Positions 1-64,000 of a DNA stretch of 64,000 nucleotides are shown here, piece by piece. The notes below the pieces were generated by a model that did not search any database, was not told the DNA's origin, and saw only the letters and a list, made by a program, of their open reading frames with translations. How positions within the stretch are numbered: the stretch's first letter is position 1; each line of letters starts with the position of its first letter. The stretch lies in the IMG/VR virus record IMGVR_UViG_3300006752_000018, positions 1-64,000 of that record. One strand, 5' to 3'. The translations under genes were made by a program, and so were the position numbers. The stretch is from a virus.

Positions 1-1
1 A

Positions 2-3000
2 GGCATTAGCGGAAAAGTTGTATATGTTGAAGGTGCTGTATATGAAGGTGCATTTGGTCCTGCAAGTTCAAACGGGTCTCAGTTTGGACAAGTTATTGTT
101 GGTGCTGGACCAGGTGGAACAGAAATTGTTACACCGCCATACGAAGATTTAACAATTGGTGCAGGTACCGGTGGTAACACTTCAGTTGGCGGCAACGATG
201 ATATTGTTATAGACGGCCAAGGTAACACAGCAATTGGACAAGGCGGCGGCACAACTACTATCGGTGAAAACGTTGAAGTTGATCCAAACGGTAATTTAAC
301 TCTTTCATCAATTGCAATTAATGGTAACAGAATAGAAACATATGATTCAAATGCTAACTTAGAGCTACTAGCAGCAGGCACAGGCATAATTGATATGTTA
401 AGTGATGTTGTTGCTCCTAGCTTAACTGTAAGTGATTTGACAGCAGGGCGTGTTGTGCTTGCTGGCACTGACGGAGAATTAGAAGACAGTTCAAATCTAA
501 CATTTGACGGAACTACATTAACACTTACTGGTAATGCAAATATTACAGGCGATCTAACTTTAGGTGGTAACATAACTATTGGTGATGCTGACACCGACTC
601 GATTACAGTAGCAGCAGACTTTGAATCGCACTTAATACCAAACGATGATGATACATATGATTTAGGTACAGACGAAAAGCGTTGGCGTTCATTATATGTA
701 AGCGGTAGTACAATCTACTTAGGTGGATTACAAATGGAAGATAACGGCGAAGGCGGCCTTGTAATTGTAGGACCTGATGGCTCACGCACAGACTTTGAAG
801 CAAGTGTAATTGATGCACATAGCATTGTAGTTGATGAGATTAGCATTGACGGAAACGTAATTCAAACACTTAACACTAACGCAGATTTGGAACTAGATGC
901 TGCTGGTACAGGTAGAATACTTGCTAAAGGTATTGATGTTAACATGCCAGAAGGCAATGTACATTACGTTACTGCAAATGGTGATGATAATAATAGCGGA
1001 TCACTTCCTAATGATGCTTTTGCAAGTGTTTCGTTTGCATTAACACAAGCAAGCGCAGGGGATATAATTGAAATAAGTGCCGGTACATTTGAAGAAACAT
1101 TTCCATTAGATGTACCTGCAAATGTTACAGTACGAGGTACAGGGTTACGTGCAACACAGATTAAACCTACAGCAGCAACAAGAGACTTAGATGGATTTAG
1201 AGTTGACGGCGGCGTTGTAATTGAGTCAATGACTATCCGTGAAATGGAATACAATACTACCAACGATACAGGTTATGCTATACGTTACAAGCCAACAGCA
1301 AGTGTTACAATACGTTCGGCGTATATCAAAGACATCACTGTTGCAAACTTTGGCTCTAGTGTAAGATTAGGTACAAATGCAGCAGATGATCCATACGGAT
1401 TTTTAGCAGGTGATTCAGGTCGAGGGGCACTAGTAGACGGTGCAAGTATTGCTGCTGGATCTATTGAACCAGCAATGTTGTTTGATAGTGTTACATTTAT
1501 TGTTCCTAACAGTAGTGGACTTATTATTACTAACGGTGCTAGAGTAGAATGGCTTAACTGTTTTACATACTTTGCTAATGAAGGCATCAAAGGTGTAACA
1601 GGTGCAACAGGTAGAGGTGGTGTAGGAAAAACACGTATTACTCTAGGCGGTGTTACTGGAACAATTGCAGCAGGAGACGTTGCAACATTTACATCTACAG
1701 ATGGATCTACAGTAGCTACTCTAACAGTTGACGCAGTAGAGGGCGGAACTACAATTGTACAAAACGGAAAGTATGATGATTTAGAAGGATTTGACTTTAC
1801 ACCAGAATCAATTACTTTTGACGGCGGCGCTAGTGCAACATCTATTTTAAGATATGACCGTAAAGAGTTTGGTGCAGAAATGCGTTCAATTGCATCTGCA
1901 AACGTGTACGGTAACTACGGACTAATAGCAGATGGAGCTGACACAAGTTTAAGAATGGTGTCACACAACTTTGGCTATATTGGTGTAGGTAAAAGACTAG
2001 ACAACGACGATAGTGCAGTAATACAAGCAAATGAAATTACAGAACTAAACGGTGGCCGTGTTTATTATTCAAGTGTTGACCAAAGAGGCGATTTTAGAAT
2101 CGGTGATCACTTTACTGTCGATCAACAAACAGGTAATACAACATTCCAAGGTGGAACATTTGATGTCACAACATTAACTGGTATCAACTTTATAAATGGT
2201 GTAAACACAACTATAGTAGATCCTTTCAAAGTACAAACAGGAAATGTACGTTTATCAGGTAACACAATTTCTACTGTTACTGGAGGATTAAATATTACAC
2301 CTGCAGGATCAGCAGATGTAACAGTTACAGCAAATACAAATGTTACAGGTAACACAAACGTTGGTGGTGAATTAAATGTAACAGGAGATACAACACTTTC
2401 AGGAAACTTAGATGTAACAGGAAATGTTAACATTGGTGGTAACATTACTATTGGTGATGCAGATACTGATGCAATTACAGTAGCAGCAGATTTTGAATCT
2501 AACCTAATACCAGACGAAGCAGACAAGTATGATTTAGGTAGTACAACAAAACCTTGGCACAAACTATATGCATCATTAGTTGATGTAGGTCAACTAAATG
2601 TTGAAGATATACAAATTAATGGTAACCGTATCGAAACTGTGAATACAAACAGTCCTCTAGAATTAGATGCAGCTGGTACAGGTACAATTGAATTACAAAC
2701 AGATACAAACATAACCGGAGATGCAACAGTCAGCGGAACACTAGATGTAACTGGAGTAGCGTCTTTAAATGACGCACTAGACGTTGCAGGACTTGCATCA
2801 TTAGATGGCGGTATTGATGTTGATGGTGCATTTACTGTTGCTGATACTACAGGAAATGTAAACACAACTGGCACACTTGATGTAACAGGTGATACTACGC
2901 TACAGGTATTAAACGCACAAGAAACTACTCTAAGCAGTGCAACAATATCAGATCTAACAGCTGGTCGTGTTGTACTAGCAGGTACTTCGGGTGCAATTGA

Positions 3001-6000
3001 AGATAGTGGCAACTTAACATTTGATGGAACAACATTAGATATTACAGGTAACATAGATGTAAGCGGCGATGTTACTATCGGCGGTAATATACAAATCGGT
3101 GATGCAGATACAGATGCAATCACTGTTGCTGCTGACTTTGAATCACATTTAATTCCAAATGCTGACGAAACTTATGACTTAGGTAGTGCAACTAAAAAAT
3201 GGCGTAACTTATATGTTGCAGGACAAACTATTCATTTAGGCGGTATTCAACTTAAAGAAGAAAATGGCGGATTTAAGGTTGTTGATGCAAGTGGTAACGA
3301 AATGGATATTACTGGTGGTACAATTTTTGCTGATAGGTTAATCGGCGAAGATTTAACTATTGACGGTAACAAGATACAAACTACTCTTACTAATAGCCCT
3401 GTTGAAATAGTTGCAGCAGGAACTGGTACAGTAGAACTATTATCAGATACAAATATTACAGGTGCAGCAGCAGTATCAACTACATTAGATGTAACTGGTG
3501 CAACTACACTTAATGACACATTAGATGTAACTGGTAATGCAACATTGCAAGTATTAGATGCACAAGAGACAACACTTAGTAGTGCAACAATATCCGATCT
3601 AACTGCAAACAGAATAGTTCTTGCTGGTACATCAGGTGCAATTGAAGATAGTGCTGCACTAACATTTGACGGCACTGATATGATTATCGGTACTACAAGT
3701 TCATTACAAATTCCTGTAGGTACAACAGCAGAACGACCTACTCCTGTAACTGGACAGATGCGTTTTAACTCAACTGACACAGCGTTTGAAGGATATGACG
3801 GTACTGCGTGGGCATCATTAGGCGGAGTAAAAGATGTTGATCAAGATACAAAGATTATTGCTGAGTCATCACCTGGTACAGATAATGATGAATTAGATTT
3901 TTATACTGCTGGTTCAGTACGTATGCAAATTGGCGCTACTGGGGATTTAGGATTTGGATCAAACTTAACTGAATTTACAATTGCTCAAGCAACTGGTAAT
4001 ACTGCTATAGGTGGTACATTAGATGTTACAGGAACATCTACTTTAACTGATACAGGTGTTACTGGCACTTTAACTGTAACCGGTAATGCGTCTATTGATA
4101 ACATTGATATAGACGGAAGTACAATTGGAGCAAGCACTGATATTACAATCGATCCTAATCCAACTGGTGCAGGCGGAACATTAAATGTTGCAGGACTTTT
4201 AGATGTTACAGGTAATACAACATTACAAAGTGATTTAGGTGTTACTGGAGAAACAACACTTGCAAGTGCAATAGTAAGCGACTTGACTGACAATAGAATT
4301 GTAATTTCAGGCACAAGTGGTGCAATAGAAGATGATGCAAACTTAACATTTGATGGTACTGAATTTAGCATCGGCACTGGCAACTTCACAGTTCAACAAG
4401 CAACAGGTGATACTCTTGTAGCAGGTGATTTGCACGTAGACGGAACAACAACACTAGCTGGGCTAAACTTAGAAAGTTTAACAGATGGCCGTGTGTTGTT
4501 AATGGGCGCAACTGAAATTGAAGATAGTGCTAACTTAACTTTTGATGGTACAACATTAACAACAACTGCATTAGCCTTAGATAATATTACAATTGATGGT
4601 AATACGATTGCAACAACATCAGGTACACTTACTATTGATCCTACTCCAGCAGGTAGTGCAGGTACAGTAACTATACAAGGTGACTTGCAAGTTATGGGTA
4701 CAACAACTACAATTAACAGCACTGTAACAACATTAGACGATCCTATACTTACACTAGGCGGAGACGTTGCTCCTACTACTGACGATACTAAGGACAAAGG
4801 TATAGAATTCCGTTGGCATACAGGCGTAGATGCAAAAGTTGGATTCTTTGGATTTGATAGAACTGATGAAAAATTTGCATTTATTGCAGACGCTACAAAC
4901 AACACAGAAGTATTTGCAGGAACATTAGGTAATGCAAAGTTTGGTAACATTGATGCTGTAGATATCAACGCAACAGGAAATGTTACAATAGGCGGTAACA
5001 TTACAATTGGTGATGCAGACACAGACGGTATTACTATTGCTGGTGAATTTGATTCACATCTAATACCTAATGATACACTTACATTTGATTTAGGAAGTGA
5101 AGACAAAAGATGGCGTGACTTATATCTAGGCGGTAATTCAATTTACTTAGGTGATGTAACAATGAGTCAACATATTGGCGGTATGATGGTACATATGCCA
5201 GGTAGTGATACTATGATGGATTTGTATGCTGCACAGATTAATGCAGGCACACTTCTGTTAGACAATATTAGGGTTGACGGAAACTTAATTACAACAACAG
5301 AATCAGATAGTAATTTAGAACTTTCGCCTAACGGATCAGGTACTATTGATTTACTTGCTGATACTAATATAACAGGCGCATTAACTACAGGTGACATTGA
5401 TGCAGCAGCTATAACAGCAGCAACACTAGAAACAACTCAAACAGTTACAGTTGGATCAAATATCAATGTAGATGGAGATATTATTACTCCGTCAATTACA
5501 ATTACTGATAACACAATCGCAACTAACACTACAAATGCAGCATTAGAATTAAAAGCAGCAGGAACAGGTGCAGTTGAAGTTATTGGTAAATTTAACATTG
5601 AAAATACTACAGAAGTTGATGCAATTTTAGATGAAGATGATTTAGTAAGCGATAGTGCAACAGCTATACCTACACAGCAAAGTGTAAAAGCGTATGTAGA
5701 TGATCAAGTAACTGGTGTATCGTCGAGTCAAATAGGAAATCAAATTACGTTAGGTGCACCAGCTGACGGTGGTTATCAAGACGGTGCCTATAAAGAACTT
5801 AGTGGAACAAGTAACGTGGCAGAAGCAATTGATCAATTAAACGAGACTATGTTAAATGTAGCAAATGATACTTTTGTAAGAAGTGTTGCATTTACTGGAA
5901 CACCATTAGCAGGCGGTGAAGGTACAAGTGTTACACTAACTATTGTTAAAGAAGGCAATCCAAACAAATATGATATTGATTGGGGCGATGGTACAACTGA

Positions 6001-8152
6001 TACAGTAACAAGTCTTACACCTAGTCATACATATACAAGCAATGTAAATAGTCCTTTTACAGTAGAAGTTAGAGCTTACAACGATAACGGCACAGGATAC
6101 GGTAGTGAATTTACTGCTGAAGAAGTTGATTACGTAATAATTTACACAGCAGATCCTGTTATGGCATTTAGATTATATAGAGCTTCATCAGGCGGAACTG
6201 CACTTACAGGTAATGATTTATATGTAGACGAAGGTGATAGTCTGTATATGGAAAACATTACCACAAATACACAAATGGCAGATGTTACATACTCTATGGA
6301 TTGGGGCGATGGCACGTCGGCAGATAGTATTGCAAGTGATAGTGCTTCAGGTGGCGTATTAGGTACAAGATTAGCACACACTTGGGGAGCAGGAACAGCA
6401 ACCGGCAACGGGCGTGACACATTAACTCTTTCATTACTAACACACACATCAGCAACACCTAGTTTATTTCCAATGAGTACTACGGAAGATATAAAAGTGT
6501 ATAATCCAAACATTGCTGCTCCGAACGGATTAGGTACTAAGACGATACTTGTACAAGAAGCAGTATCGAGTAATCCTAGACTAGCACATGGATTTACAGA
6601 TAACACAAGTAGCACTACATTGACAGCAGGTTCAACAGTTAAAAGAACAAGTTCAGCAGTTAGTGTGTTTACAAAAACACAGTCTACATTTGCTTATAAT
6701 GCATCAGCAGGTGAATTAATTGCAAAAGTTGATGGAATTAATGTTAACAATATTCAACTAGATGCTACTGATAATACAGGAGTTGTAGGTTCATTAGAAA
6801 TACAAGAAGAATCAGATTACAATTTGCTTAATACAGACGGCAGTGGTTTATCATTTAGTAGCACAATTTATACTCCAAACTTATACAAAGGGTTTAAAGC
6901 TAAAATTGCACATGATAGTTCTTCTAACTTTGACCCTGGAATACATACATTCCAAATTACTCATAGTACAGAAGGTAATACAAACATAGAAGAATTTGTA
7001 CATGACCCAATTGGAGATCCAACTATTACAGCTGGTACTGTAGTCGAAGGTGCAGCAGGAACTAAGAGATACATTAGTGGTATTCCTTATTACAATGGTA
7101 GTAACACAATTATATTACAAAACTGGCAAGTAGAAGATTTTTGTGGACAAGTATTTAACGATCATTCAACTGGACTTAATGCACCAGTGTTTATTGAAAC
7201 TGGTAGCGACTACGAAGGAACATCTGGTTCTATAGGTACTAACCAAAATTACAGTCATTCACAGATGAGTAATCCTAGCAGTCCTATGTTAAACGGAAGT
7301 AATGTTATAGCAAACGTAGGAGTAGGCACACCATACACGATGAATAATTTTACAATGTCTGTAGGTAACGTAGCCAATCAGCGCACTGTGTCAAATGCAG
7401 AAATGAGAATACTTAATGTAAATGGGTTTAGTGATAGAGTAGATTCCAACGAAAAAATTCAAGTCCATACAGCAGCGCAAAGTGGTATAAGTGAAATAGC
7501 AATTCCAGTTTCAAATAGCTTAGGATCAACTTATAGCGACGACGGTAAGCGTAGCACAGCATTCCTTGCTGCAACAACTGACACCCCGGCATTCAACGGA
7601 GCAACAAACTTTTATACCAGTAGTGTTTACTCAGAATCGAGTGACCCCGGAGTTGAAGGAACACAAGAAGCAACTATAAGATTAGGAGTATTAGAAAATA
7701 ATACAGTAGATTATAGCACAGGATTTTTACCAGCAGGCCCAGATAGAAGTAGCGATAGCGGCACACAATATTTTACAATGGCATTTAGAAGAAGTGCTGT
7801 AAGTAAATTTAGAATTAACATTACATCCAGTGGAATAAGCGGATTATGGATAGCAGTACCGGGCACTGATATCGACGCTGCTAGTTCTCTTAATGGATGG
7901 TTACGTGCAGATCAAGCATTTGGCGGATCAGGCACACCAGGTGCAGATAGCAGTAATGGCGGTAATGGTAGTAACGGTGTTGCGGATGGACCTGCAAACA
8001 CCATTGGTAATAATACAAGTTTAAGCGGAAATTATCAAATGACGTTAGGAATAGTAAGTACTACAGATGCAACAGGTAATGTTGTGTTAGTAAGAATAGC
8101 ATTAGCAGCAGGACAAAGTGTTAGCAGTTTGTCAATAGTAGAAGGCGTATAA
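2..8152 (+). CDS. Giant tail fibre/virion structural protein, 5'-truncated (>2716 aa); beta-helix domain, fibre shaft repeats, two PKD-like domains, C-terminal globular domain
   Basis: The frame of ORF 395..8152 is open from nt 2 (GISGKVVYVEGAVYEGAFGP...), and this segment aligns with the N-terminal region of the next gene, so ATG395 is internal. It contains YVxxNGDDNNSG...GTFEETFP (pectin-lyase-like entry), PVGTTAERP..GQMRFN..FEGYDG (fibre knob) and two DWGDG PKD-like motifs (about 5900-6520). Confidence 0.85.
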   Translation, partial: GISGKVVYVEGAVYEGAFGPASSNGSQFGQVIVGAGPGGTEIVTPPYEDLTIGAGTGGNTSVGGNDDIVIDGQGNTAIGQGGGTTTIGENVEVDPNGNLTLSSIAINGNRIETYDSNANLELLAAGTGIIDMLSDVVAPSLTVSDLTAGRVVLAGTDGELEDSSNLTFDGTTLTLTGNANITGDLTLGGNITIGDADTDSITVAADFESHLIPNDDDTYDLGTDEKRWRSLYVSGSTIYLGGLQMEDNGEGGLVIVGPDGSRTDFEASVIDAHSIVVDEISIDGNVIQTLNTNADLELDAAGTGRILAKGIDVNMPEGNVHYVTANGDDNNSGSLPNDAFASVSFALTQASAGDIIEISAGTFEETFPLDVPANVTVRGTGLRATQIKPTAATRDLDGFRVDGGVVIESMTIREMEYNTTNDTGYAIRYKPTASVTIRSAYIKDITVANFGSSVRLGTNAADDPYGFLAGDSGRGALVDGASIAAGSIEPAMLFDSVTFIVPNSSGLIITNGARVEWLNCFTYFANEGIKGVTGATGRGGVGKTRITLGGVTGTIAAGDVATFTSTDGSTVATLTVDAVEGGTTIVQNGKYDDLEGFDFTPESITFDGGASATSILRYDRKEFGAEMRSIASANVYGNYGLIADGADTSLRMVSHNFGYIGVGKRLDNDDSAVIQANEITELNGGRVYYSSVDQRGDFRIGDHFTVDQQTGNTTFQGGTFDVTTLTGINFINGVNTTIVDPFKVQTGNVRLSGNTISTVTGGLNITPAGSADVTVTANTNVTGNTNVGGELNVTGDTTLSGNLDVTGNVNIGGNITIGDADTDAITVAADFESNLIPDEADKYDLGSTTKPWHKLYASLVDVGQLNVEDIQINGNRIETVNTNSPLELDAAGTGTIELQTDTNITGDATVSGTLDVTGVASLNDALDVAGLASLDGGIDVDGAFTVADTTGNVNTTGTLDVTGDTTLQVLNAQETTLSSATISDLTAGRVVLAGTSGAIEDSGNLTFDGTTLDITGNIDVSGDVTIGGNIQIGDADTDAITVAADFESHLIPNADETYDLGSATKKWRNLYVAGQTIHLGGIQLKEENGGFKVVDASGNEMDITGGTIFADRLIGEDLTIDGNKIQTTLTNSPVEIVAAGTGTVELLSDTNITGAAAVSTTLDVTGATTLNDTLDVTGNATLQVLDAQETTLSSATISDLTANRIVLAGTSGAIEDSAALTFDGTDMIIGTTSSLQIPVGTTAERPTPVTGQMRFNSTDTAFEGYDGTAWASLGGVKDVDQDTKIIAESSPGTDNDELDFYTAGSVRMQIGATGDLGFGSNLTEFTIAQATGNTAIGGTLDVTGTSTLTDTGVTGTLTVTGNASIDNIDIDGSTIGASTDITIDPNPTGAGGTLNVAGLLDVTGNTTLQSDLGVTGETTLASAIVSDLTDNRIVISGTSGAIEDDANLTFDGTEFSIGTGNFTVQQATGDTLVAGDLHVDGTTTLAGLNLESLTDGRVLLMGATEIEDSANLTFDGTTLTTTALALDNITIDGNTIATTSGTLTIDPTPAGSAGTVTIQGDLQVMGTTTTINSTVTTLDDPILTLGGDVAPTTDDTKDKGIEFRWHTGVDAKVGFFGFDRTDEKFAFIADATNNTEVFAGTLGNAKFGNIDAVDINATGNVTIGGNITIGDADTDGITIAGEFDSHLIPNDTLTFDLGSEDKRWRDLYLGGNSIYLGDVTMSQHIGGMMVHMPGSDTMMDLYAAQINAGTLLLDNIRVDGNLITTTESDSNLELSPNGSGTIDLLADTNITGALTTGDIDAAAITAATLETTQTVTVGSNINVDGDIITPSITITDNTIATNTTNAALELKAAGTGAVEVIGKFNIENTTEVDAILDEDDLVSDSATAIPTQQSVKAYVDDQVTGVSSSQIGNQITLGAPADGGYQDGAYKELSGTSNVAEAIDQLNETMLNVANDTFVRSVAFTGTPLAGGEGTSVTLTIVKEGNPNKYDIDWGDGTTDTVTSLTPSHTYTSNVNSPFTVEVRAYNDNGTGYGSEFTAEEVDYVIIYTADPVMAFRLYRASSGGTALTGNDLYVDEGDSLYMENITTNTQMADVTYSMDWGDGTSADSIASDSASGGVLGTRLAHTWGAGTATGNGRDTLTLSLLTHTSATPSLFPMSTTEDIKVYNPNIAAPNGLGTKTILVQEAVSSNPRLAHGFTDNTSSTTLTAGSTVKRTSSAVSVFTKTQSTFAYNASAGELIAKVDGINVNNIQLDATDNTGVVGSLEIQEESDYNLLNTDGSGLSFSSTIYTPNLYKGFKAKIAHDSSSNFDPGIHTFQITHSTEGNTNIEEFVHDPIGDPTITAGTVVEGAAGTKRYISGIPYYNGSNTIILQNWQVEDFCGQVFNDHSTGLNAPVFIETGSDYEGTSGSIGTNQNYSHSQMSNPSSPMLNGSNVIANVGVGTPYTMNNFTMSVGNVANQRTVSNAEMRILNVNGFSDRVDSNEKIQVHTAAQSGISEIAIPVSNSLGSTYSDDGKRSTAFLAATTDTPAFNGATNFYTSSVYSESSDPGVEGTQEATIRLGVLENNTVDYSTGFLPAGPDRSSDSGTQYFTMAFRRSAVSKFRINITSSGISGLWIAVPGTDIDAASSLNGWLRADQAFGGSGTPGADSSNGGNGSNGVADGPANTIGNNTSLSGNYQMTLGIVSTTDATGNVVLVRIALAAGQSVSSLSIVEGV

Positions 8153-8156
8153 TTAA

Positions 8157-11100
8157 ATGGCGATAAGCGATATACAAAAAATTGATTACCTTTGGAAAAA
8201 GATAGGTTACGGCGTAAGTAAGTCAGATGTTGAATCTAACAAAGGTGCTACAAACGAAGCTATAGCAAGTCCGTTACTAATAAGAAGTGATAAAATTTGG
8301 GGAGATAGTGCTGAAATTCCAAATGTAATACCTGCTACAAGTGCTTCTCCTGTTACTGTTTACATAGGTGCTAATGCTGTTGAGTGTACTGAAGACGGTA
8401 CAGCAAGTGCAAGACGTACTTGGTTAACTGGAAGCACTGACTGGATACCTACAGAGTTTGGCGCTACTTATAATGTCAAAGTATATGCTGATAGTCCTAG
8501 CGCAGCTGATCCAACTAGTACAGGTACACAATTATTTGCTGTTGGTGCAGGTGATAATGACGAATGGTTTTTTGATTATCAAGCTGGAACAGTGCATTTT
8601 ATAGGTACTAATTTACCTAGTGTACTAACTGCATCAAAAGTTATATACGTTGTCGGAGCTGTTTACTCGGGTGCATTTGGTCCATCTTCATCAGGCGGCA
8701 CACAGTTCGGTGGTGTTATTATCGGAGGCGGTGATGGAGGAACAGAAATAACAACTCCTCCGGGCGAAGATCTAGATGTAGGTGCAGGCGGAAGTGGTGA
8801 TACAAATATTGGTAGTGGCGGTGGCTCTACCAATATTGGGGATAATGTAACTATTGATCCAAACGGTAATTTACTCTTAGATCAAATTGCAATTAATGGT
8901 AACAGAATAGAAACATTTAACTCAAACGCAAATCTAGAACTTGTTGCAGTCGGTACTGGTATTGTTGATGTATTAAGTGATATGACTGTTACAGGACTTA
9001 CTGTATCAGATTTAGATAATGAAGGCATTGTAATTGCATCAGCAAACGGAGAATTAACTACATCTTCAGATGTTACATGGAATGGCACTACTTTAGAAGT
9101 AGATGGATCAGTTACAGCTGAAAGTTTTATAAGTGATGGTACAGGAACACCAACTTTAGAAAGTGCAACAAACATTGTTTTTGATGCAGGTAATGCTGTC
9201 ATTGCAGAAATAAACAGCACAGAAGTTGCTAGATTTGTTTCAACAGGACTAGAAATAACACAAGGCGGAATAACAACGCCTACATTAACAGTAAGCGGAA
9301 ATACAGAATTAGGCGATGCAAATTCAGATACTATTACATTAAATGCACAATTTGCATCTGATTTAATACCAGCAGGTAGTAACACAAAAAATATAGGTTC
9401 TTCGAATGCATACTGGGCGGAAGGATATATTACTACACTAGAAGGTACTGATGCAACATTTACTACATTTACAGGTGACTTAGTTGGTAACGCAGATACT
9501 GCAACAGTATTAACAACAGCAAGAAATATTACACTACAAGGCGATGTTACTGGTACAGCATCATTTGACGGATCTGCAAATGCAATTTTGACTACAACTA
9601 TAGAATTAGATTCAATTGTATTAGGAGATGACACAACTGGAAATTATGTTGAAACCATAGCAGATGACGGTAATGGTACATTAGTACTTTCTGGTAGTGG
9701 TTTAGAAAGTGCTGCTGTAACTATAGGATTAAACACTACAAGTGTTAGCGTTGGTACATATGGTAGTGCTACTGCTATTCCTAGCTTTACTGTAGATAAC
9801 TATGGTAGATTAACTGCTGCATCAGAAATAAATGTTGCTACTGAATTAAACATTACTGACGGAACAAATAACGATACTGTTAGTTTGCTTACTGATACAC
9901 TTACATTTGAAGGTACTGCACTTGAAACAGAAGTTGTTGTATCAAATAATAAAGTAACTGTAGGACTTCCTAGTACAGTAGAAATTACAACAAATCTTAC
10001 TGTTGGTAATGATTTGTTTGTAGACGGAAATTTAACAGTAAGCGGTTCAACAACAACAGTTGACACAACTGTTATGACATTAGAAGATCCTGTAATACGT
10101 TTAGGTGTTAGTAGCTTATCTGCAAATGACGGTAAAGATAGAGGTAATGAATTCCTTTGGCATAATGGAGCAGCAGCAAAACGAGGATTCTTTGGATTTG
10201 ATAACGGTACAGGTAAATTTACATTTATACCAGATGCTGTCAACACAAGTGAAGTATTTACAGGTAATGCTGGCGATGCTTTATTTGGTACAGTAACAGC
10301 AGATTTAATAGGCGATGTAACAGGTAATGTTACAGGTAACGTAACTGGTACAGCTGGATCGTGGGGTACTGCAAGAACAATTACACTAGGTGGAGACTTA
10401 GAAGGTAGTGTAGCAATTGACGGTAGTGCAAATGTTACATTAACAGCTACAGTTGGAGAAAATGCAGTTCTTTTAGGTACTGATACAACAGGAAATTATG
10501 CTGAAGATATTACAGTCAGTGGTGTTGGATTAAGTGTTGCACAAGTAGCAGGCGAGGCAGTGCAGTATGAAATTGTTTCTAATGCTACAGATGCAAACAC
10601 TGCAAGTACAATTGTAGCAAGAGATGCAAGTGGAGATTTTACAGCAGGTACTATTACAGCTGACTTAGTTGGTAATGCTGACAGTGCAACTGAAGTTACA
10701 ATAACTGCTAATCCTACAGCAAACGAAAATGTTTATCTAGTATTTGCAGATAGCTCCGCTACTGGTACAAACGGATTAGAAGTCGATAACGGGTTATCAT
10801 ATAACCCTGCAGGTGGAATAATTACAAGTACATCTTTTGCAGGTAATTTAATAGGTGATGTAAAATCTACTGGTGGACAAACTGTTTTAGATAGCGGCAA
10901 CGACGGCACAAATGCTTTCTTTAAAGGTGACATTAAAGCTACAGGCGGAACTACTGTTTTAAACAGCGGCACTAATGGAAATGATGCAACATTTGCAGGT
11001 GATGTAACTGGTGATTTGACAGGTGATGTAGTAGGTAATGTAGTTGGAGATCTAACAGGAGACACAACAGGTTATCATTTAGGTGATGTACAAGGTAGTG

Positions 11101-14100
11101 TATTTGGCGACAACAGTACTTTGCTTGTTGATGCAATCAACAACGTAGTAACAGCAGCTTTACAAGGCGACTTGACAGGTGATATACTTGCAACAGACGG
11201 AACAAGAATATTAGATAATGGCACTGACGGAACAGATGCAGTATATACAGGTAGTGTAGTTGGAGATGTAGAAGGTAATGCTGATACTGCAACTGCATTA
11301 GAAACTGCAAGAAACTTTAGTATGACTGGTGACGTTGTTGCAACTGCTGTAAGTTTTGACGGTACTGGAAATGTTATACTTAATGGCGTAATACAAGCTA
11401 ATAGTGTTACATTAGGTACCGATACAACTGGTGACTATGTTGAAGCATTAGTTGCAGGTACTGGTGTAACACTTACAAATAACAGTGGTGAAGGTGCTAC
11501 ACCTACTATTACAATTGGACAAGCAGTTGGCACTACAGACGATGTAGAATTTAACGATGTAACTGTAGCAGGTACATTATCAACAGATGATATTACAGCA
11601 GCTACAGTCACAGCAAGCGGTGATGTTATTATTAGTGGTGACTTAACAGTAAGTGGTACAACTACAACAGTTAACACAGAAGAAATTAAACTTGCTGATA
11701 ATTTAATCGAACTAAACAGTAATTTAGGAGCAGGCGTTGCTCCTACACAAGATGCAGGTTTACTTATTAACAGAGGCTCTGTTGTTGACGTACAAATACT
11801 TTGGAATGAAACTACAGACAAGTTTGAATTTAAAGATGCAGCAGGAATCCCTGTATATCAAACTGTAAAAGCAGCAACATTTGAAGGTGCAGTTACAGGC
11901 GATATTACTGGCGACTTAGTTGGTGATGTTTATGCAAACAACGGCACAAGCAAGATATTAGAAAATGGTACAGATGGTACTGATGCAGTATTTACAGGTA
12001 ATGTTACTGGCGACTTAACTGGTGATGTAACTGGTGATGTAACAGGCGATGTAACTGGTGATTTAACTGGTAAGGTTACTGCTACCGGAACAGGCGCAGA
12101 TAAAAGTACATTTGCAGAAGTTGACATTAATGGCGGTACAATTGACGGTGTTGCAATTAACGATTCTGCAATTGGTGCAACTACACCGAGCACTGGTGCA
12201 TTTACAACTATAGACGCAAGTGGCGATATTACCGGTGATACGGTTGGTGTACATACAGGTGCAGTAGTAGGTAATGTCGTAGGCAATTTAACAGGGGACG
12301 TTTACGCAAGTGACAGCACAAGTAAAGTACTTGAAAGCGGAACTGACGGAACAGATGCAGTATTTACAGGAGATGTAACTGGTGATTTAACAGGTAATGC
12401 AGATACTGCAACAGCCTTAGAAACAGCAAGGTCGTTTACTTTATCAGGTGATGTAACTTCAGATATTGTAAGTTTTGATGGATCAGGAAATGTTACACTT
12501 ACAACTACATTTAATCCAGGTAACTTAGTATTAGGAACAGATACAACTGGCGATTATGTAGAATCATTAGTTGCTGGAACAGGCGTAACTATAACTGATA
12601 ATTCAGGCGAAGGTGCTACACCAACAATTGAAATTGGTCAAGCAGTTGGTACAAGTGATAATGTTACATTTAACAACATCACAGCATCTGGTACTTTAAA
12701 TACTGATGATATTACAGCATCTACTGTTACAGCAAGCGGAAATGTTGTTATCACAGGTAACTTAACAGTAAATGGTAACACTACAACAATTAATAGTACA
12801 ACACTTGATGTAGACGATATTAACATTACTGTTGCTAAAGGAACAACAGATAGTTCAACAGCAAACGGTGCAGGGCTAACAATTGATTTAGGCTCTAACG
12901 GTGATGCTACAATGACCTGGAATCATGTAGGACAGCATTTAGCATTTAACAAGCCACTAAGTTTAGGTGCTAATCAATTATCCGGAGATATTGTTGGAGA
13001 TATTTTTGCTTCTAATGGTACAAGCAAGATACTAGAAAACGGCACTGATGGCACTGATGCAGTATTTACAGGTGATGTTACTGGTGATTTAACAGGTGAT
13101 GTAACTGGTGATGTAACTGGTAATGCTGCTACAGCATCAAAGTGGCAGACTGCTAGAACAGTTACTTTTGCAACAGGTGATGTAACTGGGTCATTTAGTA
13201 TTGACGGAAGTGCAGACGTATCAAATGTTGCACTTACTATAGGTGCAAATAGTGTTGCATTAGGTACTGACACAACTGGTGACTATGTTGAAGATATACA
13301 AGTAACAGCAAATCACCTTACAATAGTAGATACAGGCGGAGAAGGCAGTACACCTACATTAGGACTACCTGCTACAGGAGTTACAGCAGCTACATACGGT
13401 TCAAACGTTGCAGTTCCTGTGATAACAGTAGATGCACAAGGTCGTGTTACAACTGTTACAACACAGGCAATAGCAACTAGTTTTGATATTACTGATGGCT
13501 CTACAACTGATACAGTCGCAGGCGGTGAAACACTAACATTCACAGGTGGTACAGGACTTGCAAGCTCTGTTTCAAACAACGAAGTTACATTTAATCTTGA
13601 TGCACTAGGTGTTGATCCAAGCGGCACTTACGGTAGTGCAACTGCAATACCTGTTTTAACTGTAGATGTTTACGGCAGAGTAACAGGTGTATCAACAGCA
13701 GCACTTGTAGAAACTTTAGATATTACAGATGGTACAAATTCAACTGTCATTGATTTATTAACCGAAACACTAACAGTAGAAGGAACTGCTGACGAAGTAG
13801 CTGTAACAGTTAGCGATAATAAAATTTCTATTAGCTTACCTGATGACGTAACAATTGGAAATGATTTAACAGTTGCTAACGATATAGATATTTCTCGAGA
13901 TGCAACAGTAGGCCGTAACTTAATTGTTACTGGCAATATTACAGCAGGTGGCTCATTAACGTACGAAACAATAAATGGACAAAACGTTATTGCAAGCGGT
14001 ACAGTTAGTGCATCACTTTTCGAAACAGATCAAATACGCATAGATGATAATATTATCGAAACATATAATACAAACACTGATTTGGAACTACGTGCAGCAG

Positions 14101-17100
14101 GAACTGGTTCTGTAAGTGTAGTAGGTAGCGCATTTGAAACTAGTGCAAATGCTACAATTGGCGGTATATTAGAAGTAACAGGCGACAGTAATCTTACAAC
14201 CACTGATATTAATGGAACACTAACTGTTAGTGGTGTAACAACACTAAACGGTGATGTTGTACTTGGCGATGATGCTGCAAGCGATACAGTTAACTTCAGT
14301 AATGCAACACTGTTAGGTGATCTAGTACCAAACGCTGACAGTGCAATTGACCTAGGTAGCGCAACAAACTATTTTGCAAATGCTTATATAGATGATGTAA
14401 CAGTAAGTAATGACGTATTAATTACAGGAAACTTAACTGTTCAAGGTGCAACTACAACTATTGAATCAACTGTAACTACTACAGAAGATCCTGTGCTAAG
14501 AGTTGGTGTAAGTGGACTAAGTGCAAGCGATGGTAAAGACAGAGGAATTGAATTCCTATGGTGGGATAGCGCAGCAAGAACTGGATTCTTTGGTCTAGAC
14601 GAAGGAACTGGACGTTTTAGCTTTATTCCAAATGCAACTAACACTTCAGAAGTATTTACAGGTACCTTAGGCGATGCACAATTTAACAGAGTGTATGCTG
14701 CTGTAACTGGAAACATAACAGGACAAGTAAGTGACATTAGTAACTTTGACACTGATGATTTATCAGAAGGTTCAACTAATCAATATTTTACACAAGCTAG
14801 AGCAAGGACTAGTATTAGTGCTACAGATGCAGGCGGCTTCGGTTCATTTGCATATGATAATTCAACTGGTGCACTTACGTACACAGGTCCAAGTGCAGCA
14901 GACATTAGGGGCAACTTTAGTGCTGGTGGTGATTTAACATATACAGAAGCAACAGGCTTGTTTAGTGTAACTACATATAAAACAGCAGATTTTTTAACTG
15001 ATTTTGGTAATCAAGACACTGATGATTTATCAGAAGGTTCAACAAATTTATACTTTACTAATCTACGTGCATCAAGTGCAATTAGTTTAACCGACACAGG
15101 TGGCATTGGTAGTATGACCTATGATAGCGCAACAGGTGTTATTACATACAACGGCGCAACTGATGCAGAAGTAAGAGGTAAAATTAGTGCAAGTGGTGAC
15201 CTAAGCTATGATAATAGTACAGGTGTTATGTCATTTACAGAGCGTACTGATGCAGAAGTTCGTGGCTTAATTAGTGCAGCAGATCCTATTACGTATAACA
15301 GTTCAACAGGCGAAATTGGATTTGATAACACAAATGCACAATACATTAGTTTAAATGATTTAAGTGCAGGCACTGGTGTTACTATTGCTAATGGCGAAAT
15401 TAGTATTGGCCAGGCAGTTGGTACAACTGATAACGTAACGTTTAACAATGTAACAGTTAGTGGACAATTAGCTACTGATGATATTACAGCAGCTACAGTA
15501 ACAGCAAGCGGCAATGTAATAATAAGCGGTGATTTGACCGTTAGCGGCACAACAACAACACTTAACACTAGCGAATTAGCTGTAGAAGATATTAACATTA
15601 CAATAGCAAATGGCGCTGCTGATGCAGCAGCGGCAAACGGTGCAGGATTAACAGTAGATGGTGCAAGTGCAACATTAACATATACAAATGCAGACGATCG
15701 TTGGAATCTAAACAAAGACTTAAATGTTGCTAACGTATATGGTGATCTAACAGGTGACGTTACCGGAACAGTAAGTGATATAAGCAATCATAGTACAACT
15801 GACCTAAGTGAAGGTACAAACTTATATTATACAGATGTAAGAGTACGTGCAGCAGTAAGCGCAGGTGGTGACTTAGCATTTGATGACAGTACTGGTGTGT
15901 TTAGTGTTACAACATATAAAACAGCCGACTTTACAACTGACTTAGCAGCAGCAAGTGTTGATGGAATAAGTGATGTTGACATATCCAACATACAACCTGG
16001 ACAATACTTACGCTATGGCGGATCATTTGGTGACACTTCTTATGCAGATACTTTAATTTTAATTCCTGCAAACGGTTCTGAAGATGCTACTACATTCTTA
16101 GATGAAAGTACAATAAGCGGTGCAATTACTGCAAACGGCGATGCAAAAATTACACAAACTGTTAAAAAGTTTGGTACTGGTAGTTATTTAGGAAACGGCA
16201 CTGATTCATATTTAAGTGCAACACGTACAGCAATTGGTAGCGGTGACTTTACTATTGATTTTTGGATATATCATGACAGTAGTGTTTCAGGATACATTTA
16301 TTCAGCAGATGATGCAACAGTATTTCAAATTAGTGGCTCTTTAGGTGTTACTGATAGCACAGGAAACATTTTAACTGCTACGTCATTAACACCAAACACT
16401 TGGTATTATGTAAGTTTTACTAGAACTGATGGAACACTTTATAGACACATAAACGGTACGCTAAGTGCAAGTGCAGCGTATACAAGAGACTTAACTGCTA
16501 CTGATTGGAATATAGGCGGTAATCCAGCTAGTGCTAACGGCTCAGAAGGTTATGTAAATGGTAATATTGACGACTTTAGAATTACTACATCTGCACGTTA
16601 CGGCAGTGGAAACTTTGTAACACCAGAAAGAGCAGCATATACATTTGCAGGTTCAATAGGCACAGCATTTGAAAATGTTACGCCAGAAATTAACGACTTA
16701 GTTGATATTGACACAACAGGCGTTCTTAATGGTGAAACATTAATTTATGATTCAGCATCTGATACATTTAAACCTGGTACTTCTATATCAATTGCAAGTG
16801 TAACTAATGACCTATTAGTTGACGGTACACTTACTATAAATGGTACAATATTTGGTTCAAATACTATTGAATTAGATGACATTACAATTAGCGGAAATCA
16901 AATTAGAACAACTGCTTCTAATGCAGATTTAGAATTAAGTGTTGCAGGTACAGGTGCAATTGAATTACTTGACAGCACAAATATTACAGGTGATGCTACA
17001 GTAAGCGGTACTATTGATATAGACGGACTAGCAACACTAGCTGAAGCAACCGTTGAAGATTTAACAATAAATCAAATTGTTGTGCCAGCAGCAGGTGGCA

Positions 17101-18884
17101 GATTAAGCGGAAGTTCAAACTTAACATATGACGGTACAACTTTTGTAGTTGGTGCAAATAAACTAACAGTAGCATCTGGAAGCGGAGATACAGCAATTGC
17201 AGGAACACTAGGTGTTACAGGAGAATCAACACTTGCTAGTGCAATAGTAAGCGATCTAACAGAAGGTCGTGTTATGTTTGTTGGTGCAAATGGTGCATTA
17301 GTTGATGCTGCTGGGTTTACATTTGATGGCACAACACTTACTGTTCCGCAAATGGCGTCATCATCTGGATCTAGTTTTCCAAGTTTAGCTGTTGGAGATC
17401 TTACAGACAACCGTATTATTATTGCTGGTACTAATGGTGAATTAGAGGATAGCGCACAACTAACTTTTGACAGTTCATTGTTAACAGTAGATGCAGCAGC
17501 TACAATAACTGGCAATTTACAAGTTAATGGAAATGTAGACTTAGGACTTACAACTTCACAAACAATTACATTTGGCGGCAGAGTTGATAGTGATTTTGTT
17601 CCTAGTGCTACAAACACTTATGACTTAGGCACTGACGATTACCGTTGGAATGATCTTTACCTTAATGGAAGTTCAATTCACTTAGGAAATGCAACATTAA
17701 GTGTTAACGAAAATGGATTACAAGTATCTATGTTTGGCGACAGTGCATTAATGGATTTGTATAATGATACTACATATTCAAATAGAGTTGATGTTGGCGA
17801 TATATTAATTGATACTAATGTAATACAAACAACTGTAAGTAATACTGATCTTGAAATAAGAACAAATGGCAGCGGTACAATTGAATTACAAGATTCAACA
17901 AATGTTACTGGTGCTTTAGATGTAAGCACAACTTTAAATGTACAAGGGGCAACTACTCTAGCAACAGCAAAAATAAGTGATCTAACTGATGGTAGAGTTT
18001 TACTAGCTGGCACAGACGGAGAAGTAGAAGACAATGCAAACTTAACATTTACTTCGGATACACTTGCTGTTACTGGTGATGCTACAGTTAGTGGTACTAT
18101 TAATGTTGACAGTGTTGCAACAGTAGCAGGATCAGTAGTAGAAGATCTAACAGAGCATAGAGTACCAGTGGCTGGTACAGGTGGTAGATTAATTGACTCT
18201 GCAAACTTTACATTTTCTAGCGATACACTAGGGTTAAATGGAACATTAAATGTTACAGGTCAAGCAGACATTGATGATATTACTATTAACGGAACTACAA
18301 TTGGCACTACTACAGGAGGATTAACAATTGATCCTGATACAGCTGGTGTTGGCGGTACAGTTACTATAGCTGGTAATTTAACTGTTCAAGGTACAACGAC
18401 AACAGTAGATAGTACAACAGTTACTATTGATGATCCTGTGTTTACATTAGGCGGTGATACAGCACCTGCAGTAAATGATTCAAAGGACAAAGGTATAGAA
18501 TTCCGTTGGCACAATGGAACAGATGCAAAAGTTGGGTTCTTTGGGTACGATGAATCAACAGGGCGATTTACATTTAAGCCAGACTCAACTAACTCAAGTG
18601 AAATATTCAGCGGTAATGCTGGCGATGCAGAGTTTAACGATTTATATGTACAAGACTTAACTGTTAACAGCATTGTTACAAGCGGTGACCTAGCAGTTGA
18701 ACATGGTGGTACAGGTGTAAGCACACTAACATCAAAAGGTATTCTATATGGTAATGGCGCAGGGGACGTTCAAGTTACAGCAGCAGCAGGAGATGCAGAT
18801 GCATCAACAAGTAATCAAATACTTACAACTGACGGTAGCGGAGTTCCAGTTTGGACAGATACAATTGACGAAGGCACTTTCTAA
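8157..18884 (+). CDS. Giant tail fibre protein (3575 aa) with GDVT shaft repeats, TARxIxLxGDVxG repeats and an inserted LamG/ConA-like domain
   Basis: Long ORF made of T/G/D/V-rich repeats shared with the flanking fibre genes. LamG-type motifs DFTIDFWIY, WYYVSFTR and GNIDDFRIT lie at about 16018-16660. Confidence 0.85.
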   Translation: MAISDIQKIDYLWKKIGYGVSKSDVESNKGATNEAIASPLLIRSDKIWGDSAEIPNVIPATSASPVTVYIGANAVECTEDGTASARRTWLTGSTDWIPTEFGATYNVKVYADSPSAADPTSTGTQLFAVGAGDNDEWFFDYQAGTVHFIGTNLPSVLTASKVIYVVGAVYSGAFGPSSSGGTQFGGVIIGGGDGGTEITTPPGEDLDVGAGGSGDTNIGSGGGSTNIGDNVTIDPNGNLLLDQIAINGNRIETFNSNANLELVAVGTGIVDVLSDMTVTGLTVSDLDNEGIVIASANGELTTSSDVTWNGTTLEVDGSVTAESFISDGTGTPTLESATNIVFDAGNAVIAEINSTEVARFVSTGLEITQGGITTPTLTVSGNTELGDANSDTITLNAQFASDLIPAGSNTKNIGSSNAYWAEGYITTLEGTDATFTTFTGDLVGNADTATVLTTARNITLQGDVTGTASFDGSANAILTTTIELDSIVLGDDTTGNYVETIADDGNGTLVLSGSGLESAAVTIGLNTTSVSVGTYGSATAIPSFTVDNYGRLTAASEINVATELNITDGTNNDTVSLLTDTLTFEGTALETEVVVSNNKVTVGLPSTVEITTNLTVGNDLFVDGNLTVSGSTTTVDTTVMTLEDPVIRLGVSSLSANDGKDRGNEFLWHNGAAAKRGFFGFDNGTGKFTFIPDAVNTSEVFTGNAGDALFGTVTADLIGDVTGNVTGNVTGTAGSWGTARTITLGGDLEGSVAIDGSANVTLTATVGENAVLLGTDTTGNYAEDITVSGVGLSVAQVAGEAVQYEIVSNATDANTASTIVARDASGDFTAGTITADLVGNADSATEVTITANPTANENVYLVFADSSATGTNGLEVDNGLSYNPAGGIITSTSFAGNLIGDVKSTGGQTVLDSGNDGTNAFFKGDIKATGGTTVLNSGTNGNDATFAGDVTGDLTGDVVGNVVGDLTGDTTGYHLGDVQGSVFGDNSTLLVDAINNVVTAALQGDLTGDILATDGTRILDNGTDGTDAVYTGSVVGDVEGNADTATALETARNFSMTGDVVATAVSFDGTGNVILNGVIQANSVTLGTDTTGDYVEALVAGTGVTLTNNSGEGATPTITIGQAVGTTDDVEFNDVTVAGTLSTDDITAATVTASGDVIISGDLTVSGTTTTVNTEEIKLADNLIELNSNLGAGVAPTQDAGLLINRGSVVDVQILWNETTDKFEFKDAAGIPVYQTVKAATFEGAVTGDITGDLVGDVYANNGTSKILENGTDGTDAVFTGNVTGDLTGDVTGDVTGDVTGDLTGKVTATGTGADKSTFAEVDINGGTIDGVAINDSAIGATTPSTGAFTTIDASGDITGDTVGVHTGAVVGNVVGNLTGDVYASDSTSKVLESGTDGTDAVFTGDVTGDLTGNADTATALETARSFTLSGDVTSDIVSFDGSGNVTLTTTFNPGNLVLGTDTTGDYVESLVAGTGVTITDNSGEGATPTIEIGQAVGTSDNVTFNNITASGTLNTDDITASTVTASGNVVITGNLTVNGNTTTINSTTLDVDDINITVAKGTTDSSTANGAGLTIDLGSNGDATMTWNHVGQHLAFNKPLSLGANQLSGDIVGDIFASNGTSKILENGTDGTDAVFTGDVTGDLTGDVTGDVTGNAATASKWQTARTVTFATGDVTGSFSIDGSADVSNVALTIGANSVALGTDTTGDYVEDIQVTANHLTIVDTGGEGSTPTLGLPATGVTAATYGSNVAVPVITVDAQGRVTTVTTQAIATSFDITDGSTTDTVAGGETLTFTGGTGLASSVSNNEVTFNLDALGVDPSGTYGSATAIPVLTVDVYGRVTGVSTAALVETLDITDGTNSTVIDLLTETLTVEGTADEVAVTVSDNKISISLPDDVTIGNDLTVANDIDISRDATVGRNLIVTGNITAGGSLTYETINGQNVIASGTVSASLFETDQIRIDDNIIETYNTNTDLELRAAGTGSVSVVGSAFETSANATIGGILEVTGDSNLTTTDINGTLTVSGVTTLNGDVVLGDDAASDTVNFSNATLLGDLVPNADSAIDLGSATNYFANAYIDDVTVSNDVLITGNLTVQGATTTIESTVTTTEDPVLRVGVSGLSASDGKDRGIEFLWWDSAARTGFFGLDEGTGRFSFIPNATNTSEVFTGTLGDAQFNRVYAAVTGNITGQVSDISNFDTDDLSEGSTNQYFTQARARTSISATDAGGFGSFAYDNSTGALTYTGPSAADIRGNFSAGGDLTYTEATGLFSVTTYKTADFLTDFGNQDTDDLSEGSTNLYFTNLRASSAISLTDTGGIGSMTYDSATGVITYNGATDAEVRGKISASGDLSYDNSTGVMSFTERTDAEVRGLISAADPITYNSSTGEIGFDNTNAQYISLNDLSAGTGVTIANGEISIGQAVGTTDNVTFNNVTVSGQLATDDITAATVTASGNVIISGDLTVSGTTTTLNTSELAVEDINITIANGAADAAAANGAGLTVDGASATLTYTNADDRWNLNKDLNVANVYGDLTGDVTGTVSDISNHSTTDLSEGTNLYYTDVRVRAAVSAGGDLAFDDSTGVFSVTTYKTADFTTDLAAASVDGISDVDISNIQPGQYLRYGGSFGDTSYADTLILIPANGSEDATTFLDESTISGAITANGDAKITQTVKKFGTGSYLGNGTDSYLSATRTAIGSGDFTIDFWIYHDSSVSGYIYSADDATVFQISGSLGVTDSTGNILTATSLTPNTWYYVSFTRTDGTLYRHINGTLSASAAYTRDLTATDWNIGGNPASANGSEGYVNGNIDDFRITTSARYGSGNFVTPERAAYTFAGSIGTAFENVTPEINDLVDIDTTGVLNGETLIYDSASDTFKPGTSISIASVTNDLLVDGTLTINGTIFGSNTIELDDITISGNQIRTTASNADLELSVAGTGAIELLDSTNITGDATVSGTIDIDGLATLAEATVEDLTINQIVVPAAGGRLSGSSNLTYDGTTFVVGANKLTVASGSGDTAIAGTLGVTGESTLASAIVSDLTEGRVMFVGANGALVDAAGFTFDGTTLTVPQMASSSGSSFPSLAVGDLTDNRIIIAGTNGELEDSAQLTFDSSLLTVDAAATITGNLQVNGNVDLGLTTSQTITFGGRVDSDFVPSATNTYDLGTDDYRWNDLYLNGSSIHLGNATLSVNENGLQVSMFGDSALMDLYNDTTYSNRVDVGDILIDTNVIQTTVSNTDLEIRTNGSGTIELQDSTNVTGALDVSTTLNVQGATTLATAKISDLTDGRVLLAGTDGEVEDNANLTFTSDTLAVTGDATVSGTINVDSVATVAGSVVEDLTEHRVPVAGTGGRLIDSANFTFSSDTLGLNGTLNVTGQADIDDITINGTTIGTTTGGLTIDPDTAGVGGTVTIAGNLTVQGTTTTVDSTTVTIDDPVFTLGGDTAPAVNDSKDKGIEFRWHNGTDAKVGFFGYDESTGRFTFKPDSTNSSEIFSGNAGDAEFNDLYVQDLTVNSIVTSGDLAVEHGGTGVSTLTSKGILYGNGAGDVQVTAAAGDADASTSNQILTTDGSGVPVWTDTIDEGTF
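11997..12080 (+). repeat. 7 x 12-bp coding tandem repeat (G-[DNK]-[VL]-T)
   Basis: ggtaatgttact ggcgacttaact ggtgatgtaact ggtgatgtaaca ggcgatgtaact ggtgatttaact ggtaaggttact. Confidence 0.9.
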
Positions 18885-18890
18885 ATGCGG

Positions 18891-18896
18891 TAAATA
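18891..18896 (+). promoter_or_regulatory. T4-like late promoter core TAAATA
   Basis: GGTAAATAC in the 18885-18958 intergenic gap; the same core recurs in the other gaps. Confidence 0.7.
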
Positions 18897-18958
18897 CAAT
18901 AACAACTTTTGACCACCGGGCGTCTTAGGACCTGACCCATACTATATAGGATTGAAAA

Positions 18959-21900
18959 ATGGCAAGTAAGATTAAACACCTCCGCTCTAGTGTTGCAGGT
19001 AGAGCGCCAACAGCAGGACAAATGGACGAAGGGCAACTAGCTCTTAATACTGCTGATGGTAAATTGTTTATGAAAAAATCTGACAGTTCAGTTAGAGAAA
19101 TTACAAAACAAATACACGACGGCGATACTAGCGTAAGTATTGATGAAAGCGGTGCAAATGGTAAAATTGTACTAGAAGCTGATGGATCAAATGTTGCTGA
19201 GGTTGCAGCAGCAGCTATGAACATTAAAGTTCCGGTTGTTATCGAAGATAATGATTCTATAACAATTAGAGAATCTAGCGCAAATGGTACTAACGGTGTT
19301 GTAATCAAAGTACCCGAAAGTATTACTAGCACGTATGATTTTAAACTTCCTCCTACAGCAGGTTCACCTGGCCAGATTATTACTACAGACGGATCAGGAA
19401 CATTAAGTTTTGAGAATCCTGGTATTACGTCAAATATGATTTATGTTGATAGTATTGTAGGCAGTGATAGTAATGATGGATTTATAAAACCCTTAGCAAG
19501 CATTAAAAAAGCATGTGAAATTGCTAGTGAAAATGTGTATGTGCCAAAGGTTGCAGTCACTGACACAAAAAATGATGTAATTCAACTTTTAACGTTAAAC
19601 AAAACATTTATACAAAAAGAAGTTATTGCTTATATTGCATATCAAGTTGCAAATGCAGGTGGTATATGGAACGGATTTACATATGATAGTGCTACATGCG
19701 AAAGAGATGTAGGTTATATTGTTGATGCTGTAATTTACGATTTGAAGTTTGGCGGTAATAGTAAGTCAATTGAAGCTGGTAAAAAATATTATTTAGGTAC
19801 AACATCTACACAAGAAGTAATCGATAACCAAAAACCGCAGACTGTTGCTGCATTAGAATATGCCAAACATATTTCAGGCGATATTATTAGAAATATTGCA
19901 TTAACAGATGATCAAGACGGTAATACAAATGCACCATTTCAATCTGCTGTTACACAAACTACAGATAATTCCTACGATGATGGGAGTAGTTCAAAAACTG
20001 CACATGACGATCTATGGGATGAAACAATTACTATCTTAGATTTAGGTATAGCACAAGCAAGTACGTTAGTATACGGAACATTTAATATAAATCTTATATC
20101 TATCAAAATAGGTACAGGTGAATATTTAGAAGATAATCCAATTATTGTACCAGATAATATTTCTATAATGGGCGATGCATTGCGCTCAGTTATTATACGT
20201 CCTCAAAATGTTCAAAAAGATATTTTCCGTATTCGTAATGCTGCGTATATGAGCGGATTTACATTTAGAGATAAACTAGATGCAAACGGAATACCTACAG
20301 GAACATATAATTTTGCTGTAGCATTTGATGACCCAGACGACCATGGCGTAAGTAGACATTCGTATCCGGGACTACCTGTGCAAAAAACAATAATTACAGC
20401 TTCGCCTTATGTCCAAAACTGTTCGATCATTAGTTTTTTAGGAGGTAACGGTTGTAATGTAGATGGATCAAAAGTGTTCCAGCCAAATACTCCTACGAAT
20501 CAAATAGAAGCAGAAAATCCTGTAGCAGGCGCTGCGCCTGTACAAAATCCAAGTATAGTTGGTAATGCATTTACAATTTTATCTTTTGGAGGTACAGGAT
20601 ATAGAGTTTCAAATAATGCATATTCACAGATTGTTAGTTGCTTTCAAATCTTTTGTAAAAATGGATCTTATGCACAAAGCGGCGGATACCTGTCAATTAC
20701 AAACTCTGCAACAAACTTTGGCACTTACGCACTAAGAGCAAGTGGCTTTAGGAACGAAGCATTTGAATTTGACAGAGGAATAATAGCAACAAATGGTGTT
20801 GACGGAGTATTTCAAACATTTGATTTAATAGGATTTGACAGAGCAGTAACAGAACACTATATTACAAGATTTGTAAACAGTAACGGAGACGATGTTACTG
20901 ATGATTACAAAACAAGCACTACAACAAAGACGTTTAGTGCAAATAGCTCTACAGTAGACACAGTTAATAATAAATTTGTTATTACTGCACATGGGTTTTC
21001 TAACGGAGATAGATTAAGATATGATTCTAATGGTAATCCAGATATATTTGGCATTTACGACGAAACTTATTATTATGTTAGTCTAATTAACGCAAATGAA
21101 TTCCAATTGTACGAAGATCAAGAATTAGAAAGTTTAGCAACTCTTGGAACAACATCATCTGGAACACATAAATTTATTTCAGGCGATGAAGAATTCTTTG
21201 TTAACGAAATAAAAAATGCTCATACAATATATCAGACTATTGTATTAGCAGCAGGATCGTATAACTTTAGTGTAGGACAAGAAATTACAGGTACAGTTTC
21301 TGGTAATACAAACAATGCATACGTTTACAGCTGGGATACTAATACTAATACATTAGTTGTAAGTATAAATCAGGTAGTTGTTTCCGGTGTTACAAGTTAT
21401 GTTAAATTTACAGCGAGCAGCACAATTGATGTTGATGCAGATGGTAATACAAACATTGCAATTTCTAGTATTGCTGATAAAACAAATTTACACAGTGCTA
21501 AAATATTAGTACGTTCTACTCTATCTGGAGGCTCGATAAATAATATTGCGCTGTTACCAGGATTTCAATGTTTTTTACATCGTCCTAGTATTGTAAACTC
21601 CTCTGCACATACATGGGAATATGCTGGATCTGGTACAGACTATAATGCAATGCCAATTAATGGCGGGCAAGGAATACCTGATTACGAGCAATATCAAGAC
21701 TTACCAGGGCGTGTTTATACATCGGGTACAACTGAATTAGGTGATTTTAAAGTTGGTAAATTTATTACTGCCCAAAATAGAACTGGTAATGTTACATTTA
21801 CAAACAAAGTGTCTATTGCACAGCTAGATAGTTTACAACTGAGCTTATCAGATGTTACCATTGAAGCAATTTCAACAGATGTTACTCTAGGTGACAACGA

Positions 21901-24900
21901 TCCAGGGGGCGCAAGCCATGGGCGTTTAACTACTCAGTTAGCACAACGTTCATTTATGAACAACAGACTAGGTGATTTCCTTGACAAGCAAGTTACATCA
22001 TCCAGTGTGCCTGGCGCTGTTGTACAACTTAATAGTAGTGGTAAAATTAATAGTGACTTAATTCCGCCAATTAGAACAAACAGTAGTTTTACTTTAGATT
22101 CATTTGAAGAAAGACTAACTTTATTTGAAAATATTCCTGCCGACGAAGTATTATCCGGTGACAATATTATTGAAGCATACGATCAAGAAGTGCTTACACT
22201 AAATGATGCTAAATCTCTTGTAAAAGGAGAAACAGTAACTCAGCTTAATAGTGGTGCAACTGGTGAAGTAAAAGCAGCAATATCTAGCTCTACAGAACTT
22301 ACGCTTGTTAATGTGACTGGAACATTTACAACTAATGCAGCTGACACATTGTCGGGTAACACAACGGGTGCGTTATCGACTTATGTAGCTTCGACAACAG
22401 GAAGCGTTCAAGCACAAGATAATTATTTCCTTTCAGACGACAGCGAAAGTCAATTTTTAATTATTGATGACCCTGATGATAGTACAGTACACAATTTTGT
22501 TAACGGTACTGATGTTAAAGGTGCTAATACCTTAGCAGAAGGTACAATTACAGATTATAGGGAAGGTGTTGCTATATTTACAAACACAAACACTTTGCCT
22601 AGCGGAAGCGGATATGGTACAGCAGACACATATACTAATGTAACACTTACAGGTGGTACCGGAAGCGGCGCAAAAGCAGATATTACAGTTGATGGAACTG
22701 GTACTGTCACTGTAGTTGATTTAACTAGAGGCGGCGAAGGTTACACATCGGGTGATACTCTAAGTGCAGCTGATGCTGATTTAGGCGGTAGATCGGGCGG
22801 TAGCGCATTTACAGTTGACATACAAGCAGTAGAAAATAGATTATATCTTAACCTTACTGGTAACAATGTTAAATTTGATGCAAGTGTTACAACAAACGAA
22901 TTTATTGAAGATAACAATGCTATTACACAAAACATAAATCAAGCAGGCTTTACTACAACAACATTTAGTGCAAACGCTGTAGATAATGAAATTGATTACA
23001 CAGACAATCAAGTTATTGTTACAGGTCATGGCTTTGTTAACGGTGACCCAATTGAGTATAGTGCAAACGGCAATACTGAAATTGGTGGATTAGAAAACGG
23101 CATAGTATACTTTGCAAAAAGAATAGATGCAGATACTTTTGAAGTATACACAAAATACGATGTTTCTGATGCTAGCCAAGTTAATTTTGGAACAAGTAGT
23201 AACGGAAACCATTTATTTAGACTGCGTAATGTAAGTTCAGCAGGCGATAGAATATTTTTAGCAAATCACGGATACGCAACAGGAACAGGTGTAAGAATAA
23301 TTGCTGCAACTCCTCCCACGGGACTAACAGATGGTAATTTTTACTTCGTAGGTAGTGTAACAACAAATTCATTTACGTTACATACATTAAGAAATGATGC
23401 AAATGAAAGTGTTAACGGTACAACACAGTCAGTAGTTGATATAACAGCACCTAGTTCCGGTACAACAAACTTCCGTGAACAAAATGTAAAAATTATAGGT
23501 ACTATAAACACATCTAGCCAAAATGTAGATAACTATGCAAGTTTAAATAGTTTGAATATTGACGCAACTAATATTGTTAGTGGCATTATTTCAACTACTA
23601 GACTAGGAACAGGTACTGCAAACCAAAACACAGCATTATACGGAGACGGTGTATATAAAAGAACTGTGCGTAGTATTACTATTGCAGAAAACAATCCAAT
23701 ATCTATTGTTGGTGATAGTGTTACAGAAGGCGGAGAAGAAAAATACTTTGGCGAACTTGAAATACAAGTTGATCCTATTGATCCAGAAGCAGGCGGTGTT
23801 ACATATACAAACTTTGGAGTAGCAGCATTTAATAAAGCTCAGTTTGATATTACTGAAGATGGCGAAATAAGTGTTCTAAGTACAGCAGATGGTGGACAAT
23901 TAGATGCAAGTACACTTAATGGACAAGCTGGTTCCTATTATCTTAATCCAGAAAATAACACACGATCAATGCCTATTACAAAAGGTGGTACAAACTTAAC
24001 AGGATACACACAAGGCGATATACTATATGCTGGTACAACTCTGTCTTTGAATAGTGATTCGTTGAGTAAATTGGCAATAGGACCCGACGGCTATGTGTTA
24101 AAAAGTAATGGTACAGTTCCGGTATGGTCAAACAGCATTACACTAGGAGCCTTAGATCTAGACGAACTTACAGTTGATACTGATACATTATTTGTTGACG
24201 GTACAGAACATAGAGTAGGAATTAATACCCTAACGCCACAGGTAACTTTAGACATAAACGCAACAGACGCTATTAGATTTCCAGTAGGCACAACAGTACA
24301 GCGTCCTACTGCTGTTCAAGGATATGTAAGATATAATACAACACTAGGTCAATACGAAGGGTATGACGGAGCAAATTGGATTAGTTTACAGAATACAGGC
24401 GATGTAGACGGTGATACATTTATAAGTACAGAAACAAGTCCGGGTGCAGACAACGATACTATTAAGTTTTTTGCTAACGGAGTAATGGCTGCCGAATTAA
24501 CTGAAACAGGATTTGGTAGATTAGATGTAGGCGATATTGAAATCAATAGTAGTTATATCGGAACAACAGTATCTAATAGTAATTTAGAATTACGTGCAGC
24601 AGGTACAGGTGTTATAAATGTACAAAACCCACTTACTGTTGATCAAGGAGCTGATATTGAAGGTGCAGTAACTATTAACGAAGCAGGTGCTAGTGTAGAT
24701 TTTAGAATAGAATCAAATGCACAAACACATATGTTATTTTTAGACGGAAGTGCAGATGCAGTTGGTATACAAACTAGTACACCAAAAGCACCTTTACAAG
24801 TACAAGACGTAGCACTAGATACTGAAACAACAACATCAAGCGGAACTAATGCAGTTAAAATTGCAGAATGGGCAGTTGCAGACTTTAGAACTGCAAAAGT

Positions 24901-25141
24901 TTTAATACAAATTAATAATGCTTCAGATGGCGAATACCAAGCACAAGAAATGTTAATATTACATGATAGCACAAATAATGCAGGCGTAAAATCAACAGAA
25001 TATGCAGTTCTGTTTACTGGTAGTGCGGCACTTGCAACATTTAGCACACAAGTTTCAGGGGGCAATATTGAGCTGCTGGCAACACCGTCAACAGCGAACA
25101 CATTGGTTTACAAAGTAGCTAAAACTATGATTACATTGTAA
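18959..25141 (+). CDS. Tail fibre protein (2060 aa): T4 gp37-like N-terminus, beta-helix domain with phycobiliprotein-like insert, HG[FY]xxG beta repeats, C-terminal structural domain
   Basis: The N-terminus KIKHLRSSVAGRAP..EGQLALNTADGKLF resembles the T4 gp37 N-terminus (IQFKRS..AG.RP..EGELAIN). It has SPYVQNCS and RVYTSGT..GDFKVG motifs shared with the other beta-helix proteins. AGGA lies upstream. Confidence 0.85.
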   Translation: MASKIKHLRSSVAGRAPTAGQMDEGQLALNTADGKLFMKKSDSSVREITKQIHDGDTSVSIDESGANGKIVLEADGSNVAEVAAAAMNIKVPVVIEDNDSITIRESSANGTNGVVIKVPESITSTYDFKLPPTAGSPGQIITTDGSGTLSFENPGITSNMIYVDSIVGSDSNDGFIKPLASIKKACEIASENVYVPKVAVTDTKNDVIQLLTLNKTFIQKEVIAYIAYQVANAGGIWNGFTYDSATCERDVGYIVDAVIYDLKFGGNSKSIEAGKKYYLGTTSTQEVIDNQKPQTVAALEYAKHISGDIIRNIALTDDQDGNTNAPFQSAVTQTTDNSYDDGSSSKTAHDDLWDETITILDLGIAQASTLVYGTFNINLISIKIGTGEYLEDNPIIVPDNISIMGDALRSVIIRPQNVQKDIFRIRNAAYMSGFTFRDKLDANGIPTGTYNFAVAFDDPDDHGVSRHSYPGLPVQKTIITASPYVQNCSIISFLGGNGCNVDGSKVFQPNTPTNQIEAENPVAGAAPVQNPSIVGNAFTILSFGGTGYRVSNNAYSQIVSCFQIFCKNGSYAQSGGYLSITNSATNFGTYALRASGFRNEAFEFDRGIIATNGVDGVFQTFDLIGFDRAVTEHYITRFVNSNGDDVTDDYKTSTTTKTFSANSSTVDTVNNKFVITAHGFSNGDRLRYDSNGNPDIFGIYDETYYYVSLINANEFQLYEDQELESLATLGTTSSGTHKFISGDEEFFVNEIKNAHTIYQTIVLAAGSYNFSVGQEITGTVSGNTNNAYVYSWDTNTNTLVVSINQVVVSGVTSYVKFTASSTIDVDADGNTNIAISSIADKTNLHSAKILVRSTLSGGSINNIALLPGFQCFLHRPSIVNSSAHTWEYAGSGTDYNAMPINGGQGIPDYEQYQDLPGRVYTSGTTELGDFKVGKFITAQNRTGNVTFTNKVSIAQLDSLQLSLSDVTIEAISTDVTLGDNDPGGASHGRLTTQLAQRSFMNNRLGDFLDKQVTSSSVPGAVVQLNSSGKINSDLIPPIRTNSSFTLDSFEERLTLFENIPADEVLSGDNIIEAYDQEVLTLNDAKSLVKGETVTQLNSGATGEVKAAISSSTELTLVNVTGTFTTNAADTLSGNTTGALSTYVASTTGSVQAQDNYFLSDDSESQFLIIDDPDDSTVHNFVNGTDVKGANTLAEGTITDYREGVAIFTNTNTLPSGSGYGTADTYTNVTLTGGTGSGAKADITVDGTGTVTVVDLTRGGEGYTSGDTLSAADADLGGRSGGSAFTVDIQAVENRLYLNLTGNNVKFDASVTTNEFIEDNNAITQNINQAGFTTTTFSANAVDNEIDYTDNQVIVTGHGFVNGDPIEYSANGNTEIGGLENGIVYFAKRIDADTFEVYTKYDVSDASQVNFGTSSNGNHLFRLRNVSSAGDRIFLANHGYATGTGVRIIAATPPTGLTDGNFYFVGSVTTNSFTLHTLRNDANESVNGTTQSVVDITAPSSGTTNFREQNVKIIGTINTSSQNVDNYASLNSLNIDATNIVSGIISTTRLGTGTANQNTALYGDGVYKRTVRSITIAENNPISIVGDSVTEGGEEKYFGELEIQVDPIDPEAGGVTYTNFGVAAFNKAQFDITEDGEISVLSTADGGQLDASTLNGQAGSYYLNPENNTRSMPITKGGTNLTGYTQGDILYAGTTLSLNSDSLSKLAIGPDGYVLKSNGTVPVWSNSITLGALDLDELTVDTDTLFVDGTEHRVGINTLTPQVTLDINATDAIRFPVGTTVQRPTAVQGYVRYNTTLGQYEGYDGANWISLQNTGDVDGDTFISTETSPGADNDTIKFFANGVMAAELTETGFGRLDVGDIEINSSYIGTTVSNSNLELRAAGTGVINVQNPLTVDQGADIEGAVTINEAGASVDFRIESNAQTHMLFLDGSADAVGIQTSTPKAPLQVQDVALDTETTTSSGTNAVKIAEWAVADFRTAKVLIQINNASDGEYQAQEMLILHDSTNNAGVKSTEYAVLFTGSAALATFSTQVSGGNIELLATPSTANTLVYKVAKTMITL

Positions 25142-25145
25142 CCGA

Positions 25146-25151
25146 TAAATA
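25146..25151 (+). promoter_or_regulatory. T4-like late promoter core TAAATA
   Basis: GATAAATAC just after the stop of the upstream gene. Confidence 0.75.
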
Positions 25152-25167
25152 CAATATATAAGCCAAT

Positions 25168-25183
25168 TAGGGGAGAGTGAACC
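25168..25183 (+). promoter_or_regulatory. Conserved 16-nt leader/RBS element TAGGGGAGAGTGAACC (copy 1)
   Basis: An identical copy lies at 50438-50453; both are followed by 2 nt and then ATGGC. Confidence 0.75.
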
Positions 25184-25185
25184 AG

Positions 25186-28100
25186 ATGGCAACTAGTGAT
25201 TTTAAGGTCAAAAAAGGCCTGCAGGTAGGGTCGGGCGATTTCAATGTTGACATTGATAATAATACCGCTGCATTCGCTAACGGATATACAATTACAATTG
25301 GCAGCGATACTGTAATAACAAATGCTGACAATGTAAGTGAACTGACTAACGATGCAAACTATATCACACTTACTGACATTTCAGCAAGTGGTGACATTAC
25401 ATATAATAATACAACAGGTGTAATCAGTTTTACACAACGTACTGATCAACAAGTCCGTAACTTGTTTAGTGGCACCGGAGATATTACATATGAAAGTGCA
25501 AATGGACAAATAAGTTTTAACAACACCACTGGTTACATTACACTGACAGACCTTAGCGGTGGTACAGGAATTACCTACGACAATACTACAGGCGAATTTA
25601 GTATTGCACAAAATATTGCAACTGATCAAGATGTTACATTTAATACAGTTACAGCGACAGATAAAATATTAACAGATACAATTACAGCAACAGGCGCAGG
25701 AACAGATGTTACTGTAGATGACAATTTGATTGTATCAGGAAATTTAACTGTAAATGGTACAACTACTACATTAAATACTGCAACATTAACCGTTGAAGAT
25801 CTAAATATAGTATTAGCAAATGGCGCAGCTGATGCAGCAGCAGCAAATGGCTCTGGAATAACTATAGACGGAGCTGATGCTACATTAACATATGCTGCGA
25901 CAGGTGATAAGTTTGTAATGAACAAAACACTTGATACAGATCTAATAGGTGATGTAACTGGCGATGTAACTGGTGATGTAACAGGTGATGTAACTGGTGA
26001 TGTAACTGGTGATGTAACAGGTGATATTACTAGTACTGGTACGTCTACATTTGCTTCAATAGATGTTAACGGTGGCACTATTGATGGTACAGCTATTGGT
26101 AGTACAGTAACATCAACTGGTGCGTTTACAACCATTAACGGTACTGTAATTACAGCAAGCACAAATTTTGCAGGCAATTTAACAGGTAATGTTACAGGTA
26201 CAGTTAGCGACATAAGCAATCATAGTACAACTAATCTAAGTGAAGGTACAAACTTATACTATACAGATGCTAGAGTAGATGCACGTATTGATTTACAAAT
26301 GGGAGCCGATTTAGATCTTAGCGGTGTTACTACAGATGATTTAGCTGAAGGTAGCAATAATCTTTATTATACCCAAGCAAGATTTAATACTGCGTTTGGA
26401 CTGAAATCAACAACAGATTTGTCTGAAGGTAGTAATTTATATTTTACAAATGCTAGAGCACGTTCGGCAATAAGTGCATTAGGCGATGTAAGTTACGATA
26501 GTTCAACTGGCGTTATATCATTTACTGAAAGAACAGATGCAGAAGTACGTGGCTTAATTAGTGTAGCAGGTGATCTAAGCTATAACAATAGCACAGGTGT
26601 CATAAGCTATACTGCTCCTGATGATTTAGGAGACTTGACAAATAATGCAGGTTATATTAAACTTGCTGACCTAAGCGCCGGAGGCGATTTATCATATAAC
26701 AATTCTAGCGGTGAATTTAGTTTTACTGAACGCACTGATTCTGAAGTACGTGGATTAATAAGTGCAAGTGGTGATGCATCATACAATAATAGTACAGGTG
26801 TAATTAGTGTTACTACATATAAAGATGCTGATGCTGATGCAAGAATTGCCGCAGCAACATTAGATGATTTATCAGATGTAAATTACACAAGTGCTGCAAC
26901 AAACGGACAAATACTTATTTGGGACAATGCAAATCAGTATTGGGAGCCTGCAGATCCTTACACAGCAACAGATTTTGATACAAACTTTGCTGCAAAAGAT
27001 ACCGACGACTTATCAGAAGGTTCAACAAATCAATATTTTACACAGGCAAGAGCAAGAAGCTCTATAAGTGTAGCAGGTGATCTTGCATATAATAGTGCAA
27101 CAGGTGTAATTAGTTATACAACACCTAGTAATTTAAGTGACTTTACAAACGACTCTAATTTTATTACATTGGCAGATTTAAGTGTAACTGGCGATTTGTC
27201 ATATAATAATGCAACTGGTACATTTAGTTTTACTGAACGCACAGACGGAGAAGTGCGTGGTCTTATAAGTGCAAGTGGCGATTTGTCATATAATAGTAGT
27301 ACAGGTGTTGTTAGCTTTACTGAACGCACAGATGCAGAAGTACGGGGTTTAATAAGTGGTACAGGTGATATTGGTTACGATAATAGCACCGGTGTTATAA
27401 GTTTTTCTAATACAAGCGGTTACCTTACAGAATATACAGAAACTGATACATTAGATAGTGTAACAGGTAGAGGCGCAACAACTTCTAACAATATCCAAGT
27501 TGGTGATATGACCGTTACTGGAGATCTTACAGTAAGCGGAACAACAACTACAATTAATACTGCTACTTTAAACATAGCAGACAATATTATGACACTAAAC
27601 AGTGATGTGTCAGGTGCACCTAGTGAGAATGCAGGGATTGAAGTTGAAAGAGGGACATCAACAAACGTTGCATTACGCTGGAATGAAACAAACGGAAAAT
27701 GGGAATTTACAAATGATGGCAGTACATATCAAAATATTGCAACTGCTGTATCTGAATTAACAAATGATTCTAATTATATTAGTTTAGGTAGCCTAAGCGG
27801 CGGCACAGGTATTTCGTATAATAACGCAACTGGTGAAATTTCTATCGATAACAGCGGTACAGGATTTATTACACGCTCAGGCATAAGTGCTACCGGTGAT
27901 ATTAGTTATGATAATAGTACTGGCGTAATCAGTTTCAATAATAGTAGTGGTTACTTAACTGAATATACAGAAGTTGACACATTAGATGATGTAACAGGTA
28001 GAGGGTCGTCTACTTCAAATAGTGCAGAATTTGGTGGATTAACAGTCGGTGGTACTAATGTTGCGTTATCAGGCGCTAATATCAGCATATTTAATAATGA

Positions 28101-31100
28101 CTCAGCATTTATTTCTAGATCTGGCATAAGTGCAACTGGCGATATTAATTACGATAATAGTACTGGTGTCATTTCGTTTAACAACGGTACTGGGTTCCTT
28201 ACATCTGAAACTGACACTTTACAGTCCGTGACTGATAGAGGTAACAGTACAGATAATCACGTTGCATTTACAAATACTGTAGCAATGACAGGTGCGCTAA
28301 CGATTACTAATGAAATATTTACTAACGGTGTAGCATTACAAACTGAGTCAGGTGCTAATAAAACTAACCTATCAATGGTTAACGGATATGTGCAATTAAA
28401 TTACATTAACCAATTATACTCAGATGGCGATCTTTGGTTAGCAAATGCACAACAAAATACTTCAGGCGGTGATACAAAAAAGATAGCAACAGCAAATGCA
28501 TTAGGAACTAACATTGCTGGTAATAATTTAAATATCGAAGCAGGTAGTTCAACTGGTACAGGCGCCGGTGGTAACATTATTTTTAAAACAGGTAGCACAG
28601 GTTCGTCAGGATCATTGACAAATGCCCTATCTGAAAGATTTAAAATAAGTGGTAGTGATGGTGCAATTACAATTAATGCAGCATATAGTCTACCTTCTAG
28701 TGATGGCACAACAGGGCAAGCACTTGTAACAGATGGTGCAGGCACTACATCTTTTGGACAAATTGCTTATTCTGCTATTTCAGGAACACCAAACTTAGCA
28801 GCAGTCGCAACTTCAGGAAGCTACAACGATTTAACTGATACACCAGCATCAACTTCAGATGCAGCTATAAGAGCATTATTTAGTGCTACCGGAAGTTTAA
28901 GTTATGATAATTCTACAGGTGTGTTTAGTTACACAGAAAGAACTGATGCAACAATACGTGGATTAATTAGTGCATCAGGTGATTTAAATTACGATAGCAG
29001 TACTGGTGTAATTAGCTTCACACAGTCGGCTTCACCTGTAACTAGTGTAAACACAAAAACCGGTGCTGTTGTTTTAGGCACTGGTGACATATCAGAGTCA
29101 GGATCGAATTTATACTTTACTCAAGGTCGAGCAAGATCTGCATTAAGTGCAAGTGGTGATATTAGTTATGATAGTGCAACTGGTATTATATCTTATAGCG
29201 AAAGATCAGATGCAACAATACGTGGATTAATAAGTGCCGGAGGTGATTTAAGTTACGATAACAGCACAGGTGTTATGTCATTTAGCCAAAGATCAGATGC
29301 AACAATACGTGGACTAATTAGCGGTACCGGAGATATTGGATATGACAATTCAACAGGTGTTATTAGCTTTAGTAATAATAGTGGATTTATAACTAGCTAT
29401 ACAGAAACAGACACACTAGATAGTGTAACAGGTAGAGGCGCAACTACTACTAATAACCTTACTGTAGGCGGATTAATAGTAAGTGGCGACTTAACAGTCA
29501 GCGGAACTACAACAACTATCAATACAGCTACACTTGATGTTGCAGATAACATAATAACATTAAACAGTGACGTGACTGGAACACCAACAGAAAATGCAGG
29601 TGTATCTGTAAACAGAGGTGTGTCGTCTGCTGTTGATATTCGTTGGAACGAAACTAATGATAAATGGGAATTTACAAACGATGGTGCTAATTATCAAGTT
29701 CTTGCAGTTGATCTAGGTGATCTTACAAACAATGCAAATTACGTAAAACTTACTGATTTAAGTGCAGGTGGTGATTTAAGTTACGATAATACGACTGGAG
29801 AATTTACATTTACTGAACGTACTGATGATGAAGTACGTGGACTTATAAGTGCAGGTGGTGATCTAACATATGATAATACTACAGGCGTAATGTCATTTAG
29901 CGAAAGATCAGATACAACCATACGTGGATTAATTAGTGCAAGTGGTGATTTAAGTTATGATAGTGCTACAGGTGTTATATCTTACACTGAAAGAACAGAT
30001 GCAACCATACGTGGATTACTTAGCGGTACTGGAGATATTACGTATGATGCAGGAACTGGACAAATAAGTTTCAATAACACTAGCGGATTTATTACAAGTG
30101 CTAATATTACAGAAACGGATACATTACATAGTGTAACAAGTAGAAATGCTACTACAACAAATAATATTGCTGTAAACGATATGACAGTTAATGGTAACTT
30201 GATTGTATCAGGCACAACAACCACTGTTAACAGCACTACAATTAATCTTGCTGATAATATTATTACACTCAACAGCGATTTTACAACAGGAACTCCTACT
30301 GAAAATGCAGGTATTGAAGTACTTAGAGGCGGAAGTAGCACTGTAGCAATACGGTGGAACGAAACTTCAGACAAATGGCAATACACAAACGACGGATCAA
30401 GTTATAATAACTTTCCTATTAATTTAAGTGATTTGAATAATGATTTGTCTTTCTTAGCATTGACAGATATTTCTGGCACTGGTGATATAAGTTTTGATCA
30501 AGCTACAGGTGTAATTAGCTTTAATAACTCAAGTGGTTATCTTACTGCTGAAGCTGACACATTTGGCACAGTTACAGGTAGAGGAAATACAACCTCAAGT
30601 GCAATTGTAGTTAACAATAGTATTACTGTACAAAACGAAATATACTCCCAAGGCGTTGCACTTAAATATTCAAATAGTGCTAATGTTCCGCAACTAGAAA
30701 TTGGCGCAGATTTCTTTAGATTAGAAAATCATGATGATTTCTTTGTTGAAAGTGATATTACTTTAGGAAGAGCAGCAACTGATGCCACAGGCGGAGCAAC
30801 AAGAGCTATATCATCGGCAAATGGCGTTGGCACAAATATTGCTGGTAGTACAATTGAAGTTATTGCAGGAACATCAACCGGTACAGCTAGTAGCGGTGCT
30901 ATTGTTTTCAAAACAGGGTCGCAAGGACAAGCAAGTAACAATGTTACAAACATATTACAAGAACGCTTTAGAATACGCGGTACCGATGGTGCAATAGAAA
31001 TAAATGAATCGTATACGTTACCTACAGCAGATGGAAATAATGGCACATATTTAGGTACCGACGGTAACGGAGATGTAACATTTAAGCAAATTTCTTACAG

Positions 31101-31590
31101 TGATTTAAGCGGTAATCCGTCTATATCTCAAGTAGGTTTAACTGGAAACTACTCAGATCTACTCGGTGCACCTACAAATGTTAGTCACTTTACAAATGAT
31201 GCAGGTTATATTACTAGCGGAAGTGAAGGAGTGTTTGATGGAGATATACTAGGTAGTGTATTTGGTGATGACTCTACATTATTAGTTGACGGTGTAAACA
31301 ACACACTAAATACGGCAAGACTAGATCAAGCAGGTGCAACAAACGGTCAAGCGTTAGTTTGGAATAATTTTACACTTACTTGGGAACCTGGTACAGTCGA
31401 TGGTGCTAGTATTGATATTATACTAGATCAAATTGGAGATATAGACACCACTGGAGTACAAAATGGAGATTACTTGCGTTGGGATTCATTAGCAGGAAAA
31501 TGGCTACCGGTGGCAGCATCATCAAGTTCAGGTATAAGTGTAGCAGACGCTGAAGACGCATCCTTCATGGCAGCGTTAATTATGGGATAA
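25186..31590 (+). CDS. Giant tail fibre protein (about 2134 aa) with 29-aa TERTDAEVRGLISxxGDLSYxNSTGVISF repeats
   Basis: The ORF track starts at GTG 25177, but ATG 25186 (MATSDFKVKKGLQV) has GGGGAG 10 nt upstream. It shares repeats with 8157..18884 and ends in hydrophobic FMAALIMG. Confidence 0.85.
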   Translation: MATSDFKVKKGLQVGSGDFNVDIDNNTAAFANGYTITIGSDTVITNADNVSELTNDANYITLTDISASGDITYNNTTGVISFTQRTDQQVRNLFSGTGDITYESANGQISFNNTTGYITLTDLSGGTGITYDNTTGEFSIAQNIATDQDVTFNTVTATDKILTDTITATGAGTDVTVDDNLIVSGNLTVNGTTTTLNTATLTVEDLNIVLANGAADAAAANGSGITIDGADATLTYAATGDKFVMNKTLDTDLIGDVTGDVTGDVTGDVTGDVTGDVTGDITSTGTSTFASIDVNGGTIDGTAIGSTVTSTGAFTTINGTVITASTNFAGNLTGNVTGTVSDISNHSTTNLSEGTNLYYTDARVDARIDLQMGADLDLSGVTTDDLAEGSNNLYYTQARFNTAFGLKSTTDLSEGSNLYFTNARARSAISALGDVSYDSSTGVISFTERTDAEVRGLISVAGDLSYNNSTGVISYTAPDDLGDLTNNAGYIKLADLSAGGDLSYNNSSGEFSFTERTDSEVRGLISASGDASYNNSTGVISVTTYKDADADARIAAATLDDLSDVNYTSAATNGQILIWDNANQYWEPADPYTATDFDTNFAAKDTDDLSEGSTNQYFTQARARSSISVAGDLAYNSATGVISYTTPSNLSDFTNDSNFITLADLSVTGDLSYNNATGTFSFTERTDGEVRGLISASGDLSYNSSTGVVSFTERTDAEVRGLISGTGDIGYDNSTGVISFSNTSGYLTEYTETDTLDSVTGRGATTSNNIQVGDMTVTGDLTVSGTTTTINTATLNIADNIMTLNSDVSGAPSENAGIEVERGTSTNVALRWNETNGKWEFTNDGSTYQNIATAVSELTNDSNYISLGSLSGGTGISYNNATGEISIDNSGTGFITRSGISATGDISYDNSTGVISFNNSSGYLTEYTEVDTLDDVTGRGSSTSNSAEFGGLTVGGTNVALSGANISIFNNDSAFISRSGISATGDINYDNSTGVISFNNGTGFLTSETDTLQSVTDRGNSTDNHVAFTNTVAMTGALTITNEIFTNGVALQTESGANKTNLSMVNGYVQLNYINQLYSDGDLWLANAQQNTSGGDTKKIATANALGTNIAGNNLNIEAGSSTGTGAGGNIIFKTGSTGSSGSLTNALSERFKISGSDGAITINAAYSLPSSDGTTGQALVTDGAGTTSFGQIAYSAISGTPNLAAVATSGSYNDLTDTPASTSDAAIRALFSATGSLSYDNSTGVFSYTERTDATIRGLISASGDLNYDSSTGVISFTQSASPVTSVNTKTGAVVLGTGDISESGSNLYFTQGRARSALSASGDISYDSATGIISYSERSDATIRGLISAGGDLSYDNSTGVMSFSQRSDATIRGLISGTGDIGYDNSTGVISFSNNSGFITSYTETDTLDSVTGRGATTTNNLTVGGLIVSGDLTVSGTTTTINTATLDVADNIITLNSDVTGTPTENAGVSVNRGVSSAVDIRWNETNDKWEFTNDGANYQVLAVDLGDLTNNANYVKLTDLSAGGDLSYDNTTGEFTFTERTDDEVRGLISAGGDLTYDNTTGVMSFSERSDTTIRGLISASGDLSYDSATGVISYTERTDATIRGLLSGTGDITYDAGTGQISFNNTSGFITSANITETDTLHSVTSRNATTTNNIAVNDMTVNGNLIVSGTTTTVNSTTINLADNIITLNSDFTTGTPTENAGIEVLRGGSSTVAIRWNETSDKWQYTNDGSSYNNFPINLSDLNNDLSFLALTDISGTGDISFDQATGVISFNNSSGYLTAEADTFGTVTGRGNTTSSAIVVNNSITVQNEIYSQGVALKYSNSANVPQLEIGADFFRLENHDDFFVESDITLGRAATDATGGATRAISSANGVGTNIAGSTIEVIAGTSTGTASSGAIVFKTGSQGQASNNVTNILQERFRIRGTDGAIEINESYTLPTADGNNGTYLGTDGNGDVTFKQISYSDLSGNPSISQVGLTGNYSDLLGAPTNVSHFTNDAGYITSGSEGVFDGDILGSVFGDDSTLLVDGVNNTLNTARLDQAGATNGQALVWNNFTLTWEPGTVDGASIDIILDQIGDIDTTGVQNGDYLRWDSLAGKWLPVAASSSSGISVADAEDASFMAALIMG
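25948..26031 (+). repeat. 7 x 12-bp coding tandem repeat (GDVT x6 + GDIT)
   Basis: gg[tc]gatgtaac[ta] repeated six times, then ggtgatattact. Confidence 0.95.
26460..30075 (+). repeat. Dispersed and tandem ~87-bp (29-aa) coding repeats
   Basis: Many copies of ERTD/ERSD..RGLIS..GD..Y.NSTGV.SF, in tandem at about 27232-27410, 29200-29370 and 29810-30075. Confidence 0.85.
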
Positions 31591-31594
31591 AAAA

Positions 31595-31924
31595 ATGGCA
31601 AATTATTTTAGAAATAGTATAGAAAAAAACATAGGTTCTACACCAGTAACAATGGTAGATAATACAAACAATAGTAAACTTACTGTAGTTGGAATTAGTT
31701 TAGCAAATGTTTCAGAAAGCAACTTATTCATTGATGTTACTGTAACAAATGAATTAGATGTAGAAGGATATTTTATTAAAGAAGTTATGTTACCTCCAAA
31801 TAGTAGTTTACGACTAATTGCAGGAGGAGAAAAGTTAATATTAGGTAATGACAATCAATTAAAGGTTAAAAGTAATTTAGCTAATAGTGTAGATGCAATA
31901 GTAAGTTATGTGGAAATACTCTAA
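31595..31924 (+). CDS. Small virion/fibre adaptor protein (109 aa), distant paralogue of 54734..55060
   Basis: Similar length and pattern (ISLANxS/VSFCNxG, xPPxxxL, LxVxxNxAN); each follows a giant fibre gene. Confidence 0.7.
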   Translation: MANYFRNSIEKNIGSTPVTMVDNTNNSKLTVVGISLANVSESNLFIDVTVTNELDVEGYFIKEVMLPPNSSLRLIAGGEKLILGNDNQLKVKSNLANSVDAIVSYVEIL

Positions 31925-32430
31925 TGGCACTAAAGAAATTAGACTCGGTTTATTATGTAGGTGAAACACCTAGGAAAAAAGCAAAACAAACTCGTAGTCA
32001 ACGTTTCTTTTATGGTATGCGATCAGACGGCGAAGAATTAATACTATGTAAAGTTGATGCATTTGATAGCACTGACGGAGTACTAGTTAATGAAATTGGT
32101 GATGATCCGAAATTTGACTTTCCTTATTTCATACCAGGTGTCAACTTTTTTGAAGGCAATGATATAAATCATGCGGAGCGTTACCCTAGTCTAATTTATC
32201 AACAATACAAATTTGATGACGGTAACTATTCTTACTATGTTGACGATAATGGCGAACTTACATTAAGAGTTAATCAAGGCATTGACGAGGGAACGGTAGT
32301 TGTTCCTGACGTACCTATTAATCCAATACAAAAAGATTATAGACGTTTTGGGGTATACCCAACATTTGATAATAACACAGTTTCGTTTGATAACCAAGAC
32401 ATAAGATTCGATAACAAGGAGCCGCAGTAA
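31924..32430 (+). CDS. Hypothetical structural protein (168 aa), paralogue of 44884..45249, with C-terminal FD repeats
   Basis: Shares RFFYGMR/RYFYGLR, FFEG, YQQYKFDD/YEQFRWDD and DxGExxxRxNQG with 44884; TAATG overlap with the upstream gene. Confidence 0.75.
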   Translation: MALKKLDSVYYVGETPRKKAKQTRSQRFFYGMRSDGEELILCKVDAFDSTDGVLVNEIGDDPKFDFPYFIPGVNFFEGNDINHAERYPSLIYQQYKFDDGNYSYYVDDNGELTLRVNQGIDEGTVVVPDVPINPIQKDYRRFGVYPTFDNNTVSFDNQDIRFDNKEPQ

Positions 32431-33392
32431 TGGCAAAACAAATAATAAACACAGGTGCTGGCGCCAATGACGGTACAGGTGATAGCTTAAGAGATGGTGC
32501 AGGTAAAGTTAATAGTAATTTTACAGAATTATATAATGCATTAGGTAACGGCAATAGTGTACAAATTAATTTATCAGGAGCATCTTCAGGACAAATTTTA
32601 GCCTATAACGGAGTAAATTTTGTACCAAGTTCGTCTAGTGCAATTGCATTTAATGCTGTTCAATCAGATAGCGGAACCGGAGTAGCTAGTGGAGGTAATA
32701 CAACCTTAGGAATTGTAGGAGCCGGCGGAATAGCAACATCAGTATCTGGAAATGTTTTAACAATTTCAGGAAACGGTTCAGGTGGAGGCGGTGGCGGAGC
32801 AAGTGTTACGGTTAGCACGACAGCACCATCTAATCCAGCAGCTGGCGATTTGTGGTATGATAGTGAATTAGGAATTTTAGCTGTTTGGTTTGCTACAGAG
32901 GGGGTATGGGTGCAATCTAACGGCGGTAATGTTATTGAACAGTTTAACGGCGATGTACAAGCAGGTATTACAACATTTATAGGAATGACGGATACTCCTA
33001 ATAGTTTTGTTGGAAGCGAAAACGCATTTGTAACGGTTAATTCAACCGGTACTGGATTAACATTTACTCCTGGCAGTAGTCAATCTGCTGATGTTCTTAC
33101 TCCTATTGATATAAACATTACATCAAGCCCTTATGCTGCATCATCATACGATTTGATATTTGTAGATACAACAGCAGGCGCAGTAAGTGTTAATTTACCA
33201 GTAAGTCCGTCAAAAGGAGAAGAAATAAGAATAGTAGATATAAAAGGAAATTTTGCAACAAACGCATGTACGATAACTTCAAATAGTCCTATTCAAGGAG
33301 AATCAGAAGATCTAATTATTGATGTAAATAGAGCAAGTTTAGGATTAATCTTTCACAGCTCAGCTAACGGATGGATACTGAAAGATAGATAA
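32430..33392 (+). CDS. Baseplate/fibre connector: T4 gp9/gp10-like N-terminus plus gp34-N-like C-terminal domain
   Basis: MAKQIINTG..NDGTGDSLRDGAGKVNSNFTELY resembles the gp10 N-terminal motif (KQNINIG..DDGTGDYLR.GG.KINENFDELY). The C-terminal VDTTAGAVSVNLP..D..GNF.TN.CT domain is shared with 55087. Confidence 0.7.
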   Translation: MAKQIINTGAGANDGTGDSLRDGAGKVNSNFTELYNALGNGNSVQINLSGASSGQILAYNGVNFVPSSSSAIAFNAVQSDSGTGVASGGNTTLGIVGAGGIATSVSGNVLTISGNGSGGGGGGASVTVSTTAPSNPAAGDLWYDSELGILAVWFATEGVWVQSNGGNVIEQFNGDVQAGITTFIGMTDTPNSFVGSENAFVTVNSTGTGLTFTPGSSQSADVLTPIDINITSSPYAASSYDLIFVDTTAGAVSVNLPVSPSKGEEIRIVDIKGNFATNACTITSNSPIQGESEDLIIDVNRASLGLIFHSSANGWILKDR

Positions 33393-35116
33393 TGAGTCGT
33401 TACAGTGAAGAAAAATACTTTGAAATTCCAGTTAAACCTACAAAAGAAGCGTTGCCGTTAAGTAATAATACTATAGGTGATAGATATATAGTAAGCGACG
33501 ATGTTTATATATGGAACGGAAATTTTTGGATCGAAGCAAATTTATTAGATCCACCGGCTAGTTTGTTTATTCAAACTTATAATGTATCAGCTGTAAGCAA
33601 TGTAGTTGACGAAGGTGATACAATAACTATAAATTTAACTACTACTAATATTCCTGATAACACAAATTTAGGCTATACAATAACAGGAACAGTATCTAGT
33701 GCAGATTTAAGTGGAGCATCGTTAACGGGATCATTTACTATTGTTAATAATGCAGCATCTGTAGCTTATACTGTTGCAGAAGATTTAACAACTGAAGGTA
33801 GTGAAACACTGATTTTTAGTTTAGATAATGGTGCAGATAGTGTTAGTGTTACGATAGGAGATACAAGCACTACACCTATTGCTGAATATACACTTACTCC
33901 TAGTATTGGAACAGTAGACGAAGGCGATTCGTTTACTATAACACTTAATACTGTAAATGTTCCTACAGGAACAGTGTTACCATATACAATTACAGGAATA
34001 CAAGTAGCAGATTTAGAAGCACCGGGTGAAACTTCTTTGTCAGGATCGTTTACTGTAGATGCAGTTGGCGCTGCACAAAAATCATTCAATATTAAAGAAG
34101 ATTCTAGTGTTGATGAAGGTAGTGAAACATTTGTAATTGCTTTAAATAATGGCAGTGGAAGTACGTCGGTTACAATAAACGACACAAGTGCAATTGTTTC
34201 AGGTGACGAAGTATTTACATCTGATGGAACATTTACAGTTCCGGCAGGAGTAACAAGTATAAACATTTATGCAGTTGGCGGTGGCGGCTCAGCTGAAGCC
34301 GGAGAATTTTCTAATGGATCATCTGGTGGTGGAGGCGGTGGTGCTTATGTTTCAATATTAGGCTACCCAGTTACACCTGGTGATAATATTACTGTTGAAG
34401 TAGGCGCAGGTAGTACCGCTGGGATAAACTATGCTAACAGTCCTTTCGAATTAGTTCACACTAATTCCGGAACAGGTCTAACTTACTATCCACAATCTGG
34501 CTCAATAGTAGAACCAACTAATGGACAGAGTAGTAGTATAACACATAATGGTACAACAATGTTAACAGCAGGCGGCGGCAGCAAAGGTAGGATTATCACA
34601 GGCGGTAACGGGGGAGTTGGATCTGTACACGGCTCTGTTGCTACACTTGCAGACAGCCATGAAATAGTTAATGGTAAAACAGGTGAGGCTGGACAATCAG
34701 GTAATTCTGGAACAAGGCCTGGTGGTGGAGGAGGCGGAGGTCGTGGAGGCATGGGTGGTACTGGACGTGGCGACTTCTATAGAAGCAACGGTGGATACAA
34801 TTACAGTAAACAAGCAAATGGCGGCCAAGGTGGCGGCATGCATTTATATGGCGGCACAACAAATGGAAGTAATGGTGCTGATGCACCCATATTATGGAAT
34901 GGAAGTTTTAACTATACTCTTGCCGGTAACGGCACTAATGGCGGAACAGCAACAGGTGATGCATACGGCGCTGGCGCTGGCGGTGGTGTAGGTGGACGTA
35001 TACGTAATCAAACCATTGTCAGTAGCGGTACAAGCTATTATTATAAATGGTTTTTAGGTAGAGATACTAGCAGCGGAACTCAAGGCGCTATACGATTTGC
35101 ATGGGGGAACGCATAA
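33392..35116 (+). CDS. Gly-rich adhesin-like virion protein (574 aa) with two Calx-beta/Ig-like repeats
   Basis: Two VDEGD..EGSET repeats, then the FTVPAGVTSI..AVGGGG...GAIRFAWG Gly-rich domain. Confidence 0.75.
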   Translation: MSRYSEEKYFEIPVKPTKEALPLSNNTIGDRYIVSDDVYIWNGNFWIEANLLDPPASLFIQTYNVSAVSNVVDEGDTITINLTTTNIPDNTNLGYTITGTVSSADLSGASLTGSFTIVNNAASVAYTVAEDLTTEGSETLIFSLDNGADSVSVTIGDTSTTPIAEYTLTPSIGTVDEGDSFTITLNTVNVPTGTVLPYTITGIQVADLEAPGETSLSGSFTVDAVGAAQKSFNIKEDSSVDEGSETFVIALNNGSGSTSVTINDTSAIVSGDEVFTSDGTFTVPAGVTSINIYAVGGGGSAEAGEFSNGSSGGGGGGAYVSILGYPVTPGDNITVEVGAGSTAGINYANSPFELVHTNSGTGLTYYPQSGSIVEPTNGQSSSITHNGTTMLTAGGGSKGRIITGGNGGVGSVHGSVATLADSHEIVNGKTGEAGQSGNSGTRPGGGGGGGRGGMGGTGRGDFYRSNGGYNYSKQANGGQGGGMHLYGGTTNGSNGADAPILWNGSFNYTLAGNGTNGGTATGDAYGAGAGGGVGGRIRNQTIVSSGTSYYYKWFLGRDTSSGTQGAIRFAWGNA

Positions 35117-36465
35117 TGAGCAGTTATAAGGCTAACAAAGGATATCAAAAAGAATATACAAATGCATTACCTAGTATTGGCGTGCCAAACGGAAGTAAGT
35201 CTTTTATTGCTGGTGAAGTATTTTTATGGGACGGCGACGAATGGGGGTATATACAAACTGAAAATCTACCACCTATATGGAATAACAGAATAGATGCAAC
35301 AGTATTTTTAGAACAAGCAGGTGCTACTACAACTTTAGATTTTGGTGCAACAGATCCTGAAGGCGCTTCAATAAATTACGAATTATCTTATCCGACATTT
35401 ACTAGTGATAACACAGGTACAGATCCAGTTGATTCGTTAACATTTGATGATGATACAGGTGTATTAGTTATCACACCTATTACAACAACAGACACTTGTG
35501 AAAAACTTATTAGAGTAACTGCTAGTGACGGAATTAATAGTATTTCAAAAGATGTATTATTATTACTTTCTCAAACAGTTACTACCGCAGCAGATAGCGG
35601 AGCAATTTGGGTTAAACCAGGAGTGTATACATGGATTCCTCCTCAAGGAACTCCTGCATTGATACACATTGTTTGTATAGGAGCTGGCGGTGGTGGTTCT
35701 GGTATGCAATCTTCAACTAACACATCTGGTGCAGGTGGAGGCGGTGGTACATTATCTTATGCTAATAATGTTGCAAATGACGGTTCGTCACTAACAATTA
35801 TAGTCGGTGCTGGAGGCAGCGGAGGCATAAGAAACTTTCCAGGTTCTAACGGTGGATTTACTAGAGTTCAAAAAACTACGAATGGACAAGTACTGATAGA
35901 AGCATCAGGCGGCGATGGCGGATCGTTTGGCACTGCTGGTGAAGGCGGTGGAGTTGCTGGACTAAATTCAGCATATTCTGGAGGTGATGGCGGCAGTGGA
36001 GCAACAGGTGTTGGAAGTACAGGCGGAGGCGGTGGCGGTGCAGGTGGCTACGGCGGTCTTGGTGGTACAGGTGGAAGTTCGTCGTTTATTCAAAATCTTC
36101 CAGCAAATGGTCAAAACGGAACAGCAGGTGTAGGTGGCGGTGGCGCTGGCGGCAGTGAAGCTACCTCATCACCAGGATTATCTGGAGGCGGTGGTGTAGG
36201 ATTTTATGGTCTAGGATCGGACGGACTTCCAGTACTCCGAAGCGGTGGCGGTGGTGGATCAGGCGCAAGCGATGGAGATATAGGAACAGGTGGATTTCCA
36301 GGTGGTGGCGGCAGTGGCACAGCCGTAACTACTAATACAGCAGCAGGATTTGGACAAGATGGAGCAGACGGAGCTGTTAGAATAATGTGGGGAGATAGTC
36401 GCAGCTTTCCTTCAGTCAATGCAGCAGATACAGATAGTATTGTGCAAGAACAGGACTATTCATAA
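35116..36465 (+). CDS. Gly-rich adhesin-like virion protein (449 aa) with a cadherin-like domain
   Basis: Start revised from 35101 to 35116 (TAATG overlap; MSSY parallels MSRY and MAKY of the neighbours). Contains ATDPEG..VTASDG and PGVYTW..IGAGGGG...GAVRIMWG. Confidence 0.75.
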   Translation: MSSYKANKGYQKEYTNALPSIGVPNGSKSFIAGEVFLWDGDEWGYIQTENLPPIWNNRIDATVFLEQAGATTTLDFGATDPEGASINYELSYPTFTSDNTGTDPVDSLTFDDDTGVLVITPITTTDTCEKLIRVTASDGINSISKDVLLLLSQTVTTAADSGAIWVKPGVYTWIPPQGTPALIHIVCIGAGGGGSGMQSSTNTSGAGGGGGTLSYANNVANDGSSLTIIVGAGGSGGIRNFPGSNGGFTRVQKTTNGQVLIEASGGDGGSFGTAGEGGGVAGLNSAYSGGDGGSGATGVGSTGGGGGGAGGYGGLGGTGGSSSFIQNLPANGQNGTAGVGGGGAGGSEATSSPGLSGGGGVGFYGLGSDGLPVLRSGGGGGSGASDGDIGTGGFPGGGGSGTAVTTNTAAGFGQDGADGAVRIMWGDSRSFPSVNAADTDSIVQEQDYS

Positions 36466-39215
36466 TGGCAAAATATTCAAGAAAAAAATCTTTATCACAA
36501 GAAAGTGTCCTTACATTTGCTAATTTAGATGCAATACCAGATTCGGGAATTGATATAGGAACAATAGCATGGATTACTAGCGAAGATGCATTCTATATTC
36601 TAAAAACAGCAAATAGCGGTTGGAAAAAAATATACGAAAATAGTTATTATGCAGGTGCTCCTACATACACTTTAATTAAATCTCCAATCGGCGGCGCTGT
36701 AGACGAAGGTGACACTATGACTGTTACTATAACTACAACTGGAGTATCAGATGGCACATCAGTTGGGTATTTATGGGAAGGAATTAGTAATTCTGATGTT
36801 ACAGGAGGACCTTTTCAAGGAACTGCTGTTATATATAATAGCATTGCAACTGTAACATTAGTAGCAAAAGCTGATTTTACAACTGATGGTGTTGATATAG
36901 CAACTTTTTCTTTAGATGCTACTGACTCGTTAGGAAATGCTACTAATGCTACTTCAGCCGAGTTTACTATTTCTGATACTAGTATTGATCCTGTAGGTAA
37001 CACAAATCCTGATTTTACAATCAATGTAACTGCTTCTGGTGCATCGGCTTATACAATGACCGGTACTGATCGAAACGGAGTAGTTAGTGGACAAAATCCA
37101 ACCTTATTATTTTATGTAGATGATATTGTAGATTTTGTAATTAATAGTCCAGGACATCCGTTTTTTCTTAAAACGGTAGCAAATAATGGTACGGGCAATA
37201 CAATTACTATTAACGGAAGCGAAATACCAAATAATGGTACATCTAACGGAACAATTCGGTGGACTGTACATACAGATGATACTTTCTATTATATTTGTCA
37301 ATTCCATGGAGCAATGTCTGCTCCAATTATTACTACACCTGTAGTCGGGGGTATACTATATGATATTCCTGGTACGTATACATGGACTGCACCAGTTGGT
37401 ATAACCAGTGTTAGTGCAGTGGTAATCGGCGGTGGCGGCGCAGCTGACTTTAGCCTATACGGCGGAGAAGGAGGCGCCCTAGCTTGGAAAAATTCTATAC
37501 CTGTTATACCTGGAGAAGATTACACTGTTTCTGTAGGCAACGGCGCAACGACGAGCTCAGAAGGCCGACCTGTGATCCAGTCTGGAAGTAGTTATTTTAT
37601 AAGTTCAGCTACTGTCAGTGCTAAGGGCGGAGACAGCGGCTCCAATGCTACATCAAGGACTGGTACCGAAGTGGTAGGAGATGGTGGAGGCGCAGGAGGG
37701 CATGGAGGTCAAGGCGGCGGCTATGTAACAGGATCGAAATCAGGCGGCGGAGCAGGTGGCTATAGCGGAAACGGCGGTAATGCAGGCAGCCACACAGGCG
37801 TTTCTAGTAATACAACTCTAGATGCTGGTGATGCAGGCAGCGGTGGTGGCGGCGGCGGTGGCGGTCATTATAGCTCAGGTGATATTAATTTTACTGGGAC
37901 AATACCTACTACCGGAGGTGGCGGTGTAGGAGTATACGGTCAGGGTGCAAATGGTGCAGGAGGAGCTGCAACAAGTGCTACTACTTTATTTGCAGGTAAA
38001 GGCGGATCTGGAGGTGATGACGGAACTCGTGGAGGCATCAACAGCCAGCAAGCAAACGGCGGAGATTACGGCGGGGGCGCCGGTGTAGTATATAAAAGAG
38101 ATGCTGGTGCTGCTAATTATGTGCCTTCATATCCTGGTTTAGAAAATACAACTGCTGGCAAGGGTGCAGTAAGAATTATTTGGGGATCAGGAAGAGCATT
38201 CCCTTCAACTAATGTAGCATTAGCAGATTCAAACGGTTATGAAACTACGTATGTACCGCCAGCAGTTCCAACTTACACAGCGACACCGACAACATTTTCT
38301 GTTAGTGAAGGTAGTTCAGTAACAATTAATGTAGCAACAACTGCTGTTCCAAATGCAACTACATTATATTGGACTGTTACTAGAGCTAGTGAGTTTAATG
38401 TTTCTAGTGGTAGTTTTACTATTTCAAATAATGCCGGACAGTTTACGGTTACACCTATTATAGATGCTGTAGTTGAAAATCCAGAAACATTCCAAGTACA
38501 AATTAGAACTGTAAGTACAAGTGGAACTGTAGTTGATACAACAAGTGCAATAACTATTAATAACGTGAATGTATCAGCTAATATTGTGTCAGTGTCAACT
38601 ATGAATTTACCTTCAGGTTTTCGTCGTACAAGTAGTCCGAAAAAATTTAGTAATTTAAGTTTTGCTTCTAACGGAACTCAAAGTAGCGGACCTCAGTTTA
38701 GTCTTCAATCGCAATACGGGGTACAAACACAAATAACTGTTGAAATGTGGGTAAACCCTGTTATGCGCGGTGATACAATATTCGGAGTAAGCGACCCGGC
38801 AAACTCAATGTATCATGGTGTTGATTACATGTCCAATAGTGCTTGTCAATGGAGGTATAGAGCAGCGTCGGGCAGTCCAAGTGGATCAATCGGTTCAAGT
38901 GCAGGCACCCTAGCTCTTAATACGTGGGGATTACTAACAGCAGAACTTTCAACTAGTTCAAATGGATCAATGGTAGCTCGATGGTGGCTTAATGCAACAG
39001 GAAACGGAGGCACTTGGACGTGGCAAAATAATGCACCTGGACATATAAGCTCTTTTGGAGCAATTACTTTTGCATGGTGGCCTTATGCCCCTAACAGATT
39101 TAACGGTGTTTTTGGACCTGTTAGGGTAAGCAAAGGTTTAATTTATAATGGATCACCAACAGTACCTACATCAACATTTCAAACGACTGCCGATACACTA
39201 CTGATAATTCAATAA
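36465..39215 (+). CDS. Multidomain adhesin-like virion protein (916 aa): Ig-like, cupredoxin-like, Gly-rich, Ig-like, LamG-like
   Basis: GHPFFLKT...YYICQFHGAM; PGTYTW..IGGGG...GAVRIIWG; C-terminal TVEMWV..FNGVFGPVRVS. Confidence 0.75.
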   Translation: MAKYSRKKSLSQESVLTFANLDAIPDSGIDIGTIAWITSEDAFYILKTANSGWKKIYENSYYAGAPTYTLIKSPIGGAVDEGDTMTVTITTTGVSDGTSVGYLWEGISNSDVTGGPFQGTAVIYNSIATVTLVAKADFTTDGVDIATFSLDATDSLGNATNATSAEFTISDTSIDPVGNTNPDFTINVTASGASAYTMTGTDRNGVVSGQNPTLLFYVDDIVDFVINSPGHPFFLKTVANNGTGNTITINGSEIPNNGTSNGTIRWTVHTDDTFYYICQFHGAMSAPIITTPVVGGILYDIPGTYTWTAPVGITSVSAVVIGGGGAADFSLYGGEGGALAWKNSIPVIPGEDYTVSVGNGATTSSEGRPVIQSGSSYFISSATVSAKGGDSGSNATSRTGTEVVGDGGGAGGHGGQGGGYVTGSKSGGGAGGYSGNGGNAGSHTGVSSNTTLDAGDAGSGGGGGGGGHYSSGDINFTGTIPTTGGGGVGVYGQGANGAGGAATSATTLFAGKGGSGGDDGTRGGINSQQANGGDYGGGAGVVYKRDAGAANYVPSYPGLENTTAGKGAVRIIWGSGRAFPSTNVALADSNGYETTYVPPAVPTYTATPTTFSVSEGSSVTINVATTAVPNATTLYWTVTRASEFNVSSGSFTISNNAGQFTVTPIIDAVVENPETFQVQIRTVSTSGTVVDTTSAITINNVNVSANIVSVSTMNLPSGFRRTSSPKKFSNLSFASNGTQSSGPQFSLQSQYGVQTQITVEMWVNPVMRGDTIFGVSDPANSMYHGVDYMSNSACQWRYRAASGSPSGSIGSSAGTLALNTWGLLTAELSTSSNGSMVARWWLNATGNGGTWTWQNNAPGHISSFGAITFAWWPYAPNRFNGVFGPVRVSKGLIYNGSPTVPTSTFQTTADTLLIIQ

Positions 39216-39218
39216 ATA
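39213..39218 (+). promoter_or_regulatory. T4-like late promoter core TAAATA overlapping a stop codon
   Basis: AATAAATAT; AGGAG at 39224-39228; ATG at 39237. Confidence 0.65.
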
Positions 39219-39236
39219 TAGTTAGGAGAATAACAT

Positions 39237-40160
39237 ATGGCCCAAATAAACTTTCCAAATAGTCCAACAGATGGACAGGAATTTATTGCATCTAATACCT
39301 TATATACATATGTATTAGCAAAAAACCTGTGGAAAGCAACATCTCTAGGTGGCGGAAGTGGAGGCGGTAGCGGCTCAACTTCATTTGTTACTTTAACTGA
39401 TGTAGGACTTACTGATTTATCAGCAGGTGATTTGATATTTTATGACGGAACATTTTTTGCTAACACAGATTTAAAATATAGACAAATTGCATTTTCTGCT
39501 GCAAGTGCATACACATTATCAACACAAAGTGCTAATTATAAAGTTGCTGAAGATCCAAATAATGGTAACAATCCTATGCTTTCAGCATTCGCTGGAACTA
39601 TTATGAGGTTAGATTTAGACACAACTGGTGACGCAGTTCGTATACAAGATTATAATGGTAATGATTATAATGATGGTTTAGTACATGTTTCTGATGATGG
39701 AACGCAGGCAGTCGGAATATCAGCACAAGGTAAGACCAGCGGTTCTTTGTATTGGAAGATTCCAGTTGATGCGGCAGGAACATATGTATATCAAAGTGAA
39801 GTTAGATCTAATATGAAAGGTTACATTAAAGTTAAAGGAGCTGGTAATGAACCTGCACTTAATTTAGGATCTTTAGGAGGATCACTTGAATTAGACCTAG
39901 CAGCATCTAACGTATTTAATTTGGATTTGAACAGTAATGTTACAAATTTAACTTTAAGTAATGCTGCGTCCGCAGGTTCTACAATTACATTAGTTATAAC
40001 AAACAGTGGTACATATGACATAACATGGCCTGGGCAAATAATTTGGTCGCAAGGATCACCTCCGACATTAACAACAAGTGGTAAAGATATCATTACATTA
40101 TTATCTGTTGATGGCGGCACAGTTTTTTATGGATTTGTCGCTGGACAGAATTTTAGTTAG
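39237..40160 (+). CDS. Virion structural/fibre protein (307 aa) with a degenerate cupredoxin-like domain
   Basis: N-terminus MAQINFPNSPTDGQ; middle YVYQSEVRSNMKG; C-terminal ITWP..IIW..G..PTLT..GKDI domain; AGGAG RBS. Confidence 0.7.
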   Translation: MAQINFPNSPTDGQEFIASNTLYTYVLAKNLWKATSLGGGSGGGSGSTSFVTLTDVGLTDLSAGDLIFYDGTFFANTDLKYRQIAFSAASAYTLSTQSANYKVAEDPNNGNNPMLSAFAGTIMRLDLDTTGDAVRIQDYNGNDYNDGLVHVSDDGTQAVGISAQGKTSGSLYWKIPVDAAGTYVYQSEVRSNMKGYIKVKGAGNEPALNLGSLGGSLELDLAASNVFNLDLNSNVTNLTLSNAASAGSTITLVITNSGTYDITWPGQIIWSQGSPPTLTTSGKDIITLLSVDGGTVFYGFVAGQNFS

Positions 40161-40168
40161 GAAAAAAT

Positions 40169-43100
40169 ATGTCTGATATAGGTATAGTTGGCATCCTTTC
40201 TGCAAGCGGAACATCGGGTTCTATTGAATTTGAAACTCAATTATCAGAAATTATAGTACCTAATAATTCTATAGTAAGAGTAGGAATTATATCAAATAGG
40301 AAATCAGTAACTTATACTATTGAACAAGATACGGCATCTAATTTAGTAAATGTTCCTGCATTTACTTTTGAAGATTACGGCACAACTGAATCTGGAGACA
40401 ATTTAACTGTCTTAAAAATCGAAACAGATGATGATTACCAAAATACTGTATACAAATTAAAAGCTACTGTTAATGCAGATGTGTATGCTTATAGCAGACG
40501 ATTTGAAATTCGTAGCTCGCCTGTAGGAGCAGCAACATATAACAAGACAGTTAGTATTGACCAACCGAGTGCAACACTTGTTGTATTAGATAATGCTGCA
40601 CAATCCTTTAATATTCCTATATTAAGGACATTTGAAGTAAACAACTTACAACCTCAAGGACAGGTTGCATACACTTCTCCCGGTACGTATACATGGGATG
40701 TACCAAGTGGTGTAACTGAAATTAGTATGGTAGCTATCGGAGGAGGAGGAGCTGGCGGCGGCGCCTACGGAACTCAATTAGGGGCGTTTTGGGGTAAAGG
40801 CGGCGCAGGTGCAGGCCTTGCTTGGGGAACAGCATCAGTAACTTCTGGAGACAGTATAAAAATAGAAGTAGGAGAAGGAGGAGTAGGACAAACAGGAGAT
40901 GCAGGGTTATCCGGACAAACTAGTAGAATATGCCATATGGGAAATAATTGTCAATTTATGGCAGCATGTGGTGGCGGTGGCGGTGGGATTTCAGGTTTGA
41001 ATAACTATGAACCTTTATCTACAGGCGGTCAATACGTTGTAGATAGTGCATTATCTAGTAGCGGCGGCGGCAACGGAGGATCCGGTGGAGGGACTGAGCG
41101 ATCAACTGATTCAGATGGTGCTATACTTGAAGGCTGGCCAGGCGGTGGCGGTGGCACAGCAGGCTACAGTGGCAATGGCGGGTCCGGTGGACCAAGAAGT
41201 GGCATTGCGCCTTACGGACTCGATGGATCCGGTGGCGGTGGTGCAGGTGGATACAGACAATGCGGCGGTGGCACAGGACTTTGGCAAGTTTGCCAACAAA
41301 GTATAGGTGGAAATAATGTAAACGGATATAAAGGTTCAAACGGATCAACAGGTGCATTAGTATATAAAAAATACGGCGCAAACACTTCTCCTAGCACTGG
41401 TTGGTTTGGACACGGTGCTTCAGGGTATGAATGGCCAGGAACTGATGCTGATAAATGTTTTCCAGGACCAAGTGGAGGCGACGGAGCAGTTAGAATAGTT
41501 TGGGGAGGTGGTAGAGAATATGAAGGACAAACAATTCAAACTCCTCAGCATAACGACGATGTATACGAAGTTGAAGATGGAACAACATTAAATTTTAACG
41601 AAGACACTCCTATTATATCTTATAAACTTACAGGCACAATTCCTAATACTGTTGATACTGATGCAATTAATGTTGATAGAGAATTGCAATTTGAATCAGG
41701 ATCTAATGTACAAAATATTGTTATTCCGGTCTTAGATGATGCAATTAGTGATACTGCTGGTTCTAATACAGGAACTTTCACATTTAATTTAACTGCGTCA
41801 ACAGATGAATATACAGTTTCAACCAATACAGCAACCTTAGGTATACAGACTAATCCTAACCCCCCTGTAAGAGAAATAGGATGGCTATCTCCAACATATA
41901 ATATTGACGAAGGAGAAACTATATCTGTTAAATTACTACGTACTTCTATAAGAAATGGCACATCTGACTTAGGGTTACCTATTACTGTATTTTGGAGTAT
42001 TAGGGGAGAAAATGTAGGTGACGATCCAGATGACAGATGGAACACAACTTCAGGATCTACAATTATACCCGCAGGCGAAACCGAAGCGGCAATTAACCTT
42101 AGTATAGCTCCTAATAATACTGAAGCACCTAGTAGTACAAATATAATAGAAATTAACTCTGTTTCAGATGCAAGATATACTGTTACTGGTAATTCACTAA
42201 TTACAATAAACAATTTGTATAAACTTGTAAGAATTGCTAGTAGTGCGATTTTTACAGAGGGCGAAACAGGTAGCGTTACATTATCTAGAGTATATAAAAG
42301 AAACGGTGCAGATGCTACACCAGACGATACTACTGTAATATCTTGGGGTTTTGGTACAGCATTAAACGACAGCAGAGTAACTTTAACAAGTGGCACTGTA
42401 AGTATTGCAGGAACTGCATTAACTAACGATATAAATATTCCTGTTTCATCTACAGCAGGATTACAAACTTCTACATTTAACACAATTAGAATTTTAAATG
42501 CTACAAGCAATTATATAATCGATGATGCTAATAATACAAGCACAATAAGAATTAATGATACTATAGATGAAGTGAAAACAATATCAATATCAACGCCTAA
42601 TGTTTCTGTCGATGAAGGAAACACATTTACTGTAATACTACAGCGAGAACACTTAGTCGATGGAGTTAGTTCCTTATCAGACAGACCTACTATTGCTTGG
42701 ACATTAACAAATGCTGATTCGAGATTTGTTGGTACTAGTGGAGTATCTGCTTGGCAATCTGATGAAACTGATTTATCTATTTCAATTCCTACTGAATTGT
42801 CAGAAATTTATATAGGTGATGCAACGGCTACATTTACTATATATAATCCTAGCTTGTTATATGAAATAGAAGGTAATGATAGTATAACACTAACATTAAT
42901 TGAAAACGATACTGCACCTACTATCGATGTAACATTTGATAATACGATTGTAAGAGGCGGCCAATCTATAATTGGAACAGTTTCTACACAAAGTGTATTA
43001 GATGGTAGTGCATATAAGTATTATATAAATCATAATTCTACTAACAATTTTGATTTTACAAGCGATACTTCTTCTCCAATATCATTTAATATTGTTAATA

Positions 43101-44860
43101 CTTTAACAGATTATTATACATTTACTGGAAATGGACTTTCAAGTTTTAATAACCCTAATTTAACATTAATAAGAGGACGTACATATAGATTTAGTGTCAA
43201 TGCTCCTGGACATCCTTTTTATATTAAGACTGATGCTGTTGCAGGTAACGTAAATTTATACCCTACTGGGGTAACCGGTCAAGGTGTTACATCAGGTGTT
43301 TGTGAATTTACCGTTCCATTAAATGCTCCTAATAGATTATATTATCAATGTAGTGCGCACTTAGATATGGGCGGACAATTAAATATGGTGGATGAATCAA
43401 TTCGCACAGAACCATTTTATATTCAAGAAAATTCTGGATCATTTACTATTGTGACTACAGCAGATTCTGAAACAATAGAAAATAAATTTAGTATAAGTAT
43501 CCTAGATGGACTAGGTAATACAGTTCATACAACAGACGAATTAACTATTAAACCTACTGTTGAATTTAGAATACCCACTTTAGTATACGACGAAGGTACA
43601 GTCGTTACTGCTAATATAGATTGTGCTTCACAGGGCACCCATTCATATGCAGTGTCGGGTACAAATATAGATTCAGGAGACTTTATTACAGCTATTTCAG
43701 GTACATTTACTCCTCAAGTAAATGCTACATATTACGGATTTAGTTCGGCTTTGCAATTTCCTATATCAAACGATAATATTTCTGAAAGTGTGGAAAGTTT
43801 TACAATTACAATAACTGATCCAGACGGAAATGTGTTTGACTCAAATAGCATTACAATAAACGATACTAGTGAAACCCCGTCAACAGGTACAAAGTCATTT
43901 ACATCAAGTCAAGAATGGGTAGTACCCGGCGGTGTTAGTAGTATTAGCGCAGTAGTAATCGGAGGCGGTGGTGGCGGATCCGGACATATGGTTTCAGGCA
44001 CTAATCCTTATCCTCAAACACAGGGTTCAGTAGATATTACTAACACAGGTTCCGGTGGTGGAGGTGGCGGAGGTGCAGTTGCTTGGGCAGAGAGTATTCC
44101 AGTAACAGCAGGTGAAACTATATCAATCACTGTAGGAGCGGGTGGCAGCGCAGGTACAGCAATTCAAGAAAATGGCGGCAACGGAGGTGAAAGTAATATT
44201 AGACGGAGTACTACAAAACTTTTAGCAGCCGGTGGCGGCGGCGGTGGTAAGCAAACATGGGCAACATTTACACCCTTCGCCAATAGCACTGGAGGTAATA
44301 CAGATAACGGCGGAGCAGGAGGAAGTAACAGAGTTTACGATGCTACGGTAATTGCTTCTGGTAACACTGGCGGCGGTGACGGCGGAATCGGAGGTCATAC
44401 TGACGGGCAACGTGGCGGTGGTGGCGGTGGTGCTGGAGGTTATCAAGGATCTGGTGGATCTGGCGCAGGTAGAGTAACTTCTAATCCAGGAAACGGTTCA
44501 GGTGGAGGCGGTGGCGGAGCTCACGAATCTGCTAACTTTTATTACACTTCATATGGCCAAGGCTATTATGATCCTACAACCGGCGGCGGAGGCGGCGGAG
44601 TAGGAGTTAACGGTGTAGGTGTTAGTGGTAATGCTGGTTCACAAGGTGCATCTAGTTCATATACTTCTGACAAAAATGGATCAGGAGGGTCAGGCGGCGC
44701 CGATGGTTCTGGAACTGGTGGGGAGTTTGGCGGCGGCGGTGGCGGTTCGTCAGGAGGCAATAGTACAGGTATACCTAATGACATAGGGGCAGCCGGTAGT
44801 AGAGGAGTAGTACGTGTTATTTGGGGTGCAGGGTATTCTTATCCAAATAATGCTATCTGA
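40169..44860 (+). CDS. Large adhesin-like virion protein (1563 aa): two Gly-rich domains, Calx-beta/Ig-like repeats, cupredoxin-like domain
   Basis: PGTYTWDVP..IGGGG..GAVRIVWG; several DEG repeats; GHPFYIKT..YYQCSAHLDM; a second Gly-rich domain ending GVVRVIWG. Confidence 0.75.
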   Translation: MSDIGIVGILSASGTSGSIEFETQLSEIIVPNNSIVRVGIISNRKSVTYTIEQDTASNLVNVPAFTFEDYGTTESGDNLTVLKIETDDDYQNTVYKLKATVNADVYAYSRRFEIRSSPVGAATYNKTVSIDQPSATLVVLDNAAQSFNIPILRTFEVNNLQPQGQVAYTSPGTYTWDVPSGVTEISMVAIGGGGAGGGAYGTQLGAFWGKGGAGAGLAWGTASVTSGDSIKIEVGEGGVGQTGDAGLSGQTSRICHMGNNCQFMAACGGGGGGISGLNNYEPLSTGGQYVVDSALSSSGGGNGGSGGGTERSTDSDGAILEGWPGGGGGTAGYSGNGGSGGPRSGIAPYGLDGSGGGGAGGYRQCGGGTGLWQVCQQSIGGNNVNGYKGSNGSTGALVYKKYGANTSPSTGWFGHGASGYEWPGTDADKCFPGPSGGDGAVRIVWGGGREYEGQTIQTPQHNDDVYEVEDGTTLNFNEDTPIISYKLTGTIPNTVDTDAINVDRELQFESGSNVQNIVIPVLDDAISDTAGSNTGTFTFNLTASTDEYTVSTNTATLGIQTNPNPPVREIGWLSPTYNIDEGETISVKLLRTSIRNGTSDLGLPITVFWSIRGENVGDDPDDRWNTTSGSTIIPAGETEAAINLSIAPNNTEAPSSTNIIEINSVSDARYTVTGNSLITINNLYKLVRIASSAIFTEGETGSVTLSRVYKRNGADATPDDTTVISWGFGTALNDSRVTLTSGTVSIAGTALTNDINIPVSSTAGLQTSTFNTIRILNATSNYIIDDANNTSTIRINDTIDEVKTISISTPNVSVDEGNTFTVILQREHLVDGVSSLSDRPTIAWTLTNADSRFVGTSGVSAWQSDETDLSISIPTELSEIYIGDATATFTIYNPSLLYEIEGNDSITLTLIENDTAPTIDVTFDNTIVRGGQSIIGTVSTQSVLDGSAYKYYINHNSTNNFDFTSDTSSPISFNIVNTLTDYYTFTGNGLSSFNNPNLTLIRGRTYRFSVNAPGHPFYIKTDAVAGNVNLYPTGVTGQGVTSGVCEFTVPLNAPNRLYYQCSAHLDMGGQLNMVDESIRTEPFYIQENSGSFTIVTTADSETIENKFSISILDGLGNTVHTTDELTIKPTVEFRIPTLVYDEGTVVTANIDCASQGTHSYAVSGTNIDSGDFITAISGTFTPQVNATYYGFSSALQFPISNDNISESVESFTITITDPDGNVFDSNSITINDTSETPSTGTKSFTSSQEWVVPGGVSSISAVVIGGGGGGSGHMVSGTNPYPQTQGSVDITNTGSGGGGGGGAVAWAESIPVTAGETISITVGAGGSAGTAIQENGGNGGESNIRRSTTKLLAAGGGGGGKQTWATFTPFANSTGGNTDNGGAGGSNRVYDATVIASGNTGGGDGGIGGHTDGQRGGGGGGAGGYQGSGGSGAGRVTSNPGNGSGGGGGGAHESANFYYTSYGQGYYDPTTGGGGGGVGVNGVGVSGNAGSQGASSSYTSDKNGSGGSGGADGSGTGGEFGGGGGGSSGGNSTGIPNDIGAAGSRGVVRVIWGAGYSYPNNAI

Positions 44861-44866
44861 TAAATA
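44861..44866 (+). promoter_or_regulatory. T4-like late promoter core TAAATA
   Basis: TGATAAATAC directly after the TGA stop; AGGAG lies downstream. Confidence 0.75.
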
Positions 44867-44883
44867 CAATATAGGAGATTGAC

Positions 44884-45249
44884 ATGGCTGATTTTTATGT
44901 AGGTAATGATGCAGGAATGCTTGCAGATTCCTTAGGAGGTGCAAGATACTTCTATGGTTTAAGAAGAGATCCAGATGGATATTTATATTTTGCAAAAGTT
45001 GACCAACTGAATGTTACAGATGGAATTCAAATAAACAACGTTGGTGATGACCCTAGTCAAGATTATCCAGGATTTACTCCAGGACAAGACTTTTTTGAAG
45101 GTAGAGATACATATCATAACCTTGTATATAGAAACTTAAACTACGAACAATTCCGTTGGGATGATAGAAATGTTTATTATTATATTAACGACGACGGAGA
45201 ATTTGTTGTAAGAATTAACCAAGGTTACACTTACTCAGACGATGTATAA
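44884..45249 (+). CDS. Hypothetical structural protein (121 aa), paralogue of 31924..32430
   Basis: Shared motifs with 31924; strong AGGAG RBS. Confidence 0.75.
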   Translation: MADFYVGNDAGMLADSLGGARYFYGLRRDPDGYLYFAKVDQLNVTDGIQINNVGDDPSQDYPGFTPGQDFFEGRDTYHNLVYRNLNYEQFRWDDRNVYYYINDDGEFVVRINQGYTYSDDV

Positions 45250-45261
45250 TTAGGAAAGAAA

Positions 45262-48200
45262 ATGGCAGAATTTAATATATCACGATTTAAATACGTTTGG
45301 AAAGGTCCGTGGGCTAACGGTACTTCATTTAGTCAAGATGATATTGCAGTCGTAGGTGGTAAAATTTATGTATGTCTCATAGGGCATATATCTTCGCTTT
45401 CTTCATTCGACGATGATCTAAACGCACTCGACCAGTATGGCAATCCAGAACCAAGATGGGTGTTAATGGCAGAAGGTCAACGCTGGAGAGGAAATTGGGC
45501 TGCTAGTACAAAGTATGAAACAAGTGAACTTATTAAATATGGCGCTACAATTTATAGCTGTATTGCAGGACATACAAGTGCAGCTTTAACAACAGATGGA
45601 GTTGCAGCAGACATTGAAAAGTGGACATTCATTGCTAAAACTTCTGATTGGAGAGCAAGTTGGACTGTATCTCGCAGCTATTTTGTAGGCGATGTGGTTA
45701 CATATAATGGTGCTATATATCAGTGTATACAAGAACACACTTCAAGGTCAACTACCGAAGGATTAGAATCTGATCAAGAAAAATGGCTGTTAATTAATTC
45801 TTCTGATAATTATAGATTTACATGGGGCACTGGAAATAGATATGTACTAGGAGATGTTATAACATATGGTGGTAGAATATACCGCTGTACTACAGGACAT
45901 ACATCTAATGCTAACGAATTGTTAGGCTTGCCTATTGATTCTAGCAACTGGGAAATTGTATTAGACAGTACACGTTACAGAGGTAATTATGCAAATGACA
46001 CAGTATATCTACCTAATGATATTATAAAATGGAATAACAGTTTATTCATTACACAGGCAGTTGTAAGTAATTCAACATTTACACCAGGTAACTGGACACT
46101 TTATATTCCTGGAACAGGGTACGAAGCAGCGTATGATAAAACATTATCATATCAAATAGGAGATATGGTTTTATACGGAGGTTATACTTATAGAAGTATT
46201 AGTAACTTAAATGTTGGAAATATTCCTTCTACTACTAGTGCGCAATGGACATTAGTGTCAACAAGTTACAACTTTAGAGGACAATGGACTGCTGATACTT
46301 TATATAAAACCGGTGATGTAGCACGAGATGGCGGCGACTTATATGTTGCAACACAAGATACATCATCTTATCCGATTGAAGAACCAACGACTATTACATA
46401 CGAAGTTACAGTTAAAGAAGTAAACAGTGCAAACAGATATCATGTCAATGACATTCTTACTCCTAATTTATTTTTAGTAACAGGTAACACATATATAATT
46501 GACCAGACAGATGTTACAAACAATACACATCCAATGTACTTTAGCACTATTGCTAACGGGCATCATGTTGACGGTTCTTATAATTACCTTGCAGGACCTG
46601 TATATTTACTGGACGATATTGAAACTACACCTGAATTATATATAAGCGGCTTTAGTGCTGCTAATTCTAGAAAAATAAGAATTGAACCGGAATTTAATTG
46701 GGGAGAATTTTATCCTGTATGTGCAAATCATAGCGGCATGTACAACTTTTCATCAATAACACCTACTAATGATAGCACAAGTTGGGATAGAATAGTTAGA
46801 GGACAAGCATGGAAAGGTCCTTGGAATTCTACAAATAGATATGCACTAGGTGATGTATCAACCTATGCAGGAACAGCATATACTTGTGTACAAGCTCACA
46901 GAGGCGACGACAGTAGTTTAGTACGACCGGATATAGATGCTGACAACAGTTATTGGGAAGTGCTTATTTTAGGTAGTGCTACTAACGTTCTTATTAATGT
47001 AGGTGATATAAAATATAGAAGAGACACTGATGATTTAGCATTTCCTATCGGCACTGCTGGTAATACTCTAAAGGTCGATAATACAGCCCCGTCATTACCA
47101 CCTATTGAATGGTCTGCATTCCAGGCTACACCTAAAGTTTACTATGTTAGTTTACTCGGAGCAGATACAATACAAAATGGTTCCGAAGGAGCACCATTTA
47201 GGACAATTAAATATGCATGTGAGTATATAGCAGCTGATGCTCCAGCTAGATCTCCTGCAACTCTTTTCCTCAAGACCGGAACATTTGAAGAAGAATTACC
47301 CATTGTTGTTCCAAGAGATGTTGCAATTGTAGGAGACGAATTACGAAGTGTAGCAATTAAACCAGCTACTGGATTTGAAACTGCAAATATGTTTTATATG
47401 TCTAATGGCAGCGGGTTACGTAATTGCACCTTACAAGGGTTAAACGGGACACTAGGAGATCTAAACGAATACTTAACAAGAAGACCAACCGCAGGTTCGT
47501 ATGTAAGTTTAAATCCTGGAACAGGTCCAAACGACCAAACTGCTTGGATTGATAGTAAATCTCCTTATGTGCAAAATGTTTCAGCATTTGGTACAGGATG
47601 TACTGGAATGAAAATTGACGGAGCTCTGCACAACGGAGGCTATAGATCAATGGTTGCAAACGATTTTACACAAATCTTAAGTGACGGCATTGGTTACTGG
47701 GCAAGCGGTGAAGGCAGATCAGAACTTGTTAGTGTGTTTACCTATTATTGTCATATAGGATATCTTGCAACAGGTGGCGGTAAATTACGTGCTACAAATG
47801 GTAACAATTCGTATGGTCAATTTGGATCAGTAGCAGAAGGTGTAAATGATGAAGAATTGCCTATCACTGCTACATTAAATAACAGAGCTAAAGAAGCACA
47901 AGCATCTGAAGTTTACTCAGACGAAAATGGAAAAATTATCGGCCTATCCTATAGTCATGCTGGTCAAGATTACACATCAGCACAATATATAATTACAGGT
48001 TCGGGCGTAGCAGGTAACTTAGAAGCACAGCATACTAGATATAAAGGTGTTTCAGAAATTAGAATTAAAGAACCAGAAGATTCTAGTAACATAGGCGGCG
48101 CTGATTATAGAAGAATAGAAAACAACGCTCAAATTGGTGGCTTAACTAGTATTACGTTATCAGCTTCAGAAATTATAGATGATAATAGTTATGTCGGTAT

Positions 48201-50400
48201 GAATATTTTTATTAAAGCCGGTTTAGGTGCAGGACAATGGGGCAAAATAAGTGCATACGATCCTAGTACGAAAGTTGCTACTATAGAAAATATGTGGGGA
48301 CAAACTGGTTGGAATACATTTGTTGCAGGCAAAGCTATAAGCACAACACTTGACGGTACTACTCGTTATGTAATTGAACCATATTTTGACATAGAAGATC
48401 CTGAATATAATTCATTTACTCAAGCAACTGGTAGTTTTAAAGAATTAGGTGCTGTCGCTTCTAACGGAAATGTGAATATTGCTACAACATTAGGTTCAAA
48501 TGTTGTTGCTTATTCAACAACAGGACAGACTTGGATCAATACAACGTTGCCTGCAAGTGCTGATTGGAAATCTGCAATTTGGACTGGCATTAAGTTCATG
48601 GCGTTTGCTACTACAGGAGAAGTAGCAGAATCATCAGACGGTATTAACTGGGCAACATCTAGTGCAGCACCAAATCTATCATACCAAGATGTTAAACGGT
48701 ATAACGCTACATTGATTGCTGTTGCAACTGGAACACAAAACGTAGCTGTATCTACTGATAGCGGTGTTTCTTGGTCGCAACAAAATACAGGTAAAGCAGG
48801 AGGCTTTAGCTTTGTAGCAGTTGACTCTAACAGATGGGTTATAGCTGATACAACTGGTGTTGTATATGATAGTGTTGATAATGGTGGCAGCTGGAGTGCG
48901 TTATCCGGAGGAAGTATTTTATCAACCTTAGCAGGATATGAATTAACAGACCTTGATGGCGGCTCTAATGCATTTGTTGCATGTGCTAGAGATATAGGCG
49001 GTATAAATCCGAGTTTACCTTTATACACAAGAAGCGTATATAATGAACCTTTACAGTTTAGTGTAGGTAATCATTTTAAAGGTGCAGAAGCTGATCCAAA
49101 TGCAATTAGTGTAGGGGTATGGCGAATAGACATAAACAATGGCTTAATGATAGCAGTAGCAAATAACGGCGTTTTAAATGTTAGCCAAGATGCAATTAAC
49201 TGGAGAGCTATTACACCTATCGGAGGACAAACTTGGTCAGCACTTTCATATGTTGAATATATCGGCGACGGTAATAGTCCTTACAGTGCATGGGTATTAG
49301 TTAACAATACAAGTTCTTCAAATATGCAATTCTTAGAGTATGGTGCAAGGGCTGTTGTTAGGCCCAATATAAAATCTAACAGAATTGACGGATTCTTTAT
49401 TTTAGACCCAGGCAGTAATTATCAAAATCCACCTGCATCAGAAATAATAGACAGTCAGTCTGTCACAGATGCACAGTATGATATGAGACTTGCAAGCGGT
49501 GTCTTAGCACAGCCTAGTATATTAGATCCTGGATCATTGTATTTTAAAACAAGTGTAACTATAGACGGCGATGGATTTGCAGATCAATTTCCAGTTGGCG
49601 GTATAGTCCAAGTTAGTAATTTGCTTAGAGCACCTGGACCAGGTGACGCTATAACATTTACAGGATTAGATAAACAATTTTATATACAAAAAATTAGTAA
49701 TTTACAAGGTACAGAACCTGCATTGTCTGCAGAATTCCAAATTACACCGCCGTTAGATATTAATGAAGCACCGGTGCATAATACATTTGTTAACATACGT
49801 CAAAACTTTAGTCAAGTACGATTAACTGGACACGATTTTTTAGACATAGGGTCCGGTAACTTTACTTCAACAGCATATCCACAAAGATATACAGAAGGAT
49901 TTACATCAGATAACGAAGTAAGACAAAATCAAGAAACAGCAGGATCCGGTGGTGGACGAGTATTTTATACGAGTACAGACCAAGACGGAAACTTTAGAGT
50001 TGGTGAATTGTTCAAAGTTGATCAGGCAACTGGTACAGTTACAATTAGTGCTTCACAGTTTGATTTGTCAGGCCTTGATGAACTTAGAATCGGTGGTATT
50101 GTACTAGGTGGTACAAACGCTGTCGTTAGAGAATTTAGTACAGATCCTACATTTGTAGATAATAGTGATAATGTTGTGCCTACACAAAAAGCAATAGCTG
50201 CATATATTACTAGTCGTATTTCAAGTGGCGGATCAATAATTAACGCAAACGCATTGCTTACAAGCCAATTACGTGTCGACATACAAGGAATAAATTTGAA
50301 TGAAAATGCCACAGCAACACAAATTAATGTGGATGCTGCAATTAATCTGCAAAGTTATTCAGGGTTATATATAATGTCACAATTGTTTACGGCGCCTTAA
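45262..50400 (+). CDS. Tail spike/fibre protein (1712 aa): 8 CBM5/12-like Trp repeats, cupredoxin-like insert, beta-helix, Asp-box beta-propeller
   Basis: W.G.W...T.Y..GD.V.YGG..Y.C repeats; THPMYF..CANHSGM; GDELRS and SPYVQNVS; Asp-box motifs STDSGVSW and SVDNGGSW at about 48400-49340. Confidence 0.8.
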   Translation: MAEFNISRFKYVWKGPWANGTSFSQDDIAVVGGKIYVCLIGHISSLSSFDDDLNALDQYGNPEPRWVLMAEGQRWRGNWAASTKYETSELIKYGATIYSCIAGHTSAALTTDGVAADIEKWTFIAKTSDWRASWTVSRSYFVGDVVTYNGAIYQCIQEHTSRSTTEGLESDQEKWLLINSSDNYRFTWGTGNRYVLGDVITYGGRIYRCTTGHTSNANELLGLPIDSSNWEIVLDSTRYRGNYANDTVYLPNDIIKWNNSLFITQAVVSNSTFTPGNWTLYIPGTGYEAAYDKTLSYQIGDMVLYGGYTYRSISNLNVGNIPSTTSAQWTLVSTSYNFRGQWTADTLYKTGDVARDGGDLYVATQDTSSYPIEEPTTITYEVTVKEVNSANRYHVNDILTPNLFLVTGNTYIIDQTDVTNNTHPMYFSTIANGHHVDGSYNYLAGPVYLLDDIETTPELYISGFSAANSRKIRIEPEFNWGEFYPVCANHSGMYNFSSITPTNDSTSWDRIVRGQAWKGPWNSTNRYALGDVSTYAGTAYTCVQAHRGDDSSLVRPDIDADNSYWEVLILGSATNVLINVGDIKYRRDTDDLAFPIGTAGNTLKVDNTAPSLPPIEWSAFQATPKVYYVSLLGADTIQNGSEGAPFRTIKYACEYIAADAPARSPATLFLKTGTFEEELPIVVPRDVAIVGDELRSVAIKPATGFETANMFYMSNGSGLRNCTLQGLNGTLGDLNEYLTRRPTAGSYVSLNPGTGPNDQTAWIDSKSPYVQNVSAFGTGCTGMKIDGALHNGGYRSMVANDFTQILSDGIGYWASGEGRSELVSVFTYYCHIGYLATGGGKLRATNGNNSYGQFGSVAEGVNDEELPITATLNNRAKEAQASEVYSDENGKIIGLSYSHAGQDYTSAQYIITGSGVAGNLEAQHTRYKGVSEIRIKEPEDSSNIGGADYRRIENNAQIGGLTSITLSASEIIDDNSYVGMNIFIKAGLGAGQWGKISAYDPSTKVATIENMWGQTGWNTFVAGKAISTTLDGTTRYVIEPYFDIEDPEYNSFTQATGSFKELGAVASNGNVNIATTLGSNVVAYSTTGQTWINTTLPASADWKSAIWTGIKFMAFATTGEVAESSDGINWATSSAAPNLSYQDVKRYNATLIAVATGTQNVAVSTDSGVSWSQQNTGKAGGFSFVAVDSNRWVIADTTGVVYDSVDNGGSWSALSGGSILSTLAGYELTDLDGGSNAFVACARDIGGINPSLPLYTRSVYNEPLQFSVGNHFKGAEADPNAISVGVWRIDINNGLMIAVANNGVLNVSQDAINWRAITPIGGQTWSALSYVEYIGDGNSPYSAWVLVNNTSSSNMQFLEYGARAVVRPNIKSNRIDGFFILDPGSNYQNPPASEIIDSQSVTDAQYDMRLASGVLAQPSILDPGSLYFKTSVTIDGDGFADQFPVGGIVQVSNLLRAPGPGDAITFTGLDKQFYIQKISNLQGTEPALSAEFQITPPLDINEAPVHNTFVNIRQNFSQVRLTGHDFLDIGSGNFTSTAYPQRYTEGFTSDNEVRQNQETAGSGGGRVFYTSTDQDGNFRVGELFKVDQATGTVTISASQFDLSGLDELRIGGIVLGGTNAVVREFSTDPTFVDNSDNVVPTQKAIAAYITSRISSGGSIINANALLTSQLRVDIQGINLNENATATQINVDAAINLQSYSGLYIMSQLFTAP

Positions 50401-50413
50401 ATTTGGATAAGGA

Positions 50414-50419
50414 TAAATA
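50414..50419 (+). promoter_or_regulatory. T4-like late promoter core TAAATA
   Basis: GGATAAATAA in the intergenic gap. Confidence 0.7.
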
Positions 50420-50437
50420 ATATTAAGCAATTGCCTA

Positions 50438-50453
50438 TAGGGGAGAGTGAACC
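50438..50453 (+). promoter_or_regulatory. Conserved 16-nt leader/RBS element TAGGGGAGAGTGAACC (copy 2)
   Basis: Identical to 25168-25183. Confidence 0.75.
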
Positions 50454-50455
50454 GA

Positions 50456-53400
50456 ATGGCTGAATTTAAACTCGGTAGAATCAGATTTATCTGGAAGGGT
50501 ACCTGGACCGCAGGTACTGAATATGTACGTGACGATATTGTATCGTATGGTGGTAAAACATTTATTGCCATCCTTGCACATACAGCAAGTAGTGATCTTG
50601 AAACAGATCTTAATGATGTCCAACCAAAATGGGAACAGTTCGGCGACGGTTTAGCATGGCGCGGCGATTGGAATGTTGCAACATATTATAAAGTAAATGA
50701 CATTGTTAAAAACGGCGGTTTCTTGTATATATGTAATACAGGACACACGTCTAATGCTGATGTCTTAATAGGTCTTGAAGGTAATCTTTCAAACTGGGAT
50801 TTGTTTGCTGAAGGTTTAAATTACGCAGGAGCCTGGAGCACAAACACAAAATATAAAATCAATGATATTATAGCATATGGCACAGCTACGTATATTTGTA
50901 CACAAGCGCATACAAGTGCTGCAAATATTGTAGACGGGTTAGAAGTTGATGATTTAAAATGGTCAGTCTTTTCAAGAGGTATGGATTGGAAAGGTGTTTG
51001 GACAACAAGCACACGTTACAAAGAGTACGATGTTGTAAATTATTACGGAAGAATTTACATGTGCTCTACCGGACACACATCACAAGCTACTGTTGCAGCA
51101 GGTTTAGAAGATGATATTGTTAACTGGAATTTAATGTACGATGGCATTAATTACAGAGCAGCGTGGGCACCTACTACACGTTATACAGTAAACGATGTTG
51201 TAAAAAACGGACCTAGCTTATATATTTCCACAGCAGAACACACATCCACCGGGACATTTGCTGCTGATTCATCTAATTGGGATGTATATTTACCCGGCAT
51301 AGAATTTGAAGATTCATGGAGCAATAGCACAATTTATCAACCTGGTGACATTGTAACATATGGTGGATATACGTATATCGCAAAATCAGATCACAGCAAC
51401 AGTGTACCATCGACAACACCTGCAGACTGGGATTTATTTATAACTGGATTTAATTTAGAAGGCGACTGGGACATTGCTACAAATTATAAAGTAGGTGATG
51501 TTATAAGATTAAACGGTTACACATATCTTTGTAATGCTGATAACGTCGGCAATATTCCGCCTAATGCAAGCTACTGGGACAAACTAAACGAAGGCTTCTA
51601 TTGGACTAGTGCATGGGCTGATGCAACGTCATATGTTGCAGGAGACGTGGTTAATTTTAGCGGAAATGCATATGTTTGTATCTTGGCACACATAGCAGAC
51701 ATTGCGTCAAACAAACCAGATTTAGATACAAATGGTACATATTGGAATATTGTAAGTTCAACTGCGGAAGAAAATACACTTACAACTGACGGCGATATAT
51801 TATATTATGCAGGGTCAGGACCGGCTAGATTACCAATAGGAAATCCAGGACAGGTATTAGCAGTTAATGCAAGTGCAACTGCGCCTGAATGGATTGATTT
51901 TGGATTTGTTGAAAACGTATTTTACGTAGCACCAAACGGAACAGATGCAGACGGATTTGGAACAACCTTAGATAGACCATATGCTAGTGTAGCATATTGT
52001 ATGAATTACATTTTAACTTCAACTAGAAGACACAACGCAAAGGCATTATTAGATGCAAATGTAGATTTCATTGCAGCAGAAGTTGTAGAATGGACTGATT
52101 ATCAGATTGCAAATAGTATTGCACCATTTACAAATGCATTTACATATGATAAGGCTTTGTGCTTGCGAGATATGAAAAAGATTGTAAAAGCAGTAGGATA
52201 TGATATATCACATGGCGGAAATGTTGAAACAAGAAAAACAGCGCAATCATATTTTACCGCAGCAGGTGCAAGCTATATTCTTGGACAAGAAACAGAAACT
52301 GTTGCATCTATCAATTATAGTTTAGAAGTTGTTGATGCTGTGTTAAGCAATGTTGCTCCAGCTACAAACTATCAAACTGAAAACAGTGTTGCAACACCTG
52401 TAACACAAACTATTGACGGTACATTGACAGAAGAAGCTGATGCAGAAACTACATATGATACTTTAGTAGGGTTAATTACTGCATCTATTACAGCTGGCAA
52501 TACAAATTCTTTACCTGCAGAACAAGTTGTTAATACAACTGTATTTGTTAAAACAGGTGAGTACTTAGAGCAATTACCAATTTCTATTCCTGCACATACA
52601 GCAATAGTAGGCGACGAGTTACGTTCTACAAAAATTAAGCCTGCTTCAGGCAATGAAACAGCAAATATGTTTTATGTAAGAAATGGTTGCGGAATAAGAA
52701 ACTGTACACTTGCAGGCTTAACAGGATCACTTAGCGGAGCAAATGCGTTTGGTACAAGTCGTCCTAGTGCAGGCGCCTATGTAAGTTTAGATCCAGGTGA
52801 AGATGAAACAGATAGACTAGTTTGGATTCATAGTAAATCACCATACATACAAAATGTGTCAACATTTGGCACAGGCTGTATAGGGTTAAAAGTAGATGGC
52901 AACTTACATGATGGTGGTAACGACTCAATTGTTGCAAACGACTTTACACAAATCTTGAGCGATGGCATTGGATATTGGGTTACAAACTTAGGTAGATCAG
53001 AGCTTGTTAGTGTGTTTACATACTACAACCATATTGGTTACCTTGCAGAAAACGGTGGTAAGATTCGTGCTACTAACGGTAACAACTCATATGGTGCATT
53101 TGGATCAGTAGCAGAAGGCATTGACTCAACAGAAGTGCCTAATACAAGTACAGTCAATAACTACTATACAGAAGCAAACGTTGCAGAGACTATTACCGAC
53201 GGTGATAGAATTTTAGCACTAGAATATGCAAACTGTGGTGTATCATATACAACTGCAACTTATACATTTATTGGTGAAGGTATTGACGTAGCAGTAGGCG
53301 CAATAGATACAAATGACGGCGGTATATTTGAAATAAGGTTGTTAAATAGTGCAGGAAATTATGGTGGTGCTGATTACCAAACATCTTTAAATAATGCACA

Positions 53401-54718
53401 AACAGGCACAACTACATCTATTACATTGTCAGCAACTGATACAGCAAATAGTGCTGATTATATTGGCATGGCTGTATATATTGAAGACGGTGTCGGTGTT
53501 GGACAGTACGGGTATATTGATACATATAATGCAGGTACAAAACTAGCAACAATCAAAAAAATGAGCGACGACTCGTCTGGATGGGATCATTTAGTTCCAG
53601 GTACTGCGGTTGAAGCTGCACTAGATCAAACATCTCAATATAGAGTTGAACCTAGAATATCAATCGGCGATCCTGTGTCAGGAACAACTGCACGAGCAAG
53701 AGTTAAAGTTGCAAGCGGAAAAATATTCCAAATAACATTATTTGATCCAGGCAACGGATACGATCCACTTAACCCGCCAACAGTAACTATAACAGATCCT
53801 ATTAATACAATTGATGCACCATTAGAAGTAAGAATAGGTGACGGGGTATTAGGACCGCCTACCTTTAGTGATAGAGGTACAGGATACGAAACATGTTCAA
53901 CAGCTATTGACGGCGACGGTTATGCTGATGTAAAACAAAGCGGAAAATATTTATATGTAGAAGCATCTGTAAATGAGCCTTTACCTGGTTCAAACGTACA
54001 AATTGCAGGCGACTCGACTATATATAAACTAGTTGAAGTATTTGAACTTCAGGGATCTGGACCATATTCTGCTAGATTACAAGTAAGCCCAGAAATACCG
54101 GTAGACTCAGAGCCAGCGCATGGCGCACAGGTAACACTACGAATAAGATATTCTCAAGTACGTTTGACAGGACACGATTTCTTAGATATAGGTACTGGTA
54201 ACTTTACTGATACTAACTATCCTGGAATTCCTGCAAATGCGCCTGACGCAGATGCTGAAACAAGAGAGTCTGGCGGTGGACGAGTATTCTATACAAGTAC
54301 AGACCAGGATGGTAACTTTAGAGTTGGCGACTTGTTTACAGTTGAACAGGCAACAGGTACTGCTACACTAGATGCTGATAACTTTAGTGTTAGTGGTCTA
54401 CAAGAACTACAACTTGGTAGTGTTAGCTTAGGCGGTACAAGTGCTACAATTAGAGAATTTAGTACAGACGGAACTTTTGCAGCAGATAGCGACAACATTG
54501 TTCCTACCCAAAGGGCTATAAGAACGTATATTAACGCACAAATTGGCGGTGGTGGTGCTACACTAAACGTTAACACATTAGTTGCCGGTAATATACAAAT
54601 TACAGGAAATACAATTTCCACAACTGATAATTCTACAATTATTGTAGGAGCAACAACAAACTTCACCCAAGGGGTATCTGGAACACCATTAGCGTTACAG
54701 TACTTTTTAAACGCATAG
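50456..54718 (+). CDS. Tail spike/fibre protein (about 1420 aa), paralogue of 45262: 8 CBM5/12-like repeats, beta-helix with phycobiliprotein-like insert
   Basis: ATG 50456 (MAEFKLGR) matches the paralogue start MAEFNISR, so it is preferred over GTG 50447. Shared blocks include VANDFTQILSDGIGYW and SQVRLTGHDFLDIG. Confidence 0.85.
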   Translation: MAEFKLGRIRFIWKGTWTAGTEYVRDDIVSYGGKTFIAILAHTASSDLETDLNDVQPKWEQFGDGLAWRGDWNVATYYKVNDIVKNGGFLYICNTGHTSNADVLIGLEGNLSNWDLFAEGLNYAGAWSTNTKYKINDIIAYGTATYICTQAHTSAANIVDGLEVDDLKWSVFSRGMDWKGVWTTSTRYKEYDVVNYYGRIYMCSTGHTSQATVAAGLEDDIVNWNLMYDGINYRAAWAPTTRYTVNDVVKNGPSLYISTAEHTSTGTFAADSSNWDVYLPGIEFEDSWSNSTIYQPGDIVTYGGYTYIAKSDHSNSVPSTTPADWDLFITGFNLEGDWDIATNYKVGDVIRLNGYTYLCNADNVGNIPPNASYWDKLNEGFYWTSAWADATSYVAGDVVNFSGNAYVCILAHIADIASNKPDLDTNGTYWNIVSSTAEENTLTTDGDILYYAGSGPARLPIGNPGQVLAVNASATAPEWIDFGFVENVFYVAPNGTDADGFGTTLDRPYASVAYCMNYILTSTRRHNAKALLDANVDFIAAEVVEWTDYQIANSIAPFTNAFTYDKALCLRDMKKIVKAVGYDISHGGNVETRKTAQSYFTAAGASYILGQETETVASINYSLEVVDAVLSNVAPATNYQTENSVATPVTQTIDGTLTEEADAETTYDTLVGLITASITAGNTNSLPAEQVVNTTVFVKTGEYLEQLPISIPAHTAIVGDELRSTKIKPASGNETANMFYVRNGCGIRNCTLAGLTGSLSGANAFGTSRPSAGAYVSLDPGEDETDRLVWIHSKSPYIQNVSTFGTGCIGLKVDGNLHDGGNDSIVANDFTQILSDGIGYWVTNLGRSELVSVFTYYNHIGYLAENGGKIRATNGNNSYGAFGSVAEGIDSTEVPNTSTVNNYYTEANVAETITDGDRILALEYANCGVSYTTATYTFIGEGIDVAVGAIDTNDGGIFEIRLLNSAGNYGGADYQTSLNNAQTGTTTSITLSATDTANSADYIGMAVYIEDGVGVGQYGYIDTYNAGTKLATIKKMSDDSSGWDHLVPGTAVEAALDQTSQYRVEPRISIGDPVSGTTARARVKVASGKIFQITLFDPGNGYDPLNPPTVTITDPINTIDAPLEVRIGDGVLGPPTFSDRGTGYETCSTAIDGDGYADVKQSGKYLYVEASVNEPLPGSNVQIAGDSTIYKLVEVFELQGSGPYSARLQVSPEIPVDSEPAHGAQVTLRIRYSQVRLTGHDFLDIGTGNFTDTNYPGIPANAPDADAETRESGGGRVFYTSTDQDGNFRVGDLFTVEQATGTATLDADNFSVSGLQELQLGSVSLGGTSATIREFSTDGTFAADSDNIVPTQRAIRTYINAQIGGGGATLNVNTLVAGNIQITGNTISTTDNSTIIVGATTNFTQGVSGTPLALQYFLNA

Positions 54719-54733
54719 ATAAAGGAAAGAAAA

Positions 54734-55060
54734 ATGGCATCGGGAAGATTAGGCGCAAACGATCTAACAAGCGCAACAGACACAACATTATATACTGTGC
54801 CTGCAGATACATTCACTATTGCTAGTGTGTCATTCTGTAACAGAGGTAACCAAACAATCACAGTAAGATTAGCTGTAGCTGACTTAGACGTACCAGCTTT
54901 AGCAGAATACATAGAGTATGAAACAGAAATACCTCCAAAAGGAGTTTTGGAGAGAACGGGTATTGCACTTGGTGCAACCCAAAAGTTAGTTGTACGTGCA
55001 AACTCAGCTAACGTAAGTGCAGTAGGATTTGGTGTAGAAACACCATTACCTTCGTCTTGA
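54734..55060 (+). CDS. Small virion/fibre adaptor protein (108 aa)
   Basis: TTLYTVPA..SVSFCNRG..YIEY pattern; AAGGA RBS; resembles 31595. Confidence 0.7.
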   Translation: MASGRLGANDLTSATDTTLYTVPADTFTIASVSFCNRGNQTITVRLAVADLDVPALAEYIEYETEIPPKGVLERTGIALGATQKLVVRANSANVSAVGFGVETPLPSS

Positions 55061-55066
55061 TAAATA
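55061..55066 (+). promoter_or_regulatory. T4-like late promoter core TAAATA
   Basis: TGATAAATAC directly after the stop. Confidence 0.75.
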
Positions 55067-55086
55067 CATTGTAGTAAGGAATTAAA

Positions 55087-55419
55087 ATGGCAAGATACAT
55101 TACAACGACAGGTTCAGCAAGCACTACAGTACGTACTGTAACTGGAAACACAGCAGCAGTAGCAAACGAACGTTTGCTAGTTGATACAAGTTCAGCTACT
55201 GTTACAGTTACACTACCTAGTCAGGCAACAACATTAGTAAACGATACAATTCAGTTTATTGATGTCGCAGGAGATTTTGGTACGAATAATTGTACTGTAG
55301 CAAGAAATGGGCATAACATACATGGCTTAGCAGAAGACTTAGCGTTAGACATTGGCAACAGTGCAGCTACCCTAGTTTATAGCGGAGCAACATATGGCTG
55401 GGTCCTAGCAGGATCATAA
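55087..55419 (+). CDS. Small T4 gp34-N-like fibre adaptor domain protein (110 aa)
   Basis: LVDTSSATVTVTLP..IDVAGDFGTNNCTV..EDL.LD..LVY....GW, homologous to the C-terminus of 32430. Confidence 0.65.
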   Translation: MARYITTTGSASTTVRTVTGNTAAVANERLLVDTSSATVTVTLPSQATTLVNDTIQFIDVAGDFGTNNCTVARNGHNIHGLAEDLALDIGNSAATLVYSGATYGWVLAGS

Positions 55420-55433
55420 TATAAGGAAGCATA

Positions 55434-56165
55434 ATGGCAAGTTTAAGTAGTTTAAAAGTAGACTTAGCACCGGCCTCTAATCCGGGAATAACTTCGTTTA
55501 CTGTATCAAATGATAGTCGAAGTCAAAATAACGGCGGCAGGTGTTGCTTATTTACTGTGCCAGATGGTGTTACCCAAGTTACCTTTGAGTTATGGGGATC
55601 AGGACCTAATGGTGCTGCTGCTAGATGCTGTCAAGCAACAGTATTCACTGGCTCAGGAGGCATGTATGCAATGCGTACAATTTCAACTGTAGCTGGTTGT
55701 ACATATACACTATGCGCAGCAGGAAGCGGATGCTGTAGTTCAAGTTGTAACGGCTCTACAGGAGCAACAACATATGTTAGCGGTTCAGGAATAGCAACAA
55801 CATGTGCACCATCAGGTGAACCGGGTAGAACATCGTGCTTTACATTAGACGGCTCTACCTGTTGTGCAGGATGTGTTGTATGTAAAACATCAGCAGGTGA
55901 ATGGTGTATGCCAGCAATCAGAAATACAACACATAAAGAAGGTGGGTGTTTGAATACTAATAAATGGGTAATGGGAGGTGCTTATCAATTAGGCACTTTT
56001 AATGCTACGAGATCAATTTGTACGAATACTACATATTGTAATGCTTGTTGCTGGGGATACGGACACTTTCCAGCAGGTCCAGGATCAAACGCTATAACTT
56101 GTTCAGGAGTTTGCCGTTGTGGTACTCCAGGAATGGGCGGAGTAATTAGAGTGTCATATGCATAA
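55434..56165 (+). CDS. Cys-rich Gly-rich-fold adhesin-like protein 1 (243 aa, 24 Cys)
   Basis: NNGGRCCLFTVP..ELWGSG...CGTPGMGGVIRVSY; paralogue of 56842 and 57601. Confidence 0.75.
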   Translation: MASLSSLKVDLAPASNPGITSFTVSNDSRSQNNGGRCCLFTVPDGVTQVTFELWGSGPNGAAARCCQATVFTGSGGMYAMRTISTVAGCTYTLCAAGSGCCSSSCNGSTGATTYVSGSGIATTCAPSGEPGRTSCFTLDGSTCCAGCVVCKTSAGEWCMPAIRNTTHKEGGCLNTNKWVMGGAYQLGTFNATRSICTNTTYCNACCWGYGHFPAGPGSNAITCSGVCRCGTPGMGGVIRVSYA

Positions 56166-56177
56166 AGGAAGAAAAAA

Positions 56178-56828
56178 ATGCCAAACAATAATATTATAAC
56201 AACAGCATTTACTTTTACTGCTCCAGATGAGCAATTTAGCACATCGACAAGTAACAATGTAACAGTAAATGCAGAATATACAGGACCAGATAAATGGTAT
56301 GTTTTTGTAGATGAAACTACAGGGATTATGTCACAGGGTATGTGGCCAACTTTAACAGACGAGAATGATGGGGCCGATGTAGGCACTCCAGCGGGTGCAT
56401 TGAAGGTAATGATTAATTCAGCGGATGATCCGTTTATTGCTTCTATTATTGACCCTAACGGTTATTCACAATCTACTGCAAGCTCAACAGTAACTGAAAC
56501 TATTACATTAGCAGACGATAGTACAGCAGATTATAGCTATGATTGGCCACAATCGCCAGACGAAATTGTAGATAGAACAACAATACGTTATGCAGATGGT
56601 GCGTGGACACATAGCTTTATAGAAGCAGAAGTAACTTGGGACGATGTAAGATCAGCAAGAGATACTGCTTTAGAAAGTTCAGATTATAAGGTTCCGGCAG
56701 ATATGCCAGACGATTTAAAAGCAACTTGGGTAGCATACAGGGCTGCACTTAGAGCATTACCGGCAAACTGGATAGGCCAAGATGCTCATAAAGTAATTTT
56801 TCCTGAATCACCTGAAAATTCAGCATAA
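56178..56828 (+). CDS. Tail fibre assembly chaperone-like protein 1 (216 aa)
   Basis: C-terminal WDDVRSARDTALESSD...W.AYRAALRALP...FPE.P is typical of phage tail assembly chaperones. Confidence 0.75.
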   Translation: MPNNNIITTAFTFTAPDEQFSTSTSNNVTVNAEYTGPDKWYVFVDETTGIMSQGMWPTLTDENDGADVGTPAGALKVMINSADDPFIASIIDPNGYSQSTASSTVTETITLADDSTADYSYDWPQSPDEIVDRTTIRYADGAWTHSFIEAEVTWDDVRSARDTALESSDYKVPADMPDDLKATWVAYRAALRALPANWIGQDAHKVIFPESPENSA

Positions 56829-56841
56829 TTAAGGATATAAA

Positions 56842-57591
56842 ATGGCAGGCTTAAGAAGTTTATTAGATTACGGATCCGACGGAGGAGTACCAACAAACGG
56901 CACAATGTCAGTTGTAAGGATATTAGCATCATCACCGTCTAATGTTAACAACGGAGGTGCCTGTTGTCTATTTACTGTGCCTGCAAACGTTAAATGGATA
57001 GGTGTAGAATTGTGGGGAGGCGGTGGCGCTGGCGCTGGCGCACCTAACTGTCACGCTGGCCGCAGCGGCGGCCCTGGCGCTTATGGAAGAAAAATATTTG
57101 AAACTTCTCCAGGAACTCAGTGGACAATTTGCGCAGGCGGAACTACGTGCTGTAGATCAAGTTGTTGCGGATGCACCGGTTTTGGATCATATATATGTCA
57201 AGGCTCTACAGCTTGTATGTGCGTAAGCGGAGGCTCGGCCGGATGCACACTCAGTTACGGTAACTGTAGTTGCGGTAATTCATTAAATAATTGTCAAACA
57301 GGGTGTGTCAATGGTGCAACATTATGTATTCGTCCTGTACAAGGACACGGAAAATGGACATACGGTGGTAAGTGCAACTTCAAACAGTTTGCTCCAGGAG
57401 CGCCATATGCACATACGACAGGAATATGGAGTATGACAGGTTGTGCAACATGTCATGGATTAGCATTTATGGGAGGTTGCGTACCATATCCAGGACACGG
57501 TGGCATGAGCGGTAATAGTGCAGGTGGTACTGTTTGTGGTGCACCGGGCGGATCTGGTATGGTACAAATACTATATATTGCATCGGAATAA
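56842..57591 (+). CDS. Cys-rich Gly-rich-fold adhesin-like protein 2 (249 aa, 23 Cys)
   Basis: NNGGACCLFTVP..ELWGGGG..TICAGGTTCC..CGAPGGSGMV. Confidence 0.75.
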   Translation: MAGLRSLLDYGSDGGVPTNGTMSVVRILASSPSNVNNGGACCLFTVPANVKWIGVELWGGGGAGAGAPNCHAGRSGGPGAYGRKIFETSPGTQWTICAGGTTCCRSSCCGCTGFGSYICQGSTACMCVSGGSAGCTLSYGNCSCGNSLNNCQTGCVNGATLCIRPVQGHGKWTYGGKCNFKQFAPGAPYAHTTGIWSMTGCATCHGLAFMGGCVPYPGHGGMSGNSAGGTVCGAPGGSGMVQILYIASE

Positions 57592-57600
57592 GGATAGAAA

Positions 57601-58344
57601 ATGGCTAATTTAAGAGATTATTTATATGGATACGAAGCAGGAGGAGCCAATGTTCCGCAAGAGTTAGTGGTATTTAACACTAATATTACTACAGGTAACA
57701 ACGGAGGTAAGTGTTGTTTATATACTGTAGGACCTAATATGACTAGCGTCAGCGGCGAAGTTTGGGCAGGCGGTGGTGCAGGCGCAGGCGGATATTGTTG
57801 CACATTTGGTTGTGGCGGCAGTCCAGGAGGCTATGTAGAATTTAATGCACCGGTTACGCCTGGCGATAGTATAACAGTATGTGCAGCTGGTTCAACTTGT
57901 TGTAGAAGTTACAGTAGTTGCCAAAACGGTGCCAATTCTTATATTTGTAAGCCGGGTACATGGTGTATTATAGCATGTGGTGGCTGTCACGGTTATTGGC
58001 AATGTAATGGATTTTATTGCTACACATGTCAACGTGTTTGTCAAGAAAACGGCGGAGCTATTAGTGGTAGTGGTGCTACAGGTACAATACATCCAAGAAA
58101 TTTGTCATATGTGTTTAATAACAACTGGTGTTACAACCACACTTATGAAGTTAATCCAGGACCTGCAATGACAGGACATACACGTATGTTTGAAAATGGT
58201 TGCTGTATGAATAGATACGGCGCAGGATGTTACTTCGGAACATTTCCAGGCGGAGGTGGCATGACATCGCATACACAAGGCGGTTGTACTAGCCAATGTG
58301 GAACACCGGGCGCCGGCGGCCAAGTATATTTAATATTTAGATAG
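57601..58344 (+). CDS. Cys-rich Gly-rich-fold adhesin-like protein 3 (247 aa, 23 Cys)
   Basis: NNGGKCCLYTV..EVWAGGG..TVCAAGSTCC..CGTPGAGGQV. Confidence 0.75.
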   Translation: MANLRDYLYGYEAGGANVPQELVVFNTNITTGNNGGKCCLYTVGPNMTSVSGEVWAGGGAGAGGYCCTFGCGGSPGGYVEFNAPVTPGDSITVCAAGSTCCRSYSSCQNGANSYICKPGTWCIIACGGCHGYWQCNGFYCYTCQRVCQENGGAISGSGATGTIHPRNLSYVFNNNWCYNHTYEVNPGPAMTGHTRMFENGCCMNRYGAGCYFGTFPGGGGMTSHTQGGCTSQCGTPGAGGQVYLIFR

Positions 58345-58352
58345 GATGAGTA

Positions 58353-58970
58353 ATGACGACAATAAATGTAGATTTTAGTTATAAAGCACCAAACAAACGT
58401 GGTGAACCTAACTTAGAAAATTACACTCTAGCATCGTGGTCATATACAGGACCAGATAGGATATGGGTGTTTATAGATGCCGAAACGGGGCAACTTGAAC
58501 CGAGAGATGCATTAACTGTAGAAACAGACGGAGAAACATTTAATCCTGTACCAACAGAAATTAAAGTAGAAGTTGATCCGACTCGTGATCCATTAGTAGC
58601 AACTTTAGCTGCAACAGACTTTGATGGCGATGCTCCTACAAGATCATGGGCCCTTCCAGATGGTAGAACACATATAGATTTTGATCCTTTACCGCCACAC
58701 GAAGCATACCGTTGTGAAGGTGTTGTGTACGATGCAGCAGCTAATACTTGGTCTTACACATGGGATAGAAATTTAATTACGTGGGACCAAGTAAAAAGTA
58801 CACGTGACTCTCTATTAATTTGGAGTGATCCTAGAGTTAGAGATGATATACCAGAAAGTGTAAAAGCACCGTGGGTAACATATAGACAAGCATTAAGAGA
58901 TATTACTACTGTTTGGGCAGGGCATGAAGCATGGGAAGTACTTATGCCAAATATACCAGAAGGCGGCTAA
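58353..58970 (+). CDS. Tail fibre assembly chaperone-like protein 2 (205 aa), paralogue of 56178
   Basis: Shares YTGPD..VF.D.ETG with 56178; C-terminal WDQVKSTRDSLL.WSD..W.TYRQALRD. Confidence 0.75.
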   Translation: MTTINVDFSYKAPNKRGEPNLENYTLASWSYTGPDRIWVFIDAETGQLEPRDALTVETDGETFNPVPTEIKVEVDPTRDPLVATLAATDFDGDAPTRSWALPDGRTHIDFDPLPPHEAYRCEGVVYDAAANTWSYTWDRNLITWDQVKSTRDSLLIWSDPRVRDDIPESVKAPWVTYRQALRDITTVWAGHEAWEVLMPNIPEGG

Positions 58971-58992
58971 ACCACTTTTAGTTTAATTTTGT

Positions 58993-59025
58993 ATGCCTCT
59001 CTATAAGTAATTTATAGAGAGGTAT
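58993..59025 (+). promoter_or_regulatory. Stem-loop hiding the RBS of 59030 and containing the late-promoter variant TATAAGTA (59002-59009); possibly also a terminator
   Basis: CCTCTCTATAA (58996-59006) pairs perfectly with TTATAGAGAGG (59012-59022) around a GTAAT loop, extendable by 3 bp with one G-U pair. A T-run and ATG 59030 follow. Confidence 0.75.
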
Positions 59026-59029
59026 TTTT

Positions 59030-60001
59030 ATGTCAGAAAGAAACAAAGCATTTTTTATTAATGGTGGCGCAGGCCGTGTAATTACAAGCATTCCAGCATT
59101 AGAATTGTTCGAAAAAGAAAATCCAAATAACGATTTTATAATAGTATGTGAGGGCGGAACTGATTTTTATAAAGGACATCCGCAATTGCATAAACGTGCA
59201 TACGATGTATGGCATAAAAATTTATTTGAAGATAAATTAAAAGATATGGATTTAATAAGTCCTGAGCCGTATAGAGTTTGGGAATATTATAATCAAAAAG
59301 GCAGTTTAGCTCAAGCATACGACATAGAAATTAACAAACAAGGTCTTAGAGAGTTGCCTCGTCCTCACATCTACCTTGGAAAACAAGAAACTGTCTTTGC
59401 ACAAAAACTTATAAAAGAAATTAAAGAAAAAACAAAAAAAGAAAAAGTAATAGTATTTCAGCCATTTGGTAGAGGTATTATGAATGAAGACGGTATGATT
59501 TTAGATCCTACTGGAAGAAGTTTCGAGCCTGAAGCTGTTGTAAGTATTGTGAGAAAACTTTCTAAAAAGTTTGCAGTAGTGTTTATGTCAGAAATAGGTA
59601 TACAATTTGGTGACTACGATATTAAAGAACCTATAGCTATACCTCAAGGAGCTGACTTAAGAGAATGGTCTGCTATAATAAATCAAGCAGATTATTTTTT
59701 AGGATGCGATAGTGTAGGACAACATATGTCATATGCATTGCGCACCCCTGCAACAATTGTTTTAGGTAGTACATACGAAATAAACGTGTCATATCCTGGC
59801 TGTAAATATTTTGATATTTTAGATATGGGAGAAGATGCTAGAATGTATAGTCCTATACGTATAACTGTAGATGAGTATACAGATAGAATGAACGAAGGTG
59901 TTATGAGAATGAATGATAAAATAGAAAATGTTATTGTTGAATCGTGTGTTAAAAATCAAAAAAAATGGAATGGTAAACCTGAGCTAAAGGATGCAGCCTA
60001 A
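59030..60001 (+). CDS. GT9-like (ADP-heptose:LPS heptosyltransferase family, GT-B fold) glycosyltransferase
   Basis: N-terminal GGAGRVITSIPAL and C-terminal LRE..AII..ADYFLGCDSVGQHMSYALRTPATIVLGST match the GT9 D-S-x-x-x-H signature region. Confidence 0.7.
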   Translation: MSERNKAFFINGGAGRVITSIPALELFEKENPNNDFIIVCEGGTDFYKGHPQLHKRAYDVWHKNLFEDKLKDMDLISPEPYRVWEYYNQKGSLAQAYDIEINKQGLRELPRPHIYLGKQETVFAQKLIKEIKEKTKKEKVIVFQPFGRGIMNEDGMILDPTGRSFEPEAVVSIVRKLSKKFAVVFMSEIGIQFGDYDIKEPIAIPQGADLREWSAIINQADYFLGCDSVGQHMSYALRTPATIVLGSTYEINVSYPGCKYFDILDMGEDARMYSPIRITVDEYTDRMNEGVMRMNDKIENVIVESCVKNQKKWNGKPELKDAA

Positions 60002-61782
60002 TGATTAAAAAAGATCCTATATGGATTGCTGCTATTGCTAGAGGTCATAATGCAAGTGTATGTCTTTTAAAAGATGGTGAAATTATTTTTAATATTGAAG
60101 AAGAAAGGTTAAGCCGCCAGAAGTATGACGGTGGACCGTTTGCTGGAATGTATAAAATATTAGAATATACAAATAAATTAGATTATCTAGTTGTAGCACA
60201 TACCCAACCATTAAATGAAGCAGGTAGAATAGACTTTAGTGGTGATGATATGTATACAGGCTTAGCAAGAAAACTTGGTCTTATTGATAGGAAACAAAAT
60301 CCATATGACCACCCTCAAGTAATTGATATGAGTAGTTATCACCATAAACTACATGCAGCATGTGCTTTTTATAGAAGCGGTTTTAAAGAAGCAGCTGGCT
60401 TAGTTGTTGACGGCGCAGGTACATTTATTAATATGGGAGATACTATAGTTTGGGAAGTTGAAACTATATTTGATTGTTCTTATCCTAATAACTTAGCTAC
60501 TGTAAGAAAGAATATTGGCACTACGGGTCCGTTAGTTGAAAAATTTGCAGAAGGTATTGATAGTAGTATCTTTAATGATAATGGTACACACGAAGCATAT
60601 GTAACTGAAAAAGCCGGAATAACAAAAACTTATGAAGCTGTTACAGAATATTGTGGATGGAATTTTATTGAAGCCGGAAAAACAATGGGTTTGTTTCCGT
60701 ATGGTAACCCAAACGAAAATATTCCAAAACTTTTTCATAGTACACTATACGGCGATGTCAGTAATAGAAATTTAATTATACCAACATATCCTAACGGTGC
60801 ATATGTTAACAAAGATGTATACGAAGAATTATATGAATCTGGTGATGAGGAACAGGATCTTACACTATTACAAAATAGGCGTGACTTAGCCTATGCTGTA
60901 CAAACACAAACACAAGAACAAGTGGTAAAACTAATTCGTAAAGCAGTTGAAATGACTGGTAAAAATAAGGTTGTAATAAGTGGCGGCTATGGATTAAACT
61001 GTGTTGCTAACTACTACTACTTAGATAATTTAGATGACATTGAAATATATGTTGAGCCTGTATCTAATGATAGTGGAACAGCAATGGGCGCAGCATTACT
61101 TCAATGGTATGAAATTACTAACGATACAACTGTTCGAAAAAGGACAGATACGTTATACGAAGGATTTCAATATTGTTATTCAAATGACGAAATTGAAACA
61201 TTGGCAAAAAAATATAATGCTACAGTGCAAGATGCAGTTGATGAAGATGTAATTAATTTAATTACAACAAAAAATATTGTAAGTATATTTCAAGGAAAGT
61301 CGGAAAATGGTCCCCGTGCATTAGGAAACAGAAGTATACTTTATGATCCTACAGATCCAAATGGAAAAGATTTTGTAAACGAAATAAAACGCAGGGAATA
61401 CTTTCGTCCATTTGCAGGTAGTATATTAGAAGAAGATGTACATGAGTGGTTTGACTTACGTGGCATGGATAGTTCGCCTACAATGATGTATGCTGTAAAT
61501 TGTCAACCCGGTATAGAAGAAAAGATTCCCGCAATTATTCACATAGACGGAACATGTCGTATACAAACTGTTAACGAAGAACAAAACCCAAACTATTATA
61601 AACTTATCAAGGCGTTTAAAGATGCAACAGGATGTCCAATTATTTTTAATACATCGTTTAACTTAGGGGGAGAACCCCTTGTTGAAACATTAGAAGATGC
61701 GTTATGGACGCTATCACAAAGTGGTATTAACTACTTGTATCTACCAGAATTTGGAAAATTAATAACATGTATAACCGAATAA
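60001..61782 (+). CDS. O-carbamoyltransferase, NodU/CmcH/TobZ family
   Basis: HNAS..EEERLSRQK, HHKLHA, VVDGAG, GKTMGL, SGGYGLNCVAN, NDSG.AMGAA, GPRALGNRS, KRREYFRPFA, HIDGTCRIQTV and NTSFNLGGEP. Confidence 0.92.
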   Translation: MIKKDPIWIAAIARGHNASVCLLKDGEIIFNIEEERLSRQKYDGGPFAGMYKILEYTNKLDYLVVAHTQPLNEAGRIDFSGDDMYTGLARKLGLIDRKQNPYDHPQVIDMSSYHHKLHAACAFYRSGFKEAAGLVVDGAGTFINMGDTIVWEVETIFDCSYPNNLATVRKNIGTTGPLVEKFAEGIDSSIFNDNGTHEAYVTEKAGITKTYEAVTEYCGWNFIEAGKTMGLFPYGNPNENIPKLFHSTLYGDVSNRNLIIPTYPNGAYVNKDVYEELYESGDEEQDLTLLQNRRDLAYAVQTQTQEQVVKLIRKAVEMTGKNKVVISGGYGLNCVANYYYLDNLDDIEIYVEPVSNDSGTAMGAALLQWYEITNDTTVRKRTDTLYEGFQYCYSNDEIETLAKKYNATVQDAVDEDVINLITTKNIVSIFQGKSENGPRALGNRSILYDPTDPNGKDFVNEIKRREYFRPFAGSILEEDVHEWFDLRGMDSSPTMMYAVNCQPGIEEKIPAIIHIDGTCRIQTVNEEQNPNYYKLIKAFKDATGCPIIFNTSFNLGGEPLVETLEDALWTLSQSGINYLYLPEFGKLITCITE

Positions 61783-61785
61783 ATA
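61780..61785 (+). promoter_or_regulatory. T4-like late promoter core TAAATA overlapping a stop codon
   Basis: AATAAATAC; AAGGAG lies downstream. Confidence 0.7.
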
Positions 61786-61805
61786 CATTATCAAGGAGAT
61801 TGTAA

Positions 61806-62216
61806 ATGGCAATATTTATTGACAAGTATTTACAAGTAGGTAGAAAAAATACTATAAGTCTAAAAAACGATACACAATTAATGAGAACCGGTCCGTGGGT
61901 AGCTATTCCATTAGAAACGGAATTTGATCGTTTTTATTTAGGAGATTTTACAGGCGCAGAGTATACAATCTTTGTAGACTTGGATACACAAAATAAAGAA
62001 ATGTTAAAAATATTAGTAGTTGCATCTTTAGACAAAGCAACACTTACAGTTTTTGGAAGATCAAATTTGGGCAATGAAATTGTAAGTCTAAGTGCTACAG
62101 TAAATGATTCTTATGTAAGTTTGAAGGCTACTCCTAGTGCCGATGCATATAAAAATAGTAAATTAGTTTACAATGCATTTTACTTCCAAAATCAAAATTT
62201 ATTGGTTCCTTACTAA
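61806..62216 (+). CDS. Small virion structural protein (136 aa), resembling the C-terminal domain of 18959..25141
   Basis: DF.GAEY.I...EM.....L.ATP pattern versus DFRTAKVLI..QEML..LLATP. Confidence 0.6.
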   Translation: MAIFIDKYLQVGRKNTISLKNDTQLMRTGPWVAIPLETEFDRFYLGDFTGAEYTIFVDLDTQNKEMLKILVVASLDKATLTVFGRSNLGNEIVSLSATVNDSYVSLKATPSADAYKNSKLVYNAFYFQNQNLLVPY

Positions 62217-62220
62217 AAGA

Positions 62221-62226
62221 TAAATA
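62221..62226 (+). promoter_or_regulatory. T4-like late promoter core TAAATA
   Basis: GATAAATAC; AAGGAG precedes ATG 62243. Confidence 0.75.
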
Positions 62227-62242
62227 CTGTAAGGAGTGTTAA

Positions 62243-63205
62243 ATGCCTATTACATATAATCCGTTTGAATCGGAACATGGTTTTAAAAGCACAGGATTTA
62301 CAGTAGACGACCAGGGTAACATTACTGCCCGGTCTTTGTCGTTTACTATTGCTGCTGAAGACGAAACAGAAACCGACTATGCATTTTCAGAATCAGGTGC
62401 ATCTCAATTTAGAGAAACAGGCAATGACCCAGACAATCCTTCCCTTACATTGTTAAGGGGTGTGAGATATACAATTGCTCTTACACTGTCAACATTAAAT
62501 TTTAATATTTCAAACGAAGACGGGTCTGCACTATATAATACTGGTGTATCACACACTACAACTAATAATGTAACAACAACAGGTGCGTCTGCTCAAGGAA
62601 AGAGTACAGGAATTGTAACTTTTGATGTGCCTATAGATGCACCAGCAGCTTTACGCTACACAAATTCAACAGGCGCTCCGTTTGGTCAAATTGCAATATC
62701 TGATCCTGTTATAACAGGCAATGGCTCATTTAACACACTTACTGTTGCTGGCAATATGAACGCATTAGGTGCAGATGCATCTATTAGATTACAACCTACA
62801 GGACAAGGTTCTGTTAATATTTCAGCTAGTACAGGATCTATACAAGGGTTAGCAATAACCACTCCGTCAATTACAAGCACAAGCGGCTTAATTGATTTAC
62901 GTCCTCAAGACAATCCTATAACTTTAATTGCAAGAGGCTCAGGTATTGTAACAATCGACAGCGGAACTGTAGGATCAATTAATAATATAAACATAGGAAA
63001 CAATGTACCTGCTACGGGATCTTTTTCAACTCTAGAAGCAACATCAGGCACATTGAACGGAATAAATATAGGTGCAACTACACCTGGAACAGGTGCATTT
63101 ACTACCGCATCTGTTACACAATCACCGACAACAACTACCGGCATAGCAAACAAACGGTATGTAGACGAAAACGTTACTGCATTAGCAATTGCATTAGGAT
63201 CATAA
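62243..63205 (+). CDS. Short fibre/structural protein (320 aa) with a degenerate cupredoxin-like domain
   Basis: DNPSLTLLRGVRYT..TFDVP.DAP..LRY; shaft motif IGATTPGTGAFTT; C-terminal ANKRYVD..ALAIALGS. Confidence 0.7.
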   Translation: MPITYNPFESEHGFKSTGFTVDDQGNITARSLSFTIAAEDETETDYAFSESGASQFRETGNDPDNPSLTLLRGVRYTIALTLSTLNFNISNEDGSALYNTGVSHTTTNNVTTTGASAQGKSTGIVTFDVPIDAPAALRYTNSTGAPFGQIAISDPVITGNGSFNTLTVAGNMNALGADASIRLQPTGQGSVNISASTGSIQGLAITTPSITSTSGLIDLRPQDNPITLIARGSGIVTIDSGTVGSINNINIGNNVPATGSFSTLEATSGTLNGINIGATTPGTGAFTTASVTQSPTTTTGIANKRYVDENVTALAIALGS

Positions 63206-63208
63206 AAC

Positions 63209-64000
63209 ATGTCAAAGAAAAAACTCTCTACGTATATTTTTAACCCAGGGCGAGGCGTTTTAGAAAATGTCGTTCCAAATGCATACTCATTAATCGAGTC
63301 AAATAAAGAATATATCAAAGACGAAGCAGTTGAATACATTAATTACAGGATTGCATTAGACACAGGTAACGACGATAATCCTGATGCATCGGCACAACTA
63401 GCAGCAAATAATAATTGGATTAAACGAGAATTAAAAGAATGGATACAAACTGAAGCTGACGCAGCCCAGTTATCTTACACTCCTACTGATGCTTCATATA
63501 CAGGCGCAACTGGTGTTTTAAATATAACAATTGGTAGTCACAGTCTTTCTGTTGGGGATAAAATTAAAATTGCCATAGGTGGCATAACATTTACCTGTGA
63601 AAAAGATAACAATGCAACATTACATCCATACCCACGTGAATCCGGTGTGGCAAACATTACAGGTAACGATCCGTACGCTCATAATTTAATTGAAATTACA
63701 GCAACAGATGCTACATCAATTACAATGAATGTAGGTATATCTTCGGATACAAGTGTTCATACATTTTTTAGTGCGTTAGATGATGCAGTATCAACACCTT
63801 TTTATGACTATACATATAATGAAGAATTTTGGGATACATTGTTAGATGATATTGTTGATGGCATAAAATTTGACGTACGATACGGAGGAACATATAGTAC
63901 AAATGCTGCAACACGTTTACTTTGGGACGATGAAACTTCTCTTGTAGCAGGAAATAGAGCACCGCTACAACTTGTTTTTGACGAATTAGAAAATATATAT
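63209..64000 (+). CDS. Structural protein, 3'-truncated (>=264 aa), with nested globin-like helical modules
   Basis: Absent from the ORF track because it has no stop in the window. It reads open as MSKKKLSTYIFNPG...NKEYIKDEAVEYI...IVDGIKFDVRYGG...ENIY. Confidence 0.8.
   Translation, partial: MSKKKLSTYIFNPGRGVLENVVPNAYSLIESNKEYIKDEAVEYINYRIALDTGNDDNPDASAQLAANNNWIKRELKEWIQTEADAAQLSYTPTDASYTGATGVLNITIGSHSLSVGDKIKIAIGGITFTCEKDNNATLHPYPRESGVANITGNDPYAHNLIEITATDATSITMNVGISSDTSVHTFFSALDDAVSTPFYDYTYNEEFWDTLLDDIVDGIKFDVRYGGTYSTNAATRLLWDDETSLVAGNRAPLQLVFDELENIY

Follow-up and report, generated by a model that had tools for sequence, protein, structure and literature searches.

A diverged relative of the phycobiliproteins, with a conserved candidate pigment-attachment site, is inserted in phage tail-fibre proteins

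The helical insert carried by a tail-fibre protein of an uncultured marine phage is confirmed. On the joint reading of sequence comparisons and predicted structures it is a divergent relative of the phycobiliproteins with which cyanobacteria harvest light, and it appears to have kept their pigment-attachment site. In cyanobacteria and algae phycobiliproteins serve as antenna proteins, and a few cellular relatives have recently been found; we found no description, in the literature searched, of a large conserved branch of them in phage adsorption machinery. The fibre gene lies in a stretch of 64,000 nucleotides (the window; positions 1 to 64,000 of IMG/VR record IMGVR_UViG_3300006752_000018), whose relevant features are as follows.

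18959..25141, plus strand: second virion fibre protein, 2060 aa, host of copy 1 of the domain (PHROG phrog_5342 'tail fiber protein', E 5e-188)
19553..20065, plus strand: phycobiliprotein-like domain, copy 1, with Cys247 (codon 19697) in C-E-R-D, the start of C-E-R-D-V-G-Y-I-V-D-A-V-I-Y-D-L-K-F-G-G-N (jackhmmer E 6e-46; AlphaFold; Foldseek)
45262..50400, plus strand: paralogous fibre protein without the insert, a natural empty-site control (alignment; domain search)
50447..54718, plus strand: tail-fibre or spike-like virion protein, host of copy 2 (ORF list; 1423 aa from GTG)
50474..51886, plus strand: N-terminal array of about eight CBM5/12-like Trp-rich repeats (Pfam PF02839)
51995..52540, plus strand: phycobiliprotein-like globin-fold domain, copy 2, residues 517-698 (jackhmmer envelope, AlphaFold, Foldseek, VIA-align, hhalign)
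52157..52171, plus strand: L-C-L-R-D (Cys572, Arg574, Asp575), aligned to phycobiliprotein Cys84, Arg86 and Asp87
52250..52300, plus strand: Tyr602 (52250-52252) and Thr618 (52298-52300), lost alongside Cys in degenerate copies
52538..53674, plus strand: beta-helix body with G-D-E-L-R-S at its start, 55% identical to paralogue residues 667-1047
53681..54706, plus strand: C-terminal fibre domain common to the paralogue, 43% identical to its residues 1361-1709
63209..64000, plus strand: start of a gp7-like baseplate protein of 2453 aa that runs past the window end (profile search of the phage record; translation)

The reading frame at 50447..54718 matches PHROG phrog_9851 'tail fiber protein' (E 1e-214) and, by tblastn, tail-fibre genes of cyanophages and pelagiphages; its real start is probably ATG 50456 rather than the GTG, since the paralogue begins MAEF.... 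Its Trp-rich array matches PF02839 in eight stretches (E 1.5e-40), and the PDB matches of that array to chitin-binding modules are weak. The peptides on which the original prediction was built lie in frame 1 of 52031-52498, inside this frame, the codon of Cys572 being 52160-52162. The insert stands after the cap helix of the beta-helix and before the first rung, and both copies have a short cap helix upstream (..YCMNYI.. or ..KKACEIA..) and a first rung with a common G-D-x-L-R-S downstream. The paralogue at 45262..50400, in which jackhmmer found no match to the domain, can be aligned on both flanks of the insert (55% identity, 698-1076 against 667-1047) and has about 15 residues in its place; the two copies share an insertion site that is empty in the paralogue, as had been claimed.

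The AlphaFold model of copy 2 (pLDDT 93.3, pTM 0.88) and an independent model of copy 1 (pLDDT 88.3) both predict a globin-like fold, in which helices A/B, E, F, G and H are present. Foldseek, from which phycobiliprotein or globin matches had been anticipated, placed phycobiliproteins first for both models: the top ~48 matches of copy 2 and the top 50 of copy 1 (TM up to 0.61) are phycobiliproteins throughout, with TM values of 0.45-0.61 over the two copies. VIA-align, which is independent of Foldseek, brought copy 2 closest to allophycocyanin (Z 12.8), phycoerythrin (12.7) and the ApcE bilin domain (11.8, at an rmsd of 2.5 A across 114 residues), followed by sensor globins (~10) and haemoglobins (6-7), although middling Z scores are common for helical folds. 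The X/Y helices, correctly supposed to be missing, are indeed passed over by the alignments, which begin at column 27 of the phycobiliprotein profile and at residues 23-50 of the chains. These comparisons of models support the view that the insert has a globin fold and that, among solved structures, phycobiliproteins come nearest to it.

The sequence evidence for this homology agrees with the structural evidence, yet is weaker. Profile-profile alignment of the family with 11 phycobiliproteins (hhalign: Prob 71%, E 3.7e-5, 105 columns) sets the phage Cys on Cys84, column for column along the chromophore site of helix E, in keeping with the first interpretation of Cys-x-Arg-Asp as a phycobiliprotein-type site. 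In the PDB, the matches of the single domain are nearly all phycocyanin beta (E 0.12-1), while 18 of the 19 matches of the family profile are phycocyanin alpha (E 0.055-2.8) and span K-C-x-R-D-x-G-Y-x6-Y-x-L-x2-G-G-[NT]; NCBIfam models for phycocyanin beta (E 1.2e-3, 18.8 bits where the cut-off is 279), ApcB (0.011) and ApcA (0.012) also respond. The original prediction needs correcting in that the curated Pfam model does not recognise the domain: PF00502 matched neither the insert nor the whole protein at E<=1, and a search of the phage record with it gave nothing at E<=10. The phycobiliprotein strings cited in that prediction are authentic: AACLRDMEIILRYVTY occurs in alignments to C-phycocyanin beta from the PDB as well as in cpcB of a Synechococcus, and ATVQAIQAMKEVTASLV in apcB of the same genome. 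Overall, models and alignments leave fold-level homology to phycobiliproteins well supported.

Like the phycobiliprotein subunits (CpcA/B, ApcA/B, CpeA/B, ApcE; PF00502), its best structural matches, the phage domain combines a predicted globin-type helix arrangement with K-C-x-R-D-x-G-Y...Y-x-L..G-G on helix E, which aligns to Cys84, Arg86 and Asp87, and with a G-helix stretch that recalls the 'TVQAIQAMKEV' region of ApcB. Unlike them, it has neither X/Y helices nor a Pfam-model match; the alpha-beta assembly residues are not kept, Asp replacing the Arg of Y-L-R that is invariant in all phycobiliprotein subunits compared here; Asp586 and Tyr602 are additional invariant residues; it is embedded, singly or in tandem, in virion proteins rather than forming free alpha and beta subunits; and its chromophore is putative. 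BBAGs (bilin biosynthesis-associated globins) and photoglobins, described by Rockwell et al. 2023, are non-antenna relatives of phycobiliproteins; CXRD, the bilin motif of phycobiliproteins and BBAGs, occurs in BBAG-1/3 and CXQD in photoglobins, and BBAGs need no lyase to attach bilin (PMC10151467). Compared by this published description, the phage domain has the BBAG-type CXRD Cys motif and, in a minority of copies, a C-K-Q-D that recalls the photoglobin CXQD. BBAGs are small cellular proteins in bacterial haem oxygenase/FDBR clusters, whereas the domain was found on phage DNA only. Heme-free sensor globins (RsbR N-domain, pXO2-61) and globin-coupled sensors are also globin-fold modules within larger proteins (VIA-align Z 8-10.6), but they score below phycobiliproteins and share no motif with the phage domain, which has no conserved His.

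The conservation of the motif among phage homologues, singled out beforehand as informative, proved to be near-invariant: across 1,583 copies Cys is kept in 96%, Arg in 95% and Asp in 99%, and CxRD stands in 94% of the 1,407 fully aligned copies, at an overall identity of ~30%. No conserved His or second Cys was found across the 1,583 copies, and every one of 153 proteins (153/153) has at least one Cys-bearing copy. Among 50 copies without Cys, conservation falls from 97% to 52% for Arg, from 100% to 66% for Asp, from 99% to 68% for Tyr602 and from 90% to 46% for Thr618, a joint decay that indicates one functional site; Asp586, Asn592 and Tyr567 do not change, indicating that the site decays as a single unit. 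The window supplies an instance in the gp7-like baseplate protein, whose copy starting at 63800 is degenerate (Cys to Trp, Arg and Asp gone), and which bears a canonical K-C-E-R-D copy beyond the window, at record position 64184-64561. Metagenome contigs have no variants in the C-L-R-D codons and only 4 in the whole domain, so that this comparison has no power. The domain stretch is contained in an RNA-library run, a presence that is no proof of transcription.

Two copies had been described in the window and both are real, but the picture of a pair has given way to one very large phage repeat family, comprising 779 protein clusters and up to 36 tandem copies in one giant virion protein, the arrays residing in proteins of 2,000-6,400 residues. 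In tblastn searches of 50,697 phage records, copy 1 matched 355 and copy 2 matched 115, all from Synechococcus or Prochlorococcus phages (the siphovirus S-SKS1 is among the domain-bearing records) except one uncultured 'Marine virus' with no named host. A degenerate DNA pattern run over 185,579 species genomes gave 21 matches. None was in an isolate genome; every match lay on a contig from a metagenome-assembled genome of aquatic origin, the taxa were mixed, and these contigs are probably phage DNA assigned to the wrong bin. The window's own lineage (genome ~330 kb) may not be a classical cyanophage, as psbA, hli and cpeT were not found in its five records, which are partial genomes.

We propose, conditionally on the predicted fold and the alignments, that the insert is a divergent globin of the phycobiliprotein branch, a module that has lost the X/Y assembly helices and been set into the cap at the N-terminal end of the beta-helix in a tail fibre. 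The phage-specific family to which it belongs has members that stand alone, like this one, and others that form chains, with as many as 36 modules in giant proteins of baseplate and fibre. The module would have kept a Cys84-type chromophore site, namely Lys-Cys-x-Arg-Asp on the E helix with the co-varying Tyr and Thr. The fibre protein would fold late in infection, in a cell containing free bilin made by the host or by a phage haem oxygenase and bilin reductase; the Cys thiol would attack the bilin A ring, either by autocatalysis, like that of ApcE and BBAGs, or with the help of phage CpeT where present, with Asp gripping the pyrrole nitrogens and Arg/Lys the propionates, and the outcome would be a covalently bound pigment on the adsorption apparatus of the virion. 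What the analysis shows is the predicted fold, the homology signal, the conservation and joint loss of the site, and the distribution, whereas bilin binding and any light response are inferences; we consider bilin binding at the predicted site plausible, at slightly less than an even chance, and no report of pigmented virions was found in the literature searched.

The distribution of bilin-related genes bears on this proposal in several ways. Most phycobiliproteins require lyases. The domain and cpeT occur together in S-PM2, where cpeT lies 1.4 kb upstream of the giant domain-bearing protein, and in P-HM2; an invariable pairing is ruled out by the domain-bearing S-SKS1 and DSL-LC03, in which cpeT was not found, and cpeT would be unneeded if bilin were attached without a lyase, as in BBAGs. 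Among 50 related IMG/VR records, all fragments (7-67% complete), FDBR occurs only in the largest, a relative's 237-kb record with a haem oxygenase and bilin reductase (HO+FDBR) cassette, the other 49 being 7-50% complete; that cassette is >40 kb away from the closest copy of the domain in this record and ~108-120 kb from the fibre-gene copies. The pelagimyophage Mosig has a homologue of the fibre and a bilin cassette, and the domain is absent, so that the cassette must serve another purpose at least there. Phage haem oxygenase and bilin reductase genes have been termed 'still enigmatic' (PMC11480375), and some phages bearing them seem not to infect phototrophs.

A sizeable though lesser probability attaches to structural exaptation, whereby a phycobiliprotein-derived module would serve as a rigid bead or spacer and Cys-Arg-Asp-Tyr-Thr would be a ligand-free, buried hydrogen-bond folding core. 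Tandem chains that reach 36 copies, within proteins of 2,000-6,400 residues, would suit a spacer, as would the domain's occurrence without cpeT in S-SKS1, DSL-LC03 and the five records of the window's lineage, the confident modelling of the apo sequence (pLDDT 93) and the replacement of true-phycobiliprotein assembly residues, with Asp for the invariant Arg of Y-L-R. A folding core accounts less readily for a lone Cys that 96% of copies retain although overall identity is ~30%, which is unusual for a purely structural residue in an extracellular protein, or for a conserved set that is precisely that of the bilin-contacting residues of phycobiliproteins; moreover, Asp586 and G-G-N persist as the site decays, and hence the site must be separately selected. 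We regard as improbable a different Cys chemistry, be it another ligand, a metal or a disulfide, thioether or thioester cross-link by which the fibre is hardened or assembled: the invariant Cys does co-vary with Tyr and Thr, and covalent cross-links occur in other phage and adhesin proteins, but the domain has neither a conserved His nor a second Cys with which to bind haem or metal, a Gln motif of the thioester type was not observed, and the bilin-site motif and its spacing are matched across 22 residues. Chance resemblance in an unrelated helical bundle bearing C-x-R-D, which the marginal sequence E-values against phycobiliproteins (0.001-3), the silent Pfam model and the frequency of middling Z scores among helical folds might invite, is very hard to credit when phycobiliproteins rank first for both models, with both aligners and by three sequence methods, the remaining matches being globins, and when the K-C-x-R-D-x-G-Y-x6-Y-x-L-x2-G-G spacing is identical. 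By itself the four-letter C.RD is explicable by chance, and a third instance in the window (48982, in the propeller of the paralogue at 45262..50400) is unrelated to the domain; the 22-residue pattern, its conservation throughout the family and the predicted fold exceed chance.

Should the domain indeed bind bilin, virions might bear a covalent pigment on baseplate and fibres as a light sensor that gates adsorption, a further step that we consider unlikely on present grounds. Adsorption is described as light-dependent for S-PM2, P-HM1 and P-HM2 and as proceeding in the dark for P-SSM2 and P-SSP7 (PMC6628666). The domain is present in the former three phages and absent from the latter two. If true, light gating would explain the light-dependent adsorption of S-PM2, P-HM1 and P-HM2 and would give phage cpeT, haem oxygenase and bilin-reductase genes a purpose. 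To these questions the window contributes a natural pair of paralogous fibres with and without the domain, and a lineage in which cyanophage marker genes were not found and of which a relative makes its own bilin. Since the pigment-attachment site appears to have been kept, carriage of bilin by virus particles can now be tested, and the domain becomes a testable candidate for the reason why some cyanophages need light to adsorb, for the substrate of the phage bilin lyase CpeT, and for the reason why phages carry haem oxygenase and bilin reductase genes.

The original prediction of a phycobiliprotein/globin-like domain with a C-L-R-D-M motif in a tail spike (52031-52498) quoted peptides that are all present in a single open reading frame, while a regular expression run over all large reading frames finds three C.RD motifs in the window; the four-letter motif alone is within chance, so that the case depends on its surroundings. 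The features concerned are:

50447..54718, + strand: 1423 residues from a GTG, the true start probably being the ATG at 50456; carries copy 2 of the domain (residues 517-698), with the C-L-R-D Cys at residue 572 (codon 52160)
18959..25141: carries copy 1 (19553-20065), the second C.RD, with Cys247 (codon 19697)
45262..50400: insert-free paralogous fibre protein; the third C.RD, at 48982 in its propeller, is unrelated to the domain
63209 (start), same phage record: gp7-like baseplate protein with two further domain copies, one degenerate from 63800 (Cys replaced by Trp, Arg and Asp lost) and one canonical (K-C-E-R-D) just past the end of the window

The protein bearing copy 2 opens with roughly eight CBM5/12-like repeats (Pfam E 1.5e-40); after these come the insert, the body of the beta-helix and, as the fourth part, a C-terminal fibre domain. 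Its paralogue is 38% identical to it at the N-terminus, 55% between residues 698-1076 and the paralogue's 667-1047, and 43% at the C-terminus, and in place of the insert it has just some 15 residues; in both insert-bearing proteins the module follows a short cap helix and is itself followed by the first rung, ahead of a shared G-D-x-L-R-S. The aligned flanks thereby bear out an insertion site common to both copies and empty in the paralogue. Elsewhere among the fibre genes, two cupredoxin-like (type-1 copper) stretches, at 46400-46800 in ORF 45262..50400 (..T-H-P-M-Y-F.. ... C-A-N-H-S-G-M-Y) and at about 43000-43400 in ORF 40169..44860 (..G-H-P-F-Y-I.. ... C-S-A-H-L-D-M-G), would be, from their residues, metal-site domains plugged into fibre proteins. 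The latter ORF (1563 aa) has long Gly-rich (G-G-G-G-x-G) regions at each end, in S-CAM1 the annotation 'polymorphic membrane protein' is given to relatives of the fibre genes next to it, and a NodU/Nol-like carbamoyltransferase (60001-61782; PHROG E 5e-164) lies within the baseplate/fibre gene block.

The AlphaFold model of copy 2 is all-helical and confident (pLDDT 93.3, pTM 0.88), and its Foldseek matches in the PDB are phycobiliproteins from rank 1 to about 48 (probability 1.0, TM 0.45-0.56, E from 6.6e-3), the first listed match of another kind being myoglobin at rank 49. Copy 1, modelled separately to guard against bias from the unusually phycobiliprotein-like C-L-R-D-M of copy 2, gave a model (pLDDT 88.3) whose top 50 matches are all phycobiliproteins (TM up to 0.61), so that the predicted models of both copies rank this family first. 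VIA-align, which is independent of Foldseek and compared 48,161 representative chains, placed copy 2 next to far-red allophycocyanin (Z 12.8), phycoerythrin (Z 12.7) and the ApcE bilin domain (Z 11.8, rmsd 2.5 A over 114 residues), followed by sensor globins and photocobilin (Z about 10) and haemoglobins (Z 6-7). By the method's own guidance a helical fold is distinctive only from a Z of about 13, which makes these values borderline taken alone; the order of the predicted-model matches, phycobiliproteins before bacterial sensor globins before haemoglobins, is nevertheless coherent.

Sequence comparisons are each marginal singly but concordant jointly. With phmmer, 19 of 21 PDB matches of the insert are phycobiliprotein chains (18 phycocyanin beta, one ApcF; E 0.12-1.2), and NCBIfam returns phycocyanin beta (E 1.2e-3), ApcB (0.011) and ApcA (0.012). 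A profile of 36 diverse instances from the window and IMG/VR loci, all less than 55% identical, finds phycocyanin alpha in 18 of 19 matches (E 0.055-2.8), with which it shares K-C-x-R-D-[VI]-G-Y-x6-Y-x-L-x2-G-G-[NT] at identical spacing. Against a profile of 11 phycobiliprotein genes from one Synechococcus genome, hhalign reports a probability of 71% (E 3.7e-5, 105 columns) and aligns the domain Cys to phycobiliprotein Cys84; the alignment begins at column 27, past the N-terminal X/Y helices, in agreement with their proposed absence. The Pfam phycobilisome model (PF00502) does not match the domain, which is thus a separate family of the same superfamily branch rather than a PF00502 member. We hold both the fold, as modelled, and a distant homology with phycobiliproteins to be well supported and highly probable.

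The two copies first described are real, yet they belong to a large repeat family rather than forming a two-copy oddity. Among 1.84 billion representative proteins, phmmer matches 779 clusters at E<=1e-3, of which 180 remain at E<=1e-30; most are proteins 1,000-6,400 residues long, in which as many as 34 stretches match. An iterative search built on the best 150 matches yields 1,583 instances, with a maximum of 36 per protein. Across these, the expected CxRD conservation is evident (Cys572 96%, Arg574 95%, Asp575 99%), together with Tyr567 (82%), Gly577 (77%), Asp581 (78%), Asp586 (99%), G-G-N 590-592 (65-80%), Tyr602 (98%) and Thr618 (86%).

Phycobiliproteins usually hold their bilin at a CXRD motif, whose Cys is joined to it covalently while its Arg and Asp make bonds to the chromophore; the motif also occurs in the bilin biosynthesis-associated globins (BBAGs) 1 and 3, and BBAGs attach bilin by themselves, whereas photoglobins have CXQD (Rockwell et al., PMC10151467). 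The phage domain shares the CXRD form, found in 1,322 of 1,407 fully aligned copies. Comparison with 50 copies lacking Cys separates two groups of positions.

Conservation in copies with and without Cys
Arg574: 97%, 52%
Asp575: 100%, 66%
Tyr602: 99%, 68%
Thr618: 90%, 46%
Lys571: 55%, 24%
Asp586: 99%, 98%
Asn592: 80%, 84%
Tyr567 (Tyr or Phe): 93%, 90%

By this pattern of joint loss, Cys-Arg-Asp-Tyr-Thr behave as one unit under selection of its own, as expected of a ligand site. The hhalign register, of low confidence in this part, puts Thr618 where the G helix begins, presumably near residues 128/129, which touch the bilin in phycocyanin structures. Bilin binding is the best single explanation of the domain, a reading that we put forward tentatively from alignments and models; close behind stands a purely structural exaptation, somewhat less probable. 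Haem is unlikely, as no His is conserved across the 1,583 instances.

Copy 2 matches 115 and copy 1 355 of 50,697 deposited phage records, all of Synechococcus or Prochlorococcus phages except one uncultured 'Marine virus' record; the whole copy 2 protein, unlike the domain, has matches in phages of Pelagibacter, Pseudomonas, Gordonia and Vibrio as well. Across 185,579 species genomes a degenerate motif pattern turns up just 21 times, never in an isolate; the contigs concerned all come from aquatic metagenome-assembled genomes of mixed taxa and are probably mis-binned phage DNA. Profile searches of whole genomes gave the following counts, in which S-SKS1, outside Kyanoviridae, partly breaks the confound with phage lineage.

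Domain copies and cpeT in selected phages
S-PM2, cyanomyovirus: 9, cpeT present
P-HM2, cyanomyovirus: 5, cpeT present
DSL-LC03, Kyanoviridae: 4, no cpeT
S-SKS1, cyanosiphovirus: 1, no cpeT
P-SSM2, cyanomyovirus: 0, no cpeT
P-SSP7, cyanopodovirus: 0, no cpeT
Syn5, cyanopodovirus: 0, no cpeT
Mosig, pelagimyophage, Kyanoviridae: 0, no cpeT

The window's record (92 kb) is rated 28% complete by CheckV and its relatives 7-67%, which implies a lineage genome of about 330-350 kb; the parts available contain T4-like baseplate genes. Near-identical versions of the copy 2 gene occur in seawater metagenomes of over 10 separately registered studies (2017-2025). In three seawater metagenome runs, contigs match 52106-52150 and 52537-52557 with the 386 bases between 'same length, diverged', pointing to a co-occurring strain in which this domain has diverged strongly between conserved flanks. 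Neither psbA/psbD, hli nor cpeT was found in five lineage records, partial genomes of up to 237 kb each, so that here, as in S-SKS1 and DSL-LC03, the domain is seen without cpeT and does not always accompany it. In the largest relative (237 kb), genes for haem oxygenase and bilin reductase lie side by side, situated (L131, stretch 118000-130000 of its record, positions 3477-9748) amid GMP-reductase/IMPDH-like, Hsp20, ClpS and curli-type CsgF and CsgG genes; the reductase is 53% identical to that of pelagiphage Mosig and 26-31% to cyanophage PcyA. The markers missing from these partial records and the Mosig-like reductase suggest that the host may not be a cyanobacterium; if so, bilin would be supplied by the cassette of the phage itself. 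Mosig, which has the cassette and no domain copy, speaks against any simple link between the two.

Adsorption of P-HM1 and P-HM2 fails in darkness, for which light-sensitive receptors and/or tail fibres have been suggested, whereas P-SSM2 and P-SSP7 do adsorb without light (PMC6628666); S-PM2, as cited there, likewise fails to adsorb in the dark, independently of host photosynthesis. In the searches made here the domain is present in all three light-dependent phages and in neither dark adsorber; as this match covers five phages, which amount to some four independent points, it serves as a lead rather than as a test. The cpeT gene of S-PM2 is on the same strand as a giant fibre gene with these domains, 1.4 kb upstream of it. 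The S-PM2 RefSeq record (NC_006820.1:162500-177500) places 16 tRNA features inside the 11.3-kb giant 'short tail fiber' CDS, which bears a tRNA-style locus tag; the record is probably faulty in its coordinates or annotation here. What phages use their hemO and bilin reductase (FDBR) genes for has been called 'still enigmatic', BBAG-like globins being one possibility (PMC11480375). Chromophore and light response of the domain are hypothetical; the domain itself is a new phage family in the phycobiliprotein/BBAG branch.
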